Shown piece after piece: positions 1-54,143 of a stretch of 54,143 nt of DNA. Where the stretch lies: the NCBI GenBank assembly GCA_964431835.1, contig CAYSKO010000012.1, positions 1-54,143 of the forward strand. The letters are read 5' to 3'. The notes beneath the pieces were generated by a model, which had not been told where the DNA came from, made no database searches, and was given only the letters and a program-made list of their open reading frames with translations. This stretch comes from an uncultured Planctomycetia bacterium (lineage in GTDB: Bacteria > Omnitrophota > Gorgyraeia > 2-02-FULL-51-18). The translations under genes were made by a program, and so were the position numbers. Position 1 is the stretch's first letter; each line of letters opens with the position of its first letter.

Positions 1-47
1 GTGAACTCCGACGCCCCCGCTTGTAACGTTCAGTTCGAAACTAAAAG

Positions 48-135
48 TGGCGGAGGGGGTAGGATTCGAACCCACGGACCCTTGCGGGTCAGCGGTTTTC
101 AAGACCGCCGCATTCAACCACTCTGCCACCCCTCC
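48..135 (-). tRNA. tRNA-Ser(TGA)
   Basis: Reverse complement reads GGAGGGGTGGCAGAGTGGTTGAATGCGGCGGTC-TTGAAA-ACCGC, long variable arm, GGTTCGAATCC T-loop and encoded CCA. It lies immediately downstream of serS. Confidence 0.97.
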
Positions 136-150
136 GGAAAAAAATTTCCG

Positions 151-1425
151 TCAGCGCTTGAGAACCGCGGCGCCGTCTAGATACGGGCGGAGCGGCTCGG
201 GAACGACGACTGATCCGTCGGCGTTCTGGTAGTGCTCGAGGAGCGCTATCACGACGCGGGGAAGCGCGAGTCCCGATCCGTTCAGCGTGTGAACGTACTC
301 GGACTTGCCGGTCGTCTTCCTCTTGAACCGAATATTCGCGCGGCGCGCCTGGAAGTCCTCGAAATTGCTGACCGAGGAAACTTCGAGCCAGCGGTTGAGG
401 CCGGGTGCCCACGTTTCGATATCATAGCACTTGGCGGCCGAGAAACCCATGTCGCCGCTGCAAAGCTGGAGCACGCGGTACGGCAGGCCGAGTGTCTGGA
501 GGATGACTTCCGCATCCTTAAGGAGTGACTCGTGCTCGTCGTAGGACGTTTCGGGCTTCGTGAACTTCACTAGCTCGACCTTGTCGAACTGGTGGACGCG
601 GACGAGCCCCTTCGTGTCCTTGCCGTAGGAACCCGCTTCGCGGCGGAAGCACGGCGTGTACGCAGTGAACTTGAGCGGCAGGTCTTCTTCTTTAAGAACC
701 TCGTCGCGCAGCATGTTCGTGACGGGCACCTCGGCCGTCGGGATGAGATAAAGATCGTCGTCTTTAAGACGATACATGTCTTCCTCGAATTTCGGAAGCT
801 GGCCCGTACCGGTCATCGTCGCGCGGTTCACCAGAAGCGGCGGCCACACTTCGACGTATCCGTGATTTTTCGTGTGAGTGTCGAGCATGTAATTCAGGAG
901 TGCCCGCTCGAGACGGGCACCCAGACCTAGGAAAAGCGCAAAACCGCTGCCGGAGAGCTTGGACGCCCGTCCCATATCGATGATTCCAAGTTTTTGGGCG
1001 ATCTCGGTATGCTCTTTCGCCAGAAAAGGGTGCTTCCGTGGCTCGCCCCACGAGGAAACGACGCTGTTTTGGGAAGCGTCCGTGCCGAGAGTGACCGATT
1101 TATGAGGCAAATTTGGGATAACCAGCTGAATATCACGTACTTTTTGATCAATTTCAGCCACTTTAGGCTCTAGTTCAGTGATTCTTTGGGAAACTACCTT
1201 CATCGAACCGATGGTTTCCTTGGGGTCTTTCTTCTCTTTGAGGAGAATCGAGATCTGATCGTTGGCCCGGTTTTTCTCTCCCCGAAGGACGTCCAGCTCC
1301 TGCCCTAGCGCCCGGCGTTCGGCGTCCAGACGTAGAAAGCCCTCGAAATCGAGCTTGGGGGCTCGAATTTTTAAGGCCTCACGTACGGCTTCTTGATTTT
1401 CGCGTATAAAAGACAGATCGAGCAT
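151..1425 (-). CDS. serS: Seryl-tRNA synthetase
   Basis: N-terminal MLD..FIR coiled-coil arm; LIPTAEVP, CFRREAGSYGKDTKGLVRVHQFDKVE, EVSSVSNFEDFQARR and HTLNGSGLA motifs. Confidence 0.98.
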   Translation of the reverse strand: MLDLSFIRENQEAVREALKIRAPKLDFEGFLRLDAERRALGQELDVLRGEKNRANDQISILLKEKKDPKETIGSMKVVSQRITELEPKVAEIDQKVRDIQLVIPNLPHKSVTLGTDASQNSVVSSWGEPRKHPFLAKEHTEIAQKLGIIDMGRASKLSGSGFALFLGLGARLERALLNYMLDTHTKNHGYVEVWPPLLVNRATMTGTGQLPKFEEDMYRLKDDDLYLIPTAEVPVTNMLRDEVLKEEDLPLKFTAYTPCFRREAGSYGKDTKGLVRVHQFDKVELVKFTKPETSYDEHESLLKDAEVILQTLGLPYRVLQLCSGDMGFSAAKCYDIETWAPGLNRWLEVSSVSNFEDFQARRANIRFKRKTTGKSEYVHTLNGSGLALPRVVIALLEHYQNADGSVVVPEPLRPYLDGAAVLKR

Positions 1426-1477
1426 TCGATTCCTCGGGTTTGAAAACGTCCCTAATTATAATACGAAAATGCGGAAG

Positions 1478-3145
1478 TCACCATAGACGAATGCGGCCCC
1501 GGATCCGGAGGGCCTCGAAGAGAAGAAAGAGGAGCATTCCGGCGAAAAGGGTTCCCCCTGCCACGTGTGCGACTTTCATGTAGGTAGGAACGACCAACCG
1601 CGCGCGGATGCTGGAATCTCCCGGAAAAAGGGCGAGCACCGCGCGGCCGTCGGGACCTGCGCGGGAAACGCGGGCGCTTCCTTGGGCCTCCCAAATAAGC
1701 CACGGAGCCGAGGCACGCGGGAACCCGTGCTCTCCCCCAGCGGGAGCCGGATCAATTTCGAAAGTTTCGTCCCGCACGCTTCCCGTGCGGCGGATCACCT
1801 TGGCTGAAAACGTCGCTGGACCCCTCGAGATGGAAGGCGGCAAGAATTCCGCGACGCCGACGCCCTCCGTTCTTCTGGCGAAATCCGCGGGGCCCGGCGG
1901 CGGACCGTCGAGGAAAATCGCCGGTGACGCGGAGATCGACAAAAAAATCAGGCTTTGGAGGATGGGAGCCGCATGCCAGAGACGCGTACGCGCCGGATCG
2001 TCCTTTCCCCGCTCCGGTAGGACGCAAGCGGCCAGGATCGCCGTGAACAAGCACAGCGGAGACAGCATCCGCCAAACAAGCTGCGAATCCGCAAGATAAG
2101 AGACGTGAAGCGGTTCGCTCGCCGGATTCATCATGAAAAGGTACACCGAACAGGCGGCGAGGGCGCCGTAAGCGCGTCGATCCGGGTGTCCTCTCAACAG
2201 GAGCAGCGCGCTGCCGACGAACGCCGCGGCGGTCACGGGACCCGCGCTCCAAAACCGTGAGAGCGAAAAATAATCCCCCCACCCCATGAAGCTATCGCGG
2301 AAATCCATGACCGACCCGGTCACCTCTCCGCGTTCGATAAGAATCGGCAGCCAATGAAAAGCCGTCGCGCATACGCAGACGGCCCCCGCGAGCGCGAACG
2401 ACGCGAGTGCGGCGGCGCCGAAACGTCCGCGGGCCACGAACACGAGGAAAGGAACCGCCCCCAGGAGGAAATAAGCGAAAGAGATAGGGTGTAGGAGGAC
2501 CGCGACGCTCAGGAAAAATGCAAGGGCCACGACGTCTCGCGTCGCCGGTAAGCGGATGGTACGCAGCGCGAAGAAGAGCCCCCAGATGCACGCCGCATAT
2601 CCCATCGTCTCGGCGAACGCGAAGCGCTGGAAGAATTCGCCCGCGAAATAATTGGAACCGGCGAAAAGAAGGACGCAAGCCGCGGCTCTCTCGCTCTCCG
2701 GCCGGAAAAAACCCACCAAGACGCGCGCGCCCAGCACCTGCGCCGCGAAAACCGCCGCGAACGAAAGCTTCAGCGCGAAGTAGGGGGCGGCGCCGAAGAG
2801 ACGGAACAATGCCGCGGGGATGTAAATCCACTGGGAATAGAAAAAGAAGACCGGAAGACCCCCGCCCTGAAAAACGCGTTCGGTCAGGAACGCGCGTTGT
2901 CCCCGGGACCAGGCGAGGAACGCTTCGTCAAAATAAGCCAAATGCTGGGAGAGGTCGTGTCCCGTCCCCTGACTGAGAAAGACCGCCAGGCTCATCCCGC
3001 CGACGTACCAGAGGAGGGGGCGTCGGGAACCGGTGTCCCGGCGGCAAAAGATAAAGGCCGCGATCAAATAGCCTGTCGCGGCGGCGAGCTTCCAGTGGGA
3101 CAAGTGAGAGGAAATCAGGTGCGCACCTCTTCCGATCGCGTCCAA
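1478..3145 (-). CDS. Polytopic membrane protein, probable GT-C-fold glycosyltransferase (YfhO / 'PTPS-related domain' type); start uncertain
   Basis: Many hydrophobic segments. GGGLPVFFFYSQW and RFAFAE..G resemble the G.GYPLF.FYPP and RG...E motifs of this family, followed by a C-terminal soluble domain and a final TM helix. TTG start, no clear RBS. Confidence 0.55.
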   Translation of the reverse strand: MDAIGRGAHLISSHLSHWKLAAATGYLIAAFIFCRRDTGSRRPLLWYVGGMSLAVFLSQGTGHDLSQHLAYFDEAFLAWSRGQRAFLTERVFQGGGLPVFFFYSQWIYIPAALFRLFGAAPYFALKLSFAAVFAAQVLGARVLVGFFRPESERAAACVLLFAGSNYFAGEFFQRFAFAETMGYAACIWGLFFALRTIRLPATRDVVALAFFLSVAVLLHPISFAYFLLGAVPFLVFVARGRFGAAALASFALAGAVCVCATAFHWLPILIERGEVTGSVMDFRDSFMGWGDYFSLSRFWSAGPVTAAAFVGSALLLLRGHPDRRAYGALAACSVYLFMMNPASEPLHVSYLADSQLVWRMLSPLCLFTAILAACVLPERGKDDPARTRLWHAAPILQSLIFLSISASPAIFLDGPPPGPADFARRTEGVGVAEFLPPSISRGPATFSAKVIRRTGSVRDETFEIDPAPAGGEHGFPRASAPWLIWEAQGSARVSRAGPDGRAVLALFPGDSSIRARLVVPTYMKVAHVAGGTLFAGMLLFLLFEALRIRGRIRLW

Positions 3146-3164
3146 ACCGCGGACGTTTCGAAAA

Positions 3165-3240
3165 TGGTGAGCCGGGAGAGGATCGAACTCTCGACACCTT
3201 CCTTAAAAGGGAAGTGCTCTACCAACTGAGCTACCGGCTC
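3165..3240 (-). tRNA. tRNA-Lys(TTT)
   Basis: GAGCCGGTAGCTCAGTTGGTAGAGCACTTCC-CTTTTAA-GGAAG...GTTCGATCC...CGGCTCACCA; 76 nt, CCA encoded. Confidence 0.97.
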
Positions 3241-3255
3241 CCGTTTCAGGCTGTA

Positions 3256-3816
3256 TTAGCCCTGCAGGTCTTTTTCTTTGGCGGCTTGAGACTGATCGAT
3301 TAGCTGGATATAGCGATCAGTGAGCTTCTGGATGTCTTCCTGGCCCTTGCGGCTCTCGTCCTCGGTGACCTTCTTTTCCTTCTCGAGCTTCTTGAGCTGT
3401 TCGTTCGCATCGCGCCGCACACCGCGCATGGAGACGCGGCCTTCCTCGGCGAGCTTGTGGACGATTTTAACGAGCTCTTCGCGGCGTTCGCGCGTGAGCG
3501 CGGGAATCGCCAGGCGAATGGACTTGCCGTCGACCATCGGCTGGATACCGATGTCGGATTCGGCAACCGCCTTCTCGATCGACTTGAGCGCGGAAGTGTC
3601 CCACGGCGCGATGACGATCATGCGCGGCTCGGGGATCGTGATGTTCGCCAGCTGTTTGAGCGGCGTCGATGCCCCGTAGTAATCCACGCGGATGTTCTCG
3701 ACGATGCCCGAGTTCGCGCGGCCGGTACGGACGCCGGCGAAGTTGTGCTGGACGATCTCCAGCGACTTCTTCATCTTCTCTTCCGTTTCCTGCATGATCT
3801 GCTTCGCGGTGCTCAT
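3256..3816 (-). CDS. frr: Ribosome recycling factor
   Basis: VRTGRAN, VDYYG..TPL.QLA, P.LT.ERR.ELVK motifs; canonical position after pyrH. Confidence 0.97.
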   Translation of the reverse strand: MSTAKQIMQETEEKMKKSLEIVQHNFAGVRTGRANSGIVENIRVDYYGASTPLKQLANITIPEPRMIVIAPWDTSALKSIEKAVAESDIGIQPMVDGKSIRLAIPALTRERREELVKIVHKLAEEGRVSMRGVRRDANEQLKKLEKEKKVTEDESRKGQEDIQKLTDRYIQLIDQSQAAKEKDLQG

Positions 3817-3825
3817 GATTAGCCT

Positions 3826-4557
3826 TTAGTTCGTGACGGTGGTCCCGATCTCCTGGCCCGACACCGCACGCTGGATGTTGCCGTGCTTCAATAGGTCGAA
3901 CACCACGATCGGAAGGTTGTTGTCCATGCAGAGGCTGATTGCGGTCGCGTCCATGACCTTCAGCCCCTTCTTGAGGACGTCCATGTACTTGAGCTTCGTG
4001 AAACGCTTGGCCGTTGGCACTTTCTTCGGGTCGGCGGAATAGATGCCGTCGACCTTCGTGGCTTTAAGGATCACTTCGGCGCCGAGCTCGATCGCGCGAA
4101 GCGCCGCAGTCGTGTCGGTAGTGAAATACGGGTTCCCGGTACCGCCCGCGAGGATCACGATGCGGCCCTTTTCCAGATGGCGCATCGCGCGGCGTCGGAT
4201 GTACGGCTCGGCGAGCGCTTCCATCGTGATGGCGGTCTGAACACGGGTGAACACGCCCTTTCGTTCGAGCGCATCCTGTAGCGCCATGCCGTTGATTACG
4301 GTGGCGAGCATGCCCATGTAATCGGCGGTGGAGCGGTCCATGCCGGTCGCGGAAGCCGAAAGACCTCGGAAGATGTTGCCGCCGCCGATCACGACCGCGA
4401 GCTCGACCCCCATCTCCTTCACCGTCTTCAGCTGGTTCGCGATCGAATCCAGCACGTGCCCGTCGATGCCGTGGTTCTGAGAACCCTGGAGCGCCTCGCC
4501 CGAAAGCTTGAGAAGAACGCGCTTGTAGACGCTCTGCTGCGACGTAGTTTTCTTCAT
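3826..4557 (-). CDS. pyrH: UMP kinase
   Basis: [38 protein letters not shown]. Confidence 0.98.
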
Positions 4558-5402
4558 TCCTGCGCCGCGGGAGTGGCGGTTTCGCCGAGCTGGAAGCGGA
4601 CGAAGCGTTTCACTTCGACGGTGTCGCCGGCCTTCTTCGCGGCTTCGGCGATGAGCTGGGTGACCGACTGCTTGTCGTCCTTGATGTACGGCTGCTCGAG
4701 CAGGCAGTTCGTCTGGTAGAACTTCTCGAGCTTGCCTTGGACGATCTTCTCGAGGATGTTGTCGGGCTTCCCCTTTACTTCCTCGCGGTAGATCGCCTTC
4801 TCGCGCTCGAGTTTCTCCCCCGGAACTTCCTGGCGGCGCACGCAGAGCGCGTTCGACGCGGCGACCTGCATCGCGAGCGTCTTACCGAGCTCCTCGACCG
4901 CCGGATTCTTCGCGGACTCGGGCTTCCCCGTCGCGACTTCGACGATGACGCCGAGTTTCTGGTTCGAGTGCACGTAGGTGAAAAGACCGCCCTTGGATTC
5001 GACGAGCGCGGCGCGGCGCACGAGAATCTTCTCGCCGATCTTGCCCGACAGCTCGGCCACGCGGTCCGAGAGCTTCTGCGACGTGGAGACGGCGGCCTCG
5101 CCGTTCGTGAACGCCTCGTCCAAAGCCAGGTTCACGAGGTTCTTGAAGTCGTCCGTACGGGCCACGAAGTCGGTCTCGCAGTTCACTTCGACGAGCGCCG
5201 CTTTCGAACCGCGGATCTGCGCCGAAACGAAACCTTCCTTGGCATCGCGGCCGGCGCGCTTGGCGGCCGACGCGAGTCCTTTCTTACGCAGGAAGTCGAG
5301 CGCCTTCTCGAGGTCGTTGTCCGATTCCTTGAGCGCGGCGCGGCAGTCGAGGATGCCCGCGCCGGTGCGTTCGCGGAGGTCCTTGAGGAGGTCGAGCGTC
5401 AT
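4554..5402 (-). CDS. tsf: Elongation factor Ts
   Basis: [12 protein letters not shown] and [11 protein letters not shown] motifs; between rpsB and pyrH. Confidence 0.97.
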
Positions 5403-6157
5403 CGTGCTTCCGCTTCGCCAGCGACCGCTTCGGCCGTTTCTTCCGCGTCTTTGTTGAAGTCGTTCTTCTTCTTGGATTTCTGAAGGCCTTCGATCAGGCT
5501 GTCGGTGAGGACGCTCGTGATGAGCTTGATCGAGCGGATTGCATCGTCGTTGCCCGGGATCGGGTACTGGATGCGGTCCGGATCGGAGTCCGTGTCGACG
5601 ATGCCGATGACGGGGATGCCAAGGCGGTTGGCTTCGCGCACCGCGATGTCTTCCTTCTTCGCGTCGATGATGAACAGGGCTCCCGGAAGGCGGCCCATCT
5701 CGGCGACGCCGATCAGGTTCTTCTCGAGCTTCGCGATCTCGGCTTCGTTGTTGGCGACTTCCTTCTTCGTGAGCGCTTCGAACGTGCCGTCCTCGCGCAT
5801 CGTCACGAGCTGGCGGTAACGGCGCACGGAGTTACGGATGGTCTGGTAGTTGGTGAGCATGCCGCCGAGCCAGCGATGACGCACGTAGTACATCCCGGCG
5901 CGCTTGGCTTCGGATTGGACGATGTCTTGGGCCTGGGGCTTCGTTCCTACGTACAGGATTGGAGCGCCGGAAACCGCGATTTCGCGGATGAAATTGCAGG
6001 CGCGGGTCAGGGCCTGGACGGTCTTTTCCAGGTCGATGATGTAGATGCCGTTCTTCTCGCCGAAAATGTAGGGCTTCATCTTCGGGTTCCACTTGCGGGT
6101 TTGATGACCGAAATGGACGCCCGCTTCGAGCAGGTTAGTGACGAGTTCTTTCGACAA
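5399..6157 (-). CDS. rpsB: 30S ribosomal protein S2
   Basis: [38 protein letters not shown]; TTG start with AAGGAG RBS. Confidence 0.98.
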
Positions 6158-6321
6158 TGGAATGCTCCTTCGTTTTAAAGGGAACGCATAAGTCTCTCGT
6201 TAGCAAGAGCTTATGTACGGTTGCCCGTTTCTCCCCGCCTCGCCCTAAAAAGCGAAACCGGATGGCGAAACCCTTTCAATTAGACAAAAACTCCCCGCCT
6301 CACGAGAAACGAGAAGCCTAG

Positions 6322-6351
6322 ATTATACCCGCTCGTCGCGGCGAAAATCAA
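6322..6351 (-). promoter_or_regulatory. Sigma70-type promoter for the rpsB-tsf-pyrH-frr operon
   Basis: Minus strand TTGATT-18 bp-TATAAT about 165 nt upstream of the rpsB start. Confidence 0.65.
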
Positions 6352-6379
6352 GGGGAACTTTAGAAAGCCGGAGGCGGTT

Positions 6380-8197
6380 TTAAACGCGGAACTGCAGGTC
6401 GTACAAGCGTTTATAGAGGCCGTCTTTCTTCATGAGCGCCTCGTGCGTGCCGGTCTCGACGACCTCGCCTTCGCTCACCACCACGATCCGGTTGGCGTCC
6501 TTGATGGTGGACAGGCGGTGCGCGATGACGAGAGCCGTCCGACCCTGCATTAAATTATGGATCGCATCCTGGACCAAAAGCTCCGATTCGGTATCCAGAG
6601 CGGATGTCGCTTCGTCTAGGATCAAAATAGGCGGGTTCTTGAGGACCGCGCGCGCGATCGAAAGCCGTTGCCGTTCGCCGCCCGAGAGCCGGACGCCCCG
6701 GTCGCCGATCACGGTCTGGTAGTTTTGCGGCATCTTTGAAATGAAGTGATGGGCGTTCGCGATTTTGGCGGCGCGCTCGATGTCTGCCTGTGGCGTGTTC
6801 GAGCGGCCATACGCGATATTCGCGCTCACCGTGTCGTTGAAAAGGACGGTCTCTTGAGTGACGAGCCCGATTTGTCCGCGCAAGGAAGCGATCGAGGCGT
6901 CCCGGATGTCGATTCCGTTGATCGTGATGCGGCCGGCCTCGGGGTCGTAGAAGCGCGGCAGAAGGTTCACGAGACTCGTCTTTCCGGAACCGCTCGGGCC
7001 CACGATAGCCACGATCTCGCCCGCCTTCACCTCGAGATCGAGGCGCCGGATCACGGGTTTCCCCGGCAGATAACCAAACCGCACTCCCTCGAAACGGATC
7101 GAGGACCGGAGCGGCTCGAGTGGGCGCGCGTCTTCTTTTTCGACGATTTCGTTGGGCGTGTCCAGCATCTCGAAAATGCGTTCGGCCGCCGCAAGCGCGT
7201 GCTGATTGATGCCGTGTACGCGTGAAAGGCGTTTGAACGGCCTGAGCAGCGAGAAGAGCGCGACTAGGAACGCGATGAACGCCCCCGGCGACATCCCGCG
7301 GTCGATTACCTCTTTGCCCCCGATCCAGAGCACGCTGCCGAGACAGATGTACCCGATGAATTCAGTGAGAGGCGAGACCAAGATCATCCGTCCCACCGAA
7401 AGCATCATCGTTTTGTAGAAGGCGTGGTTTTGACGCTTGAAACGGTCGATCTCGTACTTCTCCATCCCGAAGCCCTGCACGATGCGGATGCCGGAGATGG
7501 ATTCAAACAGTGTGGAATTGATCTCGGCGACCTGCTCCTGCGCCGAACGGCTGATCTTTTTGAGGCGCCGGCCCACGCGCAGGACCGGATAAACGATAAG
7601 CGGCAGGAGGACGAAAATGACGAGGACGAGCGTCCAAGGGATGCCGAACATCGCCTTCACGACCAGGAGTGAGATGAGGTACACCGCGATCTGGAGGGGC
7701 TGGAAGAGGAAGTCGGTCAGACCCTCGGAGACCGCATCCCGGATGACGCCGGTGTCGTAGGTGATGCGCGAAACGAGCGCGCCGGTCTGCGAGCGACCGA
7801 AGAATCCCAACGGAAGTCCGACGATCTTCGAATAAACATCGTTCCGGAGGTCGCGGATCACGCGCTGGGACATCTCGTTCATGAAGTAGGACTGGAAATA
7901 CTCGCAGACCAGGCGCACGAGCGAGAAGCCGAGCACCGCCACGATGAGCGTGTTCAAAAGCTCCCAGCGGGACATCGCGTTCAGCTTGTAGATCCAGTCG
8001 ACGAGAAAGAGCGGGAGGCGGTTGTCGTGCGGAATCGCCACGGGCTTGCCGGCGAGGACCGTGTCGACAAACGGAATAATTAGGCCGACCACCGGGAAAC
8101 CGCCGAGCGCGGCGTTCAGCGCCATGGCTACGTACGCTCCCGCGAGGATCCGCCGGTGCGGAAGCACCAGCCCGATCATCCGCCGGTAAGGCGTCAT
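6380..8197 (-). CDS. msbA: MsbA-like lipid A flippase (ABC transporter, fused TMD+NBD)
   Basis: TM domain, Walker A GPSGSGKT, LSGGERQR signature, ILDEATSALD; lies among lipid A genes. Confidence 0.85.
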   Translation of the reverse strand: MTPYRRMIGLVLPHRRILAGAYVAMALNAALGGFPVVGLIIPFVDTVLAGKPVAIPHDNRLPLFLVDWIYKLNAMSRWELLNTLIVAVLGFSLVRLVCEYFQSYFMNEMSQRVIRDLRNDVYSKIVGLPLGFFGRSQTGALVSRITYDTGVIRDAVSEGLTDFLFQPLQIAVYLISLLVVKAMFGIPWTLVLVIFVLLPLIVYPVLRVGRRLKKISRSAQEQVAEINSTLFESISGIRIVQGFGMEKYEIDRFKRQNHAFYKTMMLSVGRMILVSPLTEFIGYICLGSVLWIGGKEVIDRGMSPGAFIAFLVALFSLLRPFKRLSRVHGINQHALAAAERIFEMLDTPNEIVEKEDARPLEPLRSSIRFEGVRFGYLPGKPVIRRLDLEVKAGEIVAIVGPSGSGKTSLVNLLPRFYDPEAGRITINGIDIRDASIASLRGQIGLVTQETVLFNDTVSANIAYGRSNTPQADIERAAKIANAHHFISKMPQNYQTVIGDRGVRLSGGERQRLSIARAVLKNPPILILDEATSALDTESELLVQDAIHNLMQGRTALVIAHRLSTIKDANRIVVVSEGEVVETGTHEALMKKDGLYKRLYDLQFRV

Positions 8198-9588
8198 GCG
8201 GGTCGCGAGAGGAGCAAGAATTCCTCGAACCGCCCCTTCTCTTGGAGCGAGGAGCCGAATCGCGCCGGAAGCGCGTTCCAGTCATCCGTATGGATCAGAA
8301 GGTGGACGGGGCCCGGCTTCGCCATGAGCGCTTCGAGCGCGGCCGGATTGTCGACGTAGGAGTTGGGGCGCTCGATATAAAAGTGTGTCGCCGGCGCCTC
8401 GTGGAAATCGTAAAGGTGGACGCGGGTGCCCACGGGAACGTGCTTTTGGACGATCGGCGCGATGCCCTTGATTTCCCTCGCGTAGTCGAGATCCCATAAA
8501 TGCGAATACGGCACGTGGAGCGCCATCGCAAGGACCATCGCCGGAAACACCCAGAGGCGCCGCTTTTCTTTGATGATCTTCGCGAGCACCCACGCGACCG
8601 TGATCGAAGCGGCCGGGTACGCGGGCACAATGTACCACGGAAGCTTCGTGCGTACGAGTGTCACGATGAGAAGGATCGTCCCGATCCAGGCAACCATAAA
8701 CGTTTCCTCGAGCCCCCTTTCCTTCGCGGCGCGGAAAACGAAGAAAGGCACCGAAAAGACGCCGACGAGCGCCCACGGGTGGTACTTGTTGATGAAGGTG
8801 CGGATGTAGAAGTACCAGTTGCCGGTGTGGCCGTCGATCGCGCTCGTCGTGCGCGCCACGAGGTGGCGGACGACGACGTCCTCCATGAAGGCGTTGCGGT
8901 TCGAGAAAAGCTCGAAGAGATGCCACGGCAGCGCCACGGCGACGGCGATCATCACGCCGACCCAGAACGAGGAGTTCGCGAGCATCGCAAGCTCGTCCGC
9001 CCACAGACAGTAGGCGATGACAACCGGGAAGAAAAGAATCGCCGCGAAACCCTTCACGAGAAAAGCCAGACCGACCGCGATACCGGAAAAAATGAACCAA
9101 CGGTTCCGCTCCCGGCCGCGCCAGAAGCAGTACAGCGCGAGCGTCAGAAAGAAAAGGAGGGGGCCGTCCATCATCCCGAAGCGGGACGCACGGAGGAAAT
9201 GGGTGGAGTTTAAAAGGACGAACGCACCGAGGAACCCCGTCCAGCGGCCGTAGAGCTTCGTGCCTAGGAGATAGGTCACGATCACCGCGCCGGCGCCGCA
9301 GAGGGCCGAAAAAAGACGCGCGGCGAACTCGTTGATGCCGAAAAGCTTGTAGAAGAGAGCGGTCATCCAGATCGCGAGCGGCGGCTTGTCGAACCACTGC
9401 TCGCCGCCGAGCGTCAGGTGGAACCAGTCGCCGGAAAGGACGATTTCCTTCGCGACCGTCGCGTAGATCGCCTCGTCCCAGCTGGCGAGCGAACCGTTGC
9501 CGAGGCTCAAAAGAAGCGACGCGAATGCGAGAGGAATCAGGAAAACGAGGTAACCGAAGGAACCGGCGTGGGCTTTCTCTTGAGGCAT
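8194..9588 (-). CDS. ArnT/PMT-family glycosyltransferase (lipid A or protein modifying)
   Basis: WDEAIYATVAKE, WFDKPPL, ARLFSAL, LVKG, TKLPWY motifs; polytopic; 4-bp overlap with msbA. Confidence 0.85.
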   Translation of the reverse strand: MPQEKAHAGSFGYLVFLIPLAFASLLLSLGNGSLASWDEAIYATVAKEIVLSGDWFHLTLGGEQWFDKPPLAIWMTALFYKLFGINEFAARLFSALCGAGAVIVTYLLGTKLYGRWTGFLGAFVLLNSTHFLRASRFGMMDGPLLFFLTLALYCFWRGRERNRWFIFSGIAVGLAFLVKGFAAILFFPVVIAYCLWADELAMLANSSFWVGVMIAVAVALPWHLFELFSNRNAFMEDVVVRHLVARTTSAIDGHTGNWYFYIRTFINKYHPWALVGVFSVPFFVFRAAKERGLEETFMVAWIGTILLIVTLVRTKLPWYIVPAYPAASITVAWVLAKIIKEKRRLWVFPAMVLAMALHVPYSHLWDLDYAREIKGIAPIVQKHVPVGTRVHLYDFHEAPATHFYIERPNSYVDNPAALEALMAKPGPVHLLIHTDDWNALPARFGSSLQEKGRFEEFLLLSRPA

Positions 9589-9651
9589 AAAAGAAAAACG
9601 TCTCCGAAGTTCGGGCCATCATAACATAGAGACCCCCGCAAGTCGACTTCA

Positions 9652-9660
9652 TGCTAAAAT
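9652..9660 (+). promoter_or_regulatory. Extended -10 element (TGcTAAAAT), probably a leaderless promoter
   Basis: TGnTAAAAT ends 6 nt before the ATG at 9667, leaving no room for a Shine-Dalgarno after the start site. Confidence 0.5.
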
Positions 9661-9666
9661 GGGGCC

Positions 9667-10587
9667 ATGCAAAAAACCGTTCGGGTCGCGGTGATAGGCG
9701 CGGGCAAGCTCGGCTCCCGCCATGCGGCCGTTTACTCCAAACTTCCCGGCGTTGAGCTCGTCGGTGTCTGCGATCTGGATGCCTCTCGCGCACAGGAAAC
9801 CGCCCGCCAGTGCGGCGCGCGCGCGTACACTGACCACCGCGAGCTCATCGCCTCGGTCGACGCAGCGAGCATCGTCGTCCCCTCGGAGGCGCACCACGCG
9901 ATTTCGAAGGATTTCCTCGAGCGCGGCCTCCATCTTCTCATCGAAAAACCCATCACCACTACCCTGAAAGAGGCCGACGAGCTCCTAGCGCTCGCGGAAG
10001 CCCGCAAGTCACTCATCCAGGTGGGCCATATCGAACGCTTCAACAGCGCGATCCGCGCCATGAAGGACGTGATCCACAAACCGCGTTTCATCGAAGCCCA
10101 CCGCTTGGGGCCTTACGACGCGCGCGTGGCCGGGACGGGCGTCGCGCTCGACCTCATGATCCACGACATCGACATCGTTTTCGACCTCGTGAAGTCCCCC
10201 GTCCGCTCGGTGGACGCCGTCGGCGCCTACATCCTCTCCAAGACCGAGGATATCGCCAACGCGCGCGTGCGGTTCGAGAACGGCTGTGTCTGCGATCTCA
10301 CGGCCAGCCGGGTCACTCCGGACGTCGAGCGCAAGATCCGTATTTTCCAGGACAACGCCTACCTCGCCATCGATTACGTGAGCCAGGAAGCGGAGATCTA
10401 CACCAAGGAAGACGGCCACATCAAGCGCAAGAAGATCGACATCACGAAAGGCGATTCCTTGAAAGAAGAGCTCTCCCACTTCGTCGAATGCGTCCGCTCC
10501 GGCAACCGCCCTCTCGTCTCGGGCCGCGAAGGGCGCGACGCGCTGGCGCTGGCACTCGAAGTCGCCCGCCAGATCCGGGAATCGTAA
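9667..10587 (+). CDS. Gfo/Idh/MocA oxidoreductase, GnnA-like (UDP-GlcNAc 3-dehydrogenase candidate)
   Basis: VAVIGAGKLG Rossmann fold, LIEKP, VGHIERFN, DLMIHDID; directly upstream of lpxB. Confidence 0.8.
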   Translation: MQKTVRVAVIGAGKLGSRHAAVYSKLPGVELVGVCDLDASRAQETARQCGARAYTDHRELIASVDAASIVVPSEAHHAISKDFLERGLHLLIEKPITTTLKEADELLALAEARKSLIQVGHIERFNSAIRAMKDVIHKPRFIEAHRLGPYDARVAGTGVALDLMIHDIDIVFDLVKSPVRSVDAVGAYILSKTEDIANARVRFENGCVCDLTASRVTPDVERKIRIFQDNAYLAIDYVSQEAEIYTKEDGHIKRKKIDITKGDSLKEELSHFVECVRSGNRPLVSGREGRDALALALEVARQIRES

Positions 10588-10594
10588 AATAGCC

Positions 10595-11707
10595 GTGGCG
10601 TGCCGCGTCTTCGTCATCGCGGGCGAGGCGTCGGGCGACCTGCACGGCGCGAACCTGATCCACGCGCTCCGCGAAGCCGATCCTTCCGTCGAGATCCACG
10701 GTGTCGGCGGCGACCGTATCCGCGAGACGGGCGCAAAGGACTTCCTCGATATCGCCCACTTCCACGTCACCGGCATCACCGACGCGCTGAAGCGCTATCC
10801 CGACTACAAGCGCGCCGAAAAAATCATCCTCGCCTCCGTCCGCACCGCACGCCCCGACGCGGTCGTTCTTATCGACAATCCGGGCTTCAACCTGCATCTG
10901 GCCGAACGTATCCACGCGATGGGCATCCCGATCGCTTACTATATCGCGCCGCAAATCTGGGCGTGGAAAGCCAAGCGCGTCTTTAAGATCAAGCGGTGGA
11001 TCAAAAAAGTGCTCGTCGTTTTCGATTTCGAGAAGAAAATCTACGAGGACAACGGCGTGCCGGTCGCCTTCGTCGGCCACCCGCTGAAAGACGCGATCCC
11101 CTACACGGAGCCAGCGGCGAAAAACACAGGCGCGCGGACGGTGGTGCTCATGCCCGGTTCGCGGAAAGGCGAGCTCAAGATGCTCTTCGACATTTTCGCC
11201 GAAGCGGCGCGCCTGCTGGCGCAGACGAGACCGGACGTGCGCTTCAAGCTCATCAAAGCGCCGACCCTTCCCAAGGAATTCTACGCGCGCCTCCTGGCGG
11301 AGGCAAAGGTGCCGATGGAGCTCGTCGAGACGGACGCTTACGCCGCAATCCGCTCGTCCGACCTCGTGATCGCCTGCTCGGGCACCGCGACGCTCGAATG
11401 CGCGCTCTTGGGAACCCCGATGATCATCGTCAACCGGGGCACGCTCCTCACGTACGTGATCGCGAAGCTCGTCGTGAAAGTGAAGTACCTCGGGCTCCCG
11501 AACCTCGTCCTCGATAAACCCGCGATTCCCGAACTCCTTCAGAACGACGCCACGCCCGAGCGCCTCGCCGCCGAAGCGGAGCGCCTCCTCACAGACGAAA
11601 ACGCGCGAGCAGCCATGAAGGCCGACCTCGCCGAAGTGTCGCGCCGCCTGGGTGCTCCGGGGGCCGCCGACCGCGCCGCGCGCGAAGTCCTAAACCTCTT
11701 AACTTAA
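10595..11707 (+). CDS. lpxB: Lipid-A-disaccharide synthase
   Basis: IAGEASGDLHG, IDNPGFN, YYIAPQIWAW, FVGHPL, PGSR, SGTATLE, GLPNL. Confidence 0.96.
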   Translation: MACRVFVIAGEASGDLHGANLIHALREADPSVEIHGVGGDRIRETGAKDFLDIAHFHVTGITDALKRYPDYKRAEKIILASVRTARPDAVVLIDNPGFNLHLAERIHAMGIPIAYYIAPQIWAWKAKRVFKIKRWIKKVLVVFDFEKKIYEDNGVPVAFVGHPLKDAIPYTEPAAKNTGARTVVLMPGSRKGELKMLFDIFAEAARLLAQTRPDVRFKLIKAPTLPKEFYARLLAEAKVPMELVETDAYAAIRSSDLVIACSGTATLECALLGTPMIIVNRGTLLTYVIAKLVVKVKYLGLPNLVLDKPAIPELLQNDATPERLAAEAERLLTDENARAAMKADLAEVSRRLGAPGAADRAAREVLNLLT

Positions 11708-11716
11708 ACAAGTCCG

Positions 11717-11799
11717 AAAAAAAGCGAGCCCGCCATTTCCCTTCGTACAAGGGACGACGCCCTTCGTCGTCCCGTAGAAGGGAAATGGCGGGCTCGCTT
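11717..11799 (-). terminator. Long hairpin, probable (bidirectional) intrinsic terminator between convergent lpxB and glnA
   Basis: 23-bp perfect outer stem AAGCGAGCCCGCCATTTCCCTTC / GAAGGGAAATGGCGGGCTCGCTT plus a 9-bp inner stem; a T-run follows on the minus strand. Confidence 0.75.
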
Positions 11800-11811
11800 C
11801 GCCTCCGGAAT

Positions 11812-13179
11812 TTAGAGGATCGGCAGGTACTTTTCCAGTTCGTAGTTCGTAATCTCCGCGCAGTACTTCGCCCATTCGATCTTCTTGTTCTCGATCAGCG
11901 AATGGAAGATGTGCTCACCGAGCGCGTCCCTCAGGAACTTCGACTGTTCGGCGATCGCGATCGCTTCGCCCAAGCTCTGAGGAAGGACTTCGACCCCGCG
12001 CTTCTTGCGCTCGGCTTCGGTGAAATTGGCCGCCGCCCCCCCCGGCTCGACCGGCTCCGGCAGCGGGTAATGATTCTTGATGCCCTCCAAGCCCGCCGCG
12101 AGCATCACGGAGAAGAGGAGGTACGGGTTGCACGCGGCGTCCGGCGAGCGAAGCTCGACGCGGGTCGACTTCTCGTGCCCCGCCTTGTACGCAGGCACGC
12201 GGACGAGCGCGTAGGGATTGCGCTTCCCCCAGTACACGTTCACAGGCGCCTCGAAGCCCGGGGTCAAGCGCTTATACGAGTTCACCCACTGGTTCGAGAC
12301 GATGCATATCTCGCGCGCGTGCTTGAGAAGACCCGCGATGTAGTGCTTGGCGGTCTTCGAGAGGTGGTGTTTGTCGGCTTTGTCGAAGAACGCGTTCTTG
12401 TCCCCTTCGAAGAGCGACTGGTGCACGTGCATGCCGCTTCCGTTTTCGCCCTTCAGGGGTTTCGGCATGAACGTCGCGTAAACGCCGTTCTTGAGAGCGA
12501 TTTCTTTCACGACGAGGCGGTAGGTGATCGCGTTGTCGGCCATCGTGAGCGCGTCGGTGTAGCGCAGGTCGATCTCGTGCTGGCTCGGCGCGACCTCGTG
12601 GTGACTCGACTCGACGCCGATCCCCATTTCCTCGAGCGTCATGATGGTCTCGCGCCGCAGATCCGATGCGACGTCGAGCGGGGTCAGGTCGAAATAGCCC
12701 CCGTTGTCGAGGCCCTTCGTCCCGGTCGAATTCTGAAAGTAGAAATATTCCATCTCGGGCCCGACGTAGAACGTGTAGCCGAGGTCGGACGCTTTCTTCA
12801 AATTGCGCTTCAGGCACTGGCGCGGGTCGGCGGCCGAGGGATGATTGTTCACGTCCACGATATCCGCAAACATGCGCGCGACGGCGTTTTCCTTCGGCCG
12901 CCACGGAAGAACTTCGAACGTCCCAGGATCCGGAAGCGCGCGCAAGTCCGTCTCTTCGCCGCGGGCGAAGCCTTCGATGACGGAGCCGTCGAACCCGGCG
13001 CCCTCTTCCATGACCTCATCGAGCTCGTCGATCGTGATCGCGAAGCTCTTCAGCTGCCCGAGAATGTCCGAGAACCAAAGACGGATGAAACGCACGTTGT
13101 GCTCGTGCGCCTTCTTCAGCACGAAATCCTTGCTCTGCTTCATGCTGGACGGGCGGCCGGACGCTCTCTTCGCTGCCAT
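11812..13179 (-). CDS. glnA: Glutamine synthetase type I (start may be 13143)
   Basis: FDGSVIEGF, GPEMEYF, HHEVAPSQHEID, TFMPKP..NGSGMHVHQS, NSYKRL.PGFEAP, RVELRSPD. Confidence 0.96.
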   Translation of the reverse strand: MAAKRASGRPSSMKQSKDFVLKKAHEHNVRFIRLWFSDILGQLKSFAITIDELDEVMEEGAGFDGSVIEGFARGEETDLRALPDPGTFEVLPWRPKENAVARMFADIVDVNNHPSAADPRQCLKRNLKKASDLGYTFYVGPEMEYFYFQNSTGTKGLDNGGYFDLTPLDVASDLRRETIMTLEEMGIGVESSHHEVAPSQHEIDLRYTDALTMADNAITYRLVVKEIALKNGVYATFMPKPLKGENGSGMHVHQSLFEGDKNAFFDKADKHHLSKTAKHYIAGLLKHAREICIVSNQWVNSYKRLTPGFEAPVNVYWGKRNPYALVRVPAYKAGHEKSTRVELRSPDAACNPYLLFSVMLAAGLEGIKNHYPLPEPVEPGGAAANFTEAERKKRGVEVLPQSLGEAIAIAEQSKFLRDALGEHIFHSLIENKKIEWAKYCAEITNYELEKYLPIL

Positions 13180-13191
13180 GACGGGACTCCT

Positions 13192-13872
13192 TTAATCCTC
13201 TGAAACGAACTTGTAGCCGATGTTGCGGACGGTCTCGATGAAAACAGATTTGCCTTCGATCTTCGAGCGCAGGCGGCGGATGTGGACGTCGACCGTGCGC
13301 GTGCCGCCGTAGTACTCGTAGCCCCAGACCTTGTTGAGGAGCACCTCGCGCGTGAAAACGGTGCCGGGGTTGGAGCATAGGAACTTGAGGAGCTCGAATT
13401 CGGTGAAGGTGAGGTCGATCTTCATGTCGCCGACGCGGACCTCGTACTTCGCGATGTCGATCGAGAGTTTGCCGCGCTGGATGACATTCTTTTGATCGAC
13501 CTTGTGCGTGCGCTTAAAAAGAAGATTGATGCGGGCGACCGCCTCGGGGATGCGGAGCGGACGGTACAGCACTTCCTGGATGCCGGAGGGCAGGTCGGCG
13601 GAGCGCATCTCGCTCTCGTCGAGGAGCAGCACAGCCGGGACGTCGTGGACCTGCGGGTCCTTCTTCAGCGTAAAATAGAAATCCAGAATTTCCGAATAGG
13701 AAGCTTTGGGGTTGAGGAGGATGAGGTCGGGCTCGCGTTCGAGGACAGCGGGAGCCGAAATCCCGTTCTTCGAGGCGATGTGAACCGCGAAATTCGTCTC
13801 GCGCTTCAGCGCGTCGCGGAGCTCCGCGCCCTGCTTGTTCTGGTCACCGATGATGAGGATGTTTCCGACCAT
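13192..13872 (-). CDS. OmpR/PhoB-family winged-helix regulator with atypical receiver (GlnR-like)
   Basis: LTFTEFELLKFL...VFTREVLLNKVWGYEYYGGTRTVDVHIRRLRSK. The receiver has PDLILLN instead of PDLILLD. Directly upstream of glnA. Confidence 0.85.
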   Translation of the reverse strand: MVGNILIIGDQNKQGAELRDALKRETNFAVHIASKNGISAPAVLEREPDLILLNPKASYSEILDFYFTLKKDPQVHDVPAVLLLDESEMRSADLPSGIQEVLYRPLRIPEAVARINLLFKRTHKVDQKNVIQRGKLSIDIAKYEVRVGDMKIDLTFTEFELLKFLCSNPGTVFTREVLLNKVWGYEYYGGTRTVDVHIRRLRSKIEGKSVFIETVRNIGYKFVSED

Positions 13873-14700
13873 CTAAAACCCCGCGATCGCGATGTCCGCC
13901 GCGTCGGCCGCCCGAATCACGTCGGACTTCGAGAGGACGAGCGTTTTTCCGGCCTCGAGAGCGAGCGTCCGGCACCGTGCCGCGCGCATCGATTCGATGG
14001 TCGAAGGCCCCACGCACGGAAGATCGAAACGCAGATCCTGGTTGGGCTTGGCCGTCTTCACCACCACCGCCCCTTCTCTCCCGAGTTCCCCTCCGCGGCG
14101 GATCGCCGCGTCGGTGCCCTCGAGCGCCTCGACCGACAGCACGATGCCTTGTTTTACCACGACGGTCTGCCCAATGTCCAATCGGCCCACGGCGGCCGCC
14201 ACGCGGCGGCCGAACGCTACGTCGCGCTTCTCGGAGGCGTCGGGTACGCGGCGCGTCATGGGACCGCGTACCGCGAGGGCGTCTTTCAGATAATGGCGAG
14301 CGTCCACCACCGAAACGCCGCAACGGACCCGAAGGTAAATCTCGAAAGCGCGCAAAAGGTGGTCGTCGCCGCGATTCCCCTTCTGCTCGATGACTTCGCG
14401 CAGGTCCGAATCGGCCCCGAGAGCCGGGTTGTAGATCTCGCGTTTTGGCACGGAGCCGGCCATCGCGACGCGCTTCACGCGCCATTCGACGAGCTTCTTG
14501 GGGATCTCGGCGATTTTCCCGAGCGGGATGTAATGCGTGCGGGAGGCGTGCGCTTCGATGCGGCGGTCGGTGTGTCCGTCGATTCCGATCACGACGACTT
14601 CCGTTCCCTGCGCACGAGCGGACTGGGCCAGGAGCAGCGGAAGATCACCCGAACCCGCGAGGATTCCCAGCGTCCCGTTCACCTTCGAACCGAACATCAC
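13873..14700 (-). CDS. lpxI: UDP-2,3-diacylglucosamine diphosphatase LpxI (DUF1009)
   Basis: GILAGSGDLP, DIGQTVVV, VEALEGTD, K.AKPNQDLRFDLP.VG; follows lpxA. Confidence 0.92.
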   Translation of the reverse strand: MMFGSKVNGTLGILAGSGDLPLLLAQSARAQGTEVVVIGIDGHTDRRIEAHASRTHYIPLGKIAEIPKKLVEWRVKRVAMAGSVPKREIYNPALGADSDLREVIEQKGNRGDDHLLRAFEIYLRVRCGVSVVDARHYLKDALAVRGPMTRRVPDASEKRDVAFGRRVAAAVGRLDIGQTVVVKQGIVLSVEALEGTDAAIRRGGELGREGAVVVKTAKPNQDLRFDLPCVGPSTIESMRAARCRTLALEAGKTLVLSKSDVIRAADAADIAIAGF

Positions 14701-15503
14701 TCGACCGTTTCGTCGGTCACGGCGCGCCGGAGAAGCCCGCGCTTGGAGGTTGCCGCAAACCGAAGGATCGTCTCCACGTACGGGTCCCCGGCGAACTCGG
14801 CGCGGGCGCGCGGAAGCGAATTGGAGAGCGACAACCCCGACGCGAAAAGAAGCGCGATCGCGCGACGGATCCGGTCGATGGATTCCCGCGGCACCCCCGA
14901 GCGGCGCAGGCCGACGACGTTGGCCCCGTAGAGCTTGGCGGGACTTCCGAAAACCAGCGTGTACGGCGGCACGTCGAGATGCACCTTCGAACAGCCGCCG
15001 ACCATCGAGCGTGCGCCAATGCGGCAGAACTGGTGCACGCCGACGAGGCCGCCGACGATCGCGCCGTCCTCGACGAGCGCATGACCGCCGAGCGCAGCGG
15101 AATTGGCCATCACGACGTCGTTTCCGACGCGCGAGTCATGGCCGACATGGGAGCCGGCCATAAAATAGTTGCGGTCCCCGATCACGGTGGCCGCGCCCGC
15201 GGTCGTGGCGCGGTGGACGGTCGCGTGCTCGCGGAACACGTTGTCCGCGCCGATCTCGACGCGCGTGCCCGGCGTTCCGCCGAGCTTTTTGTCCTGCGCT
15301 TCGAAACCCAGGCAAGCGCCCGGATAAACAACGCAGCGGGGGCCGAGCGTGATCGGTCCTTCGATAACGGCGTGCGAAAGGACGCGCGTTCCGTCGCCGA
15401 GCAAGGCGTGAGGTCCGATCACGGAGTAAGGGCCGACTTCAACCCCCGCGCCGAGCCGCGCACCGTCCGCGATCACCGCGGTCGGATGAACGGCCTTCAT
15501 CAT
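14697..15503 (-). CDS. lpxA: Acyl-ACP:UDP-GlcNAc acyltransferase
   Basis: VHPTAVI, hexapeptide repeats, HVGHDS, VHQFCRIG, N.VGLRR. Start placed at ATG 15503, which overlaps the fabZ stop, not at the long upstream ORF start. Confidence 0.93.
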   Translation of the reverse strand: MMKAVHPTAVIADGARLGAGVEVGPYSVIGPHALLGDGTRVLSHAVIEGPITLGPRCVVYPGACLGFEAQDKKLGGTPGTRVEIGADNVFREHATVHRATTAGAATVIGDRNYFMAGSHVGHDSRVGNDVVMANSAALGGHALVEDGAIVGGLVGVHQFCRIGARSMVGGCSKVHLDVPPYTLVFGSPAKLYGANVVGLRRSGVPRESIDRIRRAIALLFASGLSLSNSLPRARAEFAGDPYVETILRFAATSKRGLLRRAVTDETVE

Positions 15504-15952
15504 TCGGCGAGGCTGAACATGAGATCCGCTTCGCACGCGGTCTCCGTGCCGACTTTTGCCACGCCGTGCACAAGGCCGATGCGGGATTTCAGCTTCAAAA
15601 GCTCGATCTCGAGACGCAGCGTTTCGCCCGGTAAAACGGGACGGCGGAACCGTGCGCCGTCCACCGCCGCCAGGTACGCGATCTTTCCCTGATTCTCGCC
15701 CTTGGTGAGCATGAGGACCCCTCCGGCCTGCGCGAGCGCCTCGAGCATCAGCACGCCCGGCATCACGGGACGCGACGGGAAATGGCCTTTGAAGACCTCG
15801 CGGAAAAACGGGTCGTCGGCCTTCAGGTCCTTCTCTCCGATCACCGTCTTGTCCGTGATCTCCGTGATGCGGTCGATGAAAAGAAACGGAGGACGGTGCG
15901 GAAGCGCCTTCATGATCACCTCGGCGTTCCACGGCAGCTTGGGCTGAGTCAT
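15500..15952 (-). CDS. fabZ: 3-hydroxyacyl-ACP dehydratase
   Basis: LPHRPPFLFIDR, GHFP..PVMPGVLMLEALAQ, RFRRPVLPG. Start ATG 15952 overlaps the lpxC stop, with GGAGG RBS. Confidence 0.95.
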   Translation of the reverse strand: MTQPKLPWNAEVIMKALPHRPPFLFIDRITEITDKTVIGEKDLKADDPFFREVFKGHFPSRPVMPGVLMLEALAQAGGVLMLTKGENQGKIAYLAAVDGARFRRPVLPGETLRLEIELLKLKSRIGLVHGVAKVGTETACEADLMFSLAE

Positions 15953-16773
15953 CGTTTCGAAGCCTCCCTTTGTTTTCGAATGGCTTGGACGAGCTTCCGG
16001 TTCAAAGAATGGCCGCTGCGGATTCCCGACACGCGGGCGACGAGCGCGAACCCCAAAAGATGGAGATCGCCGATAAGATCCAGGAGCTTGTGCCGGGCGC
16101 ATTCGTTCGGAAAACGCATCGGACCGCTCACGGGGCCCGCCGCGGTCACGACAATGGTGTTCGACGCGTCGGCCCCTTTTCCGAACCCTTGAGCGCGCAG
16201 CGCGTCCGCTTCATCCTCGGTGCAGAACGTGCGTGCCGGCGCGACGTCGACGTCGAAACGGCCGCCGGACGGCGCGTATTCGGCTTTCTGGTTTTTCAGA
16301 ACCGGGTGATCGTAATCGAGCACATAGGAGGCGCTGAACTCCTCTGCGGGGAACGCCGCGATCGCGGAATTCCCTTCGTGGCAAAAAAGCGGCTCCGTCA
16401 CGCTCCAAAAGGCCGCGGGAGCCCCCTGCCCGGACGTGCCCAGGCCGCGGATCCAAGCCAGGTACGCGCGGGCCGAGCCGTCGAGCGCCGGAAGCTCGGG
16501 GCCGTCGGCGTCGATGTCGGCGTTCGTGACGCCCGCGCCCCAAAGAGCCGCGAGGAGATGCTCGACCGTGTCGATCCGCGCCTCGCCACGGCCGATCGCG
16601 GTACACCGGCGCGCCTGCGGATCCGCTTCAGACAAAATGGGACGGCCGTTCCTGAAAAATCGTAGACCCGCCTCGGCGGGAGCCGGGCGAAGCGTCACCG
16701 TGCACGGCGCTCCCGAATGCAGGCCCGCTCCGGAGATCGAGCCTTCACGCGTGAGCGTCTTTTGCTCGCTCAC
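15949..16773 (-). CDS. lpxC: UDP-3-O-acyl-GlcNAc deacetylase
   Basis: QKTL...GAGLHSG, TVEHLLAAL, LDGSA, APARTF, RHKLLDLIGDL zinc motifs. Confidence 0.93.
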   Translation of the reverse strand: MSEQKTLTREGSISGAGLHSGAPCTVTLRPAPAEAGLRFFRNGRPILSEADPQARRCTAIGRGEARIDTVEHLLAALWGAGVTNADIDADGPELPALDGSARAYLAWIRGLGTSGQGAPAAFWSVTEPLFCHEGNSAIAAFPAEEFSASYVLDYDHPVLKNQKAEYAPSGGRFDVDVAPARTFCTEDEADALRAQGFGKGADASNTIVVTAAGPVSGPMRFPNECARHKLLDLIGDLHLLGFALVARVSGIRSGHSLNRKLVQAIRKQREASKR

Positions 16774-17813
16774 GAACCGAGCTTCTTGCGCATTTCGGCC
16801 ACTTCCTTGAAGAGCTCGGGCAACCGGGAGATCAGCGCGAAGAGACGTTTTTGTTCGGAGATGGGCCGCGCGGGAGCTCCGAGAACGACCATCCCCGCTT
16901 CGACCGACTTCGTGACCCCCGCGCCCGCGGCGACGATGACGCCGTCTCCGAGCGAGAGGTGGCCGACGATCCCGGCCTGCCCGGCTACGATCACGTTCTT
17001 TCCCAGTTCAGTCGAACCCGAGATGCCGCACTGTGAAACCAAAAGAGTGTTCTCGCCCACGACGACGTTGTGCGCGATCTGGACAAGATTGTCGACCTTG
17101 ACGCCTTTTTTGACGCGGGTCGATTGGAAGCGGCCGCGGTCGATGCAGACGTTCGCACCGATCTCGACGTCGTCTTCGATCACGACGTTCCCGAGATGCG
17201 GTATCTTCGCGTGGGCGCCCCCGAGCGTCTCGTAGCCGAAACCGTCCGATCCGATCACCGCTCCGGAGTGCACGATCACCCGGTCGCCGATCTCGGTCTC
17301 CTCGCGGACCGTCACGTTCGGATAAATCCGAACGTCCGATCCGATCGTGGAACCCGCGCCGATATACGTACCGGCCTCGAGGACCGTCCGCGCTCCGATC
17401 GTGACGCCTTCGCCGAGAACGACGTGGGGCCCTAGAGCCGCCCCGGCTCCGAGTGTGGCGCCGACCCCGACCACCGCCGTCGGATGCACGCCCACCGGCG
17501 TCACGGCGCGCGAGGGCTTGAAGTGCTCGATGATCTTCGTGAAAGCGACAGAGGGATTAGCGGTGCGCACGAGCGCCTTGCCGTTGGGAGGAACGTCCTT
17601 CGAGACGATCACCGCGGAGGCCTCGGTCTCATGTAAAAAAGGGAGATATTTCACGTTCGAGACGAACGTGATATCTCCCTTTTTCGCTTCCTTGATTCCG
17701 GCGACCCCCGTGATCGTCACGTGCGGATCGCCCAGGAGCTCGCCCTCGACGAGCTCCGCGATGTTTTTTAGGCTTAGGCTCCGGACCTCATTTTTTCTTG
17801 AGGTAGGAGTCAT
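16770..17813 (-). CDS. lpxD: UDP-3-O-acylglucosamine N-acyltransferase
   Basis: Hexapeptide repeats, IGSDGFGY, DDVEIGAN.CIDRG, KVDNLVQIAHNV. Confidence 0.95.
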   Translation of the reverse strand: MTPTSRKNEVRSLSLKNIAELVEGELLGDPHVTITGVAGIKEAKKGDITFVSNVKYLPFLHETEASAVIVSKDVPPNGKALVRTANPSVAFTKIIEHFKPSRAVTPVGVHPTAVVGVGATLGAGAALGPHVVLGEGVTIGARTVLEAGTYIGAGSTIGSDVRIYPNVTVREETEIGDRVIVHSGAVIGSDGFGYETLGGAHAKIPHLGNVVIEDDVEIGANVCIDRGRFQSTRVKKGVKVDNLVQIAHNVVVGENTLLVSQCGISGSTELGKNVIVAGQAGIVGHLSLGDGVIVAAGAGVTKSVEAGMVVLGAPARPISEQKRLFALISRLPELFKEVAEMRKKLGS

Positions 17814-18309
17814 TCAGGACCTTGATGATCTGATTCGTCAGATCGTTCCCCTCGCTCTTGAACACGAGCACGCGATCGTTGAAGATGAACGAGTAGCCCT
17901 GCGCCTTGCCGTAATCCTGGATGACCGTTTCGATCTCTTTCAGGATGTCGCGGACCATGCCGTCACGTTCTTTGCGGAGCGAGTCGCGTGTCGTACGGTC
18001 GAACTCCTGAAGCGCCTTGATCTTCTCGTCGATCGCGGCCTGTTTGTCGTCCTTGGCCTTGGCGCCCATCAGTTCGGCTTCGTCACGGAGCTTCTTCACT
18101 TCGTTGACCAGCTTATCGCGGTCGCCCTGCTTGGAAAGACCCTTCTGCTCAAGCGTCTTGTCGAACGTCTTGGTCTTCTGGTACTCGTCGAACACGCGCG
18201 CGAGATCGACGTAACCGATCTTGCTCTCGGCAGCGTACGCCGGAGCGGCGGCCGTCGCGATCGCGGCGGCGACGAAGAACGAAAGTACGAAACGGAACGA
18301 TTTCCTCAT
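17788..18309 (-). CDS. skp: Periplasmic chaperone Skp/OmpH
   Basis: Signal peptide, KIGYVD, coiled coil, DLT..IIK.LN C-terminus; between bamA and lpxD. Confidence 0.92.
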   Translation of the reverse strand: MRKSFRFVLSFFVAAAIATAAAPAYAAESKIGYVDLARVFDEYQKTKTFDKTLEQKGLSKQGDRDKLVNEVKKLRDEAELMGAKAKDDKQAAIDEKIKALQEFDRTTRDSLRKERDGMVRDILKEIETVIQDYGKAQGYSFIFNDRVLVFKSEGNDLTNQIIKVLNDSYLKKK

Positions 18310-18329
18310 GATGCGCTTCCTCCCTTTGA

Positions 18330-20651
18330 TTAAAAGCCTTGGCTGATATTGAAGTAAAACCGGAGTTCCTTGTCTTCTTCCTCGATATCGTCGAGCGGAT
18401 AGCCGGCGTCGAGCTTCACCGGACCGATCGGAGTCTTGATACGCACACCGATGCCGACGCCGGAGAAAACCCCGCCGGTGCCGAAATCCTCGATCGTGTC
18501 ATACGCGTTGCCGGTATCGAAAAATACTGCACCCTTGATCAGATTCGGGACGATCGGGAACGTCTCTTCGAGGTTAGCCACCCAGAAGGATTCACCGCCG
18601 ATGGGATCGCGATTGCCGGGATCGCGGGGTCCGATGCGACGTTCGCGGTAGCCGCGAACCGTGTTCGCGCCGCCGACGTAGTAGCGTTCGTAGATCGGCA
18701 CGCGGATCGAGTCGTCGTAGGAATCCGCTACGCCCGCGCGGGCCTTGACCTCAAGCACGTTCGAGTCGAAATGCTTGAAGTAGGTGCTTGCGACGCCGTC
18801 GAGTTTCCAGAAGTCGCGGTCTCCGCCGAGTGCACCGCCAGCCAATTCGCCGGTGCCGGAAACCAGGTAACCCTTGGTCGGGTTATAGACGTTGTCCCGT
18901 TCGTCGTGCGTGAGCGTCAGCGCGATGCTCGAGGTGACGTTCGTTCCCTCTTCCGAGCGAAGGATCGAGGAAGCATCGGCCGGCACGTCGGAGATCTCGA
19001 CCTCTTCGAGCTTGTACATGAGGAGGCCCTTGTCGAATTCCGTGAATTCCTTGCCGAGACGGATGTCGCCGCCGGTCTTCTTCTGATCGAAGAAGTAGCC
19101 CGCGTTGCCCGAGCGGTCAAACTCGCGGCGGTAAAGATCGAAGCCGAGCGAGTACGGGTGGCCGAACGCCCACGGCTCGGTGAAGCTGAGCTCGTAGTTC
19201 TGGCGGACGCTGCCCATTTCCACGCGGAGGCCGAGGTCCTGGCCCGCGCCCGTGAACGTCTTCCAGTTCTGCCAGTCGAAGTTCTTTTGGCGCACCTGGG
19301 CGAAGCCGATTACGGAGTCGATCGAGCTGTAGCCGCCGCCGAAGCTGAATTCGCCGGTCTTAGCTTCTTTGACGGAAACCAGGAGGTCGCGGGTGTTCGG
19401 AAGCGAACCTGGCTCGGTGTCGAAACGCACGTCTTCGAAGAATCCGAGGTTGTAGAGGCGCTCCTTGGAACGCTTGAGCTTGGCACCCGAGAAGGATTCG
19501 CCCGGATACGCGCGCAGCTCGCGGCGGATCACGATGTCCTTAGTCTTCGTGTTGCCCTGAACGCGCACTTTATCGACGTACGTGAGTTCGTTCTCGGTGA
19601 TCGCGTAATTGACGTCGACCTTGCCGGTCGCGTCGTTGTACACGGACTCGGAGCGGATCTGTGCGGAGAGGTAACCTTTTTCGAAGTAAAGATCCTGAAT
19701 AGCGGAGACGTCGAGACGTAATCCCTTACGCGAGAAGGGTTTAAGAGTCTTCATGAGGATGGTCTTCTGGAGCTCGTCATCCTTCACGATCGAATGGCCG
19801 CGGAAAGTGACGGCGCCGACCTCGTATTTCTTGCCTTCCTGAACCATGACCTTGAGAACGATGTCGCCGGCCTGCTTGCCGCCGGTGATGGTTTCGGTCT
19901 CCGTGGTCACTTCGGCGTCGCTGAAACCATGTTCGTCGTAAAGCGCCTTCACGCGCTCGACGTCCTCTTCGACGTCCTCTTCCTTCAAATAGCCCGAACG
20001 GAACCAGCCGAACCAGGACATTTTCTTAGTCTTCATGACCTTCAGGATCTGCCCGGCCTTCAAGTTTTCGTTACCGAACACCTTGATGTCACGGATGCGG
20101 AGCTTCGCGCCCTCGTTCACGAGCACACGGAGAACCGCCTGGTTCGTGTCGGGATTCACGTCGAGCTGGCTGTCGATCACGGCCTCCGAGAAACCTTTCT
20201 TCTCGTAAAGGCGTTTGACCGCGTCCACGTCGTCGCGGACGCGCTTCTGGTCGACGAAATCGCCGATGACCGACTGCATTTCCTTCTTAATTGGATCTTT
20301 GCCGATCTTGGTGTTGCCTTCGATGCGAATTTCGGAGAGGACCGGCTTTTCGACGACGAGGAACGTCACTTTGACGCCGTCTTCCAAATCGTCCTGCTCG
20401 ATCCGGACGTCCGTAAAGAAACCCAAACCATAGAGGCGCTTAAGGTCCTCATTGAGAACCACGGAGGAAACGGGTTGGCCGACCTGGGTTTTCACCTTGG
20501 CCAGGATGGTGAGGCTGGAAACGGTTTTGTTGCCCTTTACGTCGACCGCTTTGGCGGTCTTTCCTCCTTCATCGGCGAAAACGGACGAAGCGGCGGAAAT
20601 CGAGCAGGCGGCCAGGAGGAAGAACGAAGCTAGAATTCGATTCAGTTTCAT
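18330..20651 (-). CDS. bamA: Outer membrane protein assembly factor BamA
   Basis: Signal peptide, POTRA repeats, GNTKTKD.VIRRE, GG.NTVRGY, TPIGPV, terminal Phe. Confidence 0.96.
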   Translation of the reverse strand: MKLNRILASFFLLAACSISAASSVFADEGGKTAKAVDVKGNKTVSSLTILAKVKTQVGQPVSSVVLNEDLKRLYGLGFFTDVRIEQDDLEDGVKVTFLVVEKPVLSEIRIEGNTKIGKDPIKKEMQSVIGDFVDQKRVRDDVDAVKRLYEKKGFSEAVIDSQLDVNPDTNQAVLRVLVNEGAKLRIRDIKVFGNENLKAGQILKVMKTKKMSWFGWFRSGYLKEEDVEEDVERVKALYDEHGFSDAEVTTETETITGGKQAGDIVLKVMVQEGKKYEVGAVTFRGHSIVKDDELQKTILMKTLKPFSRKGLRLDVSAIQDLYFEKGYLSAQIRSESVYNDATGKVDVNYAITENELTYVDKVRVQGNTKTKDIVIRRELRAYPGESFSGAKLKRSKERLYNLGFFEDVRFDTEPGSLPNTRDLLVSVKEAKTGEFSFGGGYSSIDSVIGFAQVRQKNFDWQNWKTFTGAGQDLGLRVEMGSVRQNYELSFTEPWAFGHPYSLGFDLYRREFDRSGNAGYFFDQKKTGGDIRLGKEFTEFDKGLLMYKLEEVEISDVPADASSILRSEEGTNVTSSIALTLTHDERDNVYNPTKGYLVSGTGELAGGALGGDRDFWKLDGVASTYFKHFDSNVLEVKARAGVADSYDDSIRVPIYERYYVGGANTVRGYRERRIGPRDPGNRDPIGGESFWVANLEETFPIVPNLIKGAVFFDTGNAYDTIEDFGTGGVFSGVGIGVRIKTPIGPVKLDAGYPLDDIEEEDKELRFYFNISQGF

Positions 20652-20735
20652 AGGTATCCGTTGTAAGAGAAGCTTGATTTTAGAAGGCCTTACTTTAGCA
20701 TAACCCGATTCGAGAAGCCAAGCCCAAAAGGGTTG

Positions 20736-22091
20736 TTAACCCATCTCCTCGCGCCGCATGAGCTCCGCGTTCTCGAAACGCGTGTACTCATGCAGGAACG
20801 TGAGTTTGAGCGACCCGACCGGGCCGTTACGCTGCTTGGCGATGATGACTTCCGCCTTGCCGCGGTTTTCTTCGGTCGGGTTGTAATACTCTTCGCGCAT
20901 AAGGAGAACGACGACGTCGGCGTCCTGCTCGATCGCGCCGGATTCGCGCAGATCCGAAAGCTGGGGACGATGATCGGTGCGCGATTCGACCGCGCGCGAA
21001 AGCTGGGAAAGCGCAATGACCGGCACGTGAATTTCACGCGCGAGCTCCTTCAGGGAACGGGAAATCTCGGAAATCTCCTGCTGGCGGCTCTCGACGTTGC
21101 CGGAGCCCTGCATAAGCTGGAGGTAGTCGAGCATAAGCACCTTGATGTCGAACTGCGCCTTCAGGCGGCGCGCCTTGGCCTTCAGTTCCAGGATCGAAAT
21201 GCCCGGGGTGTCGTCGATGTAGATCGGCGCTTCGGAAAGCTTCGCGGCGGCGCGCGTCAGGTTCGGCCAGTCGGACTGCGCGAGGAAACCAGTACGAACC
21301 GAGTGCGCGTTCACCTTTGCGCACGAGCAGAGCATTCTTTGGATGAGCTGCTCCTTCGACATTTCTAAACTGAAGATCGCGGTGGGCACTTTGAGCGTCA
21401 TGCCGCAGTGCTCGGCGATGTTGGACATGAGCGCGCTCTTTCCCATCGAGGGGCGCGCGGCGATGATGACGAGGTCGGAAGGCTGGAGGCCGGCGGTCAT
21501 GACGTCGAACTCGTGGAAGCCCGTGCCGATACCGGTGACTTGCCCCTTGCGCTGATAGAGGAGGTCGATCGTTTCGATCTGCTTGCGGACGAGTTCCTTG
21601 AGCGGGACGATGCCGCCGGAGAATTTGCGGCTGGTGATGTCGAAGATGAGTTTTTCGGCGCGGTCGAGGAGGGGCTCGACTTCCTGGGTCGGATCGTAGC
21701 AGTCGGTGACGATCTGCGTGCCGTTCCAGATGAGCTGGCGAAGGATGTACTTCTCCTTCACGATGCGCGCGTAGTAAAGGACGTTCGCGGCGGTCGGCAC
21801 CGAGCTCGTGAGCCATGCGATGTAGCTCGGGCCGCCGACCTCCTCCATCGTGCCGTCCTTATAGAGGACGTCGGTCAGCGTGACGAGATCCACCGCCTTG
21901 TTCGCGTTGAAGAGCTTTACGAGCGCTTCGAAGATCTTCCGGTGTGCATCCTTGTAGAACGCCTCGGCCGTGAGGTTTTCAATCGCGTGCGCCATCGCGT
22001 CCGCCTCGATCAGCATCGAACCCAACACAGCCACTTCCGCCTCGACGTTCTGCGGCGGAAGTTTCTGGATAGGTTCCTGCACGGCGCTCAC
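20736..22091 (-). CDS. dnaB: Replicative DNA helicase (no intein)
   Basis: PPQNVEAE, AARPSMGKS, DYLQLM, LSQLSR, DLRESGAIEQDAD, KQRNGP. Confidence 0.98.
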   Translation of the reverse strand: MSAVQEPIQKLPPQNVEAEVAVLGSMLIEADAMAHAIENLTAEAFYKDAHRKIFEALVKLFNANKAVDLVTLTDVLYKDGTMEEVGGPSYIAWLTSSVPTAANVLYYARIVKEKYILRQLIWNGTQIVTDCYDPTQEVEPLLDRAEKLIFDITSRKFSGGIVPLKELVRKQIETIDLLYQRKGQVTGIGTGFHEFDVMTAGLQPSDLVIIAARPSMGKSALMSNIAEHCGMTLKVPTAIFSLEMSKEQLIQRMLCSCAKVNAHSVRTGFLAQSDWPNLTRAAAKLSEAPIYIDDTPGISILELKAKARRLKAQFDIKVLMLDYLQLMQGSGNVESRQQEISEISRSLKELAREIHVPVIALSQLSRAVESRTDHRPQLSDLRESGAIEQDADVVVLLMREEYYNPTEENRGKAEVIIAKQRNGPVGSLKLTFLHEYTRFENAELMRREEMG

Positions 22092-22543
22092 TTTTTCGCC
22101 GCGACCACGACGCGCACGTTGGCGACGACTTCCGCGTGCAGCTTGAGCGGCACTTTGTATTCGCCGAGCTTTTTAATGGGCTCCTCTAGACGCACGTCGT
22201 GCTTCTCGATCTTTACGCCGCGCGCGGCGAGGGCTTCCTGGATGTTCTGTGCCGTCACCGCGCCGTAAAGCCGGTCGCCTTCGCCGGCCATCACCTCGAC
22301 CACCACGTCGCCCAAGCCCTGCAGGCGATGTGCGGCCTGGCGGGCGGCGGTCAGACGGTCTTCGGCTTCACGCGCCTCGCGCGCTTTCTCCGCCTCGAAA
22401 GCCTTCTTCGCCTGCGGCGTCGCGAGTACGGCTTTTTTCTGTGGAATGAGGCAGTTGTTCGCGTAGCCGGAGGAGACCTTTACGATCTCCCCGCGCTTTC
22501 CGAGCTTCGGGTCTATGCCCGTCAGAACGACTTCGATGTCCAT
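22088..22543 (-). CDS. rplI: 50S ribosomal protein L9
   Basis: LGKRGEIVKVSSGYANN.LIP, LYGAVT, PIKKLGEY.V..KLH.EV. Confidence 0.95.
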   Translation of the reverse strand: MDIEVVLTGIDPKLGKRGEIVKVSSGYANNCLIPQKKAVLATPQAKKAFEAEKAREAREAEDRLTAARQAAHRLQGLGDVVVEVMAGEGDRLYGAVTAQNIQEALAARGVKIEKHDVRLEEPIKKLGEYKVPLKLHAEVVANVRVVVAAKK

Positions 22544-22553
22544 CTATAGCCCT

Positions 22554-22600
22554 CTAAAAAAGCCGAAATCCGAAGGCCGCGCGAGGCGCTTCGGATCCGG
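22554..22600 (-). terminator. Possible intrinsic terminator/attenuator between rpsR and rplI
   Basis: Minus strand ccggatccgaag...cttcggatttcgg followed by cTTTTTT. Confidence 0.45.
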
Positions 22601-22625
22601 TGATGCGGTTTCGACGTTTTTTTCG

Positions 22626-22895
22626 TTACTCCGCGACGAACGGCAGGAGCGCGATCGCCCGGGCGCGCTTGATCTGGCGCACGAGGTACCGCTGGGAGTT
22701 CGCCGACGCGCCCGAGATCCGGCTCGGGATGATCTTGCCGCGCTCGGTCACGAAATAACGCAGACGGTTCACGTCCTTGTAGTCGATGGTCTCAATCTCT
22801 TCCGGCTTGAACTTGCAGACCTTTTTCCGGAGGAACTTCTTTTTGCCGCCCTTGCCCTTGGCGGGCTTCTTTTTCATGCGCTTCTTTTCAAACAT
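22626..22895 (-). CDS. rpsR: 30S ribosomal protein S18
   Basis: IDYKD...[16 protein letters not shown]...QR....IKRAR.IALLPF. Confidence 0.96.
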
Positions 22896-22922
22896 AGTTC
22901 TCCTCTTCTTCGTTTAAAAAAC

Positions 22923-23381
22923 TTAGAAAGGCGTGTCTTCGCCCTTCACGCCCGCATCGGGCATGTCGTCGAGCTGGATCTCGCCCATCTCGTCCTTCGG
23001 AGCGCCTTGGAAAGCGCCTTCGTCCGCGCTCTTCCCCTGCCCGCCGGCGCCGCCGGGGGAACCGAGGAACTGCACGTTTTGCGCGATCACTTCGAGCGTG
23101 TTGCGCTTCTGGCCTTCCTGCTCCCAGCTGCGCGACTGAAGGCGGCCCTCGACGAACACCGGACGCCCCTTCTTCAGGTACTCGCCGCAGATTTCGGCCA
23201 TGCGGCCCCAGACGATGACCTTCACGAAGCTGGTCTCTTCCTTCTTCTCGCCGGTCTGCAGTTTGAACACGCGGTTCATCGCGATCGTGAAGCTCGCAAC
23301 GGCGGAGCCGCTGGGCACGTACCGGAGTTCCGGGTCGCGCGTCAGATTCCCCATCAAAAGCACTTTGTTCAGGCTCGCCAT
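22923..23381 (-). CDS. ssb: Single-stranded DNA-binding protein
   Basis: NKVLLMGNLTRDPELRY, VEGRLQSRSW, acidic tail ending DTPF. Confidence 0.97.
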   Translation of the reverse strand: MASLNKVLLMGNLTRDPELRYVPSGSAVASFTIAMNRVFKLQTGEKKEETSFVKVIVWGRMAEICGEYLKKGRPVFVEGRLQSRSWEQEGQKRNTLEVIAQNVQFLGSPGGAGGQGKSADEGAFQGAPKDEMGEIQLDDMPDAGVKGEDTPF

Positions 23382-23406
23382 CGCAGGTCCTCCCCGTTCG
23401 TTTTTC

Positions 23407-23697
23407 TTACAGCGCGTCCTTGTTGACGAGAAGGTAGCGCAGGAGCGAGTCGTTGAGCCTCAGCGCCGTCTCGAGCTTCTTCGTCTGATTCGAGTCCATC
23501 TGGAAGTTGACGATGACGTAGTTGCCTTCGTTCTTCTTCTTGATCTTATAGGCGAGCCGGCGCTTGCCCCATTCCTGAAGACCGTCCACGCGTCCGCCGT
23601 TTTTGGTAACGAGATCCTGGAGCTGCGTGACGACGCCCTTCGAAGCGTCGACGTTCAGGTCCGGATTGATGATGAAAACTCCTTCGTAATTCCTCAT
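23407..23697 (-). CDS. rpsF: 30S ribosomal protein S6
   Basis: MRNYE..FIINP, WGKRRLAY.IKK..EG.Y. Confidence 0.97.
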   Translation of the reverse strand: MRNYEGVFIINPDLNVDASKGVVTQLQDLVTKNGGRVDGLQEWGKRRLAYKIKKKNEGNYVIVNFQMDSNQTKKLETALRLNDSLLRYLLVNKDAL

Positions 23698-23716
23698 TCG
23701 CTGTTCGCTCCTTTTT

Positions 23717-24277
23717 TCAATTCGACGACTGCAGGCGGCTGAGTCGGTTCAGAGCCGCCTCGTATCCGTCCCGCGCCCACGCCTCGCACACCGCGACAGC
23801 GTTCGCGCAGATTTTTTCGAAAACCTTCCGTTCCTCGGCCGGGAACGTCTCGAGAACCCATCCCGAGAGTTCTTCCGGCATGCCCTCGGTCCGCACGCCG
23901 ACCCGCAAGCGGGGGAACGTATCGGTGCCGAGCGCCGCGATGATCGATTCGAGCCCATGGTGCCCGCCGGGGCCGCCCGACGCCCGGAGCCTCATTTTGC
24001 CGAGGTCCAGATTCACGTCATCGCAGACGACCAGTACGTCCGCCGGCGCCGCGTTGTGCATCGCAGCGAGTTTCGCCACGCTTTCGCCCGTGACGTTCAC
24101 GAACGTCGAGGGCTTCACGAGCGTCGCGCTCTCCGTCTCTGCCAGAAACGCGCGGAACTTCGGCGTGTCCCGCCAGACGGCTTTTCCGGCCACCCCGTCC
24201 ACGACCTCGAATCCCGCGTTGTGACGCGTGCGGTCGTAGCGCTTGCCGGGGTTGCCGATGCCGACGACGAACTTCAA
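23717..24277 (-). CDS. pth: Peptidyl-tRNA hydrolase
   Basis: VVGIGNPG..Y..TRHNAGF, KPSTFVN.TG, GGHHGL.S, RLRVGV. Start placed at TTG 24277, just after the rplY stop. Confidence 0.93.
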   Translation of the reverse strand: MKFVVGIGNPGKRYDRTRHNAGFEVVDGVAGKAVWRDTPKFRAFLAETESATLVKPSTFVNVTGESVAKLAAMHNAAPADVLVVCDDVNLDLGKMRLRASGGPGGHHGLESIIAALGTDTFPRLRVGVRTEGMPEELSGWVLETFPAEERKVFEKICANAVAVCEAWARDGYEAALNRLSRLQSSN

Positions 24278-24282
24278 GGACG

Positions 24283-24969
24283 TTACTTCTTCTCGTCCTT
24301 GGCCTTCGGCTCTTCCTTCTTCTCGGCGGCTGCGCCTTCTTCTTCCTTCTTCTCGCGCAGGACTTCGATCTCCTTCGGCTCCGCGAGCGGATCGTCGACC
24401 TTCTCCTCGTGCAGCTTGACCTGGAACACGAGAGAGTCCTGATCGTTGAGGATCTTGAACTTGTCGGAAACGTTCAAGTCGCTGACGCGGATCGAGTCGT
24501 TGAGCTTGAGGCCCGAGACGTCGACGGCGATGTGCTTCGGAATGTCCGTGGGGAGACACTGCACCTTGACCTCGCGGAGGATGAACTCGAGGAGTCCGCC
24601 GTCTTGCTTCACGCCGACCGGCTCGCCGACCGCGGTGATTTCGACGTCGACCGTGATCTTCTCGGTGAGCGAGATCTCGTTGAAGTCGATGTGAAGGATG
24701 TTCCGGCGTACGGGATCGTGCTGGATCTCCTTGATGATGACCGCGCGGCCCTTCTTCTTGTCGCCTTCGACCGTGAGGTTGATCAGGATGTTCTCGCCGT
24801 AGTGCGCGTGGATGATGCGGGAGATCTCCCGGTCGACGATCGACACGGAAACGGGCTTGTCGCCGCGATGATACACCGTCGCGGGCACGTGCCCGGAGTT
24901 ACGGAGCTTCTTGGCGGCCTGCTTGCCCCTGGTTTCACGAACCGTCGCTTTCAGCTGGATCTGTTCCAT
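24283..24969 (-). CDS. rplY: 50S ribosomal protein L25/Ctc (long form)
   Basis: R...GK.AAKKLR..G.VPA.VY, Q.DPV...ILHIDF, GVKQ.GG.L, acidic tail. Confidence 0.95.
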   Translation of the reverse strand: MEQIQLKATVRETRGKQAAKKLRNSGHVPATVYHRGDKPVSVSIVDREISRIIHAHYGENILINLTVEGDKKKGRAVIIKEIQHDPVRRNILHIDFNEISLTEKITVDVEITAVGEPVGVKQDGGLLEFILREVKVQCLPTDIPKHIAVDVSGLKLNDSIRVSDLNVSDKFKILNDQDSLVFQVKLHEEKVDDPLAEPKEIEVLREKKEEEGAAAEKKEEPKAKDEKK

Positions 24970-25042
24970 AATTCCCTTCCTTGCGTTGTGGACGCCCGCC
25001 CCGGCCCGACATTCGGACCTTTCCGGACGTCCGTTATAAAAA

Positions 25043-25981
25043 TCAGCCGAAGAGGCTTGAGACGGACTCTTCGTTGTGGATGCGGCGGATCGCCTCGCCG
25101 AGGAGCGGCGCGACCGAGAGCACCTTGAAAACGGGATCGCGCTTCTCCGGCGCGAGCGGGATCGAATCGGTGACGATGAATTCCTCGATCGGCGCCGAGC
25201 GGATGCGTTCGAGCGCGGGGCCGGAGAGAATCGGATGCGACACGGCCGCGTAAATCTTCAGCGCGCCGGCTTTTTTCAGCGCGTGGGCGGCCTCGCACAT
25301 GGAGCTCGCGGTCGCGACGAGGTCGTCCACGATCACGACGTTCTTGCCCTTCACTTCGCCGAGGATACTCATGACTTCAGTCTTCTTATCGTCCATGCGG
25401 CGCTTGTCGACGACGGCGAAGTTCTCGCCCAGGCGCTTGGCGTAGCCGCGCGCCATCTTGATGCCGCCGACGTCCGGCGAAGCCACGACGAGGTTCCTCA
25501 CCTTCTTCTTTTTGAAGTATTCGACGACGACGTTGACCGCGAAGAGATGGTCGAGCGGGATATCGAAGAAACCCTGGATCTGCCCGGCGTGGAGGTCCAT
25601 CGTGAGGATCCGGTCTGAGCCGGCGGTGGTCAGAAGGTTCGCAACAAGCTTCGCGGTGATTGGGACGCGCGGCTGGTCCTTGCGGTCCTGGCGCGCGTAG
25701 CCGAAATACGGGATCACCGGCGTGATGCGCCGGGCCGACGCGCGCTTCAGCGCGTCGATCATGATGAGGAGTTCCATCAGATGATTGTTGGTGGGCGGGC
25801 AGGTCGACTGCACGATGAAAACGTCCGCGCCGCGGACGTCCTCGTTGATCTTCACGCGGATCTCGCCTTCGCTGAACGTGCTGACCATCGCGTCGCCGAG
25901 GGGAATCTTCAAGTACTTCGCGATGTCCTTGGCGAGCGCGGGGCTCGCGTTTCCGCTGAAAATCTTGATCTTGCCGCTCAT
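25043..25981 (-). CDS. prs: Ribose-phosphate pyrophosphokinase
   Basis: FSEGE, PYFGYARQDRK, DLHAGQIQGFFDIP, SPDVGG, VDDLVATA. ATG 25981 overlaps the glmU stop. Confidence 0.97.
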   Translation of the reverse strand: MSGKIKIFSGNASPALAKDIAKYLKIPLGDAMVSTFSEGEIRVKINEDVRGADVFIVQSTCPPTNNHLMELLIMIDALKRASARRITPVIPYFGYARQDRKDQPRVPITAKLVANLLTTAGSDRILTMDLHAGQIQGFFDIPLDHLFAVNVVVEYFKKKKVRNLVVASPDVGGIKMARGYAKRLGENFAVVDKRRMDDKKTEVMSILGEVKGKNVVIVDDLVATASSMCEAAHALKKAGALKIYAAVSHPILSGPALERIRSAPIEEFIVTDSIPLAPEKRDPVFKVLSVAPLLGEAIRRIHNEESVSSLFG

Positions 25982-27246
25982 CGTTTTCCTTTTTGCGTCT
26001 TTAAGGGGGTCGCCGGCACGCCGGCCACCGTCTCCCCGTCCCGAACGTTCTTTCCCTTCGTGACCACCGCGCCCGCTGCCGTGACCGCGTTCCTTCCGAT
26101 CGTCACCGGCGCGATCAGCACCGTTCCGCTGCCGAGTCGGGCGCCGTCGCGGATTCTCGTCACGTGCTTGTTCTTTCCGTCGTAGTTCGCCGTGATGGTG
26201 CCAGCGCCCACGTTCACCCCGGTGCCGATCTCGGCGTCCCCGAGGTAGCTCAAATGTTTGGCCGCCGAACCCGCGCCCACCTTCGAGCGCACGACCTCGA
26301 CGAAGTTGCCGATCGTGGCGCCGTCTCCGATCCGCGAACCGCCTCGGATGCGGGCGAACGGGCCGATCGAACAGTTCTTTCCGATCGTCGAACCCTGCTC
26401 GATCGACGTGAACGGCTCGATCACCGTCCCTTCGCCGATCGCGACGTCCGCGTCGATCGCGACGGTCTCGGGGCGCCGGATCCGAACGCCGCGGTCCATC
26501 CAGCTGCGGCAGATCCTCGCTTGCAGGATCGATTCGAGCCGGGCCAAGTCCGCGAGCGTATTCACGCCGGCCGTCTCGTCGAAATCTTCGGTCACGACCG
26601 CCTCGATCCGCCCTTCCCGGGCAAGGATGCCGACGGCGTCCGTCAGGTAATATTCTTTTTTCTCGGGGCTCTTCCCGACTTTCTTCAGCGCCGCAAAAAA
26701 TTTGGGTCCGTCGAACACGTAAGCCCCGACGTTGACCTCCTCGATACGGCGCTGGGCGTCCGTCGCTTCGAGTTCTTCGACGATCGCTTCCACCGATCCT
26801 GAGCCGCCGCGAACGACGCGGCCATAGCCCTTCGGATCCGGACGCCGCACCGAAAGGAGCGTGCCGTCCGCGTTCGATTCGCGGTTCGTGGCGAGGAGCC
26901 GCGCGAGGGTCTCGGGCGTCAGGAGCGGCGTGTCGCAGTATAGCACCACGACCGGTCCTTTGTGCCCACGAAGCGCGGGTTCTGCCATGAGCGCCGCGTG
27001 TCCCGAGCCGAGCCGGTTCTTCTGCTCGACCACGGCCGCGGCGGCGCCGACCCATTCGCGCACTTCCGCAATTCCGTACCCGGCCACGACGACCGTCTTC
27101 GACGCCTTCAGCGCCTTCGCGCTCCCCAAGAGTGCCCCGACCATCGGCACGCCGCAGATCGGGTGAAGCGCCTTCGGTATCTCCGAGCGCATGCGCGTGC
27201 CCCGGCCCGCGGCCAGAATCACGACGGCAGGCGCCGGGTTCTTCAT
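25978..27246 (-). CDS. glmU: Bifunctional GlcNAc-1-P uridyltransferase / GlcN-1-P acetyltransferase
   Basis: [57 protein letters not shown] 27246 overlaps the clpX stop. Confidence 0.95.
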
Positions 27247-28487
27247 GCGATCTTCTTGTTCGCGCCCCGTTTGTCCACGAGGATCGGCATTTCGCGGTTC
27301 GTGACGGTCGAACCCTCGATCACGCATTCTTTCACGCCTTCAAGAGACGGAAGGTCGTACATCGTGTCCATCATCACGTCTTCCAAGATCGCACGCAGGC
27401 CACGCGCGCCGGTGCTTTTCTTCATCGCTTCCTTCACGATTTCCTTGAGGGCGGCGTCCGTGAACGTGAGTTCGACGCCTTCCATCTCGAAGAATTTCTG
27501 GAACTGCCGCACGAGCGCGTTCTTGGGCTTCACGAGGATTTCGAGCAGGCTCTTTTCGTCGAGCGGGTCGAGCGTGGCCACGATCGGGAATCGGCCGATG
27601 AATTCAGGGATCATGCCGAACGAGATAAGGTCTTCGGTTTCCACATTTTTGACGGGGTTGCCGTCGGCACGCAGGGGCTTTTGCCGGCCGTGGAAGCCGA
27701 TGTCGCGCTTACCCAGACGCCGCTCGATGATGTTGCCGAGCTGGCTGAACGTTCCGCCGCAGATAAAAAGAATGTTGGTCGTGTCGACCTGGACGTACTC
27801 GGCCTGGGGATGCTTGCGGCCGCCCTGGGGCGGGACGTTGGCCTTCGTGCCTTCGAGGATTTTGAGAAGCGCTTGTTGGACGCCTTCGCCCGAGACGTCG
27901 CGCGTGATGGAGACGTTCTCCGAGGTCTTCCCGATCTTGTCGATCTCGTCGATGTAGACGATTCCCATCTGGGCGCGCTGGACGTTGAAATCGGCGTCCT
28001 GGAGAAGGCGGAGGATCACGTTCTCGACGTCTTCGCCGACGTAGCCGGCCTGCGTAAGCGTGGTCGCGTCACAGATCGCGAACGGAACTTTGAGGATGCG
28101 CGCGAGCGTGCGCGCCAGGAGCGTCTTGCCGGAGCCGGTGGGGCCAATCAGGAGGACGTTGGCCTTTTCGAGCTCGACGTCCTTGATGTCGACTTGGGAG
28201 GTGATGCGCTTGTAGTGGTTGTAGACGGAGACGGAGAGCTGACGCTTGGCGGCTTCCTGGCCGATCACGTAGTCGTCGAGCGTCTTTTTGATCTCGGAAG
28301 GCTTCGGGAGGACCTTCATCTCGAGCGGCTCGGCGCCTTTTTTGGGATCGGAGGCGTCGCGCGTCATCACCTGATGACAGAACTTGATGCAGTCCTCGCA
28401 GATGAACACGTCGGGTCCCGAAAAGAGCTTTTCGTCGCCCTTCGAGACCTTATGGCAGAACGAGCATTTTTGAATAGATGACTTCAT
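27243..28487 (-). CDS. clpX: ATP-dependent Clp protease ATP-binding subunit ClpX
   Basis: CSFC...ICEDC zinc finger, [44 protein letters not shown] loop, TGARGLR. Confidence 0.95.
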
Positions 28488-28521
28488 TATTTCTTCCCGT
28501 CCCAATACGAAGCGTGAAACG

Positions 28522-28592
28522 CTGCCCCGCTTGGATTCGAACCAAGACTCACGCCTCCAAAGGGCGGTGTGCTACCATTACACCACAGGGCA
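28522..28592 (-). tRNA. tRNA-Gln(TTG)
   Basis: TGCCCTGTGGTGTAATGGTAGCACACCGCC-CTTTGGA-GGCG...GGTTCGAATCC..CGGGGCAG; CCA not encoded; typical ispE-tRNA-Gln-prs context. Confidence 0.95.
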
Positions 28593-28598
28593 AAACCC

Positions 28599-28940
28599 TT
28601 ACCGGAGGAAAAGCCTCTGGACCCCGTGGCGCCTGAAACGGTTCTTAGATCCCGCCTTTTCGTCCATCGGCGCCCAACGAAATCCCTGCCCCGCGTCTTC
28701 GCGTCCCGCGTACGAGGCTAATTCCTCGACCGAATCGATATAAAGCGTCGGTGAATCCGACGGCTCGTTGGTCACGTCCTCGGCCAATTGCCGGCGGACG
28801 ATTTCGATCGAACGTTCCTGCGCGGCCTTCGAATCCACGGCCTCGACGAAACGTGTCGCCGAAAAACAGTAGCGCCGCGTCGTGGCGCCCGATCGGAGAC
28901 AAAAATTTTCCCCGGCCAATACGATCTTGAAGATCGCCAC
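28599..28940 (-). CDS. Small hypothetical protein (about 113 aa)
   Basis: GTG start 10 nt after the ispE stop. It fills the ispE-tRNA gap with a protein-like sequence (FKIVLAGENF...FSATRFVEA...NEPSDSPTLYI). Function unknown. Confidence 0.6.
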   Translation of the reverse strand: MAIFKIVLAGENFCLRSGATTRRYCFSATRFVEAVDSKAAQERSIEIVRRQLAEDVTNEPSDSPTLYIDSVEELASYAGREDAGQGFRWAPMDEKAGSKNRFRRHGVQRLFLR

Positions 28941-28950
28941 CTGCACCCCG

Positions 28951-29847
28951 CTAAAACGTGGAAACGACGAAGGTTTTCCAATCGCGGTGAACTTGTCGAA
29001 TCCCCCGCGCTGCCCGGACTGCCTGTCGTTTCGAAGAAAAAATCCCGAAGACGGTCGAGCCGCTCCCCGATAAAAGGGCCCCAAGGGCTCCCGATCGGAC
29101 GAGCTCTTCCTTGATCTTCCGGATTGTCCCAACCCTATGAGTTAGAGTGACTTCCAGACTATTGAACAAGAGCTGCGAAACACGCTCCGAATCGCTCTTG
29201 CGAACGGAGTGGAGCAACAGAATAGCATCGGCCTTAGGGGGTGTCAAGGAAGAAGCCCCCAGCGAACCGTACGCTTCTCGAGTGGAAATCCCGAAAGGCG
29301 GCTTGACCAAAACGTGCCAAATTTCGGGCTTTTTTCCGGGCAAAGCGCGCAGTTTCTCTCCCCGTCCCCGGCCGATCGCGTAGGGCCGGTCGAGGCAGAA
29401 AAAAGCGACGTCGGAGCCTATTTCGGCGCCGAGGCGCACGAGTGCAGGCCTGGAAAGGCCGAGTCTCCAAAGACGGTTCAGCCCAATGAGGACGGAAGCG
29501 GCGTTCGAGGAGCCGCCGCCCAGCCCCGCTTCGGTGGGGATGCGCTTCTTCAAGCGGATACGCACCCCCTTCGTGACGCCCAAGCGTTCGCGAAAAAGAA
29601 GCGCCGCGCGGCAGGCAAGATTCTTTTCGTCGCGCGGAAGGCCGTAGGCGTTTCCGACGAGACTCACTCCCGAAGGAGCCTTCTCAAGGATAACTTCGTC
29701 GCACAAGCTCACGCGCTCGAAGAGCGTCTCCAACTCGTGAAAGCCGTCCGACCGCTTCCCGAGGACGCGCAGGTATAGGTTTACCTTGGCCGGCGAAAGG
29801 ACGCGGAGCCGCCCGCCGGAAGCGGTGGAAAGGAGTTTCGATTTCAA
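28951..29847 (-). CDS. ispE: 4-diphosphocytidyl-2-C-methyl-D-erythritol kinase
   Basis: PAKVNLYL.VLGKR.DGFHEL, KRIP..AGLGGGSSNAA, GSDV.FF, LSGSGSTVFG. Confidence 0.96.
   Translation of the reverse strand: MKSKLLSTASGGRLRVLSPAKVNLYLRVLGKRSDGFHELETLFERVSLCDEVILEKAPSGVSLVGNAYGLPRDEKNLACRAALLFRERLGVTKGVRIRLKKRIPTEAGLGGGSSNAASVLIGLNRLWRLGLSRPALVRLGAEIGSDVAFFCLDRPYAIGRGRGEKLRALPGKKPEIWHVLVKPPFGISTREAYGSLGASSLTPPKADAILLLHSVRKSDSERVSQLLFNSLEVTLTHRVGTIRKIKEELVRSGALGALLSGSGSTVFGIFSSKRQAVRAARGIRQVHRDWKTFVVSTF
29219..29247 (-). promoter_or_regulatory. Internal sigma70 promoter inside ispE
   Basis: Minus strand TTGACA-17 bp-TATTCT with an extended -10 TG, pointing towards tRNA-Gln-clpX-glmU-prs. Confidence 0.65.
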
Positions 29848-29856
29848 CGGAAAGGA

Positions 29857-30786
29857 TTATTCCTGCGGGAGGGCGAAGCCGAAGAGCTTGAAGGCTTCCT
29901 GGATCGACTGAGACTCGGAGAGAAAACGCTCGATGATCTGGCCTTCGTCGATCATTTTCGTCTGGTAATCGGCGAACGTCTGCTTATTAAGAACGAGCTT
30001 TAAGCGGTTCAGGTAATCCTGGATCTCGACCGCGTCGAAGCCTTCGAAACGGTAACCGCCGAGGACGTCGTTTACCACCTTAAAGACATTGAGGACCGTC
30101 GAGTGCGGATCCTCCGAAGATTTGAGTCCGATCACCGAGAAACGGAACACACGGCGGCCGTCGGCCTCGTCGAACGCGCCGTCGACGAGCGCGAAGGCGC
30201 TCGCCTCGTCCTTGGCGTCCTTCGAGAAACTGAAACGGACGCGCTGGACGATCTGCTCCGTGAGGAAGATTTCCTTCCGCACTTCCTTCAGCGTGAAATC
30301 CTTCTCCCCGCCGGGCTCGGGCGCGTACTTGCCCTGGCTGAAAAGCGTTCGGTTGATCGATTCCTCGATCCCGATCGCGTCGGCGTTGGCGCGCTTGGTG
30401 TCATCGAGCGAACGCGTGATCGTCAGCTCGTTCAGGTTTTTACGGTCCCGGAGGATCACCGTGCAGAATTCGACCCGCAGATCAGTCGAGAGCGAGACGC
30501 GGGTGACGACCTGCATCACCTTCCCCATCTGCTCGTGGACTTCCTTCGGAACCTGGCCTTTCGCATCGAGCAACTCGTCCAGATAGAGGACGGCACCAAC
30601 CGTAAGGCCGACGACGCGTGCGGTCACGTCGAGTTTGTATTCCTTCTTGCAGATCGATTCGATCGAGGACGGGACGGAATCGGCGGGGTAGGTATATTTC
30701 GGCCCGCAGCCGGCCGTAAAAACGGCGGCTGCGAGCGCGAAAACGAGGGCGAACGTTGAGAACGCCCGATCAGACCTTCGGAACAT
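29857..30786 (-). CDS. Hypothetical lipoprotein
   Basis: Basic N-terminus, hydrophobic stretch and lipobox-like TAGC; host-like codon usage; overlaps the end of the FtsH-like gene. Confidence 0.7.
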   Translation of the reverse strand: MFRRSDRAFSTFALVFALAAAVFTAGCGPKYTYPADSVPSSIESICKKEYKLDVTARVVGLTVGAVLYLDELLDAKGQVPKEVHEQMGKVMQVVTRVSLSTDLRVEFCTVILRDRKNLNELTITRSLDDTKRANADAIGIEESINRTLFSQGKYAPEPGGEKDFTLKEVRKEIFLTEQIVQRVRFSFSKDAKDEASAFALVDGAFDEADGRRVFRFSVIGLKSSEDPHSTVLNVFKVVNDVLGGYRFEGFDAVEIQDYLNRLKLVLNKQTFADYQTKMIDEGQIIERFLSESQSIQEAFKLFGFALPQE

Positions 30787-32404
30787 ACTTCGACGTGACG
30801 CGAGGATTCGACTTGCCGTATTCCTTGAAGATGGCTTCGATCTCATCGTAGTCGAGCTCTTTACGTTCGATAAGCTCCTTAGCGAAACGCTCGAAGATGT
30901 CGTTCTCTTTTTTAAGGAGGTCTTCGACGGTCTTCAAGCAGCTTTGGATGATTTCATGCGTCTCGGCGTTCAGCTTTTCCTTCACACCCTCGGAAAGCTG
31001 TTCCTTCGGGATGCTCATGTAGTCGCCGAGCGATTCCGTCTTGCCCATGCCGAGGCGCCATACCATGTTGTGCGCCAAACGCATCGCGTGCTGGAAGTCG
31101 CTCGAGACGCCGCTCGAGGTCACGGCGAACTTCGTCTTCTCGGCCGCGTAGCCGCCCAGAAGAACGCAGATCTCGGCGAGGAACCAGTCCTTGTTCCGGA
31201 ACATCTCGTCCTCGATCGGTAAGGAGTAGGTCACGCCGCCAGCCGAGCCGCGCGGGATGATCGACGCCTTGAACACGTCGTCGGTCGGATGCATGAGGTA
31301 AGTGACGATGAGGTGGCCCGTCTCGTGGTACGCGGTGATGCGGGCTTCCTTCTCGCTGACCTTCTTTGACTTCTTGAGGCCGAGGTCGACGCGCTCCATG
31401 GCTTCCGAGAGATCCTGGGACGTCACGACGTCGCGCTTGTTGCGCGTGGCGATAAGCGCCGCCTCCTTCGTGATGTTCGAGATCTCGGCCGGGCTCTTCT
31501 GGACCGCCTTGCGGGCCAGGCGAGCGATGTCGAGCGACGGGTCGAACTTGATCTTCGAGAGGTAGTAGCGGAAAAGCTCCTCGCGTTCAACGAGGTCCGG
31601 TTTTTCGACGAAGATCTTACGGTCGAAACGGCCGGGACGAAGAAGTGCTTCGTCGAGCGAATCCTCGGACGCGTTGGTCGCGCCGATGACGATGACGTTC
31701 TCTTCCTTGTCGCCGAGGCCGTCCATCTCCGCCAAAAGCTGGTTCTGCGTGGAGTTGGTTTCCTCGGTGCCGCCGAAGGCCGAGAACACGCGCTTGCGAC
31801 CGACCGCGTCGATTTCGTCGAGGAAGATGATACAGCCGCCTTCCGCGTACGCCAGACGACGGGCCTTCTGGAAGAGCTGGCGGACGCGCGAGGCGCCGAC
31901 GCCGACGAACACTTCCACGAATTCCGCGCCCGACATCGAGATGAACGGAACGCCGGCTTCGGTCGCGATCGCTTTGGCGAGATACGTCTTGCCGCAGCCG
32001 GGAGGCCCCATCATCAACATGCCTCGGATGATGCTGCCGCCGATCTTCTTCACGCGCTGGCGATCCTTGATGAGGTCAACAAGTTCCTTGGCCTCGATCT
32101 TGGCGCCTTCCATTCCAATGACGTCCTTCCACTTGATATTCACGCGATCGGCCTTCACCTGATTCTTTTTGAGCTTCTGAAGGCCGCCCTGAAGAACCCA
32201 CGAGTAAAGAACGACGAAGATGACCGCGCTGATCGTGGCCTGGAGACCCATCGTCGAAAGCCAGGCGACCATGTACGACCGCTGGTACGAATCGATGGAA
32301 CCTAACGCCGCCATCGGGATCCAGAAGATGAAAATCGTCCACGCGACGACGGCCAGCTTGACCCAGTGGTTCCACCAGAAAAGCTTAAGTCTTCTCCAAA
32401 ACAC
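30770..32404 (-). CDS. FtsH-family ATP-dependent zinc metalloprotease (compact form)
   Basis: Two N-terminal TM segments, GPPGCGKT, FVEVFVGVGASRVR, FLDEID, LLRPGRFDR, HETGH. Confidence 0.9.
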   Translation of the reverse strand: MFWRRLKLFWWNHWVKLAVVAWTIFIFWIPMAALGSIDSYQRSYMVAWLSTMGLQATISAVIFVVLYSWVLQGGLQKLKKNQVKADRVNIKWKDVIGMEGAKIEAKELVDLIKDRQRVKKIGGSIIRGMLMMGPPGCGKTYLAKAIATEAGVPFISMSGAEFVEVFVGVGASRVRQLFQKARRLAYAEGGCIIFLDEIDAVGRKRVFSAFGGTEETNSTQNQLLAEMDGLGDKEENVIVIGATNASEDSLDEALLRPGRFDRKIFVEKPDLVEREELFRYYLSKIKFDPSLDIARLARKAVQKSPAEISNITKEAALIATRNKRDVVTSQDLSEAMERVDLGLKKSKKVSEKEARITAYHETGHLIVTYLMHPTDDVFKASIIPRGSAGGVTYSLPIEDEMFRNKDWFLAEICVLLGGYAAEKTKFAVTSSGVSSDFQHAMRLAHNMVWRLGMGKTESLGDYMSIPKEQLSEGVKEKLNAETHEIIQSCLKTVEDLLKKENDIFERFAKELIERKELDYDEIEAIFKEYGKSNPRVTSKYVPKV

Positions 32405-32475
32405 GGGTTTCCTCTTTTCCTTTTAAACCTTTAAAAAAGGTTCGACAAGGCGGGCGCCTGTCCCGCAAGCCTTAG

Positions 32476-32506
32476 AAAAAAAAGCGGGTGTTTAACGGTC
32501 CCGCTT
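32476..32506 (-). terminator. Intrinsic terminator after the small basic ORF
   Basis: Minus strand AAGCGGG-loop (containing the TAA stop)-CCCGCTT followed by a T run. Confidence 0.6.
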
Positions 32507-32587
32507 CTTGTGTCTGTCGCGACGGCGGCGCTTCTTGCGCTTATGGACCGCCATCTTGTGCCGCTTGCGCTTACGTCCGCAGGGCAT
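32492..32587 (-). CDS. 31-aa highly basic protein, bS22 / AURKAIP1-COX24 (mS38)-like small ribosomal protein
   Basis: Manual translation MPCGRKRKRHKMAVHKRKKRRRRDRHKKRDR*, with GAGGAG RBS and its own terminator; too short for the supplied ORF track. Confidence 0.85.
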   Translation of the reverse strand: MPCGRKRKRHKMAVHKRKKRRRRDRHKKRDR

Positions 32588-32602
32588 TCGCTGCTCCTCT
32601 TG

Positions 32603-33490
32603 TTAGTATATCACCTTGTTCAAAGGGTACTCGATGATGCCTTCGGCTCCTGCTTCCTTGAGCTTGGGAATCAGCGATCGAACCACTTTCTCGTCGATCA
32701 CGGTCTCGATGGCAAACCAACCGGTCGACGAGAGACCGGAAACCGTCGGAGTCTTCATGGCCGGTAAAAGCGAGATGATCGACTGGAGGCTGCCCTCCGG
32801 AACGTTCATCTTGAGACCGACCTTCGCCTCGGCGTGGATCGCTCCCAGAAGGAGCATCGCCACGTGCTGCATTTTCTGTTTCTTCTTCGCGTCGGTCCAC
32901 GCCTTCTTGTTGGCGATGAACTGAGTGGTCGAGTGGCAGAGCGTCTCGACGATGCGTAAATTGTTGGCTCGCAAGGAGGAGCCGGTCTCGGTGATGTCCA
33001 CGATGGCGTCGACGAGGCCCGAGCCGACTTTCACTTCGGTCGCCCCCCAGCTAAATTCGACGTCCGCGGTCACTCCCCGCTCCTTCAAATACTTCTCGGT
33101 GAAACCCTTAAGCTCCGTCGCGACGCGCTTTCCCTGAAGATCCTTAGAAGATTGGATGGGGGAATCGTTCGGAACCGCGAGCACCCAGCGGACGGCGTTC
33201 ATGCCGGTTTTGGCATACTGCATCTCCTGAACGCGGACGACGTCGGAGCCGTTTTCGAGGATCCAATCTTCGCCGGTGATACCGCAGTCCAGTGCGCCGT
33301 CCTCGACGTACCGGGACATCTCCTGTGCACGGATCAGCACACACTCGATGTCCTCGTCGTCTATATAAGGGAAGTAGGAACGGGAGCTGACATTGATATT
33401 GAAGCCGGCTTTTTTGAAGATCTTGAAGGTCGATTCCTGGAGACTGCCTTTCGGAAGACCTAGCTTCAACTTGAACTTTGTTTCGGGCAC
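32603..33490 (-). CDS. hisG: ATP phosphoribosyltransferase (long form)
   Basis: [46 protein letters not shown]-terminal regulatory domain. Confidence 0.96.
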
Positions 33491-33582
33491 GGAATCCTTT
33501 TTTTTAAACCTAATAAAACCTATGTTGTTGTAATCAAATAAGTTGCAATAAGCCTTTTTCGGGGCTTATTTATGCTTAACGA

Positions 33583-33611
33583 AGTATAACATGGCTCATG
33601 GGGGGTGTCAA
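33583..33611 (-). promoter_or_regulatory. Sigma70 promoter for hisG and the bS22-like ORF
   Basis: Minus strand TTGACA-17 bp-TATACT with an extended -10 TG. Confidence 0.75.
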
Positions 33612-33680
33612 TTGACGCTCCACGACAGCCCTATCCGAAAGCGGTGGATTCTTCGGCCGATTCAGGTATAATGCGGGGTC

Positions 33681-35099
33681 ATGCTCACCTTCTTCCGGAA
33701 CCAAAAGAACAAGAAAGCCATTTACTGGGTGCTCGCGCTCATCGTGATCCCGTCGTTCCTGATCACGGGAGTCGTGCTCTGGTCCCCCGGCGAGCAGGCC
33801 CCGACCTCGCTCGGCAAAGTGGGCAAGCGGAGCGTCTCGGTCCAGGAATACCTCGGCGCCTACAAGGCCGTCCAGCATCACGCCGCAATGATCTACGGCG
33901 AAGAGTTCACCCGCATCCGCCGCCAGATCAATTGGAAGAGCGAAGCTTGGGACCGCATCCTTCTCCTGGAACACGCCAAGAAGGAAGGCATCCGTATCGG
34001 GGACAAGGAAGTGGTTGATTGGCTCCAGAACCAGCAGGTGTTCCGCCGGGGCGACGCGTTCGACCTCGAGCTCTACAAACGCTTCGTCGCCGAGATGATC
34101 GGCGAGTCGACCCGGCGCTTCGAGGAAGAAGTACGCCAAATCCTCACGATCAGGAAGCTCACCGAAGGCGTGCGCGGCGGCGTAAAAATCGACGACGAGG
34201 AACTAAAGGACCTTTACGCGCGCCGCCGTGGTTCGCGCGATCTAGCCTATGCGGTGGTCGCGTCCGACACGAAAACCCCCGCCGCCGAGATCAAAGACGA
34301 GGAGATCGTTCAGGCGTATGAAATTGTCAAAGACAAGCTCACAACTCCGGTCCGCGTGAACCTTCAGTACGCGTTCGTGCCTGCCGCCGAAAAAGATTCG
34401 AAGAAAGCGGCGCTCGAAGACGGCGGCTCTTTAGCGGAAATCACCCAAAAGCACAAGCTCGTTCTCGCCGAGACCGGCGCCTTCTCCGCGAACGAACGCG
34501 TCCCCGACGCGCTCGCCGGCGCGGACACCGCGCTCGCTCAAGGGTTCTCGCTCGCCGAAGGCGCGGAGAGCGCATGGGTCGAGACCCCGAAGGGATTTTT
34601 CAAGATGAAGTCGCTGCAGCGCGAGGCGGAACGCACCCTCTCCCCCGAAGAATCCAAGGAGATGCTCAAGTCGCTTCTCGTCCGCGACAAGGCGCGCGAG
34701 AGCGCAATGAAGACGCTGCGCGATCTCAAAACCGCGATCGACGAAAAAGGCTTCGAGAAGGCTCTGGCCGAGGCGAAGATCGAAGTGAGGACCTTCCCGA
34801 GCTACGACCCCTCGAAAACGGTGCCGGGGCTCGACGCGCCCGTCCTGCCTCGCGTGGCGACGGCGCTCAAGGCCGGAGAGACGTCGGAGCCGTTCGAGAC
34901 GACCGGCGGCGCGGCGATCGTGAAGATCTTGAAGGACGCGCCGCTCGACGCCGCCCTTTTCGAGCAGGAAAAAAGTTCTTTCCGCAACGAAGCGCTAGAA
35001 GAAAAGACGGCCGCGGCGATGGACGCGCTCCTCGGTGATCTTCGCAAGAACTTAAAGGTCGACGTCGAGACGATGGAGAAAATCTTCCCCCGCACCTGA
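33681..35099 (+). CDS. PpiD/SurA-N-domain membrane-anchored periplasmic chaperone
   Basis: MLTFFRNQK + TM anchor, ILLLEHAKKEGIRIGDKEV...F...D.FDLELYK SurA_N-like domain, degenerate parvulin-like C-terminal part; TATAAT at 33667-33672. Confidence 0.75.
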   Translation: MLTFFRNQKNKKAIYWVLALIVIPSFLITGVVLWSPGEQAPTSLGKVGKRSVSVQEYLGAYKAVQHHAAMIYGEEFTRIRRQINWKSEAWDRILLLEHAKKEGIRIGDKEVVDWLQNQQVFRRGDAFDLELYKRFVAEMIGESTRRFEEEVRQILTIRKLTEGVRGGVKIDDEELKDLYARRRGSRDLAYAVVASDTKTPAAEIKDEEIVQAYEIVKDKLTTPVRVNLQYAFVPAAEKDSKKAALEDGGSLAEITQKHKLVLAETGAFSANERVPDALAGADTALAQGFSLAEGAESAWVETPKGFFKMKSLQREAERTLSPEESKEMLKSLLVRDKARESAMKTLRDLKTAIDEKGFEKALAEAKIEVRTFPSYDPSKTVPGLDAPVLPRVATALKAGETSEPFETTGGAAIVKILKDAPLDAALFEQEKSSFRNEALEEKTAAAMDALLGDLRKNLKVDVETMEKIFPRT

Positions 35100-35116
35100 T
35101 CCTTTTCGAAGGCATT

Positions 35117-35153
35117 AAAAAACCCCCGTCTTATACAAGACGGGGGTTTTTTT
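35117..35153. terminator. Bidirectional intrinsic terminator
   Basis: AAAAAACCCCCGTCTT-atac-AAGACGGGGGTTTTTTT between convergent genes. Confidence 0.9.
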
Positions 35154-35171
35154 ACGTCCGGTAGGAACTTT

Positions 35172-35630
35172 TTATTCGCGCTTGCGGAGAAGGTCCTTGA
35201 GCTCGCCCATGAACTGGTTGATGTCCTTGAACTGGCGGTAGACCGAGGCGAAACGCACGTAGGCAACCTCGTCGAGTTTATGCAGATGCTCCATCACAAG
35301 CTCACCCACCACCTGCGCTTTCACTTCCTTGTCGAAGCTCTTCTGCAGTTCCTTCTCGACTTTGTCCACGACGGCCTCGAGCCGCTCCATGCTGACCGGA
35401 CGCTTCTCGCAGGCCTTGAGTATCCCCGAGATGATCTTGTTACGGTCGAACGCCTCGCGGCGGCCGTCCTTCTTGATCACCATGAGCGGGATCTCTTCGA
35501 TGTACTCGTAGGTCGTGAAGCGGCGCTTGCATTTGATGCATTCCCGACGACGGCGAACGCTGCGGTCCTCGTTGGAAGAACGCGAGTCGATGACTTTGTC
35601 CTCCGTGAACCCGCAGAAGGGGCATTTCAT
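35172..35630 (-). CDS. nrdR: Transcriptional repressor NrdR
   Basis: MKCPFC...VIDSR...RRRREC..C..RFTTYE, ATP cone, [12 protein letters not shown]. Confidence 0.97.
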
Positions 35631-35632
35631 CT

Positions 35633-36934
35633 TTAGGCGTGGACCCCTTTGGGTGCCTGCGCGGCCGTCCCGCCGTTCTGCTCGATCTGACGCAGGAGCT
35701 CGGGGTAAAGCGGAAAGCGCTTCGTGAGCGCGCCGACGCGTTCGCGGACGCGCGCCACGACGGCTTCGTCGCCGGCGTACGAGAGGACCTCGTCGATGCA
35801 GGCACCGATCTCCGCCATTTCGGCGGTGCCCATGCCGCGCGTGGTGACCGCGGGCGTGCCCAGACGAATGCCGCCGGCCTTAAAGGGACTCTGCTTATCG
35901 AATGGGATCCCGTTCTTGTTCACCGTGATGCGCGCGTGATCGAGGAGGAGCGAACAATCCTTGCCGGTGAGGTTCTTCGGCTGGACGTCGACGAGCATCA
36001 AATGGTTGTCGGTGCCGCCGGAGACCAGGCGCCAGCCGCGCTTGGAAAGCTCGCCCGCGAGCGCCTTCGCGTTCTCGACGATCCGCTTCTGGTATTCCTT
36101 AAACGAAGGCTCGAGCGCTTCTTTCAGCGCGACCGCCTTGCCGGCGATCACGTGCATGAGCGGACCGCCCTGGAACGCCGGGAACACCTGCGAATCGATC
36201 TGCTTCGCCCACTTCTCGCGGCAGAGCACGAGGCCGCCGCGGGGACCGCGGAGCGTCTTGTGCGTGGTCGTCGTCACGAAATCCGCGTACGGGACCGGGC
36301 TCGGATGGATTCCGGCAGCGACGAGGCCCGCGATGTGCGCCATGTCGACGAAGAAGACCGCGCCGACCTTGTCGGCGATTTCCCGGAAGCGGGCGAAATC
36401 GATGATCCGGGGATAGGCGGAGGCGCCGGCCAGAATCATCTTCGGCTTGTGCTCGAGCGCGAGCCGTTCGATCTCCGCGTAGTCGATGCGTTCGTCCTTT
36501 TCGGAGACGCCGTACGGGACGATCTTGAAGAAACGGCCGGAGAAGTTCATCGGATGGCCGTGCGTCAGATGTCCGCCATGCGAGAGGTTCATCGCGAGCA
36601 CCGTATCGCCGGGTTCGAGGCACGCAAAATAGACTGCGGCGTTCGCCTGGGACCCGGAGTGGGGCTGCACATTCGCGTGCTCGGCGCCGAAAAGCTTCTT
36701 CGCGCGGTCGATCGCGAGGTTCTCCGCGACGTCGACCCATTCACACCCGCCGTACCAGCGTTTGTCGGGATAGCCTTCAGCGTACTTGTTCGTCAGCGTC
36801 GACCCGACCGCTTCCATCACAGCGAGACTCGTGAAATTCTCGCTCGCGATGAGCTCGATGTTCTCGTTCTGGCGGCGTGTCTCGCGGACGATCACGTCGT
36901 AGATCTCGGGATCCCGTTTTTTAAGCTCACTCAT
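35633..36934 (-). CDS. glyA: Serine hydroxymethyltransferase
   Basis: [47 protein letters not shown]. Confidence 0.98.
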
Positions 36935-37416
36935 TTCTTGGCCTTGGCCTTTCCTTTTTTGGAAGGACGGCGAAGACCGGTCTCTTCCTCGATCTTGATG
37001 ATCTGGTCCACGCGCCGCTTGTGGCGGCCGCCTTCAAACTTGGTCTCGAGCCACGAACGGACGATAAGTTCGGGTTCGTCGAAGAGATGCTCCGAGCCGA
37101 GAACGAGGATGTTGGCGTCGTTGTGCTGGCGAGAGAGCATCGCCACGCTCTTGTCGAAACAGATCGCCGCGCGGACGTTGGGGAGCTTGTTCGCCGCCAT
37201 CGCCATCCCGTTTCCGCTCTTGCAGATGAGGACGCCCAAGTCGGCCTTGCCGTCGGAGACGGTCTTCGCCACCTTGTACGCGAACTTCGGGTAATCGCAG
37301 GGCTCGGCTGAATTCGTTCCGCAGTCGACGGTCTTATGGCCTTCGCCCGCGAGAAACTCTTTAATTTCGGCTTTCAAATCGTAGCCGCCGTGGTCGGCGC
37401 CGAGCGCGATTTTCAT
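36931..37416 (-). CDS. rpiB: Ribose-5-phosphate isomerase B
   Basis: GADHGG, DYP, IC.SGNG..MAANK, HNDANIL, FEGGRH.RRV. Confidence 0.95.
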
Positions 37417-37426
37417 GGCGTTTCTC

Positions 37427-37882
37427 CTAGAGGGTTTTTACGAGCTTCTCGACGCAGCGTCGGATCACGCCGAGGACGTTCTTGTAAAAGCTGGGCGACA
37501 TGCGAATCGGATCCGGGATGTCCTCCGGGGAACCGTACTCGTCGTTCTGGGCGAATTCCGAAAGGAGGTGCACCTTGCTCTCGGCTTCGGGCAGGACGCG
37601 CACGATCCAGTCTTTGTGAAGCTTCTCCATCACGTAGATCTTGTCCGCGCCATTCACCATTTCAGGCCGCAGACGCTGGCTCTGGTGGCCGGTCGCGTCG
37701 ATCCCCTCGTCCTCAAGAACCCGCACGGTGTCGGGGGTCGCCGCGAAACCGTCGGCCGCGCTGATCCCCGCCGACATCACGGCGAACTCTCCGACTCGCT
37801 TTTCGGTGAGGTGACGGAAAAGCGCCTCGGCCATGACCGAGCGGCAGCTGTTTCCGGTGCAGACGAAGAGAATGCGCTTCAA
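37427..37882 (-). CDS. Low-molecular-weight protein arginine/tyrosine phosphatase (YwlE-like)
   Basis: FVCTGNSCRS P-loop and DIPDP; conserved position before rpiB-glyA. Confidence 0.9.
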   Translation of the reverse strand: MKRILFVCTGNSCRSVMAEALFRHLTEKRVGEFAVMSAGISAADGFAATPDTVRVLEDEGIDATGHQSQRLRPEMVNGADKIYVMEKLHKDWIVRVLPEAESKVHLLSEFAQNDEYGSPEDIPDPIRMSPSFYKNVLGVIRRCVEKLVKTL

Positions 37883-38364
37883 ATGGGGTTTCCCTTAGCG
37901 AGAACCTTTTCGGCGTTCTTCTTCTTGAAGTCCACGAGGGCCTTCGAAAGCTTCTCGTCCTGGAGCGCGAGGATGCGGATAGCCAAATACGCCGCGTTCT
38001 TCGGGCCACCCCCGCCGACGGCGACGGTTCCGACCGGTGTTCCCGCGGGCATCTGGACGGTCGCAAGGAGAGCGTCGAGGCCGCCGAGTGGCGGCGTCTC
38101 GACGGGAATACCAATCACGGGGAGCTCGGTGTTGGCCGCTGTCACGCCGGCCAGGTGCGCGGCGCCGCCGGCGGCCGCGATGATCACTTTCACGCCCTTT
38201 CCTTTCGCGGCCTTCACGTATTCGGCGGCGGCGTCGGGCGTGCGATGAGCGGAAAGCACGCGCGATTCGTAAGGAACCCCGAATTCCTTCAGGACCTCGG
38301 CGCAGGGCCGCAGTTTTTCGGCGTCGGAATCACTTCCCATCAAAATCGCAACGATCGGATTCAT
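37879..38364 (-). CDS. purE: N5-CAIR mutase
   Basis: MGSDSD, SAHRTP, AGGAAHLAG, VQMP.G.PV. Confidence 0.96.
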   Translation of the reverse strand: MNPIVAILMGSDSDAEKLRPCAEVLKEFGVPYESRVLSAHRTPDAAAEYVKAAKGKGVKVIIAAAGGAAHLAGVTAANTELPVIGIPVETPPLGGLDALLATVQMPAGTPVGTVAVGGGGPKNAAYLAIRILALQDEKLSKALVDFKKKNAEKVLAKGNPI

Positions 38365-38381
38365 TTCGTTTCTCCCGTTTC

Positions 38382-39662
38382 TTATTTAAGCACGCGCGTC
38401 GCGCGGTGCCCGATGTCTTTGCGGTAATGCATCTGGTCGAAGAAAATGTGTTCGACCGCGTTGTACGTGCGGGAGAGCGCCTCGAAGATGCCGCGGCCGT
38501 GGCCGACGACGTTAAGCACGCGGCCGCCGGCCGTCACGAGATCCCCGTCGGGCGTGCTCTTGGTACCCGCGTGGAAAACGTGGATGTTCTTGTCCTCGAG
38601 AGCGGTGCGTATCCCGGAGATCTTCCGGCCGGTCTCGTACGACTCAGGGTAACCGGGCGCGCAGAGCACCACGCACACACAGTCTTCTTCTTTCCACTCG
38701 AGCCGCACGGGTTCGAGGCGTTCCTCCACCGTGGCGAGAAAAAGCTCGAGAAGATCGTTCTTGAGGCGTGGCAGGATCGCCTGTGTCTCAGGGTCGCCCA
38801 GGCGCACGTTGAACTCGAGGACGCGGAAACCTTTCGAGGTGAGCATGATGCCCGCGTAGAGAAAACCTTTGTACGGCGTGCCGAGGCGGCGGAACTCGTC
38901 GACGATCGGAAGGAACACGCGCTCGAGAAGCTCGCGCTCGAACGCCTCGGTCACGATCGGCGCGGGCGAATACGCCCCCATGCCGCCCGTGTTAGGGCCG
39001 TGGTCGCCGTCGTACACGCGCTTGTGGTCCTGGCTCGAGGCCAGGAACTTGACGGATTTTCCGTCGGTGACCGCGATGACGGAGGCCTCTTCGCCGTCCA
39101 GAAACTCTTCGACGACGACGCGGTCGCCGGCCTTGCCGAAAACTTTTTTCACCATGTCCACGTGGATCGCTTCCATCGCGATGGGCATCGAGGTCGCGAC
39201 GACGACGCCCTTGCCGCCCGCCAGACCGTCGACCTTGATCACGATCGGAACACCCTTCTTCGCGACGTAATCCATCGCCTTTTCGGCGGACTCAAACGTT
39301 TCGGACTCGCCGGTGGGGATCGAAAGGCGCTTCATGAGCTCTTTCGAGAAGGCTTTCGAGCCTTCGAGACGCGCGGCCGCCTGGGAAGGTCCGAAAATCT
39401 TGATACCTTCTTTCGTGAAACGGTCGACGATGCCTTCGGTCAGCGGCGCCTCGGGCCCGACGACGACGAGATCGACCGCCTTCTCGCGGCAGAAGCGAAG
39501 CAGCGCGTCCTGGTCCTTCGCGGCGATGTCGACGCATTCGGCGACGTCGGTCATGCCCGCGTTTCCGGGCGCGACGTAGAGTTTGGTGAGCTTCGGAGAG
39601 AGCGAAAGCTTCCAGGCGATCGCGTGTTCACGGCCGCCCGAACCGATCACGAGAACGTTCAC
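38382..39662 (-). CDS. purD: Phosphoribosylamine-glycine ligase
   Basis: GSGGREHA, VGPEAPL, LEGSK, QDHKR..DGD.GPNTGGMGAY, EFNVRLGDPE. Confidence 0.98.
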   Translation of the reverse strand: MNVLVIGSGGREHAIAWKLSLSPKLTKLYVAPGNAGMTDVAECVDIAAKDQDALLRFCREKAVDLVVVGPEAPLTEGIVDRFTKEGIKIFGPSQAAARLEGSKAFSKELMKRLSIPTGESETFESAEKAMDYVAKKGVPIVIKVDGLAGGKGVVVATSMPIAMEAIHVDMVKKVFGKAGDRVVVEEFLDGEEASVIAVTDGKSVKFLASSQDHKRVYDGDHGPNTGGMGAYSPAPIVTEAFERELLERVFLPIVDEFRRLGTPYKGFLYAGIMLTSKGFRVLEFNVRLGDPETQAILPRLKNDLLELFLATVEERLEPVRLEWKEEDCVCVVLCAPGYPESYETGRKISGIRTALEDKNIHVFHAGTKSTPDGDLVTAGGRVLNVVGHGRGIFEALSRTYNAVEHIFFDQMHYRKDIGHRATRVLK

Positions 39663-40663
39663 TGGACCGAAACCCCTCCGCCTTTGGTGACTTCCCCGAC
39701 GATCCAGGCGCGCTCGCCGTGTTTCTGGAGATGCGAGATGACTTTTAGCGCGCGGTTCTTCGGCGTGACGAGGATGAGACCGATGCCCATGTTGAACGTG
39801 CGGTACATCTCCCGCGCCGGGACGCGGCCGGACTCTTCGATCCAGCGGAAGACGCGCGGAACGGGCCAGCTGCCCATGTGAATGCGCGCGCCGCGACCCT
39901 CGGGGAGGACGCGCGGAATGTTGTCGAAGAAACCCCCGCCCGTGATGTGCGCCATCGCGAAGACGGGCTCTTTCTGGATGAGCTCGAGGACGGGTTTCAC
40001 GTAGATTTTAGTGGGCTTCAAGATCTCTTCGGCGTGTTTCTTCACGAAGTCCGGCTTTAAAGCCTTCCGCACGAAAGAGAAGCCGTTCGAGTGGACGCCG
40101 CTCGAGGCGATGCCGATGATCGCGTGGCCGGGTTCGACGCCCTTGCCGTCGAGGATTTTACTCTCTTCGACGACTCCAACCGAGAAACCAGCGAGGTCGA
40201 AGTCGCCCTTCGCGTAGAGACCCGGCATTTCGGCAGTCTCTCCGCCGATCAGCGCACATCCCGCGTCCTCGCAGCCTTTGCCGATGCCCTTCACGACCTG
40301 GCGCATCATCTCGTTGTCGAGCTTTCCAACAGCGAAGTAGTCGAGGAAAAAAAGAGGCTCCGCGCCCAGGCAGAGGATGTCGTTCACGTTCATCGCCACG
40401 AGATCGACACCGATGCCTTCGTACAGGCCGGTGAGCTGGGCCAATTTAAGCTTCGTGCCGACGCCGTCGGTCGAAGTGACGAGGATCGGCTTTTTATATT
40501 TCTTCGGAATGCGGCAGAGCGCACCGAATCCGCCGATGCCGGCGACCACTTCGGGACGCCGCGTGGCCCTCGCGTAGGGTTTGATGCTCTCGATGAAATC
40601 GTTCGCCTTGTCGATGTCGACGCCGCACTTCTTGTAGCTTAAGCTTTTACGTTTTGTGGGCAT
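39659..40663 (-). CDS. purM: AIR synthetase
   Basis: TDGVGTKL, DLVAMNVND, GGETAEMPG, SSGVHSNGFS, HITGGG, TFNMGIG. Confidence 0.98.
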   Translation of the reverse strand: MPTKRKSLSYKKCGVDIDKANDFIESIKPYARATRRPEVVAGIGGFGALCRIPKKYKKPILVTSTDGVGTKLKLAQLTGLYEGIGVDLVAMNVNDILCLGAEPLFFLDYFAVGKLDNEMMRQVVKGIGKGCEDAGCALIGGETAEMPGLYAKGDFDLAGFSVGVVEESKILDGKGVEPGHAIIGIASSGVHSNGFSFVRKALKPDFVKKHAEEILKPTKIYVKPVLELIQKEPVFAMAHITGGGFFDNIPRVLPEGRGARIHMGSWPVPRVFRWIEESGRVPAREMYRTFNMGIGLILVTPKNRALKVISHLQKHGERAWIVGEVTKGGGVSVQ

Positions 40664-42113
40664 GCGTGATTCTTTCGCCGCTCCCTAATTTTGCGTTCTC
40701 GGATTTCTCCGTGTGGTATTTGCCGACGCCTTCGAACGGGATCGGGTACTCCCCGCTCCAGCAGGCGGTGCAGTAGTTTTCCTTCGGAAGGCTCACGGAC
40801 GCGAGCATCCCCTCGAGCGAAAGGTAGCCGACGGAGTCGCAGTCGAAGTACTTGCGGATCTCCTCGTCGTTGTACTTGTTGGCGATGAGTTCCTCGCGGG
40901 TCGGGAAGTCGATGCCGTACGCGCACGCGTACTTGTGCGGCGGGCAGGAAATCCGGAGATGGATTTCCTTGGCGCCGGCCTGCCGGAGGCTGCGCACGCG
41001 CATCCGCGAGGTGGTTCCGCGCACGATCGAGTCGTCGACGACGATGACGCGCTTGCCTTTCAGCACTTCGCGGACGAGGTTGAACTTCACCTTCACCTTG
41101 AAATCGCGCATGCCCTGGCTCGGCTGGATGAACGTGCGGCCGACGTAGTGATTGCGGATGATCCCCGCCTCGAGAGGGATGCCCGACTGCTGAGAGAAGC
41201 CGAGCGCGGCGGAGTTGCCCGAGTCGGGCACCGGGATCACGATGTCGGCGTCGACCGGATGCTCGAGGGCGAGCTGGCGGCCGAAACGCTTGCGCACTTC
41301 GTGGACGCTTTCGGTGAAAATCTTGGAATCCGGACGCGCGAAATAGACGTGCTCGAAGATGCAGTGGGCGATCTTCTTCTTCTCAGGGAAAAGATCGTGG
41401 TCGTCGGCGACGATCATCTGCGAGCGCACGCCCTTGTCGGTGATGTAGACGATCTCGCCGGGTTCGATCTCGCGCACGTGCTCGGCGTCCATGATGTCGA
41501 AGGCGCAGGTTTCGGACGCCACGACCCACGCGTCCCCGAGCTTGCCGAGCCAGAGAGGGCGGAACCCTTGAGGATCGCGCGCGGCCACGAGCATGTTGTG
41601 CGTCAGGAAAACGAGCGAGTAGGCGCCGCGCACGCGGGAGAGGGCGTCCGCGATGCCTTCTTCGACGTTGCGGAGCGCGGGCTTGGCCATCAAATGGATG
41701 ATGATCTCGCTGTCGGTCGTCGTCTGGAAGATCGAGCCGTAGGCCTCGAGCTCGGAACGGAGGATGTCGGCGTTGACGAGATTTCCGTTGTGCGCGATCG
41801 CGACTTCGCCGCGCGAGTAGTCGACGAGGATCGGCTGGGCGTTCTTCAAATTCGAGGAACCGGTCGTAGAGTAACGGACGTGGCCGATGGCGCGGTGGCC
41901 CTTCAGCTTGTCGAGGCATTCGCTCGAGAAGACGTCCTGCACATGGCCCATCGCGCGGTGCGACGACATGCGCTCGCCGTCCGTAACCACGATGCCGGCG
42001 GATTCTTCGCCGCGGTGCTGGAGCGCGTAGATACCCAGGTACGTCAGGTACGCGGCGTCTTTATGCCCGAAAATTCCGAATACGCCGCATTTGTCCTTCA
42101 ATTCGCCCGACAT
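40647..42113 (-). CDS. purF: Amidophosphoribosyltransferase (propeptide, Fe-S type)
   Basis: Short propeptide then CGVFG, QHRG, GHVRYST, CIFEHVYFARPDS, VDDSIVRGTT, C-terminal C..C. Confidence 0.98.
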   Translation of the reverse strand: MSGELKDKCGVFGIFGHKDAAYLTYLGIYALQHRGEESAGIVVTDGERMSSHRAMGHVQDVFSSECLDKLKGHRAIGHVRYSTTGSSNLKNAQPILVDYSRGEVAIAHNGNLVNADILRSELEAYGSIFQTTTDSEIIIHLMAKPALRNVEEGIADALSRVRGAYSLVFLTHNMLVAARDPQGFRPLWLGKLGDAWVVASETCAFDIMDAEHVREIEPGEIVYITDKGVRSQMIVADDHDLFPEKKKIAHCIFEHVYFARPDSKIFTESVHEVRKRFGRQLALEHPVDADIVIPVPDSGNSAALGFSQQSGIPLEAGIIRNHYVGRTFIQPSQGMRDFKVKVKFNLVREVLKGKRVIVVDDSIVRGTTSRMRVRSLRQAGAKEIHLRISCPPHKYACAYGIDFPTREELIANKYNDEEIRKYFDCDSVGYLSLEGMLASVSLPKENYCTACWSGEYPIPFEGVGKYHTEKSENAKLGSGERITHAHKT

Positions 42114-42145
42114 CCCGACCTTCCCTTCTATAGACTTACGAAAGC

Positions 42146-44377
42146 TTACGAAGCGGACCCCATGCGGCGGTGGATCGACGTGCGCCAGGCGTGCGAAAGG
42201 ACTTTAAGCGGCGCTTTGACGAGGCCGTTGATCGCGAGCGATTCTCCGCCCACGCGCCCGATCTCGCGGACCGGAACGCCCTTAGATTCTATCACCTCAA
42301 GCGCCCTCTTAGCACGCGCGGCGTCCACGGAAACGACCACCCGCGACTGCGATTCGCCGAAAAGAAGCGCCTGCGGCGTGAGGGAGCCCTGAGGGAGGTC
42401 GACCGTTGCTCCGATCTCTTTTCCCTTAAATGAGATACAGCTTTCGGCAAGCGCGACGGCGAGACCGCCTTCCGAGCAGTCGTGGGCGGACTTGAGGAGC
42501 CCCTCGGCGGCGGTCGAGAGGATGGCGTCCAGAAGGTGCTTTGCCTCGCCGAGATCCAGCCGCGGCACAGGGCCCGCCTTCACGCCGAAAAGAACTTTGA
42601 GGAATTCCGAACCACCGAGCTCCTCGTGGGTGTCACCCAGGAGCAGGATCACATCTCCAGCGTCCTTGAAGTGGGATGTCACGGGCTCGCGCCCTTCCAG
42701 GAGGCCGACCATGCCGATGGTGGGAGTCGGATCGACCGCGCCCTTCGGGTTCTGGTTGTAGAGCGAGACGTTGCCGCCCGAAACCGGCGTCGCGAACGCA
42801 ACGCACGCGTCCCGCATGCCCTCGACCGAACGCTTGAGCTGCCAGAAAATTTCCGGATTGTGCGGGTTACCGAAGTTGAGGCAATTCGTGACCGAAAGCG
42901 GCGCGGCGCCCGAGCAGGCGACGTTGCGCGCGGATTCAGCGACGGCGATTTTGCCGCCGAGATACGGATCGAGGTAGCAGTAGGTCGAATTGCAGTCGAG
43001 CGAAACGGCGATATACTTGTCGGTTCCCTTCACGCGGATCACGGAGGCGTCTGAGCCCGGAAGGACGACCGTGTTCGTGCGCACCATGTGGTCGTACTGT
43101 TCGTAGACCCATTCCTTGGAGGCGATCGTCGGGGAATCGAGGAGCTTGAGGAGCGCGGCGTTCAAGTCCCCGGTCTTCGCGAGCAGCGTCTTCGGATCGA
43201 ACGTTTTCTTTTCCTTATAGTACGCGGGCTCGCGTTCTTCGCGCGTGTACACCGGCGCGTCGTCGGCTAGGCGCTTGGCCGGAATCTCGACGACCGTAAC
43301 GCCGCCTTCCTTCACGCGCATGATGCCGTCGCCGGTCACGAAACCGATCTCCTCGGCGTGGAGGTCCCACTTTTTGAAGATACGCTTAGCTTCGTCTTCG
43401 CGGCCCTTCTGGATGATGACGAGCATGCGTTCCTGGGATTCCGAGAGCATGATCTCGTATGGGATCATGCCGGTCTCACGCTGGGGAACTTTCGCGACGT
43501 CGATCTCGATACCCATGCCGCCGCGCGAGGCGGTCTCGCAGGTCGAGCACGTGAGGCCGGCCGCACCCATGTCCTGGATGCCCACGACGCAGCCGGATTT
43601 GAGGAGCTCAAGCACGGCTTCTAAGAGAAGCTTTTGGAGGAACGGGTCGCCGACCTGGACCGCCGGACGGTCCTTCTCGGATTCCGCGGAGAGATCCTTC
43701 GAGGCGAACGCGGCGCCGCCCATGCCGTCGCGACCGGTCGCGGCGCCGAGATAGAAAACCGGGTTGCCAATGCCTTCGGCCTTCGCCTTCACGATCTCTT
43801 CCTTGCGGGCGAGGCCGAGCGCGAACGCGTTCACGAGCGGATTGCCTTCGTAGGATTCGTCGAAATACACTTCGCCGCCGGTCGTCGGGATGCCCATGCA
43901 GTTGCCGTAGTGCGCGATGCCCGCGACCACGCCGGTGAGAAGGCGTTTAACGGCGGGTTCTTCGATTTTGCCGAAGCGCAGCGAGTTCATGCACATGATC
44001 GGGCGAGCCCCCATGGTGAAGATGTCGCGCAGGATGCCACCCACGCCGGTCGCGGCGCCCTGGAACGGCTCGATCGCCGACGGGTGGTTGTGCGATTCGA
44101 CTTTGAACGCGATCACCCAGCCGTCGCCGATGTCGACGACGCCCGCGTTCTCCTCTCCCGCCTTCACGAGCATGCGGCGGCCGTCCTTCGGAAGGAGCTT
44201 GAGGACGTTCTTGGAATTTTTATAGGAGCAGTGCTCGCTCCACATGACGGAGAAAATGCCGAGCTCCGTGACGTTCGGCTCGCGGCCGAGGATGCTCTTA
44301 ATCTCCTCGTACTCGGAAGGCGTGATGCCGTGTTTCTGGATTAGGTCCGGGGTGATCTCGACGGCCTGGGGGGTCAC
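42146..44377 (-). CDS. purL: FGAM synthase large subunit
   Basis: [56 protein letters not shown]. Confidence 0.98.
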
Positions 44378-45033
44378 ACGGCCTCCAAGATGGATTGGAA
44401 TATCGCCAGGCCGTCGGTGGAGCCGAGCTCCTTTTCGGAGGCGCGTTCGGGATGTGGCATGAGGCCAAACACGTTACGCGCTTCGTTCGTGATTCCCGCG
44501 ATGTCCTCGCGCGAGCCGTTCGGGTTGTCGACGTAGCGGAGGAGGACCTGGTCGTTTTCGTTCAGTTTTTTGAGGGTCGCGTCGTCCGCGTAGTAGTTCC
44601 CCTCGCCGTGCGCGACGGGGATCGAAAGCCGCTGGTCCTTCTTGAGATGTTTCATGAATGGCGAGTGAGTGGAATCCACTTTCAGCGTCACGAATTTGCA
44701 GACGAATTTGAGGGATTCGTTCCGGAGCATCGCGCCCGGCAGAAGACCCGCTTCAAGAAGGATCTGAAAGCCGTTGCAGATGCCGATCACGGGGCGGCCT
44801 TTTTCGGCGTGTTTCTTGACCGCATCCATCACGGGCGAAAAACGGGCGATCGCGCCCGTGCGCAGGTAATCGCCGTAGCTGAAGCCGCCCGGCAGGACCA
44901 CGCAGTCGATCTTCGAGAGGTCGGGATCCTTGTGCCAGACGAACTCCGCCGGCTGGCCGAGCACGTCTTTGACGACGTGCAGGCAATCGTGGTCGCAGTT
45001 CGATCCGGGGAAAACGACGACGCCGAAACGCAT
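44374..45033 (-). CDS. purQ: FGAM synthase glutaminase subunit
   Basis: [37 protein letters not shown]. Confidence 0.98.
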
Positions 45034-45042
45034 GCTGTTCCT

Positions 45043-45282
45043 TTAATTCAATTCGTAGCGGTACTCTTCGATCACGGTGTTCGCGAGAAGCTTCTCGCAC
45101 ATCGACTTCACGCGCTCTTCGGCCTTCGCGCGGTCCACGGCGCCGAGATCGAGCTCGATGTATTTGCCCATACGCACGTCCGAGACGCCGGAGAAACCCA
45201 ACGACTCGAGCGCCTGCTGGACGACTTTCCCCTGCGGGTCGAGGACGGATTTCTTGAGGGTCACATAGACCTTGGCCTTCAT
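45043..45282 (-). CDS. purS: FGAM synthase small subunit
   Basis: VLDPQG, VRMGK, MCEKLLANTVIE. Confidence 0.96.
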   Translation of the reverse strand: MKAKVYVTLKKSVLDPQGKVVQQALESLGFSGVSDVRMGKYIELDLGAVDRAKAEERVKSMCEKLLANTVIEEYRYELN

Positions 45283-46583
45283 TTTTGCCTCCCGAGCGTA
45301 CGGTTGAAGATGGTGCGGACGTGCTTGAGATGATACTCGAGGCCGAAGAGGCCATCGAGTTCACCGGTCGAGAAACGCGAGCTGACCTCGGGCTCTTCGG
45401 AAAGCACGTCCTTCAGATTGAGCGATTTGTCGCGCCAGACGAGCATGCTGTATTTTTGGACGATCTTATAGGCTTCGTCGCGCGAGAGGCCCTTGTCGAT
45501 GAGGGCGAGAAGGACGCGTTGGGAGAAGATGAGGCCGCGCGTCTTCCAGACGTTCTCGAGCATGTTCTCGGGGTACACGTGGAGCCCGGCGACGATCGCG
45601 ATCGTCTCGCGGGTCATGAAGTGCGCGAGGATGAACGAGTCCGGCAGGATCACGCGTTCGACCGAAGAGTGCGTGATGTCGCGCTCGTGCCAGAGCGCGA
45701 TGTTTTCGAGAGCGGCGAGCGCGTTTCCGCGTAGCACGCGCGCAAGACCCGAGACGCGTTCGCAGTTTACGGGATTGCGCTTGTGCGGCATCGCGCTCGA
45801 GCCGGTCTGTCCTTCCGAGAACGGCTCTTCGAGCTCGAGGGTTTCCGTCTTTTGGAGATGGCGCACTTCGGTCGTGAATTTTTCGAGCGAGCCGCCGAGG
45901 ATCGCGATCGCGGTCAGGACCTCGGCGTGGCGGTCGCGCTGGAGGACCTGCGTGGACACCGACGCTACTGCCAGATTGAGCCGCTTCATCGCGCGCTTTT
46001 CAACCTGGGGATCGATGTTCGCGTACGTGCCGACCGCGCCCGAAATCTTTCCGACCGAGATCACGTTTCGCGCCATTTCAAGGCGCAGCAGGTTGCGTTT
46101 AAATTCCTCGTGGAAAAGGAGAAGTTTGAGGCCGAGCGTCACGGGTTCGGCGTGGACGCCGTGGGAGCGGCCCATCATCGGGGTGTCCCGGTAGGCCAAG
46201 GCGAGGCGGCGAAGCTTTTGAATCAGCTCTTCGACCGAGCCGATCAGAAGATCCAGCCCTTCGCGGATCTGGAGAGAAAGCGCGGTGTCGAGGACGTCGC
46301 TTGAGGTAAGGCCTTTGTGGATGAAGCGCGCTTCGGGCCCCACGGATTTACCGACGGACTTGAGGAAAGCGGTTACGTCGTGCTTCGTAACCCTTTCAAA
46401 TTCATGGATTTCCGATACTTTGAATCGGGCTTTCTTCCGGATCTTAACCGCGGCGGCTTTCGGGATCAGGTTAAGCTCCGCCATCGCTTCGCAGGCTGCG
46501 ATTTCAACCTCCAACATCACCTGAAAGCGGTTTTCTTCGGTCCAGATTCTGCCCATTTCGGGCAGGGTGTAACGATTGATCAA
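45279..46583 (-). CDS. purB: Adenylosuccinate lyase
   Basis: INRYT..EM, HDV.AF, TSSDVLDT, GRSHGVHAEP, GSSAMPHKRNP, WHERDITHSSVER. Confidence 0.98.
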   Translation of the reverse strand: MINRYTLPEMGRIWTEENRFQVMLEVEIAACEAMAELNLIPKAAAVKIRKKARFKVSEIHEFERVTKHDVTAFLKSVGKSVGPEARFIHKGLTSSDVLDTALSLQIREGLDLLIGSVEELIQKLRRLALAYRDTPMMGRSHGVHAEPVTLGLKLLLFHEEFKRNLLRLEMARNVISVGKISGAVGTYANIDPQVEKRAMKRLNLAVASVSTQVLQRDRHAEVLTAIAILGGSLEKFTTEVRHLQKTETLELEEPFSEGQTGSSAMPHKRNPVNCERVSGLARVLRGNALAALENIALWHERDITHSSVERVILPDSFILAHFMTRETIAIVAGLHVYPENMLENVWKTRGLIFSQRVLLALIDKGLSRDEAYKIVQKYSMLVWRDKSLNLKDVLSEEPEVSSRFSTGELDGLFGLEYHLKHVRTIFNRTLGRQK

Positions 46584-46699
46584 GCGCGCTCCGACGAAAA
46601 AGATAGCCTTACGAACCCCGGAAAAGAAGGTTCATTATAAGCAAAGAACCCGTGGGAGGTAAAGGTGGAAGTTCCCGGGGCAGGCGGAAGGCCGCCGGA

Positions 46700-49600
46700 T
46701 TACGCGGCGCTGTCGGTGGCGCGTTTGGAGAGGAGGAGGATCTCGAGATCGGCCGTGAGCGGCTGGGGCTTCACGAGGACGATCACGAAGCCGTAACCCG
46801 AATCCGTCTTCTTGAGATACGGAGCGAGTTCGGGATAGTTCGAAAGATCGAGGCCGGCGGCGTTGAGTGTAGCGACGACGAGGACGCCGGCGAAAGAGAT
46901 GGTTTCGTTGGCGCCGGGGCGCTGGACCGCGAAGACGTTGAGTCGGCCTTGAGCCTTCAGCTTCTGGAGATCGGCGGAGACGGTCGCCATTTCGGCGGCA
47001 ACGTTCTCGGGCGATTCGGAGTTAACCGCGAGGCCGATCGACATGCCACTGCGTTTCATCTCGGGGAAACGGCTCGCGAGCGCGGCGTCGAGGCCGTCGG
47101 CGAGTTTCTCTTCCTTCGAAAGCTCAACGAGAGTGAAACGGACTTTGCCGGCGAGCGCCTGTTCGTGCGCTGCGAGTTTCGCTTCGGCGAGTTCGCGGGC
47201 CTGCCTGGCGAGCGGATCGCCGCGGTGCGTGATCGCGATCATGAGGGTGCCCTGGAAACCGGCGCGTTCGAGTTTGGCTGCGTTGACGCGCGCGCCTTCC
47301 TGGAAATCGACGGTCATGTCATAGCCGTTCTCGTCGAACACGGCTGCGTACGGCATGCCGACGACGTACGTGGTCTGGGGCGCCGCACCGAGAATGGACG
47401 GATCGACCGCCGCGCCCGAGACGCCGTAGATCGACCAGTTCGAGCGCATCCAGAAAACGAGTTTGCCGAGCGACGGGATCGCGTCGAGGAACCGGGAAAG
47501 AAGCGTGCGGGTGTCGGCGATTTCGGGAGCGGCCGTCGGGACGGACGCGGTCGGGACGGGCGTCTCGACGCCGGTGCGAAGCGCGCGAAGCTCTTCGCGG
47601 ACTTCGCCGACGAGCGCGGTGCGGCTTTCGAAGCGCCGGGTTTCGTCGGCTGTGCGAGCGAAGCGCGCGAGCGTTTCGGGCGTGACGCCCGGATTCTGGA
47701 CGGCCGCGAGTTCGGCGGGCGTAGTCACTTCGACGGTGCTGACCGAGACGGCTCCCCGCTCGTCAAGCGAGATACCGTAGACCAAGAGCGGAAGAGCGAC
47801 GGGAACGCCGAGGCGCGGAGCGGTTGACGCGTACGAAACGAGAGCGGGATCGCCGGGCTTCAAGTCGTCGAGGTGGGCCGCGATGCGGGTGCCGGCCTGA
47901 CGGATGTCCGCGATCGCCAGACGCGCTCCGGCGGGGCGCTCGGGAACACGCTCGGCGACGGTGCGGCGCGCGGTAAGGACAGCGTCGCGGAGCTGGGAAA
48001 GAAGGAACGCACGCGTCGTTCCCGAAGGGGCGATTTCTTCGTTCAGCGCGCGGTAAGCGGGGCTCGTGAACTGATTGCGTCGCACGGAAAGGCGCTCGCC
48101 CAGCTCACTCGCAGGGAGTGAGAGTGCTTGGCCGTAAGTTCGAAGGTGGGCCTCGATTTCGTTCTCGGCGGGGCGAAGCGCGGTTTCGAGAGCCGTGACG
48201 TAGCTTTCAAGGTGCGAGAGAACGCGGGGGTCGGAGGCGGCACGCGCGCGGATTTCGTCGACGAGGGCACCGGCCAGGGAAGCGTCCAGGCGCGGAAGCG
48301 TGTTCAAGAATTCCAAAGCGGCGTCGGCGCGCGCGAAGAGCGCGAGCGGATTCGACGCGCCCTCTGCCGTGAGACCGGCAAGAGTCAGACCCTCAACGAT
48401 GCGCGCGGCTTCGGGGAGGCGCTCGAGCGAGCCTTCGCCCGTCAGCGCGTAAACCGAAGTCCGTCCGGCACCCTCGTTCACGGAAAGGCGCAAACGGCTC
48501 GCGTCGAACGGATCGCGGTAAATCTCGACGGCTTCGCGGCCCAGCGCCTGGAACACGGTGGCCACGGGGACGTTCGGCGAACCCGCGAAGGAGAGCGGCT
48601 CGATCCGGGCAGTCTCGCCGGGGCGGCTCACGATCCGGAAAATAGAGAGAGCGTCTTCCAATGCGCCGCGAACGGCCGCGAACCGGATCCGCGTGCCGTC
48701 GGGACGTCGCAGGCCGGTGCGGGTCACGACGGCGAAGGCGCCGAGCGGACCGAACGGACGGGCGTACGCTTCCACCTCGGCTGGCGGCACGCCGAGCGAG
48801 CGAAGGCGCTCGAGGAACTCTTCGAACCTCCCGAAACGTTCGCTGTCGGGACGGTACTCGGCGACCGAACCGCGCGTGCGGATCACGGTGCGGACCGCGT
48901 CGGCGTAATTCAAAACCTGGTCCTCGAACGCGTCCGGCTCGGTTTGATTGATACCGACGAACGCGATGAGCCGCTCGGGACGCCCGAGCACTTGGGCCAC
49001 GCGGTTTTCGAAAATACCGCCGGCCGCGCCGATGAGAAGAGCGGGATACTCCGAGCGCAAGCGCGTCAAAGGATAACCCGCAGCGACGAGAGCTTGCTCG
49101 ACGCGGTCGAAGCGTTTGAGAAGGACGCCTTCGGTGCCGGAACGCAGCGCGGCGTCGAGTGCGGCCTTCACGTCCGGAGCGGTGTCGTCGACGGTCGAGA
49201 ATAGGACCGCGCGCGAAGCGACCGTATCCGTGCGAATCGCGTCGACGCGCTCGGGCGTCGCATCGGGGAGGACCACCACGTTGGCGCCGGCTTCCACGCC
49301 GCGGCGGACGGCCTCGAGGTCGGATTTCTGAAGATGGAGGAAGATTACGGCTTCGGGGCTCTGCCGGCGTGTCTCGGCAACGAGCGCGGCGTTGTCCACG
49401 CCCACCATGACGCGGTTCTGGCGCATGATCTCGCCGAAGCGCCCGATGCGTTCGGGGGCGACCGCTTGGAACGGGGGCTGCGCGCCGATTTCGGTGTGCA
49501 ACCCGCTTTCGACGCGGAATGCGTTCACCTGACGGAGCGTGAGCGTACGCGAAGGCAGGCGCGCGCCGGCAATAGCGGAACCGGACGGAGCGGGGGTCGC

Positions 49601-52600
49601 CGCGGCGGGCTTAAGAACGACGATGTCCTTGCTCACCATGTACTTGGCGGCGCCGAGCACATTTCCGGAATACGCGAGGCTTCCGGTGTCGAGGCGGACG
49701 ATGACGGTCTGTTTGCTGGAATCGCTGGAAGAAACTAGATAGGGCTTGGCCTCCGGGTTGCGGAGCGTACCCGGAGCAATCGCCAAGGAGAACGCTTTCG
49801 CTCCCTCCTCACCGCCGGGGATGGAAGACGCGGAGATGTCGCTCCCCTGCGGCCGCACGAACGCGACGCGGGAGCCGTCCGAGGCACCGGGGTTCAAAAC
49901 CAGCACGTACGCTTTGCGTTCGGACGGCACGCGCAGGGCGACGTAAGTTTTGTTTTCGATGACCGCGACTTTCGCATCGAAGCGCTCTTTGCCTGCGAGC
50001 GTACGCCGGATCTCGCGTTCAGCTTCGTCGGTCTTCATGCGACTTTCCTCGAGGATCTGGAGCAACCGGGTGATGCCTGTCTCCGGGTCCGCCTCATAGA
50101 CGTAATCGGTGGGGGTAGCGGCCATGCGGGCGCCGAAGACGCCGCGGATGTTCCCAGCGACGGTCTCGTAATCTTGGCCACCGTTTTCCGGCAGCGCGGC
50201 CCGGCGCATAGCTTCCGCTAAGTCGGTCTCGAGTGAGCCTGAGAACGACCAGTCGTTCAGGACGCGCACCACGGCGGCCCGGGCGAACGCGTCGGCGGGG
50301 TCGTTCGAAATGGAGATTTTGCCTTCACGGGCGAGCGCTTCGCGGAGCGTGTCGTCTCCGATGAGGATCTCGAGCGCGAGCGGCGCGGCCGGATCAGCCA
50401 TCGCGCGAACGACGCGAGCATCCTTGAGAAGCGCGGGCGCGTTCTTCGCAGCAAACGCGAACGCGAGCAGCTTGAATTCGGGATCCGCTGAGGAGAAAAG
50501 GATCGGCGCTTCGACTTCGGTAGGTATACGCGCACCGGACGCCTTCGAAGCCTGCACGCGGGCGGCCACGTCGCGGAACTCCGCGTCCTTGTGCTGATCG
50601 AGCATCATGGGGCCGGTTCCGGGGATTTTGCTCTTAAGGACGCCCCAGGCGACGTTGACAGGAGCCTTGAACGCATTGATCACCACGCCCTCCTGCTGGA
50701 AGGACTTGGAGTCGGTGCGCGCGGTGAACATGTCGGTGAAGTAGTACTCGGGGTAGTAGAACGCGAAGCCATTGGAGTGCGTCTTCTTGGTCAGCGTCAT
50801 CGGCGTGGTGTCGGGCTTCATCTGTGAGGCGATGAACGTGAACGTGAGCATGCGGTTGAGGAACGGGTTCTGGCCGGTGAACGCCTGGGTGGCGGCGTCC
50901 GAGTCGGCCAAGGCCGGGCCTTCGGCGGTGAAGTCGCGTGAGCCGTCCTGCGTGGCGGCCGATCCGCCCTTTTGGCCGGTGGCGTTGAGGAGTCCTTCGA
51001 AGATCGTGTCCTTCTGGAATTTGTCCTTCATGTAGAGCAAGAGCGCCAGACGGTCTACCGGCAGCGCTTCGGGCGTCAGCTGGGGGTTGTCGTCGATATT
51101 GGCGTTGGAGATGACCTTGCCACCGCGCGCGCTCATGTACTGGTAGGGTGAGACGCTCTCGACGGCGACTTGGCCCGCGTCGTCGATCGTGAAGCTGGTA
51201 CCGGCGGCGTTCAGGTCGCTGGCAATGATGCCGTGGCCGAACACGTGGCGGACCGGGGCCGTCAGGCCGTTGGCCTGGGCGAACGCGGCGTCCATCGGGA
51301 CGAACTCGCCCTTGTCGTTGCGCACGAAGGTCGGGAATACGTTGGCCTGCAAGAACAGCACGTTCTTGCGGTCGAATCCGAAGAAGTTGTTGTCGATCCA
51401 CTCGTCGACGATGTCGGGGCCGGCTTCGCTGTTGATGCTAACAACGAGCTTTCCGTTGGCCTTCACGAACGCTTCGGCGTCGACGCCGCGCTTCTGGGCG
51501 AGTTTTTCCAGTTCGGCGCGGTACTGGATGACTTCGTGCGCGCCCAGGGACAGATCGAGCAGGTACTGTTCGAGAGGATCGAGGTTCGCGGCGGCGGCTT
51601 GAGCCTGTTTTTGGAACGCTTTGAGCTCATCCTTGACCAGCTGGTTCTCGGCCGCGTCCTTGCCGCCGTAGTCGGCAAGCGGAATTAGGTCGAGATCGAG
51701 CGAAGCGAAGTTGCGCAGCGTAAAGAGCGACTTGGCGCCGCCGCCCAGGATCGAAGCCGCGCGCGTGGCCTGGCCGCCCCAGAGCATGAGTTTCACGAAT
51801 TCGCCGGAGGCGACGGAGTCTTCGGCCTTCTGGCGGTAGGGGCCGGCGTCCGGAGTGCTCAGGAAGTCGGCGTTCAGGCGTAGCGGATCGGCTTTTTGGA
51901 GCGTGCCGACGAGCGGATGGCGGTTGATTGTCTTAAGCGCGCTATCGGAGACCGCGCTGGAATCGGCCGGCACGCCCAACGTCTGCGTGAGGGTCTGACC
52001 GACCGAGGTCATGTAGGCTTGGGCGGCGTTATAAGTGGAGGTGTAGGAAGCGGACTGTGCGGGGAGGGCGATGCGGGCGCCCATCGGCAACTCTTTCATC
52101 TTTTCGCGGATGCCGTCGCCGTCCGGATTCTTCTCGAGCCGCTTTTCGTACAACGAGCGGGCAAGATCGTAATTCTTCGCCTTGCGGGCCTGGTCGCCGA
52201 GGAATTCGTAGAGGTCGACGAGCGTCTCGAGCGTCCGCAGGTGCGGGTCGCGGGCGTCCTGGCTGAGCTCGAGCGAACGTGCGAACGAAGCGGCGGCGGA
52301 TTCGAGGAAGTCTTCGGCCGTGCGGCCTTCGGCGTCCAAGCCGAAAATCAGCGAACGCAGGCCGCGCGCGTGCGCTTCGCCGGCCCGGAAATAATTGGCG
52401 CGAGAAGGGTCGTAGTATCTCGCCGCTTCAAACGCAGCGATGGCTTCATCGTAACGCTGGTAGACCGCGAGAATGCGGCCGAGGCGATAATAAGCTCCCG
52501 CCACTTCGAGGGCCGCACTTTCGTGCTCGCCGGCCTGCCGGTCCTCGGAGCCTCTAAGGATGATCTCGAGATTGTTGATTTGACGGCGCAATTCCTGCAC

Positions 52601-54143
52601 CACAGTCTCGTAGACCACCTTGAAAACCTTGATCTCGCCAGAGGAACCGGCGCGCACGACGTTCACCGTGAGATCGCCGCTGACCGGGTCGAACGAAGGC
52701 GCGGCGAGGCCCGGGACCCACGGATTGTTCTTCACGGCGCTGGCGATGGTGGCAAAGTCCTCGGCCGGTACGAGACCGTTGTGCGTAAGGACCGAATCCC
52801 AGGTGCGGGCGTCGGGCGCGTGTTCGGCGTTCGGGTTCGCGAAACCGAACTTCTCGAGGCGTTCGCGTTCGTAATCGGAGAATTCCGCGCCGTCGCGGTC
52901 GAGGTCGGAGTGGGCGGCTTTTTCGCTGAGGCGTTCCGCCGAGACTAGGCGCGCGCTCATTTCGCCGTCGATGGCCTTCACGAGCGTCGCCGTGAGCACG
53001 CCCTCGGGAGCTCCACCGGCACCGGTCATGAAGTCGAGATGCATCGCGAAGTCGTCGCTACTCGCAAGCGCGAGCGTGGGAGTCAGGTCGCCGTCGGCGA
53101 GGAGGAAGAGGTTGCCCACACGCAGGATGCCGACGTCCTTGACGCGTTTGTCGAGCGCCTTGAACGCGCGGTCGAGATCATCCTGCGTCTTTCTGATCAG
53201 CTCCTCGTTGGCCGGCGAGGGCGGTAGATCGCGGGAGGCCTGCGAAGCCTTGAATTTGGCGACGAGGTCGAGAAGGCCAGAGTCGCCGCCGACGTCGATC
53301 CCGCCCTCGAGAAGCTCGATCACGCGGCGGATGTGACGCGGACGGAAAAGAATGCCACCCTTAAGGGCCGAAACGGGTTTACCAGTCTTCGTGGCGATCG
53401 CGTTCAGGTTGTCGGCGGTCTTTTTCTCGACGCTGACGCCAGCGCCCTTGGCCTGCGGACCAACGACCCACTTCGAGATGTAAAGGTCCGGCGCGTTCAT
53501 GAGACCGCCGCGCGGCGCGTAGGCGGCGATCGAGACGCTGCCCTGGATCGCCTCGCGGACGATGCCGTTCGTGAGCTCGAGCACATCGATTGCGATGTCG
53601 GTCTCCGGCTCTTCGGAAGGGCTCGTGAAGCCGCCGCCGACGCGCTCGCCAATGAAAAGCATGGGCGCTTCGTCGCGTTCGCCTTCGCCGATGACGATCT
53701 CGCCTTTCAGGTTCTTGAGGCCGTGGTTGTAATATTCGCGCAGCCAGAACGTGGTCTCGCCATCGCCCTGGTCTTTCGTGAAGGAATTCCTCGAGCCGAG
53801 ATCGTGCTTCCATTTCATCACGCGCTGCGCGGCGATGTTCGTCGCATGGACGAGCTCGGGGCGGTCGGTCTCGTACGAGCCGGCCGTGCGCACGGCTTGG
53901 CCGACGACGGCGACGGTTTTTACGGATTTGACGCGAACGACGTTGTCGTCGATGCCAGGGACATACGAATCGGCGATGCGGCTTTCGGCCGGGGCCATCC
54001 GCGCACCGGTAGCCGCTTGGAGCGCGCGGTCGAGATAGGTTTCCGCCAGACCGATCGCCTGTATGTACTCGTCTTGGACGCCCAGCACGTGGACGATCTG
54101 GCGCAGCTTGTCGGCAAAAACGGGGCTCGCGCGAAGCTTCGCG
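46700..54143 (-). CDS. Giant multi-module protein, 5'-truncated by the window (>2480 aa): GlpX-like FBPase + TPRs, UDP-sugar pyrophosphorylase-like, KDPG-aldolase-like and unknown domains
   Basis: One frame is open from the window edge (AKLRASPVFADKLRQIVHVLGVQ..., no stop upstream of 54088) to TAA at 46700. Several enzyme motifs are recognisable (see sub-features). Confidence 0.9.
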   Translation of the reverse strand, partial: AKLRASPVFADKLRQIVHVLGVQDEYIQAIGLAETYLDRALQAATGARMAPAESRIADSYVPGIDDNVVRVKSVKTVAVVGQAVRTAGSYETDRPELVHATNIAAQRVMKWKHDLGSRNSFTKDQGDGETTFWLREYYNHGLKNLKGEIVIGEGERDEAPMLFIGERVGGGFTSPSEEPETDIAIDVLELTNGIVREAIQGSVSIAAYAPRGGLMNAPDLYISKWVVGPQAKGAGVSVEKKTADNLNAIATKTGKPVSALKGGILFRPRHIRRVIELLEGGIDVGGDSGLLDLVAKFKASQASRDLPPSPANEELIRKTQDDLDRAFKALDKRVKDVGILRVGNLFLLADGDLTPTLALASSDDFAMHLDFMTGAGGAPEGVLTATLVKAIDGEMSARLVSAERLSEKAAHSDLDRDGAEFSDYERERLEKFGFANPNAEHAPDARTWDSVLTHNGLVPAEDFATIASAVKNNPWVPGLAAPSFDPVSGDLTVNVVRAGSSGEIKVFKVVYETVVQELRRQINNLEIILRGSEDRQAGEHESAALEVAGAYYRLGRILAVYQRYDEAIAAFEAARYYDPSRANYFRAGEAHARGLRSLIFGLDAEGRTAEDFLESAAASFARSLELSQDARDPHLRTLETLVDLYEFLGDQARKAKNYDLARSLYEKRLEKNPDGDGIREKMKELPMGARIALPAQSASYTSTYNAAQAYMTSVGQTLTQTLGVPADSSAVSDSALKTINRHPLVGTLQKADPLRLNADFLSTPDAGPYRQKAEDSVASGEFVKLMLWGGQATRAASILGGGAKSLFTLRNFASLDLDLIPLADYGGKDAAENQLVKDELKAFQKQAQAAAANLDPLEQYLLDLSLGAHEVIQYRAELEKLAQKRGVDAEAFVKANGKLVVSINSEAGPDIVDEWIDNNFFGFDRKNVLFLQANVFPTFVRNDKGEFVPMDAAFAQANGLTAPVRHVFGHGIIASDLNAAGTSFTIDDAGQVAVESVSPYQYMSARGGKVISNANIDDNPQLTPEALPVDRLALLLYMKDKFQKDTIFEGLLNATGQKGGSAATQDGSRDFTAEGPALADSDAATQAFTGQNPFLNRMLTFTFIASQMKPDTTPMTLTKKTHSNGFAFYYPEYYFTDMFTARTDSKSFQQEGVVINAFKAPVNVAWGVLKSKIPGTGPMMLDQHKDAEFRDVAARVQASKASGARIPTEVEAPILFSSADPEFKLLAFAFAAKNAPALLKDARVVRAMADPAAPLALEILIGDDTLREALAREGKISISNDPADAFARAAVVRVLNDWSFSGSLETDLAEAMRRAALPENGGQDYETVAGNIRGVFGARMAATPTDYVYEADPETGITRLLQILEESRMKTDEAEREIRRTLAGKERFDAKVAVIENKTYVALRVPSERKAYVLVLNPGASDGSRVAFVRPQGSDISASSIPGGEEGAKAFSLAIAPGTLRNPEAKPYLVSSSDSSKQTVIVRLDTGSLAYSGNVLGAAKYMVSKDIVVLKPAAATPAPSGSAIAGARLPSRTLTLRQVNAFRVESGLHTEIGAQPPFQAVAPERIGRFGEIMRQNRVMVGVDNAALVAETRRQSPEAVIFLHLQKSDLEAVRRGVEAGANVVVLPDATPERVDAIRTDTVASRAVLFSTVDDTAPDVKAALDAALRSGTEGVLLKRFDRVEQALVAAGYPLTRLRSEYPALLIGAAGGIFENRVAQVLGRPERLIAFVGINQTEPDAFEDQVLNYADAVRTVIRTRGSVAEYRPDSERFGRFEEFLERLRSLGVPPAEVEAYARPFGPLGAFAVVTRTGLRRPDGTRIRFAAVRGALEDALSIFRIVSRPGETARIEPLSFAGSPNVPVATVFQALGREAVEIYRDPFDASRLRLSVNEGAGRTSVYALTGEGSLERLPEAARIVEGLTLAGLTAEGASNPLALFARADAALEFLNTLPRLDASLAGALVDEIRARAASDPRVLSHLESYVTALETALRPAENEIEAHLRTYGQALSLPASELGERLSVRRNQFTSPAYRALNEEIAPSGTTRAFLLSQLRDAVLTARRTVAERVPERPAGARLAIADIRQAGTRIAAHLDDLKPGDPALVSYASTAPRLGVPVALPLLVYGISLDERGAVSVSTVEVTTPAELAAVQNPGVTPETLARFARTADETRRFESRTALVGEVREELRALRTGVETPVPTASVPTAAPEIADTRTLLSRFLDAIPSLGKLVFWMRSNWSIYGVSGAAVDPSILGAAPQTTYVVGMPYAAVFDENGYDMTVDFQEGARVNAAKLERAGFQGTLMIAITHRGDPLARQARELAEAKLAAHEQALAGKVRFTLVELSKEEKLADGLDAALASRFPEMKRSGMSIGLAVNSESPENVAAEMATVSADLQKLKAQGRLNVFAVQRPGANETISFAGVLVVATLNAAGLDLSNYPELAPYLKKTDSGYGFVIVLVKPQPLTADLEILLLSKRATDSAA
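48890..49420 (-). other. KDPG/KHG-aldolase-like TIM-barrel module in the giant protein (approximate bounds)
   Basis: AVRRGVEAGANVVVLP, ALRSGTEGVLLKRF and LTRLRSEYPALLIGAAGGI resemble the A..AGA.F.VSP, G...vKlFP and P.GGV motifs of class I KDPG aldolases; divergent. Confidence 0.45.
50540..52060 (-). other. UTP-sugar-1-phosphate uridylyltransferase (UGP/UAP/USP family) module in the giant protein (approximate bounds)
   Basis: KLMLWGGQATR (cf. LAGGQGTRL), FLQANVFP, FGHG, NIDDN, KGG. Confidence 0.7.
52085..52520 (-). repeat. TPR-like helical repeats in the giant protein (approximate bounds)
   Basis: AYYRLGRILAVYQRYDEAIAAFEAARYYDP and LGDQARKAKNYDLARSLYEKRLEKNP match TPR periodicity. Confidence 0.75.
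52600..53870 (-). other. Class II fructose-1,6-bisphosphatase (GlpX-like) module in the giant protein (approximate bounds)
   Basis: GEIVIGEGERDEAPMLFIGERVG, DIAIDVLELT, APDLY, RPRH, DGD, GGAPEGVL...GEMSARL. Confidence 0.85.

Follow-up and report, generated by a model that had tools for sequence, protein, structure and literature searches.

A 4,320-codon gene of an uncultured Omnitrophota bacterium encodes a protein whose neighbouring units are separated by a short recurring motif, [S/A]-G-A-R-[M/L]-[A/S], and it is one of 13 paralogues in the genome that have a common head domain and different cargo. The product begins with a signal-like N-terminus and a head domain of ~500 residues (M1), followed by eight units (M2 to M9) with the motif between neighbours. 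At the level of the protein, the motif marks the borders of folded units, and the best reading of the whole, which is given an even chance of being right, is an exported polyprotein cut at the junction motifs. The window, i.e., the whole stretch of 54,143 nucleotides that was analysed, is contig C12 in full, and thus it is the assembly, rather than the choice of window, that truncates the gene at its end. P0001 denotes the product encoded in the window and P0002 the full-length product of 4,320 aa.

The minus-strand frame at 46700-54142 comprises 2,480 sense codons and a stop, and is stop-free up to the last base of the window, as an earlier note on this DNA had stated in describing a single frame of more than 2480 aa open at the window edge. 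The note had also proposed recovery of the full gene and its N-terminal signal; this yielded P0002, whose N-terminus, read from the sequence, is signal-like. P0002 derives from a 69-kb contig of another assembly and differs from the product of the window by a single residue. Since the source genome is a metagenome bin of 68 contigs, the gene is divided between two of them (C16 and C12) and Logan unitigs break at 53663-53697 in 4/4 runs, an assembly chimera might be suspected. Nevertheless, a chimera is hardly credible. The same 4,320-aa product lies on an independent contig, the last 55 nt of C12 match the first 55 nt of C16 exactly and in frame, and the break at 53663-53697 falls on IVIGEGERDEAP, which is a conserved motif of GlpX and a shared word rather than a join. 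Logan contigs from three runs span 50000-53692 without a break (0, 0 and 5 differences), the contig of the third sample continuing beyond the window end. Logan records of 6.9-7.6 kb cross this end, and run X3 comes from a sample other than the likely sources. The gene is therefore real and contiguous. Such a long frame is no rarity in the source genome, where 29 stop-to-stop frames of at least 1,800 aa occur, the longest being 26,839 aa. The genes beside the 4,320-codon gene are ordinary purine-synthesis genes, so that its context is without secretion or protease genes. No RNA run holding its stretch was listed.

Table 1. Units, junctions and domain matches of the 4,320-codon gene; positions refer to the window unless marked C16.
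Feature	Position	Strand	Remarks
4,320-codon gene, C-terminal 2,480 codons + stop	46700..54142	-	basis: ORF, P0002, C12/C16 contigs
N-terminal 1,858 codons/residues of the gene	C16:1-5598	-	outside the window
M1, ~500-residue head domain			N-terminal, upstream of the window
M2, GT5 glycogen-synthase-like			upstream of the window part
M3	P0002 1517-1888		no family found
M3, last 48 residues	53999..54142	-	
Junction GARMA	53993..54007	-	P0001 residue 46
M4, GlpX-type class II FBPase domain, then TPRs	52073..53998	-	no junction between them
GlpX profile positions 6-179	53291..53857	-	116 bits
GlpX profile positions 179-246	52841..53110	-	past an insertion of ~61 residues
TPR repeats	52103..52501	-	P0001 548-680, Pfam
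Junction GARIA	52067..52081	-	P0001 residue 688
M5, divergent UDP-sugar pyrophosphorylase (UDPGP-like) fold	50528..52072	-	family profile, fold
Junction GARIP	50522..50536	-	residue 1203, immediately past the last confident helix of M5
M6, 134 aa	50126..50527	-	no relatives found
Junction GARMA	50120..50134	-	P0001 residue 1337
M7, 189 aa	49559..50125	-	no relatives found
Junction GARLP	49553..49567	-	residue 1526, immediately ahead of the confident barrel
M8, KDPG/KHG-aldolase-like TIM barrel + low-confidence helical tail	47921..49558	-	
M8 barrel part	about 48872-49567	-	near-invariant Lys = P0001 K1676
Junction GARLA	47915..47929	-	P0001 residue 2072
M9, 406 aa	46703..47920	-	no family found
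Weak GARVN inside M9	47282-47296	-	

The four domain guesses of the earlier note, namely a GlpX-like FBPase, TPRs, a UDP-sugar pyrophosphorylase-like domain and an aldolase-like barrel, all stand. By family, M4 is a GlpX-type class II FBPase in which, as judged by alignment, all ten active-site positions are kept. It scores 157-161 bits against Pfam PF03320, far above the gathering cut-off of 27, and 146.3 bits against the NCBIfam equivalog TIGR00330, below the cut-off of 259.3 that stands for the same function as the housekeeping enzyme. A stand-alone glpX with 348 bits (Pfam) is present besides M4 on contig C1. In the part of the source available, the active site of E. coli GlpX comprises D33, E57, D85, E88, T90, Y119, K164, R166, D188 and E213 (PMC5892879). 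By alignment to 1ni9_A with a numbering offset of +2, after which 10/10 named residues match in type, the M4 equivalents are D127, E153, D186, E189, T191, Y221, R267, R269, D352 and E380. Nine of the ten are identical to those of E. coli, and the exception is R in place of K164, a substitution that the M. tuberculosis enzyme shares. M4 differs from class II FBPase GlpX by the insertion, by a TPR tail that is matched by Pfam and by its embedding in a larger chain.

Structure models with pLDDT were obtained for M5 and M8. Both model and family profile give M5 a very divergent UDP-sugar pyrophosphorylase fold. It gave no match to Pfam PF01704 at E<=10 and nothing significant in a single-sequence PDB search, yet with a profile from 39 M5 relatives 16/16 PDB sequences at E<=1 were UAP, UGP or USP (best 4e-7). 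Foldseek agreed, since all of its matches among those listed belong to UAP, UGP or USP (E 8e-13 to 2e-10; TM-score on the target 0.43-0.60), and pLDDT in the AF2 model runs at ~80-98 across construct residues 20-530. A paralogous unit on contig C14 narrowly passes PF01704 (23.8 bits vs 22). The canonical UDPGP signature is glycine-rich, nucleotide-binding and contains Lys; the glycine-rich segment is A-G-x-A-T-R in the consensus of the M5 family and G-G-Q-A-T-R in M5 itself. In addition, the family retains H295, G296, D343, Q382, G384 and G385. M5-related proteins of ~460-520 aa start and stop at the borders of the unit as they are listed, though they are possibly not whole genes. A search for related loci with a single protein returned one locus.

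M8 is predicted to be a TIM barrel closest to KDPG/KHG aldolases. Its model shows eight beta/alpha repeats with pLDDT above 87, in keeping with the small eight-stranded beta/alpha barrel of ~200-225 residues by which this fold is recognised. Comparison with KDPG/KHG aldolases gave VIA Z of 18.2-20.2 and rmsd of 2.4-2.9 A over 189-199 residues, indole-glycerol-phosphate synthases coming next within ~2 Z units; the best Foldseek match was 1vlw_B (5.4e-7). The Schiff-base Lys of KDPG/KHG aldolases lies on strand 6, and a near-invariant Lys of the M8 family (construct K162, P0001 K1676) falls at the end of predicted strand 6. Nothing significant was found for M8 in a single-sequence PDB search, and the profile of alignment A2 gave weak TIM-barrel and CheY matches only in the PDB, with E of 0.005 or worse. 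Among the stand-alone copies that the earlier note had suggested looking for, glpX was found; Eda PF01081 has no match at E<=1 genome-wide, nor in the M8 unit, and a stand-alone PF01704 gene was not found. M9 gave nothing significant in a single-sequence PDB search, and its best ESM Atlas score of 0.78 is below use. M6, M7, M9 and the M8 tail are without confident fold or relatives, and thus their borders are set by the motif alone.

P0002 contains eight GAR[MLI][AP] sites, with the motif taking the form [S/A]-G-A-R-[M/L/I]-[A/S/P]; shuffled sequences have 0.09 on average and none of 2,000 shuffles reaches eight. In the 29 frames of at least 1,800 aa, GAR[ML][AS] occurs 66 times (0.51 per 1,000 aa), while frames of 200-1,499 aa, with 1.38 million aa in all, have 18 sites (0.013 per 1,000 aa); the long frames of the source genome are thus enriched ~39 times. 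Six permuted motifs occur 0-2 times each in the long frames. Each of the positions G, A and R is nearly exclusive. The codons of the motif match background usage, indicating that the constraint acts on the protein. Four motif sites sit at the borders of high-pLDDT domains in the M5 and M8 models, and the proteins P0003 and P0005 keep sites on either side of M5. GARL is the top enriched 4-mer in P0004 (15 sites, besides 6 GSRL), P0005, P0006, P0016 and P0058. The motif is seen again in relatives from other genomes but is not general among them: in 103 relatives of M5 and M8 (154,912 aa), all 45 GAR[ML][AS] sites lie in nine proteins and the other 94 have none. The first ~1,000 residues of head-domain loci in other families mostly lack such a site, and no universal junction motif after the head domain is evident in 29 loci of other genomes.

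Other explanations of the motif were considered. A ribosome-binding site or internal start is rejected, as GGC rather than GGA is the Gly codon used most often, all three positions vary synonymously like the background and relatives use Leu instead of Met; a fusion scar or DNA-level repeat is rejected on the same features (background-like synonymous variation, GGC, Leu in relatives). A double-glycine (C39-type) site is a further possible reading, since G-A and G-S occur. No G-G variant of the motif exists, and C39 domains are confined to two lower-G+C contigs, C21 and C47. The search for Arg-specific proteases (C11, C14, S8) found nothing linked to the motif: no C11 protease was found in the source genome, the one C14 protease is on the low-G+C contig C53, and S8 domains are encoded on C16 (a separate gene) and inside the 26,839-aa frame.

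Thirteen long frames have the head domain M1 at the N-terminal end (E 4e-35 to 6e-90), and together they carry 57 strict junction sites. Among 88 units scanned in these frames, 22 have a Pfam family, and the domains include protein kinases, methyltransferases, ABC1, M48, FHA, receiver, PPDK, UDPGP, PGK (twice), WD40, phosphatase and NTP-transferase; HEAT repeats are present in paralogues and relatives. At the N-terminus of P0002, the basic residues K6, K7 and R13 precede a hydrophobic stretch at 16-34, which is followed by G-H-A/A-P; this pattern may correspond to the basic n-region, hydrophobic h-region and small-x-small cleavage site of a Sec signal peptide. By sequence and hydropathy window it recurs in 11/11 aligned paralogues. 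The hydropathy profile of P0002 has one strong window, at 16-34, and a weak one at 4255.

In a sample of 301 Omnitrophota genomes, 188 encode M1, in frames that range from 545 to 16,618 aa, and the relatives carry the names Candidatus Omnitrophota or Omnitrophica. For M1 the ESM Atlas returned unnamed Omnitrophota clusters only (0.92-0.95), its profiles A3 and A4 had no match in the PDB, and a profile search of a large protein collection gave seven matches, in which no Pfam family was assigned to the head. The order of the invariant Q-D-A-H, E-G and G-G-[YF]-H of the head is one that we take to resemble the Tiki/ChaN/TraB superfamily, and a Tiki/ChaN-like reading is weakly suggested. Invariant residues of the head include His 82 and His 481. 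PF04187 matches 6/39 members of the M1 family weakly (best E 0.016, below the cut-off) and DUF5694 matches 3/39. PF01963 has no match on the head domain or in the source genome and matches one of 151 Omnitrophota genomes; hhalign of the head with that one TraB sequence aligned the signal segment only, with a probability of 1.9%. Folding of the head domain (alignment A4, 38-557) with a 40-residue junction peptide gave a score of 0.00, which bears neither way.

For an exported polyprotein cut at the junction motifs, Sec would export the chain and a sequence-specific protease would then cut at the junctions, so that one gene would give about nine separate proteins. Cleavage, a protease and any host action are what we infer here. 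Candidate proteases may be the head domain itself, M48 and S8 inside other giant frames, the separate S8 gene on C16, or the C39 domains. More tentatively, the site of action of the enzyme units would be a partner or prey cell instead of the periplasm, because they need cytoplasmic substrates (FBP, UTP and sugar-1-phosphates). The idea of the earlier note that these units are cargo fits the signal-like N-terminus, autonomous units, junction motifs and kinase and methyltransferase paralogues; its other suggestion, a metabolon, loses weight because the junction motif exists and the paralogues carry unrelated cargo.

The chain may instead remain uncut, as a membrane-tethered or surface-bound multi-enzyme scaffold (metabolon or "coat") in which the motif is a conserved linker or a docking element to which, e.g., a partner protein, chaperone or modifying enzyme would bind. 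This possible but doubtful alternative is consistent with the single open frame, with the TPR repeats within M4 and the HEAT repeats of paralogues and relatives, and with published work that, in the text available, sees such proteins as cell-surface assemblies; FBPase, the UDP-sugar pyrophosphorylase-like unit and GT5 could also make one route. Nevertheless, the order of the units shows no pathway logic, same-head paralogues bear cargo as unrelated as kinases, methyltransferases and FHA, and a linker would not have to keep five residues fixed, with G, A and R near-exclusive. M5 homologues of single-unit length exist as well, although they are possibly not whole genes. Besides, to our knowledge of established biochemistry, UTP and FBP are absent outside the cell, so that the enzymes of a surface scaffold would find neither. 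It is rather improbable that the enzyme-like units are exported to serve an adhesive surface layer as binding modules or pseudo-enzymes, with folds kept but not catalysis. The signal-like N-terminus, the divergence of M5 and M8 beyond the reach of Pfam and the altered glycine-rich signature of the M5 consensus would suit such a layer, whereas the 10/10 active-site positions of the GlpX unit, the Lys at the end of strand 6 in the M8 family and the six residues retained in the M5 family argue against it.

Multi-enzyme fusion itself is not new, because long multi-enzyme proteins with sugar enzymes have already been reported in Omnitrophota. The domain lists of a 2023 preprint, in the part available, describe giant Omnitrophota proteins with FBPase, aldolase, TPI, GPI, PGM, GT5 and TPR (West-Roberts et al., 2023; bioRxiv 10.1101/2023.11.21.568195), and a 2026 preprint, likewise as far as its available text goes, defines a class of "multi-enzyme metabolic clusters" (bioRxiv 10.64898/2026.06.07.730766). 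The earlier note was thus right that giant multi-enzyme genes are reported in this phylum, and its view that enzymes of this kind are normally unfused is outdated for Omnitrophota. In these partial texts, the "multi-enzyme metabolic clusters" or Archaeovorins resemble the 4,320-aa protein in phylum, in many enzyme domains per chain and in mostly unannotated sequence, and the sugar set of GT5 starch synthase, FBPase, aldolase and TPR is shared. The 4,320-aa protein is below both size thresholds given there (at least 10,000 aa in the 2026 and more than 30,000 aa in the 2023 preprint), and it has a single N-terminal hydrophobic segment where the giant clusters have many membrane helices. C39 and SecA domains were not found in it. 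According to the available text of the 2023 preprint, information on cleavage points was lacking, which blocked unit-by-unit analysis (10.1101/2023.11.21.568195), and the words "cleav", "polyprotein", "linker" and "proteoly" do not occur in that of the 2026 preprint (10.64898/2026.06.07.730766). Two points, the unit-bounding motif and the family of 13 paralogues with a common head, were found in neither text, though the supplements may list relevant domains or sites.

Among other known systems, MARTX toxins are similar in being very long secreted proteins with an array of unrelated enzyme units. Cuts in the intervening linkers, made after Leu by a cysteine protease domain of the toxin itself, set the effector units free, and glycine-rich repeats lie at both ends; neither this protease domain nor terminal glycine-rich repeats were found in the 4,320-aa protein. 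The gingipain/HagA proteins of Porphyromonas gingivalis and the P97/P102 proteins of Mycoplasma hyopneumoniae are surface polyproteins cut at short recurring inter-domain sites, which in gingipains follow Arg or Lys. Their units are adhesin and protease domains, whereas here they are metabolic enzymes, and there is no sequence relation. In viral polyproteins, too, complete proteins follow one another in a single frame, and a dedicated protease recognises a short conserved sequence at their junctions. The present case differs in being a cellular chromosomal gene beside purine-synthesis genes, with candidates only for a protease.

The giant proteins of Omnitrophota rank among the longest proteins known, and they may act either as whole chains or as separate pieces. 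The motif at domain borders provides a concrete cleavage hypothesis and a practical rule by which these proteins can be divided and their structures predicted unit by unit. The presence of the head in 188/301 sampled genomes makes many of the long proteins members of one family whose cargo is exchangeable, and this is the layout of secreted effector systems. A wider reading, which is considered unlikely, would be that of "headed" effector polyproteins of Omnitrophota: a Sec-exported, phylum-wide head, possibly a Tiki/ChaN-like metal-dependent protease, would be joined to enzymes, kinases and methyltransferases that are delivered to a partner or prey and cut at motifs specific to each lineage, G-A-R-[M/L]-A in the present one and K-[S/T]-S-S-[A/S]-G in a different one. 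The FBPase, UDP-sugar pyrophosphorylase, glycan synthase and aldolase so released would redirect the hexose-phosphate pool of the host. If this reading is true, the junction motifs would be the missing rule that divides the giant proteins of the phylum into working parts.

The giant reading frame of more than 2,480 aa described in the earlier note runs along the minus strand at 46700–54142; its 2,480 sense codons end in a stop, and it is still open at the last base of the window, which spans the entire contig C12. Such length is not unusual in its source genome (2.32 Mb in 68 contigs, rated 100% complete with 0.99% contamination), which contains 29 stop-to-stop frames of at least 1,800 aa; the longest, of 26,839 aa (C9:3–80519, plus strand) and 12,389 aa (C6:2–37168, minus strand), lie outside the window and run off their contigs. 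The complete product (P0002, 4,320 aa), retrieved by a protein-collection search from a 69-kb contig of another assembly, differs from the window's product (P0001) by one residue. The missing upstream part has also been recovered within the genome itself: C16:1–5598 (minus strand) encodes the first 1,858 residues of P0002, the front and back products overlap by 18 residues, and the first 55 nt of C16 are the last 55 nt of the window's contig, C12. Positions 50000–53692 are covered in one piece by Logan contigs of three microbial-mat runs (differences 0, 0 and 5), two of which are possibly the source of the assembly and one of which, X3, comes from another sample and study. Logan records of 6.9–7.6 kb extend past the window's end. 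Given the P0002 match, the 55-nt overlap and the Logan coverage, the mis-assembly considered in the earlier note is very unlikely, and the gene is real and contiguous. All four public runs have a unitig break at 53663–53697, and contigs of 4,255 and 6,398 nt have these 34 nt in common. The conserved GlpX motif IVIGEGERDEAP is encoded here, so that other glpX genes of the community have the same word; the break reflects this sharing rather than a mis-join.

Units of the full product P0002 and candidate proteases of the source genome
Feature	Position	Content
M1	P0002 1–622	Signal-like start and head domain
M2	P0002 623–1516	GT5 starch/glycogen-synthase domain (PF08323, E 1.7e-8)
M3	P0002 1517–1888	Nothing found
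M4	P0002 1889–2530 (P0001 49–690)	GlpX and TPR
M5	P0002 2531–3045 (P0001 691–1205)	UDP-sugar-pyrophosphorylase-like
M6, M7	P0002 3046–3368	No best match of any relative here (103 hits)
M8	P0002 3369–3914 (P0001 1529–2074)	KDPG-aldolase-like barrel and helical tail
M9	P0002 3915–4320	Nothing found
Candidate protease		Head domain itself
Candidate protease	Giant frame on C8	M48 domain
Candidate protease	26,839-aa frame on C9, 15201–15935	S8 peptidase domain
Candidate protease	C16	472-aa S8 gene
Candidate proteases	C21, C47	C39 domains
Candidate protease	C53	C14 domain

The GlpX-like FBPase with TPRs, the UDP-sugar-pyrophosphorylase-like domain and the aldolase-like barrel that had been read from the sequence are all borne out by profile or structure comparisons. 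GlpX in M4 scores 157–161 bits (cut-off 27) and TPR_2 27.3 bits, the NCBIfam equivalog cut-off of 259 exceeding the unit's score of 146. Alignment to the E. coli GlpX chain 1ni9_A revealed that all ten active-site residues named in the available part of PMC5892879 have kept positions in M4 (D127, E153, D186, E189, T191, Y221, R267, R269, D352 and E380), with R267 where E. coli has K164, a substitution also present in the M. tuberculosis enzyme. The two halves of this GlpX are separated by an insertion of ~61 residues. The motif found between units, [S/A]-G-A-R-[M/L]-[A/S], is absent between GlpX and the TPRs, indicating a true fusion. M5 matched no Pfam family at E≤10, and an exhaustive search found relatives mostly within long proteins. 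A profile of 39 relatives recognized 16 PDB sequences at E≤1 (best 4e-7), all of them UDP-GlcNAc, UDP-Glc or UDP-sugar pyrophosphorylases. The AF2 model of M5 (mean pLDDT 78.9; ~80–98 across construct residues 20–530) gave Foldseek matches which, among those listed, all belong to the UDP-sugar pyrophosphorylase family (E 8e-13 to 2e-10). Relatives of 460–520 aa, putatively whole genes, have their Met start near the first residues of the unit and end a few residues from its last helix. The M5 profile is present in 39 of 301 sampled Omnitrophota genomes; most of the frames that carry it measure from thousands of residues up to 44,145 aa. As for M8, eight beta/alpha repeats are predicted in the first ~230 residues (pLDDT >87), followed by a tail of low confidence. 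The best Foldseek match is KDPG/KHG aldolase (5.4e-7), and VIA Z values of 18.2–20.2 were obtained with about thirty KDPG/KHG aldolases and cages designed from one, vs at most 18.2 with indole-glycerol-phosphate synthases and 16.6–16.8 with tryptophan synthase alpha. A near-invariant Lys (K1676 of P0001) stands at the end of predicted strand 6, the place at which class I KDPG aldolases have their Schiff-base Lys. Checks for stand-alone copies found an ordinary glpX (C1:152127–153023, 348 bits), no PF01704 gene standing alone in the genome and no PF01081 match anywhere in it at E≤1. The units with enzyme folds are complete and are probably competent.

A conserved motif acting at the protein level marks the unit borders. 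The window's product has six sites at which G-A-R precedes M, I or L, all of them at a change of sequence type, and P0002 has eight GAR[MLI][AP] sites (shuffle mean 0.09; none of 2,000 shuffles reaches eight). The 29 long frames carry 66 GAR[ML][AS] sites (0.51 per 1,000 aa), and frames of 200–1,499 aa (1.38 million aa) only 18 (0.013 per 1,000 aa, ~39-fold rarer); six permuted motifs gave 0–2 sites in the long frames. G, A and R are each near-exclusive at their own position (G?R[LM][AS]: A 66, Q 4, R 2). The motif could in principle reflect a ribosome-binding site with a start codon or a DNA repeat. Its codons vary synonymously in proportions as elsewhere in these genes (Gly GGC 0.62 vs 0.60 in the background, Arg CGC 0.59 vs 0.59, with Ala GCG somewhat raised, 0.65 vs 0.46), which rules out both and indicates that the constraint acts on the protein. 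In the models of M5 and M8 the confident fold begins just past sites 688 and 1526 (P0001), and that of M5 ends just ahead of site 1203, where pLDDT drops from 97 and 82 to 43. Both sites flanking M5 are conserved in P0003 (54% identity) and P0005 (49%). GARL is the top enriched 4-mer in the relatives P0004, P0005, P0006, P0016 and P0058, with 15 GARL and six G-S-R-L sites in P0004 (3,795 aa) and 12 GARL sites in P0016. Among 103 relatives, 45 sites are confined to nine proteins and 94 have none; the motif therefore belongs to one lineage. A second motif, K-[S/T]-S-S-[A/S]-G, occurs two to four times per protein in P0018, P0055, P0060, P0064 and P0070 (M5 relatives from other metagenomes), often directly preceding M5-like units that begin L-S-P-x-Q. 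It could be the junction motif in a different lineage, a hint that such motifs vary between lineages. With only two GAR[MIL][AP] sites, the 26,839-aa frame seems to differ in type from the head-plus-junction family.

Twelve further long frames of the genome have N-termini that match the first ~520 residues of P0002 (E 4e-35 to 6e-90). The head is common to the paralogues and the cargo variable. All aligned members show a basic stretch, a hydrophobic stretch and then a small-x-small site. Invariant residues across 39 sequences from many genomes include D80, H82, Q88, E110, E147, E259, R453, H481 and G-G-[YF]-H. The 13 head-bearing frames contain 57 strict junction sites, and in many of them [A/G]-A-R-M-[A/S/T] occurs at residues 590–665, just past the head. 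In P0002 an A-A-R-M-A variant of the junction follows the head closely at ~585–590 (C16, outside the window), ~35 residues ahead of the first G-A-R site, and it recurs at the equivalent position in four or more paralogues. Pfam families were found in 22 of 88 scanned units, comprising protein kinases (four), methyltransferases, ABC1 kinase, M48 peptidase, FHA, receiver, PPDK, UDPGP, PGK (two), WD40, endo/exonuclease-phosphatase, NTP transferase, APH and HEAT. The paralogous proteins at C25:7265–15244 and C25:782–7141 contain two phosphoglycerate-kinase units and a WD40 propeller, and the one at C30:8803–16083 a Glu/Leu/Phe/Val dehydrogenase unit, all with the junction motif at their borders. 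A second head-bearing gene (2,087 aa; C16:13707–19967, minus strand), with endo/exonuclease-phosphatase, NTP-transferase and APH units, lies ~8 kb upstream of the giant gene's start on the same strand. The head profile is present in 188 of the 301 sampled genomes, many of which have numerous copies; the frames concerned range from 545 to 16,618 aa. No Pfam family covers the head; its sole repeated weak match is ChaN (PF04187, Tiki superfamily; six of 39 members, best E 0.016), and other tests of this putative identity failed, leaving it as a lead only.

Giant Omnitrophota frames have been described as poorly annotated (Seymour et al., 2023). In the available portions of their texts, one preprint reports giant Omnitrophota proteins with FBPase, aldolase, TPI, GPI, PGM, GT5 and TPR and suggests cleavage from C39 and S8 domains, the cleavage points being unknown (West-Roberts et al., 2023; bioRxiv 10.1101/2023.11.21.568195), and another sets out a class of 'multi-enzyme metabolic clusters' that has a sugar module (bioRxiv 10.64898/2026.06.07.730766). 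The earlier note correctly observed a gene of an already known kind; the junction motif does not appear in these portions of the two texts, supplements aside. No paper was retrieved by a full-text literature search combining Omnitrophota with polyprotein. What merits further attention is the junction motif, along with the head domain that the paralogues share.

There is perhaps an even chance that the chain is exported and then cut at the junctions. Trypsin-like, kexin-like or caspase-like enzymes would fit a cut behind the Arg of the motif, and C39-type ones a cut behind G-A. No link of the candidate head, M48, S8, C39 or C14 proteases to the motif was found. The sole C14 match lies on C53, and the C39 matches on C21 (G+C 0.535) and C47 (0.511). 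G+C is 0.34–0.38 in C28, C43, C56, C57, C64 and C68 and 0.41–0.46 in C49, C53 and C55, the rest of the bin being ~0.61; the low-G+C contigs could be mobile DNA or binning errors. Immediately downstream of the giant gene, 35172–46583 (minus strand) carries purB, purQ, purL, purF, purM, purD, purE, rpiB, glyA and nrdR, and these purine-synthesis and housekeeping neighbours offer no clue. An FtsH-like AAA/M41 protease lies beyond this run at 30770–32404. As FBP, UTP and sugar phosphates belong to the cytoplasm, exported enzymes of this kind would make sense mainly inside another cell. More weakly than export and cutting, we infer that the units may act there as cargo, as the earlier note proposed, and the kinases, methyltransferases and FHA domains that the paralogues carry would fit such a role.
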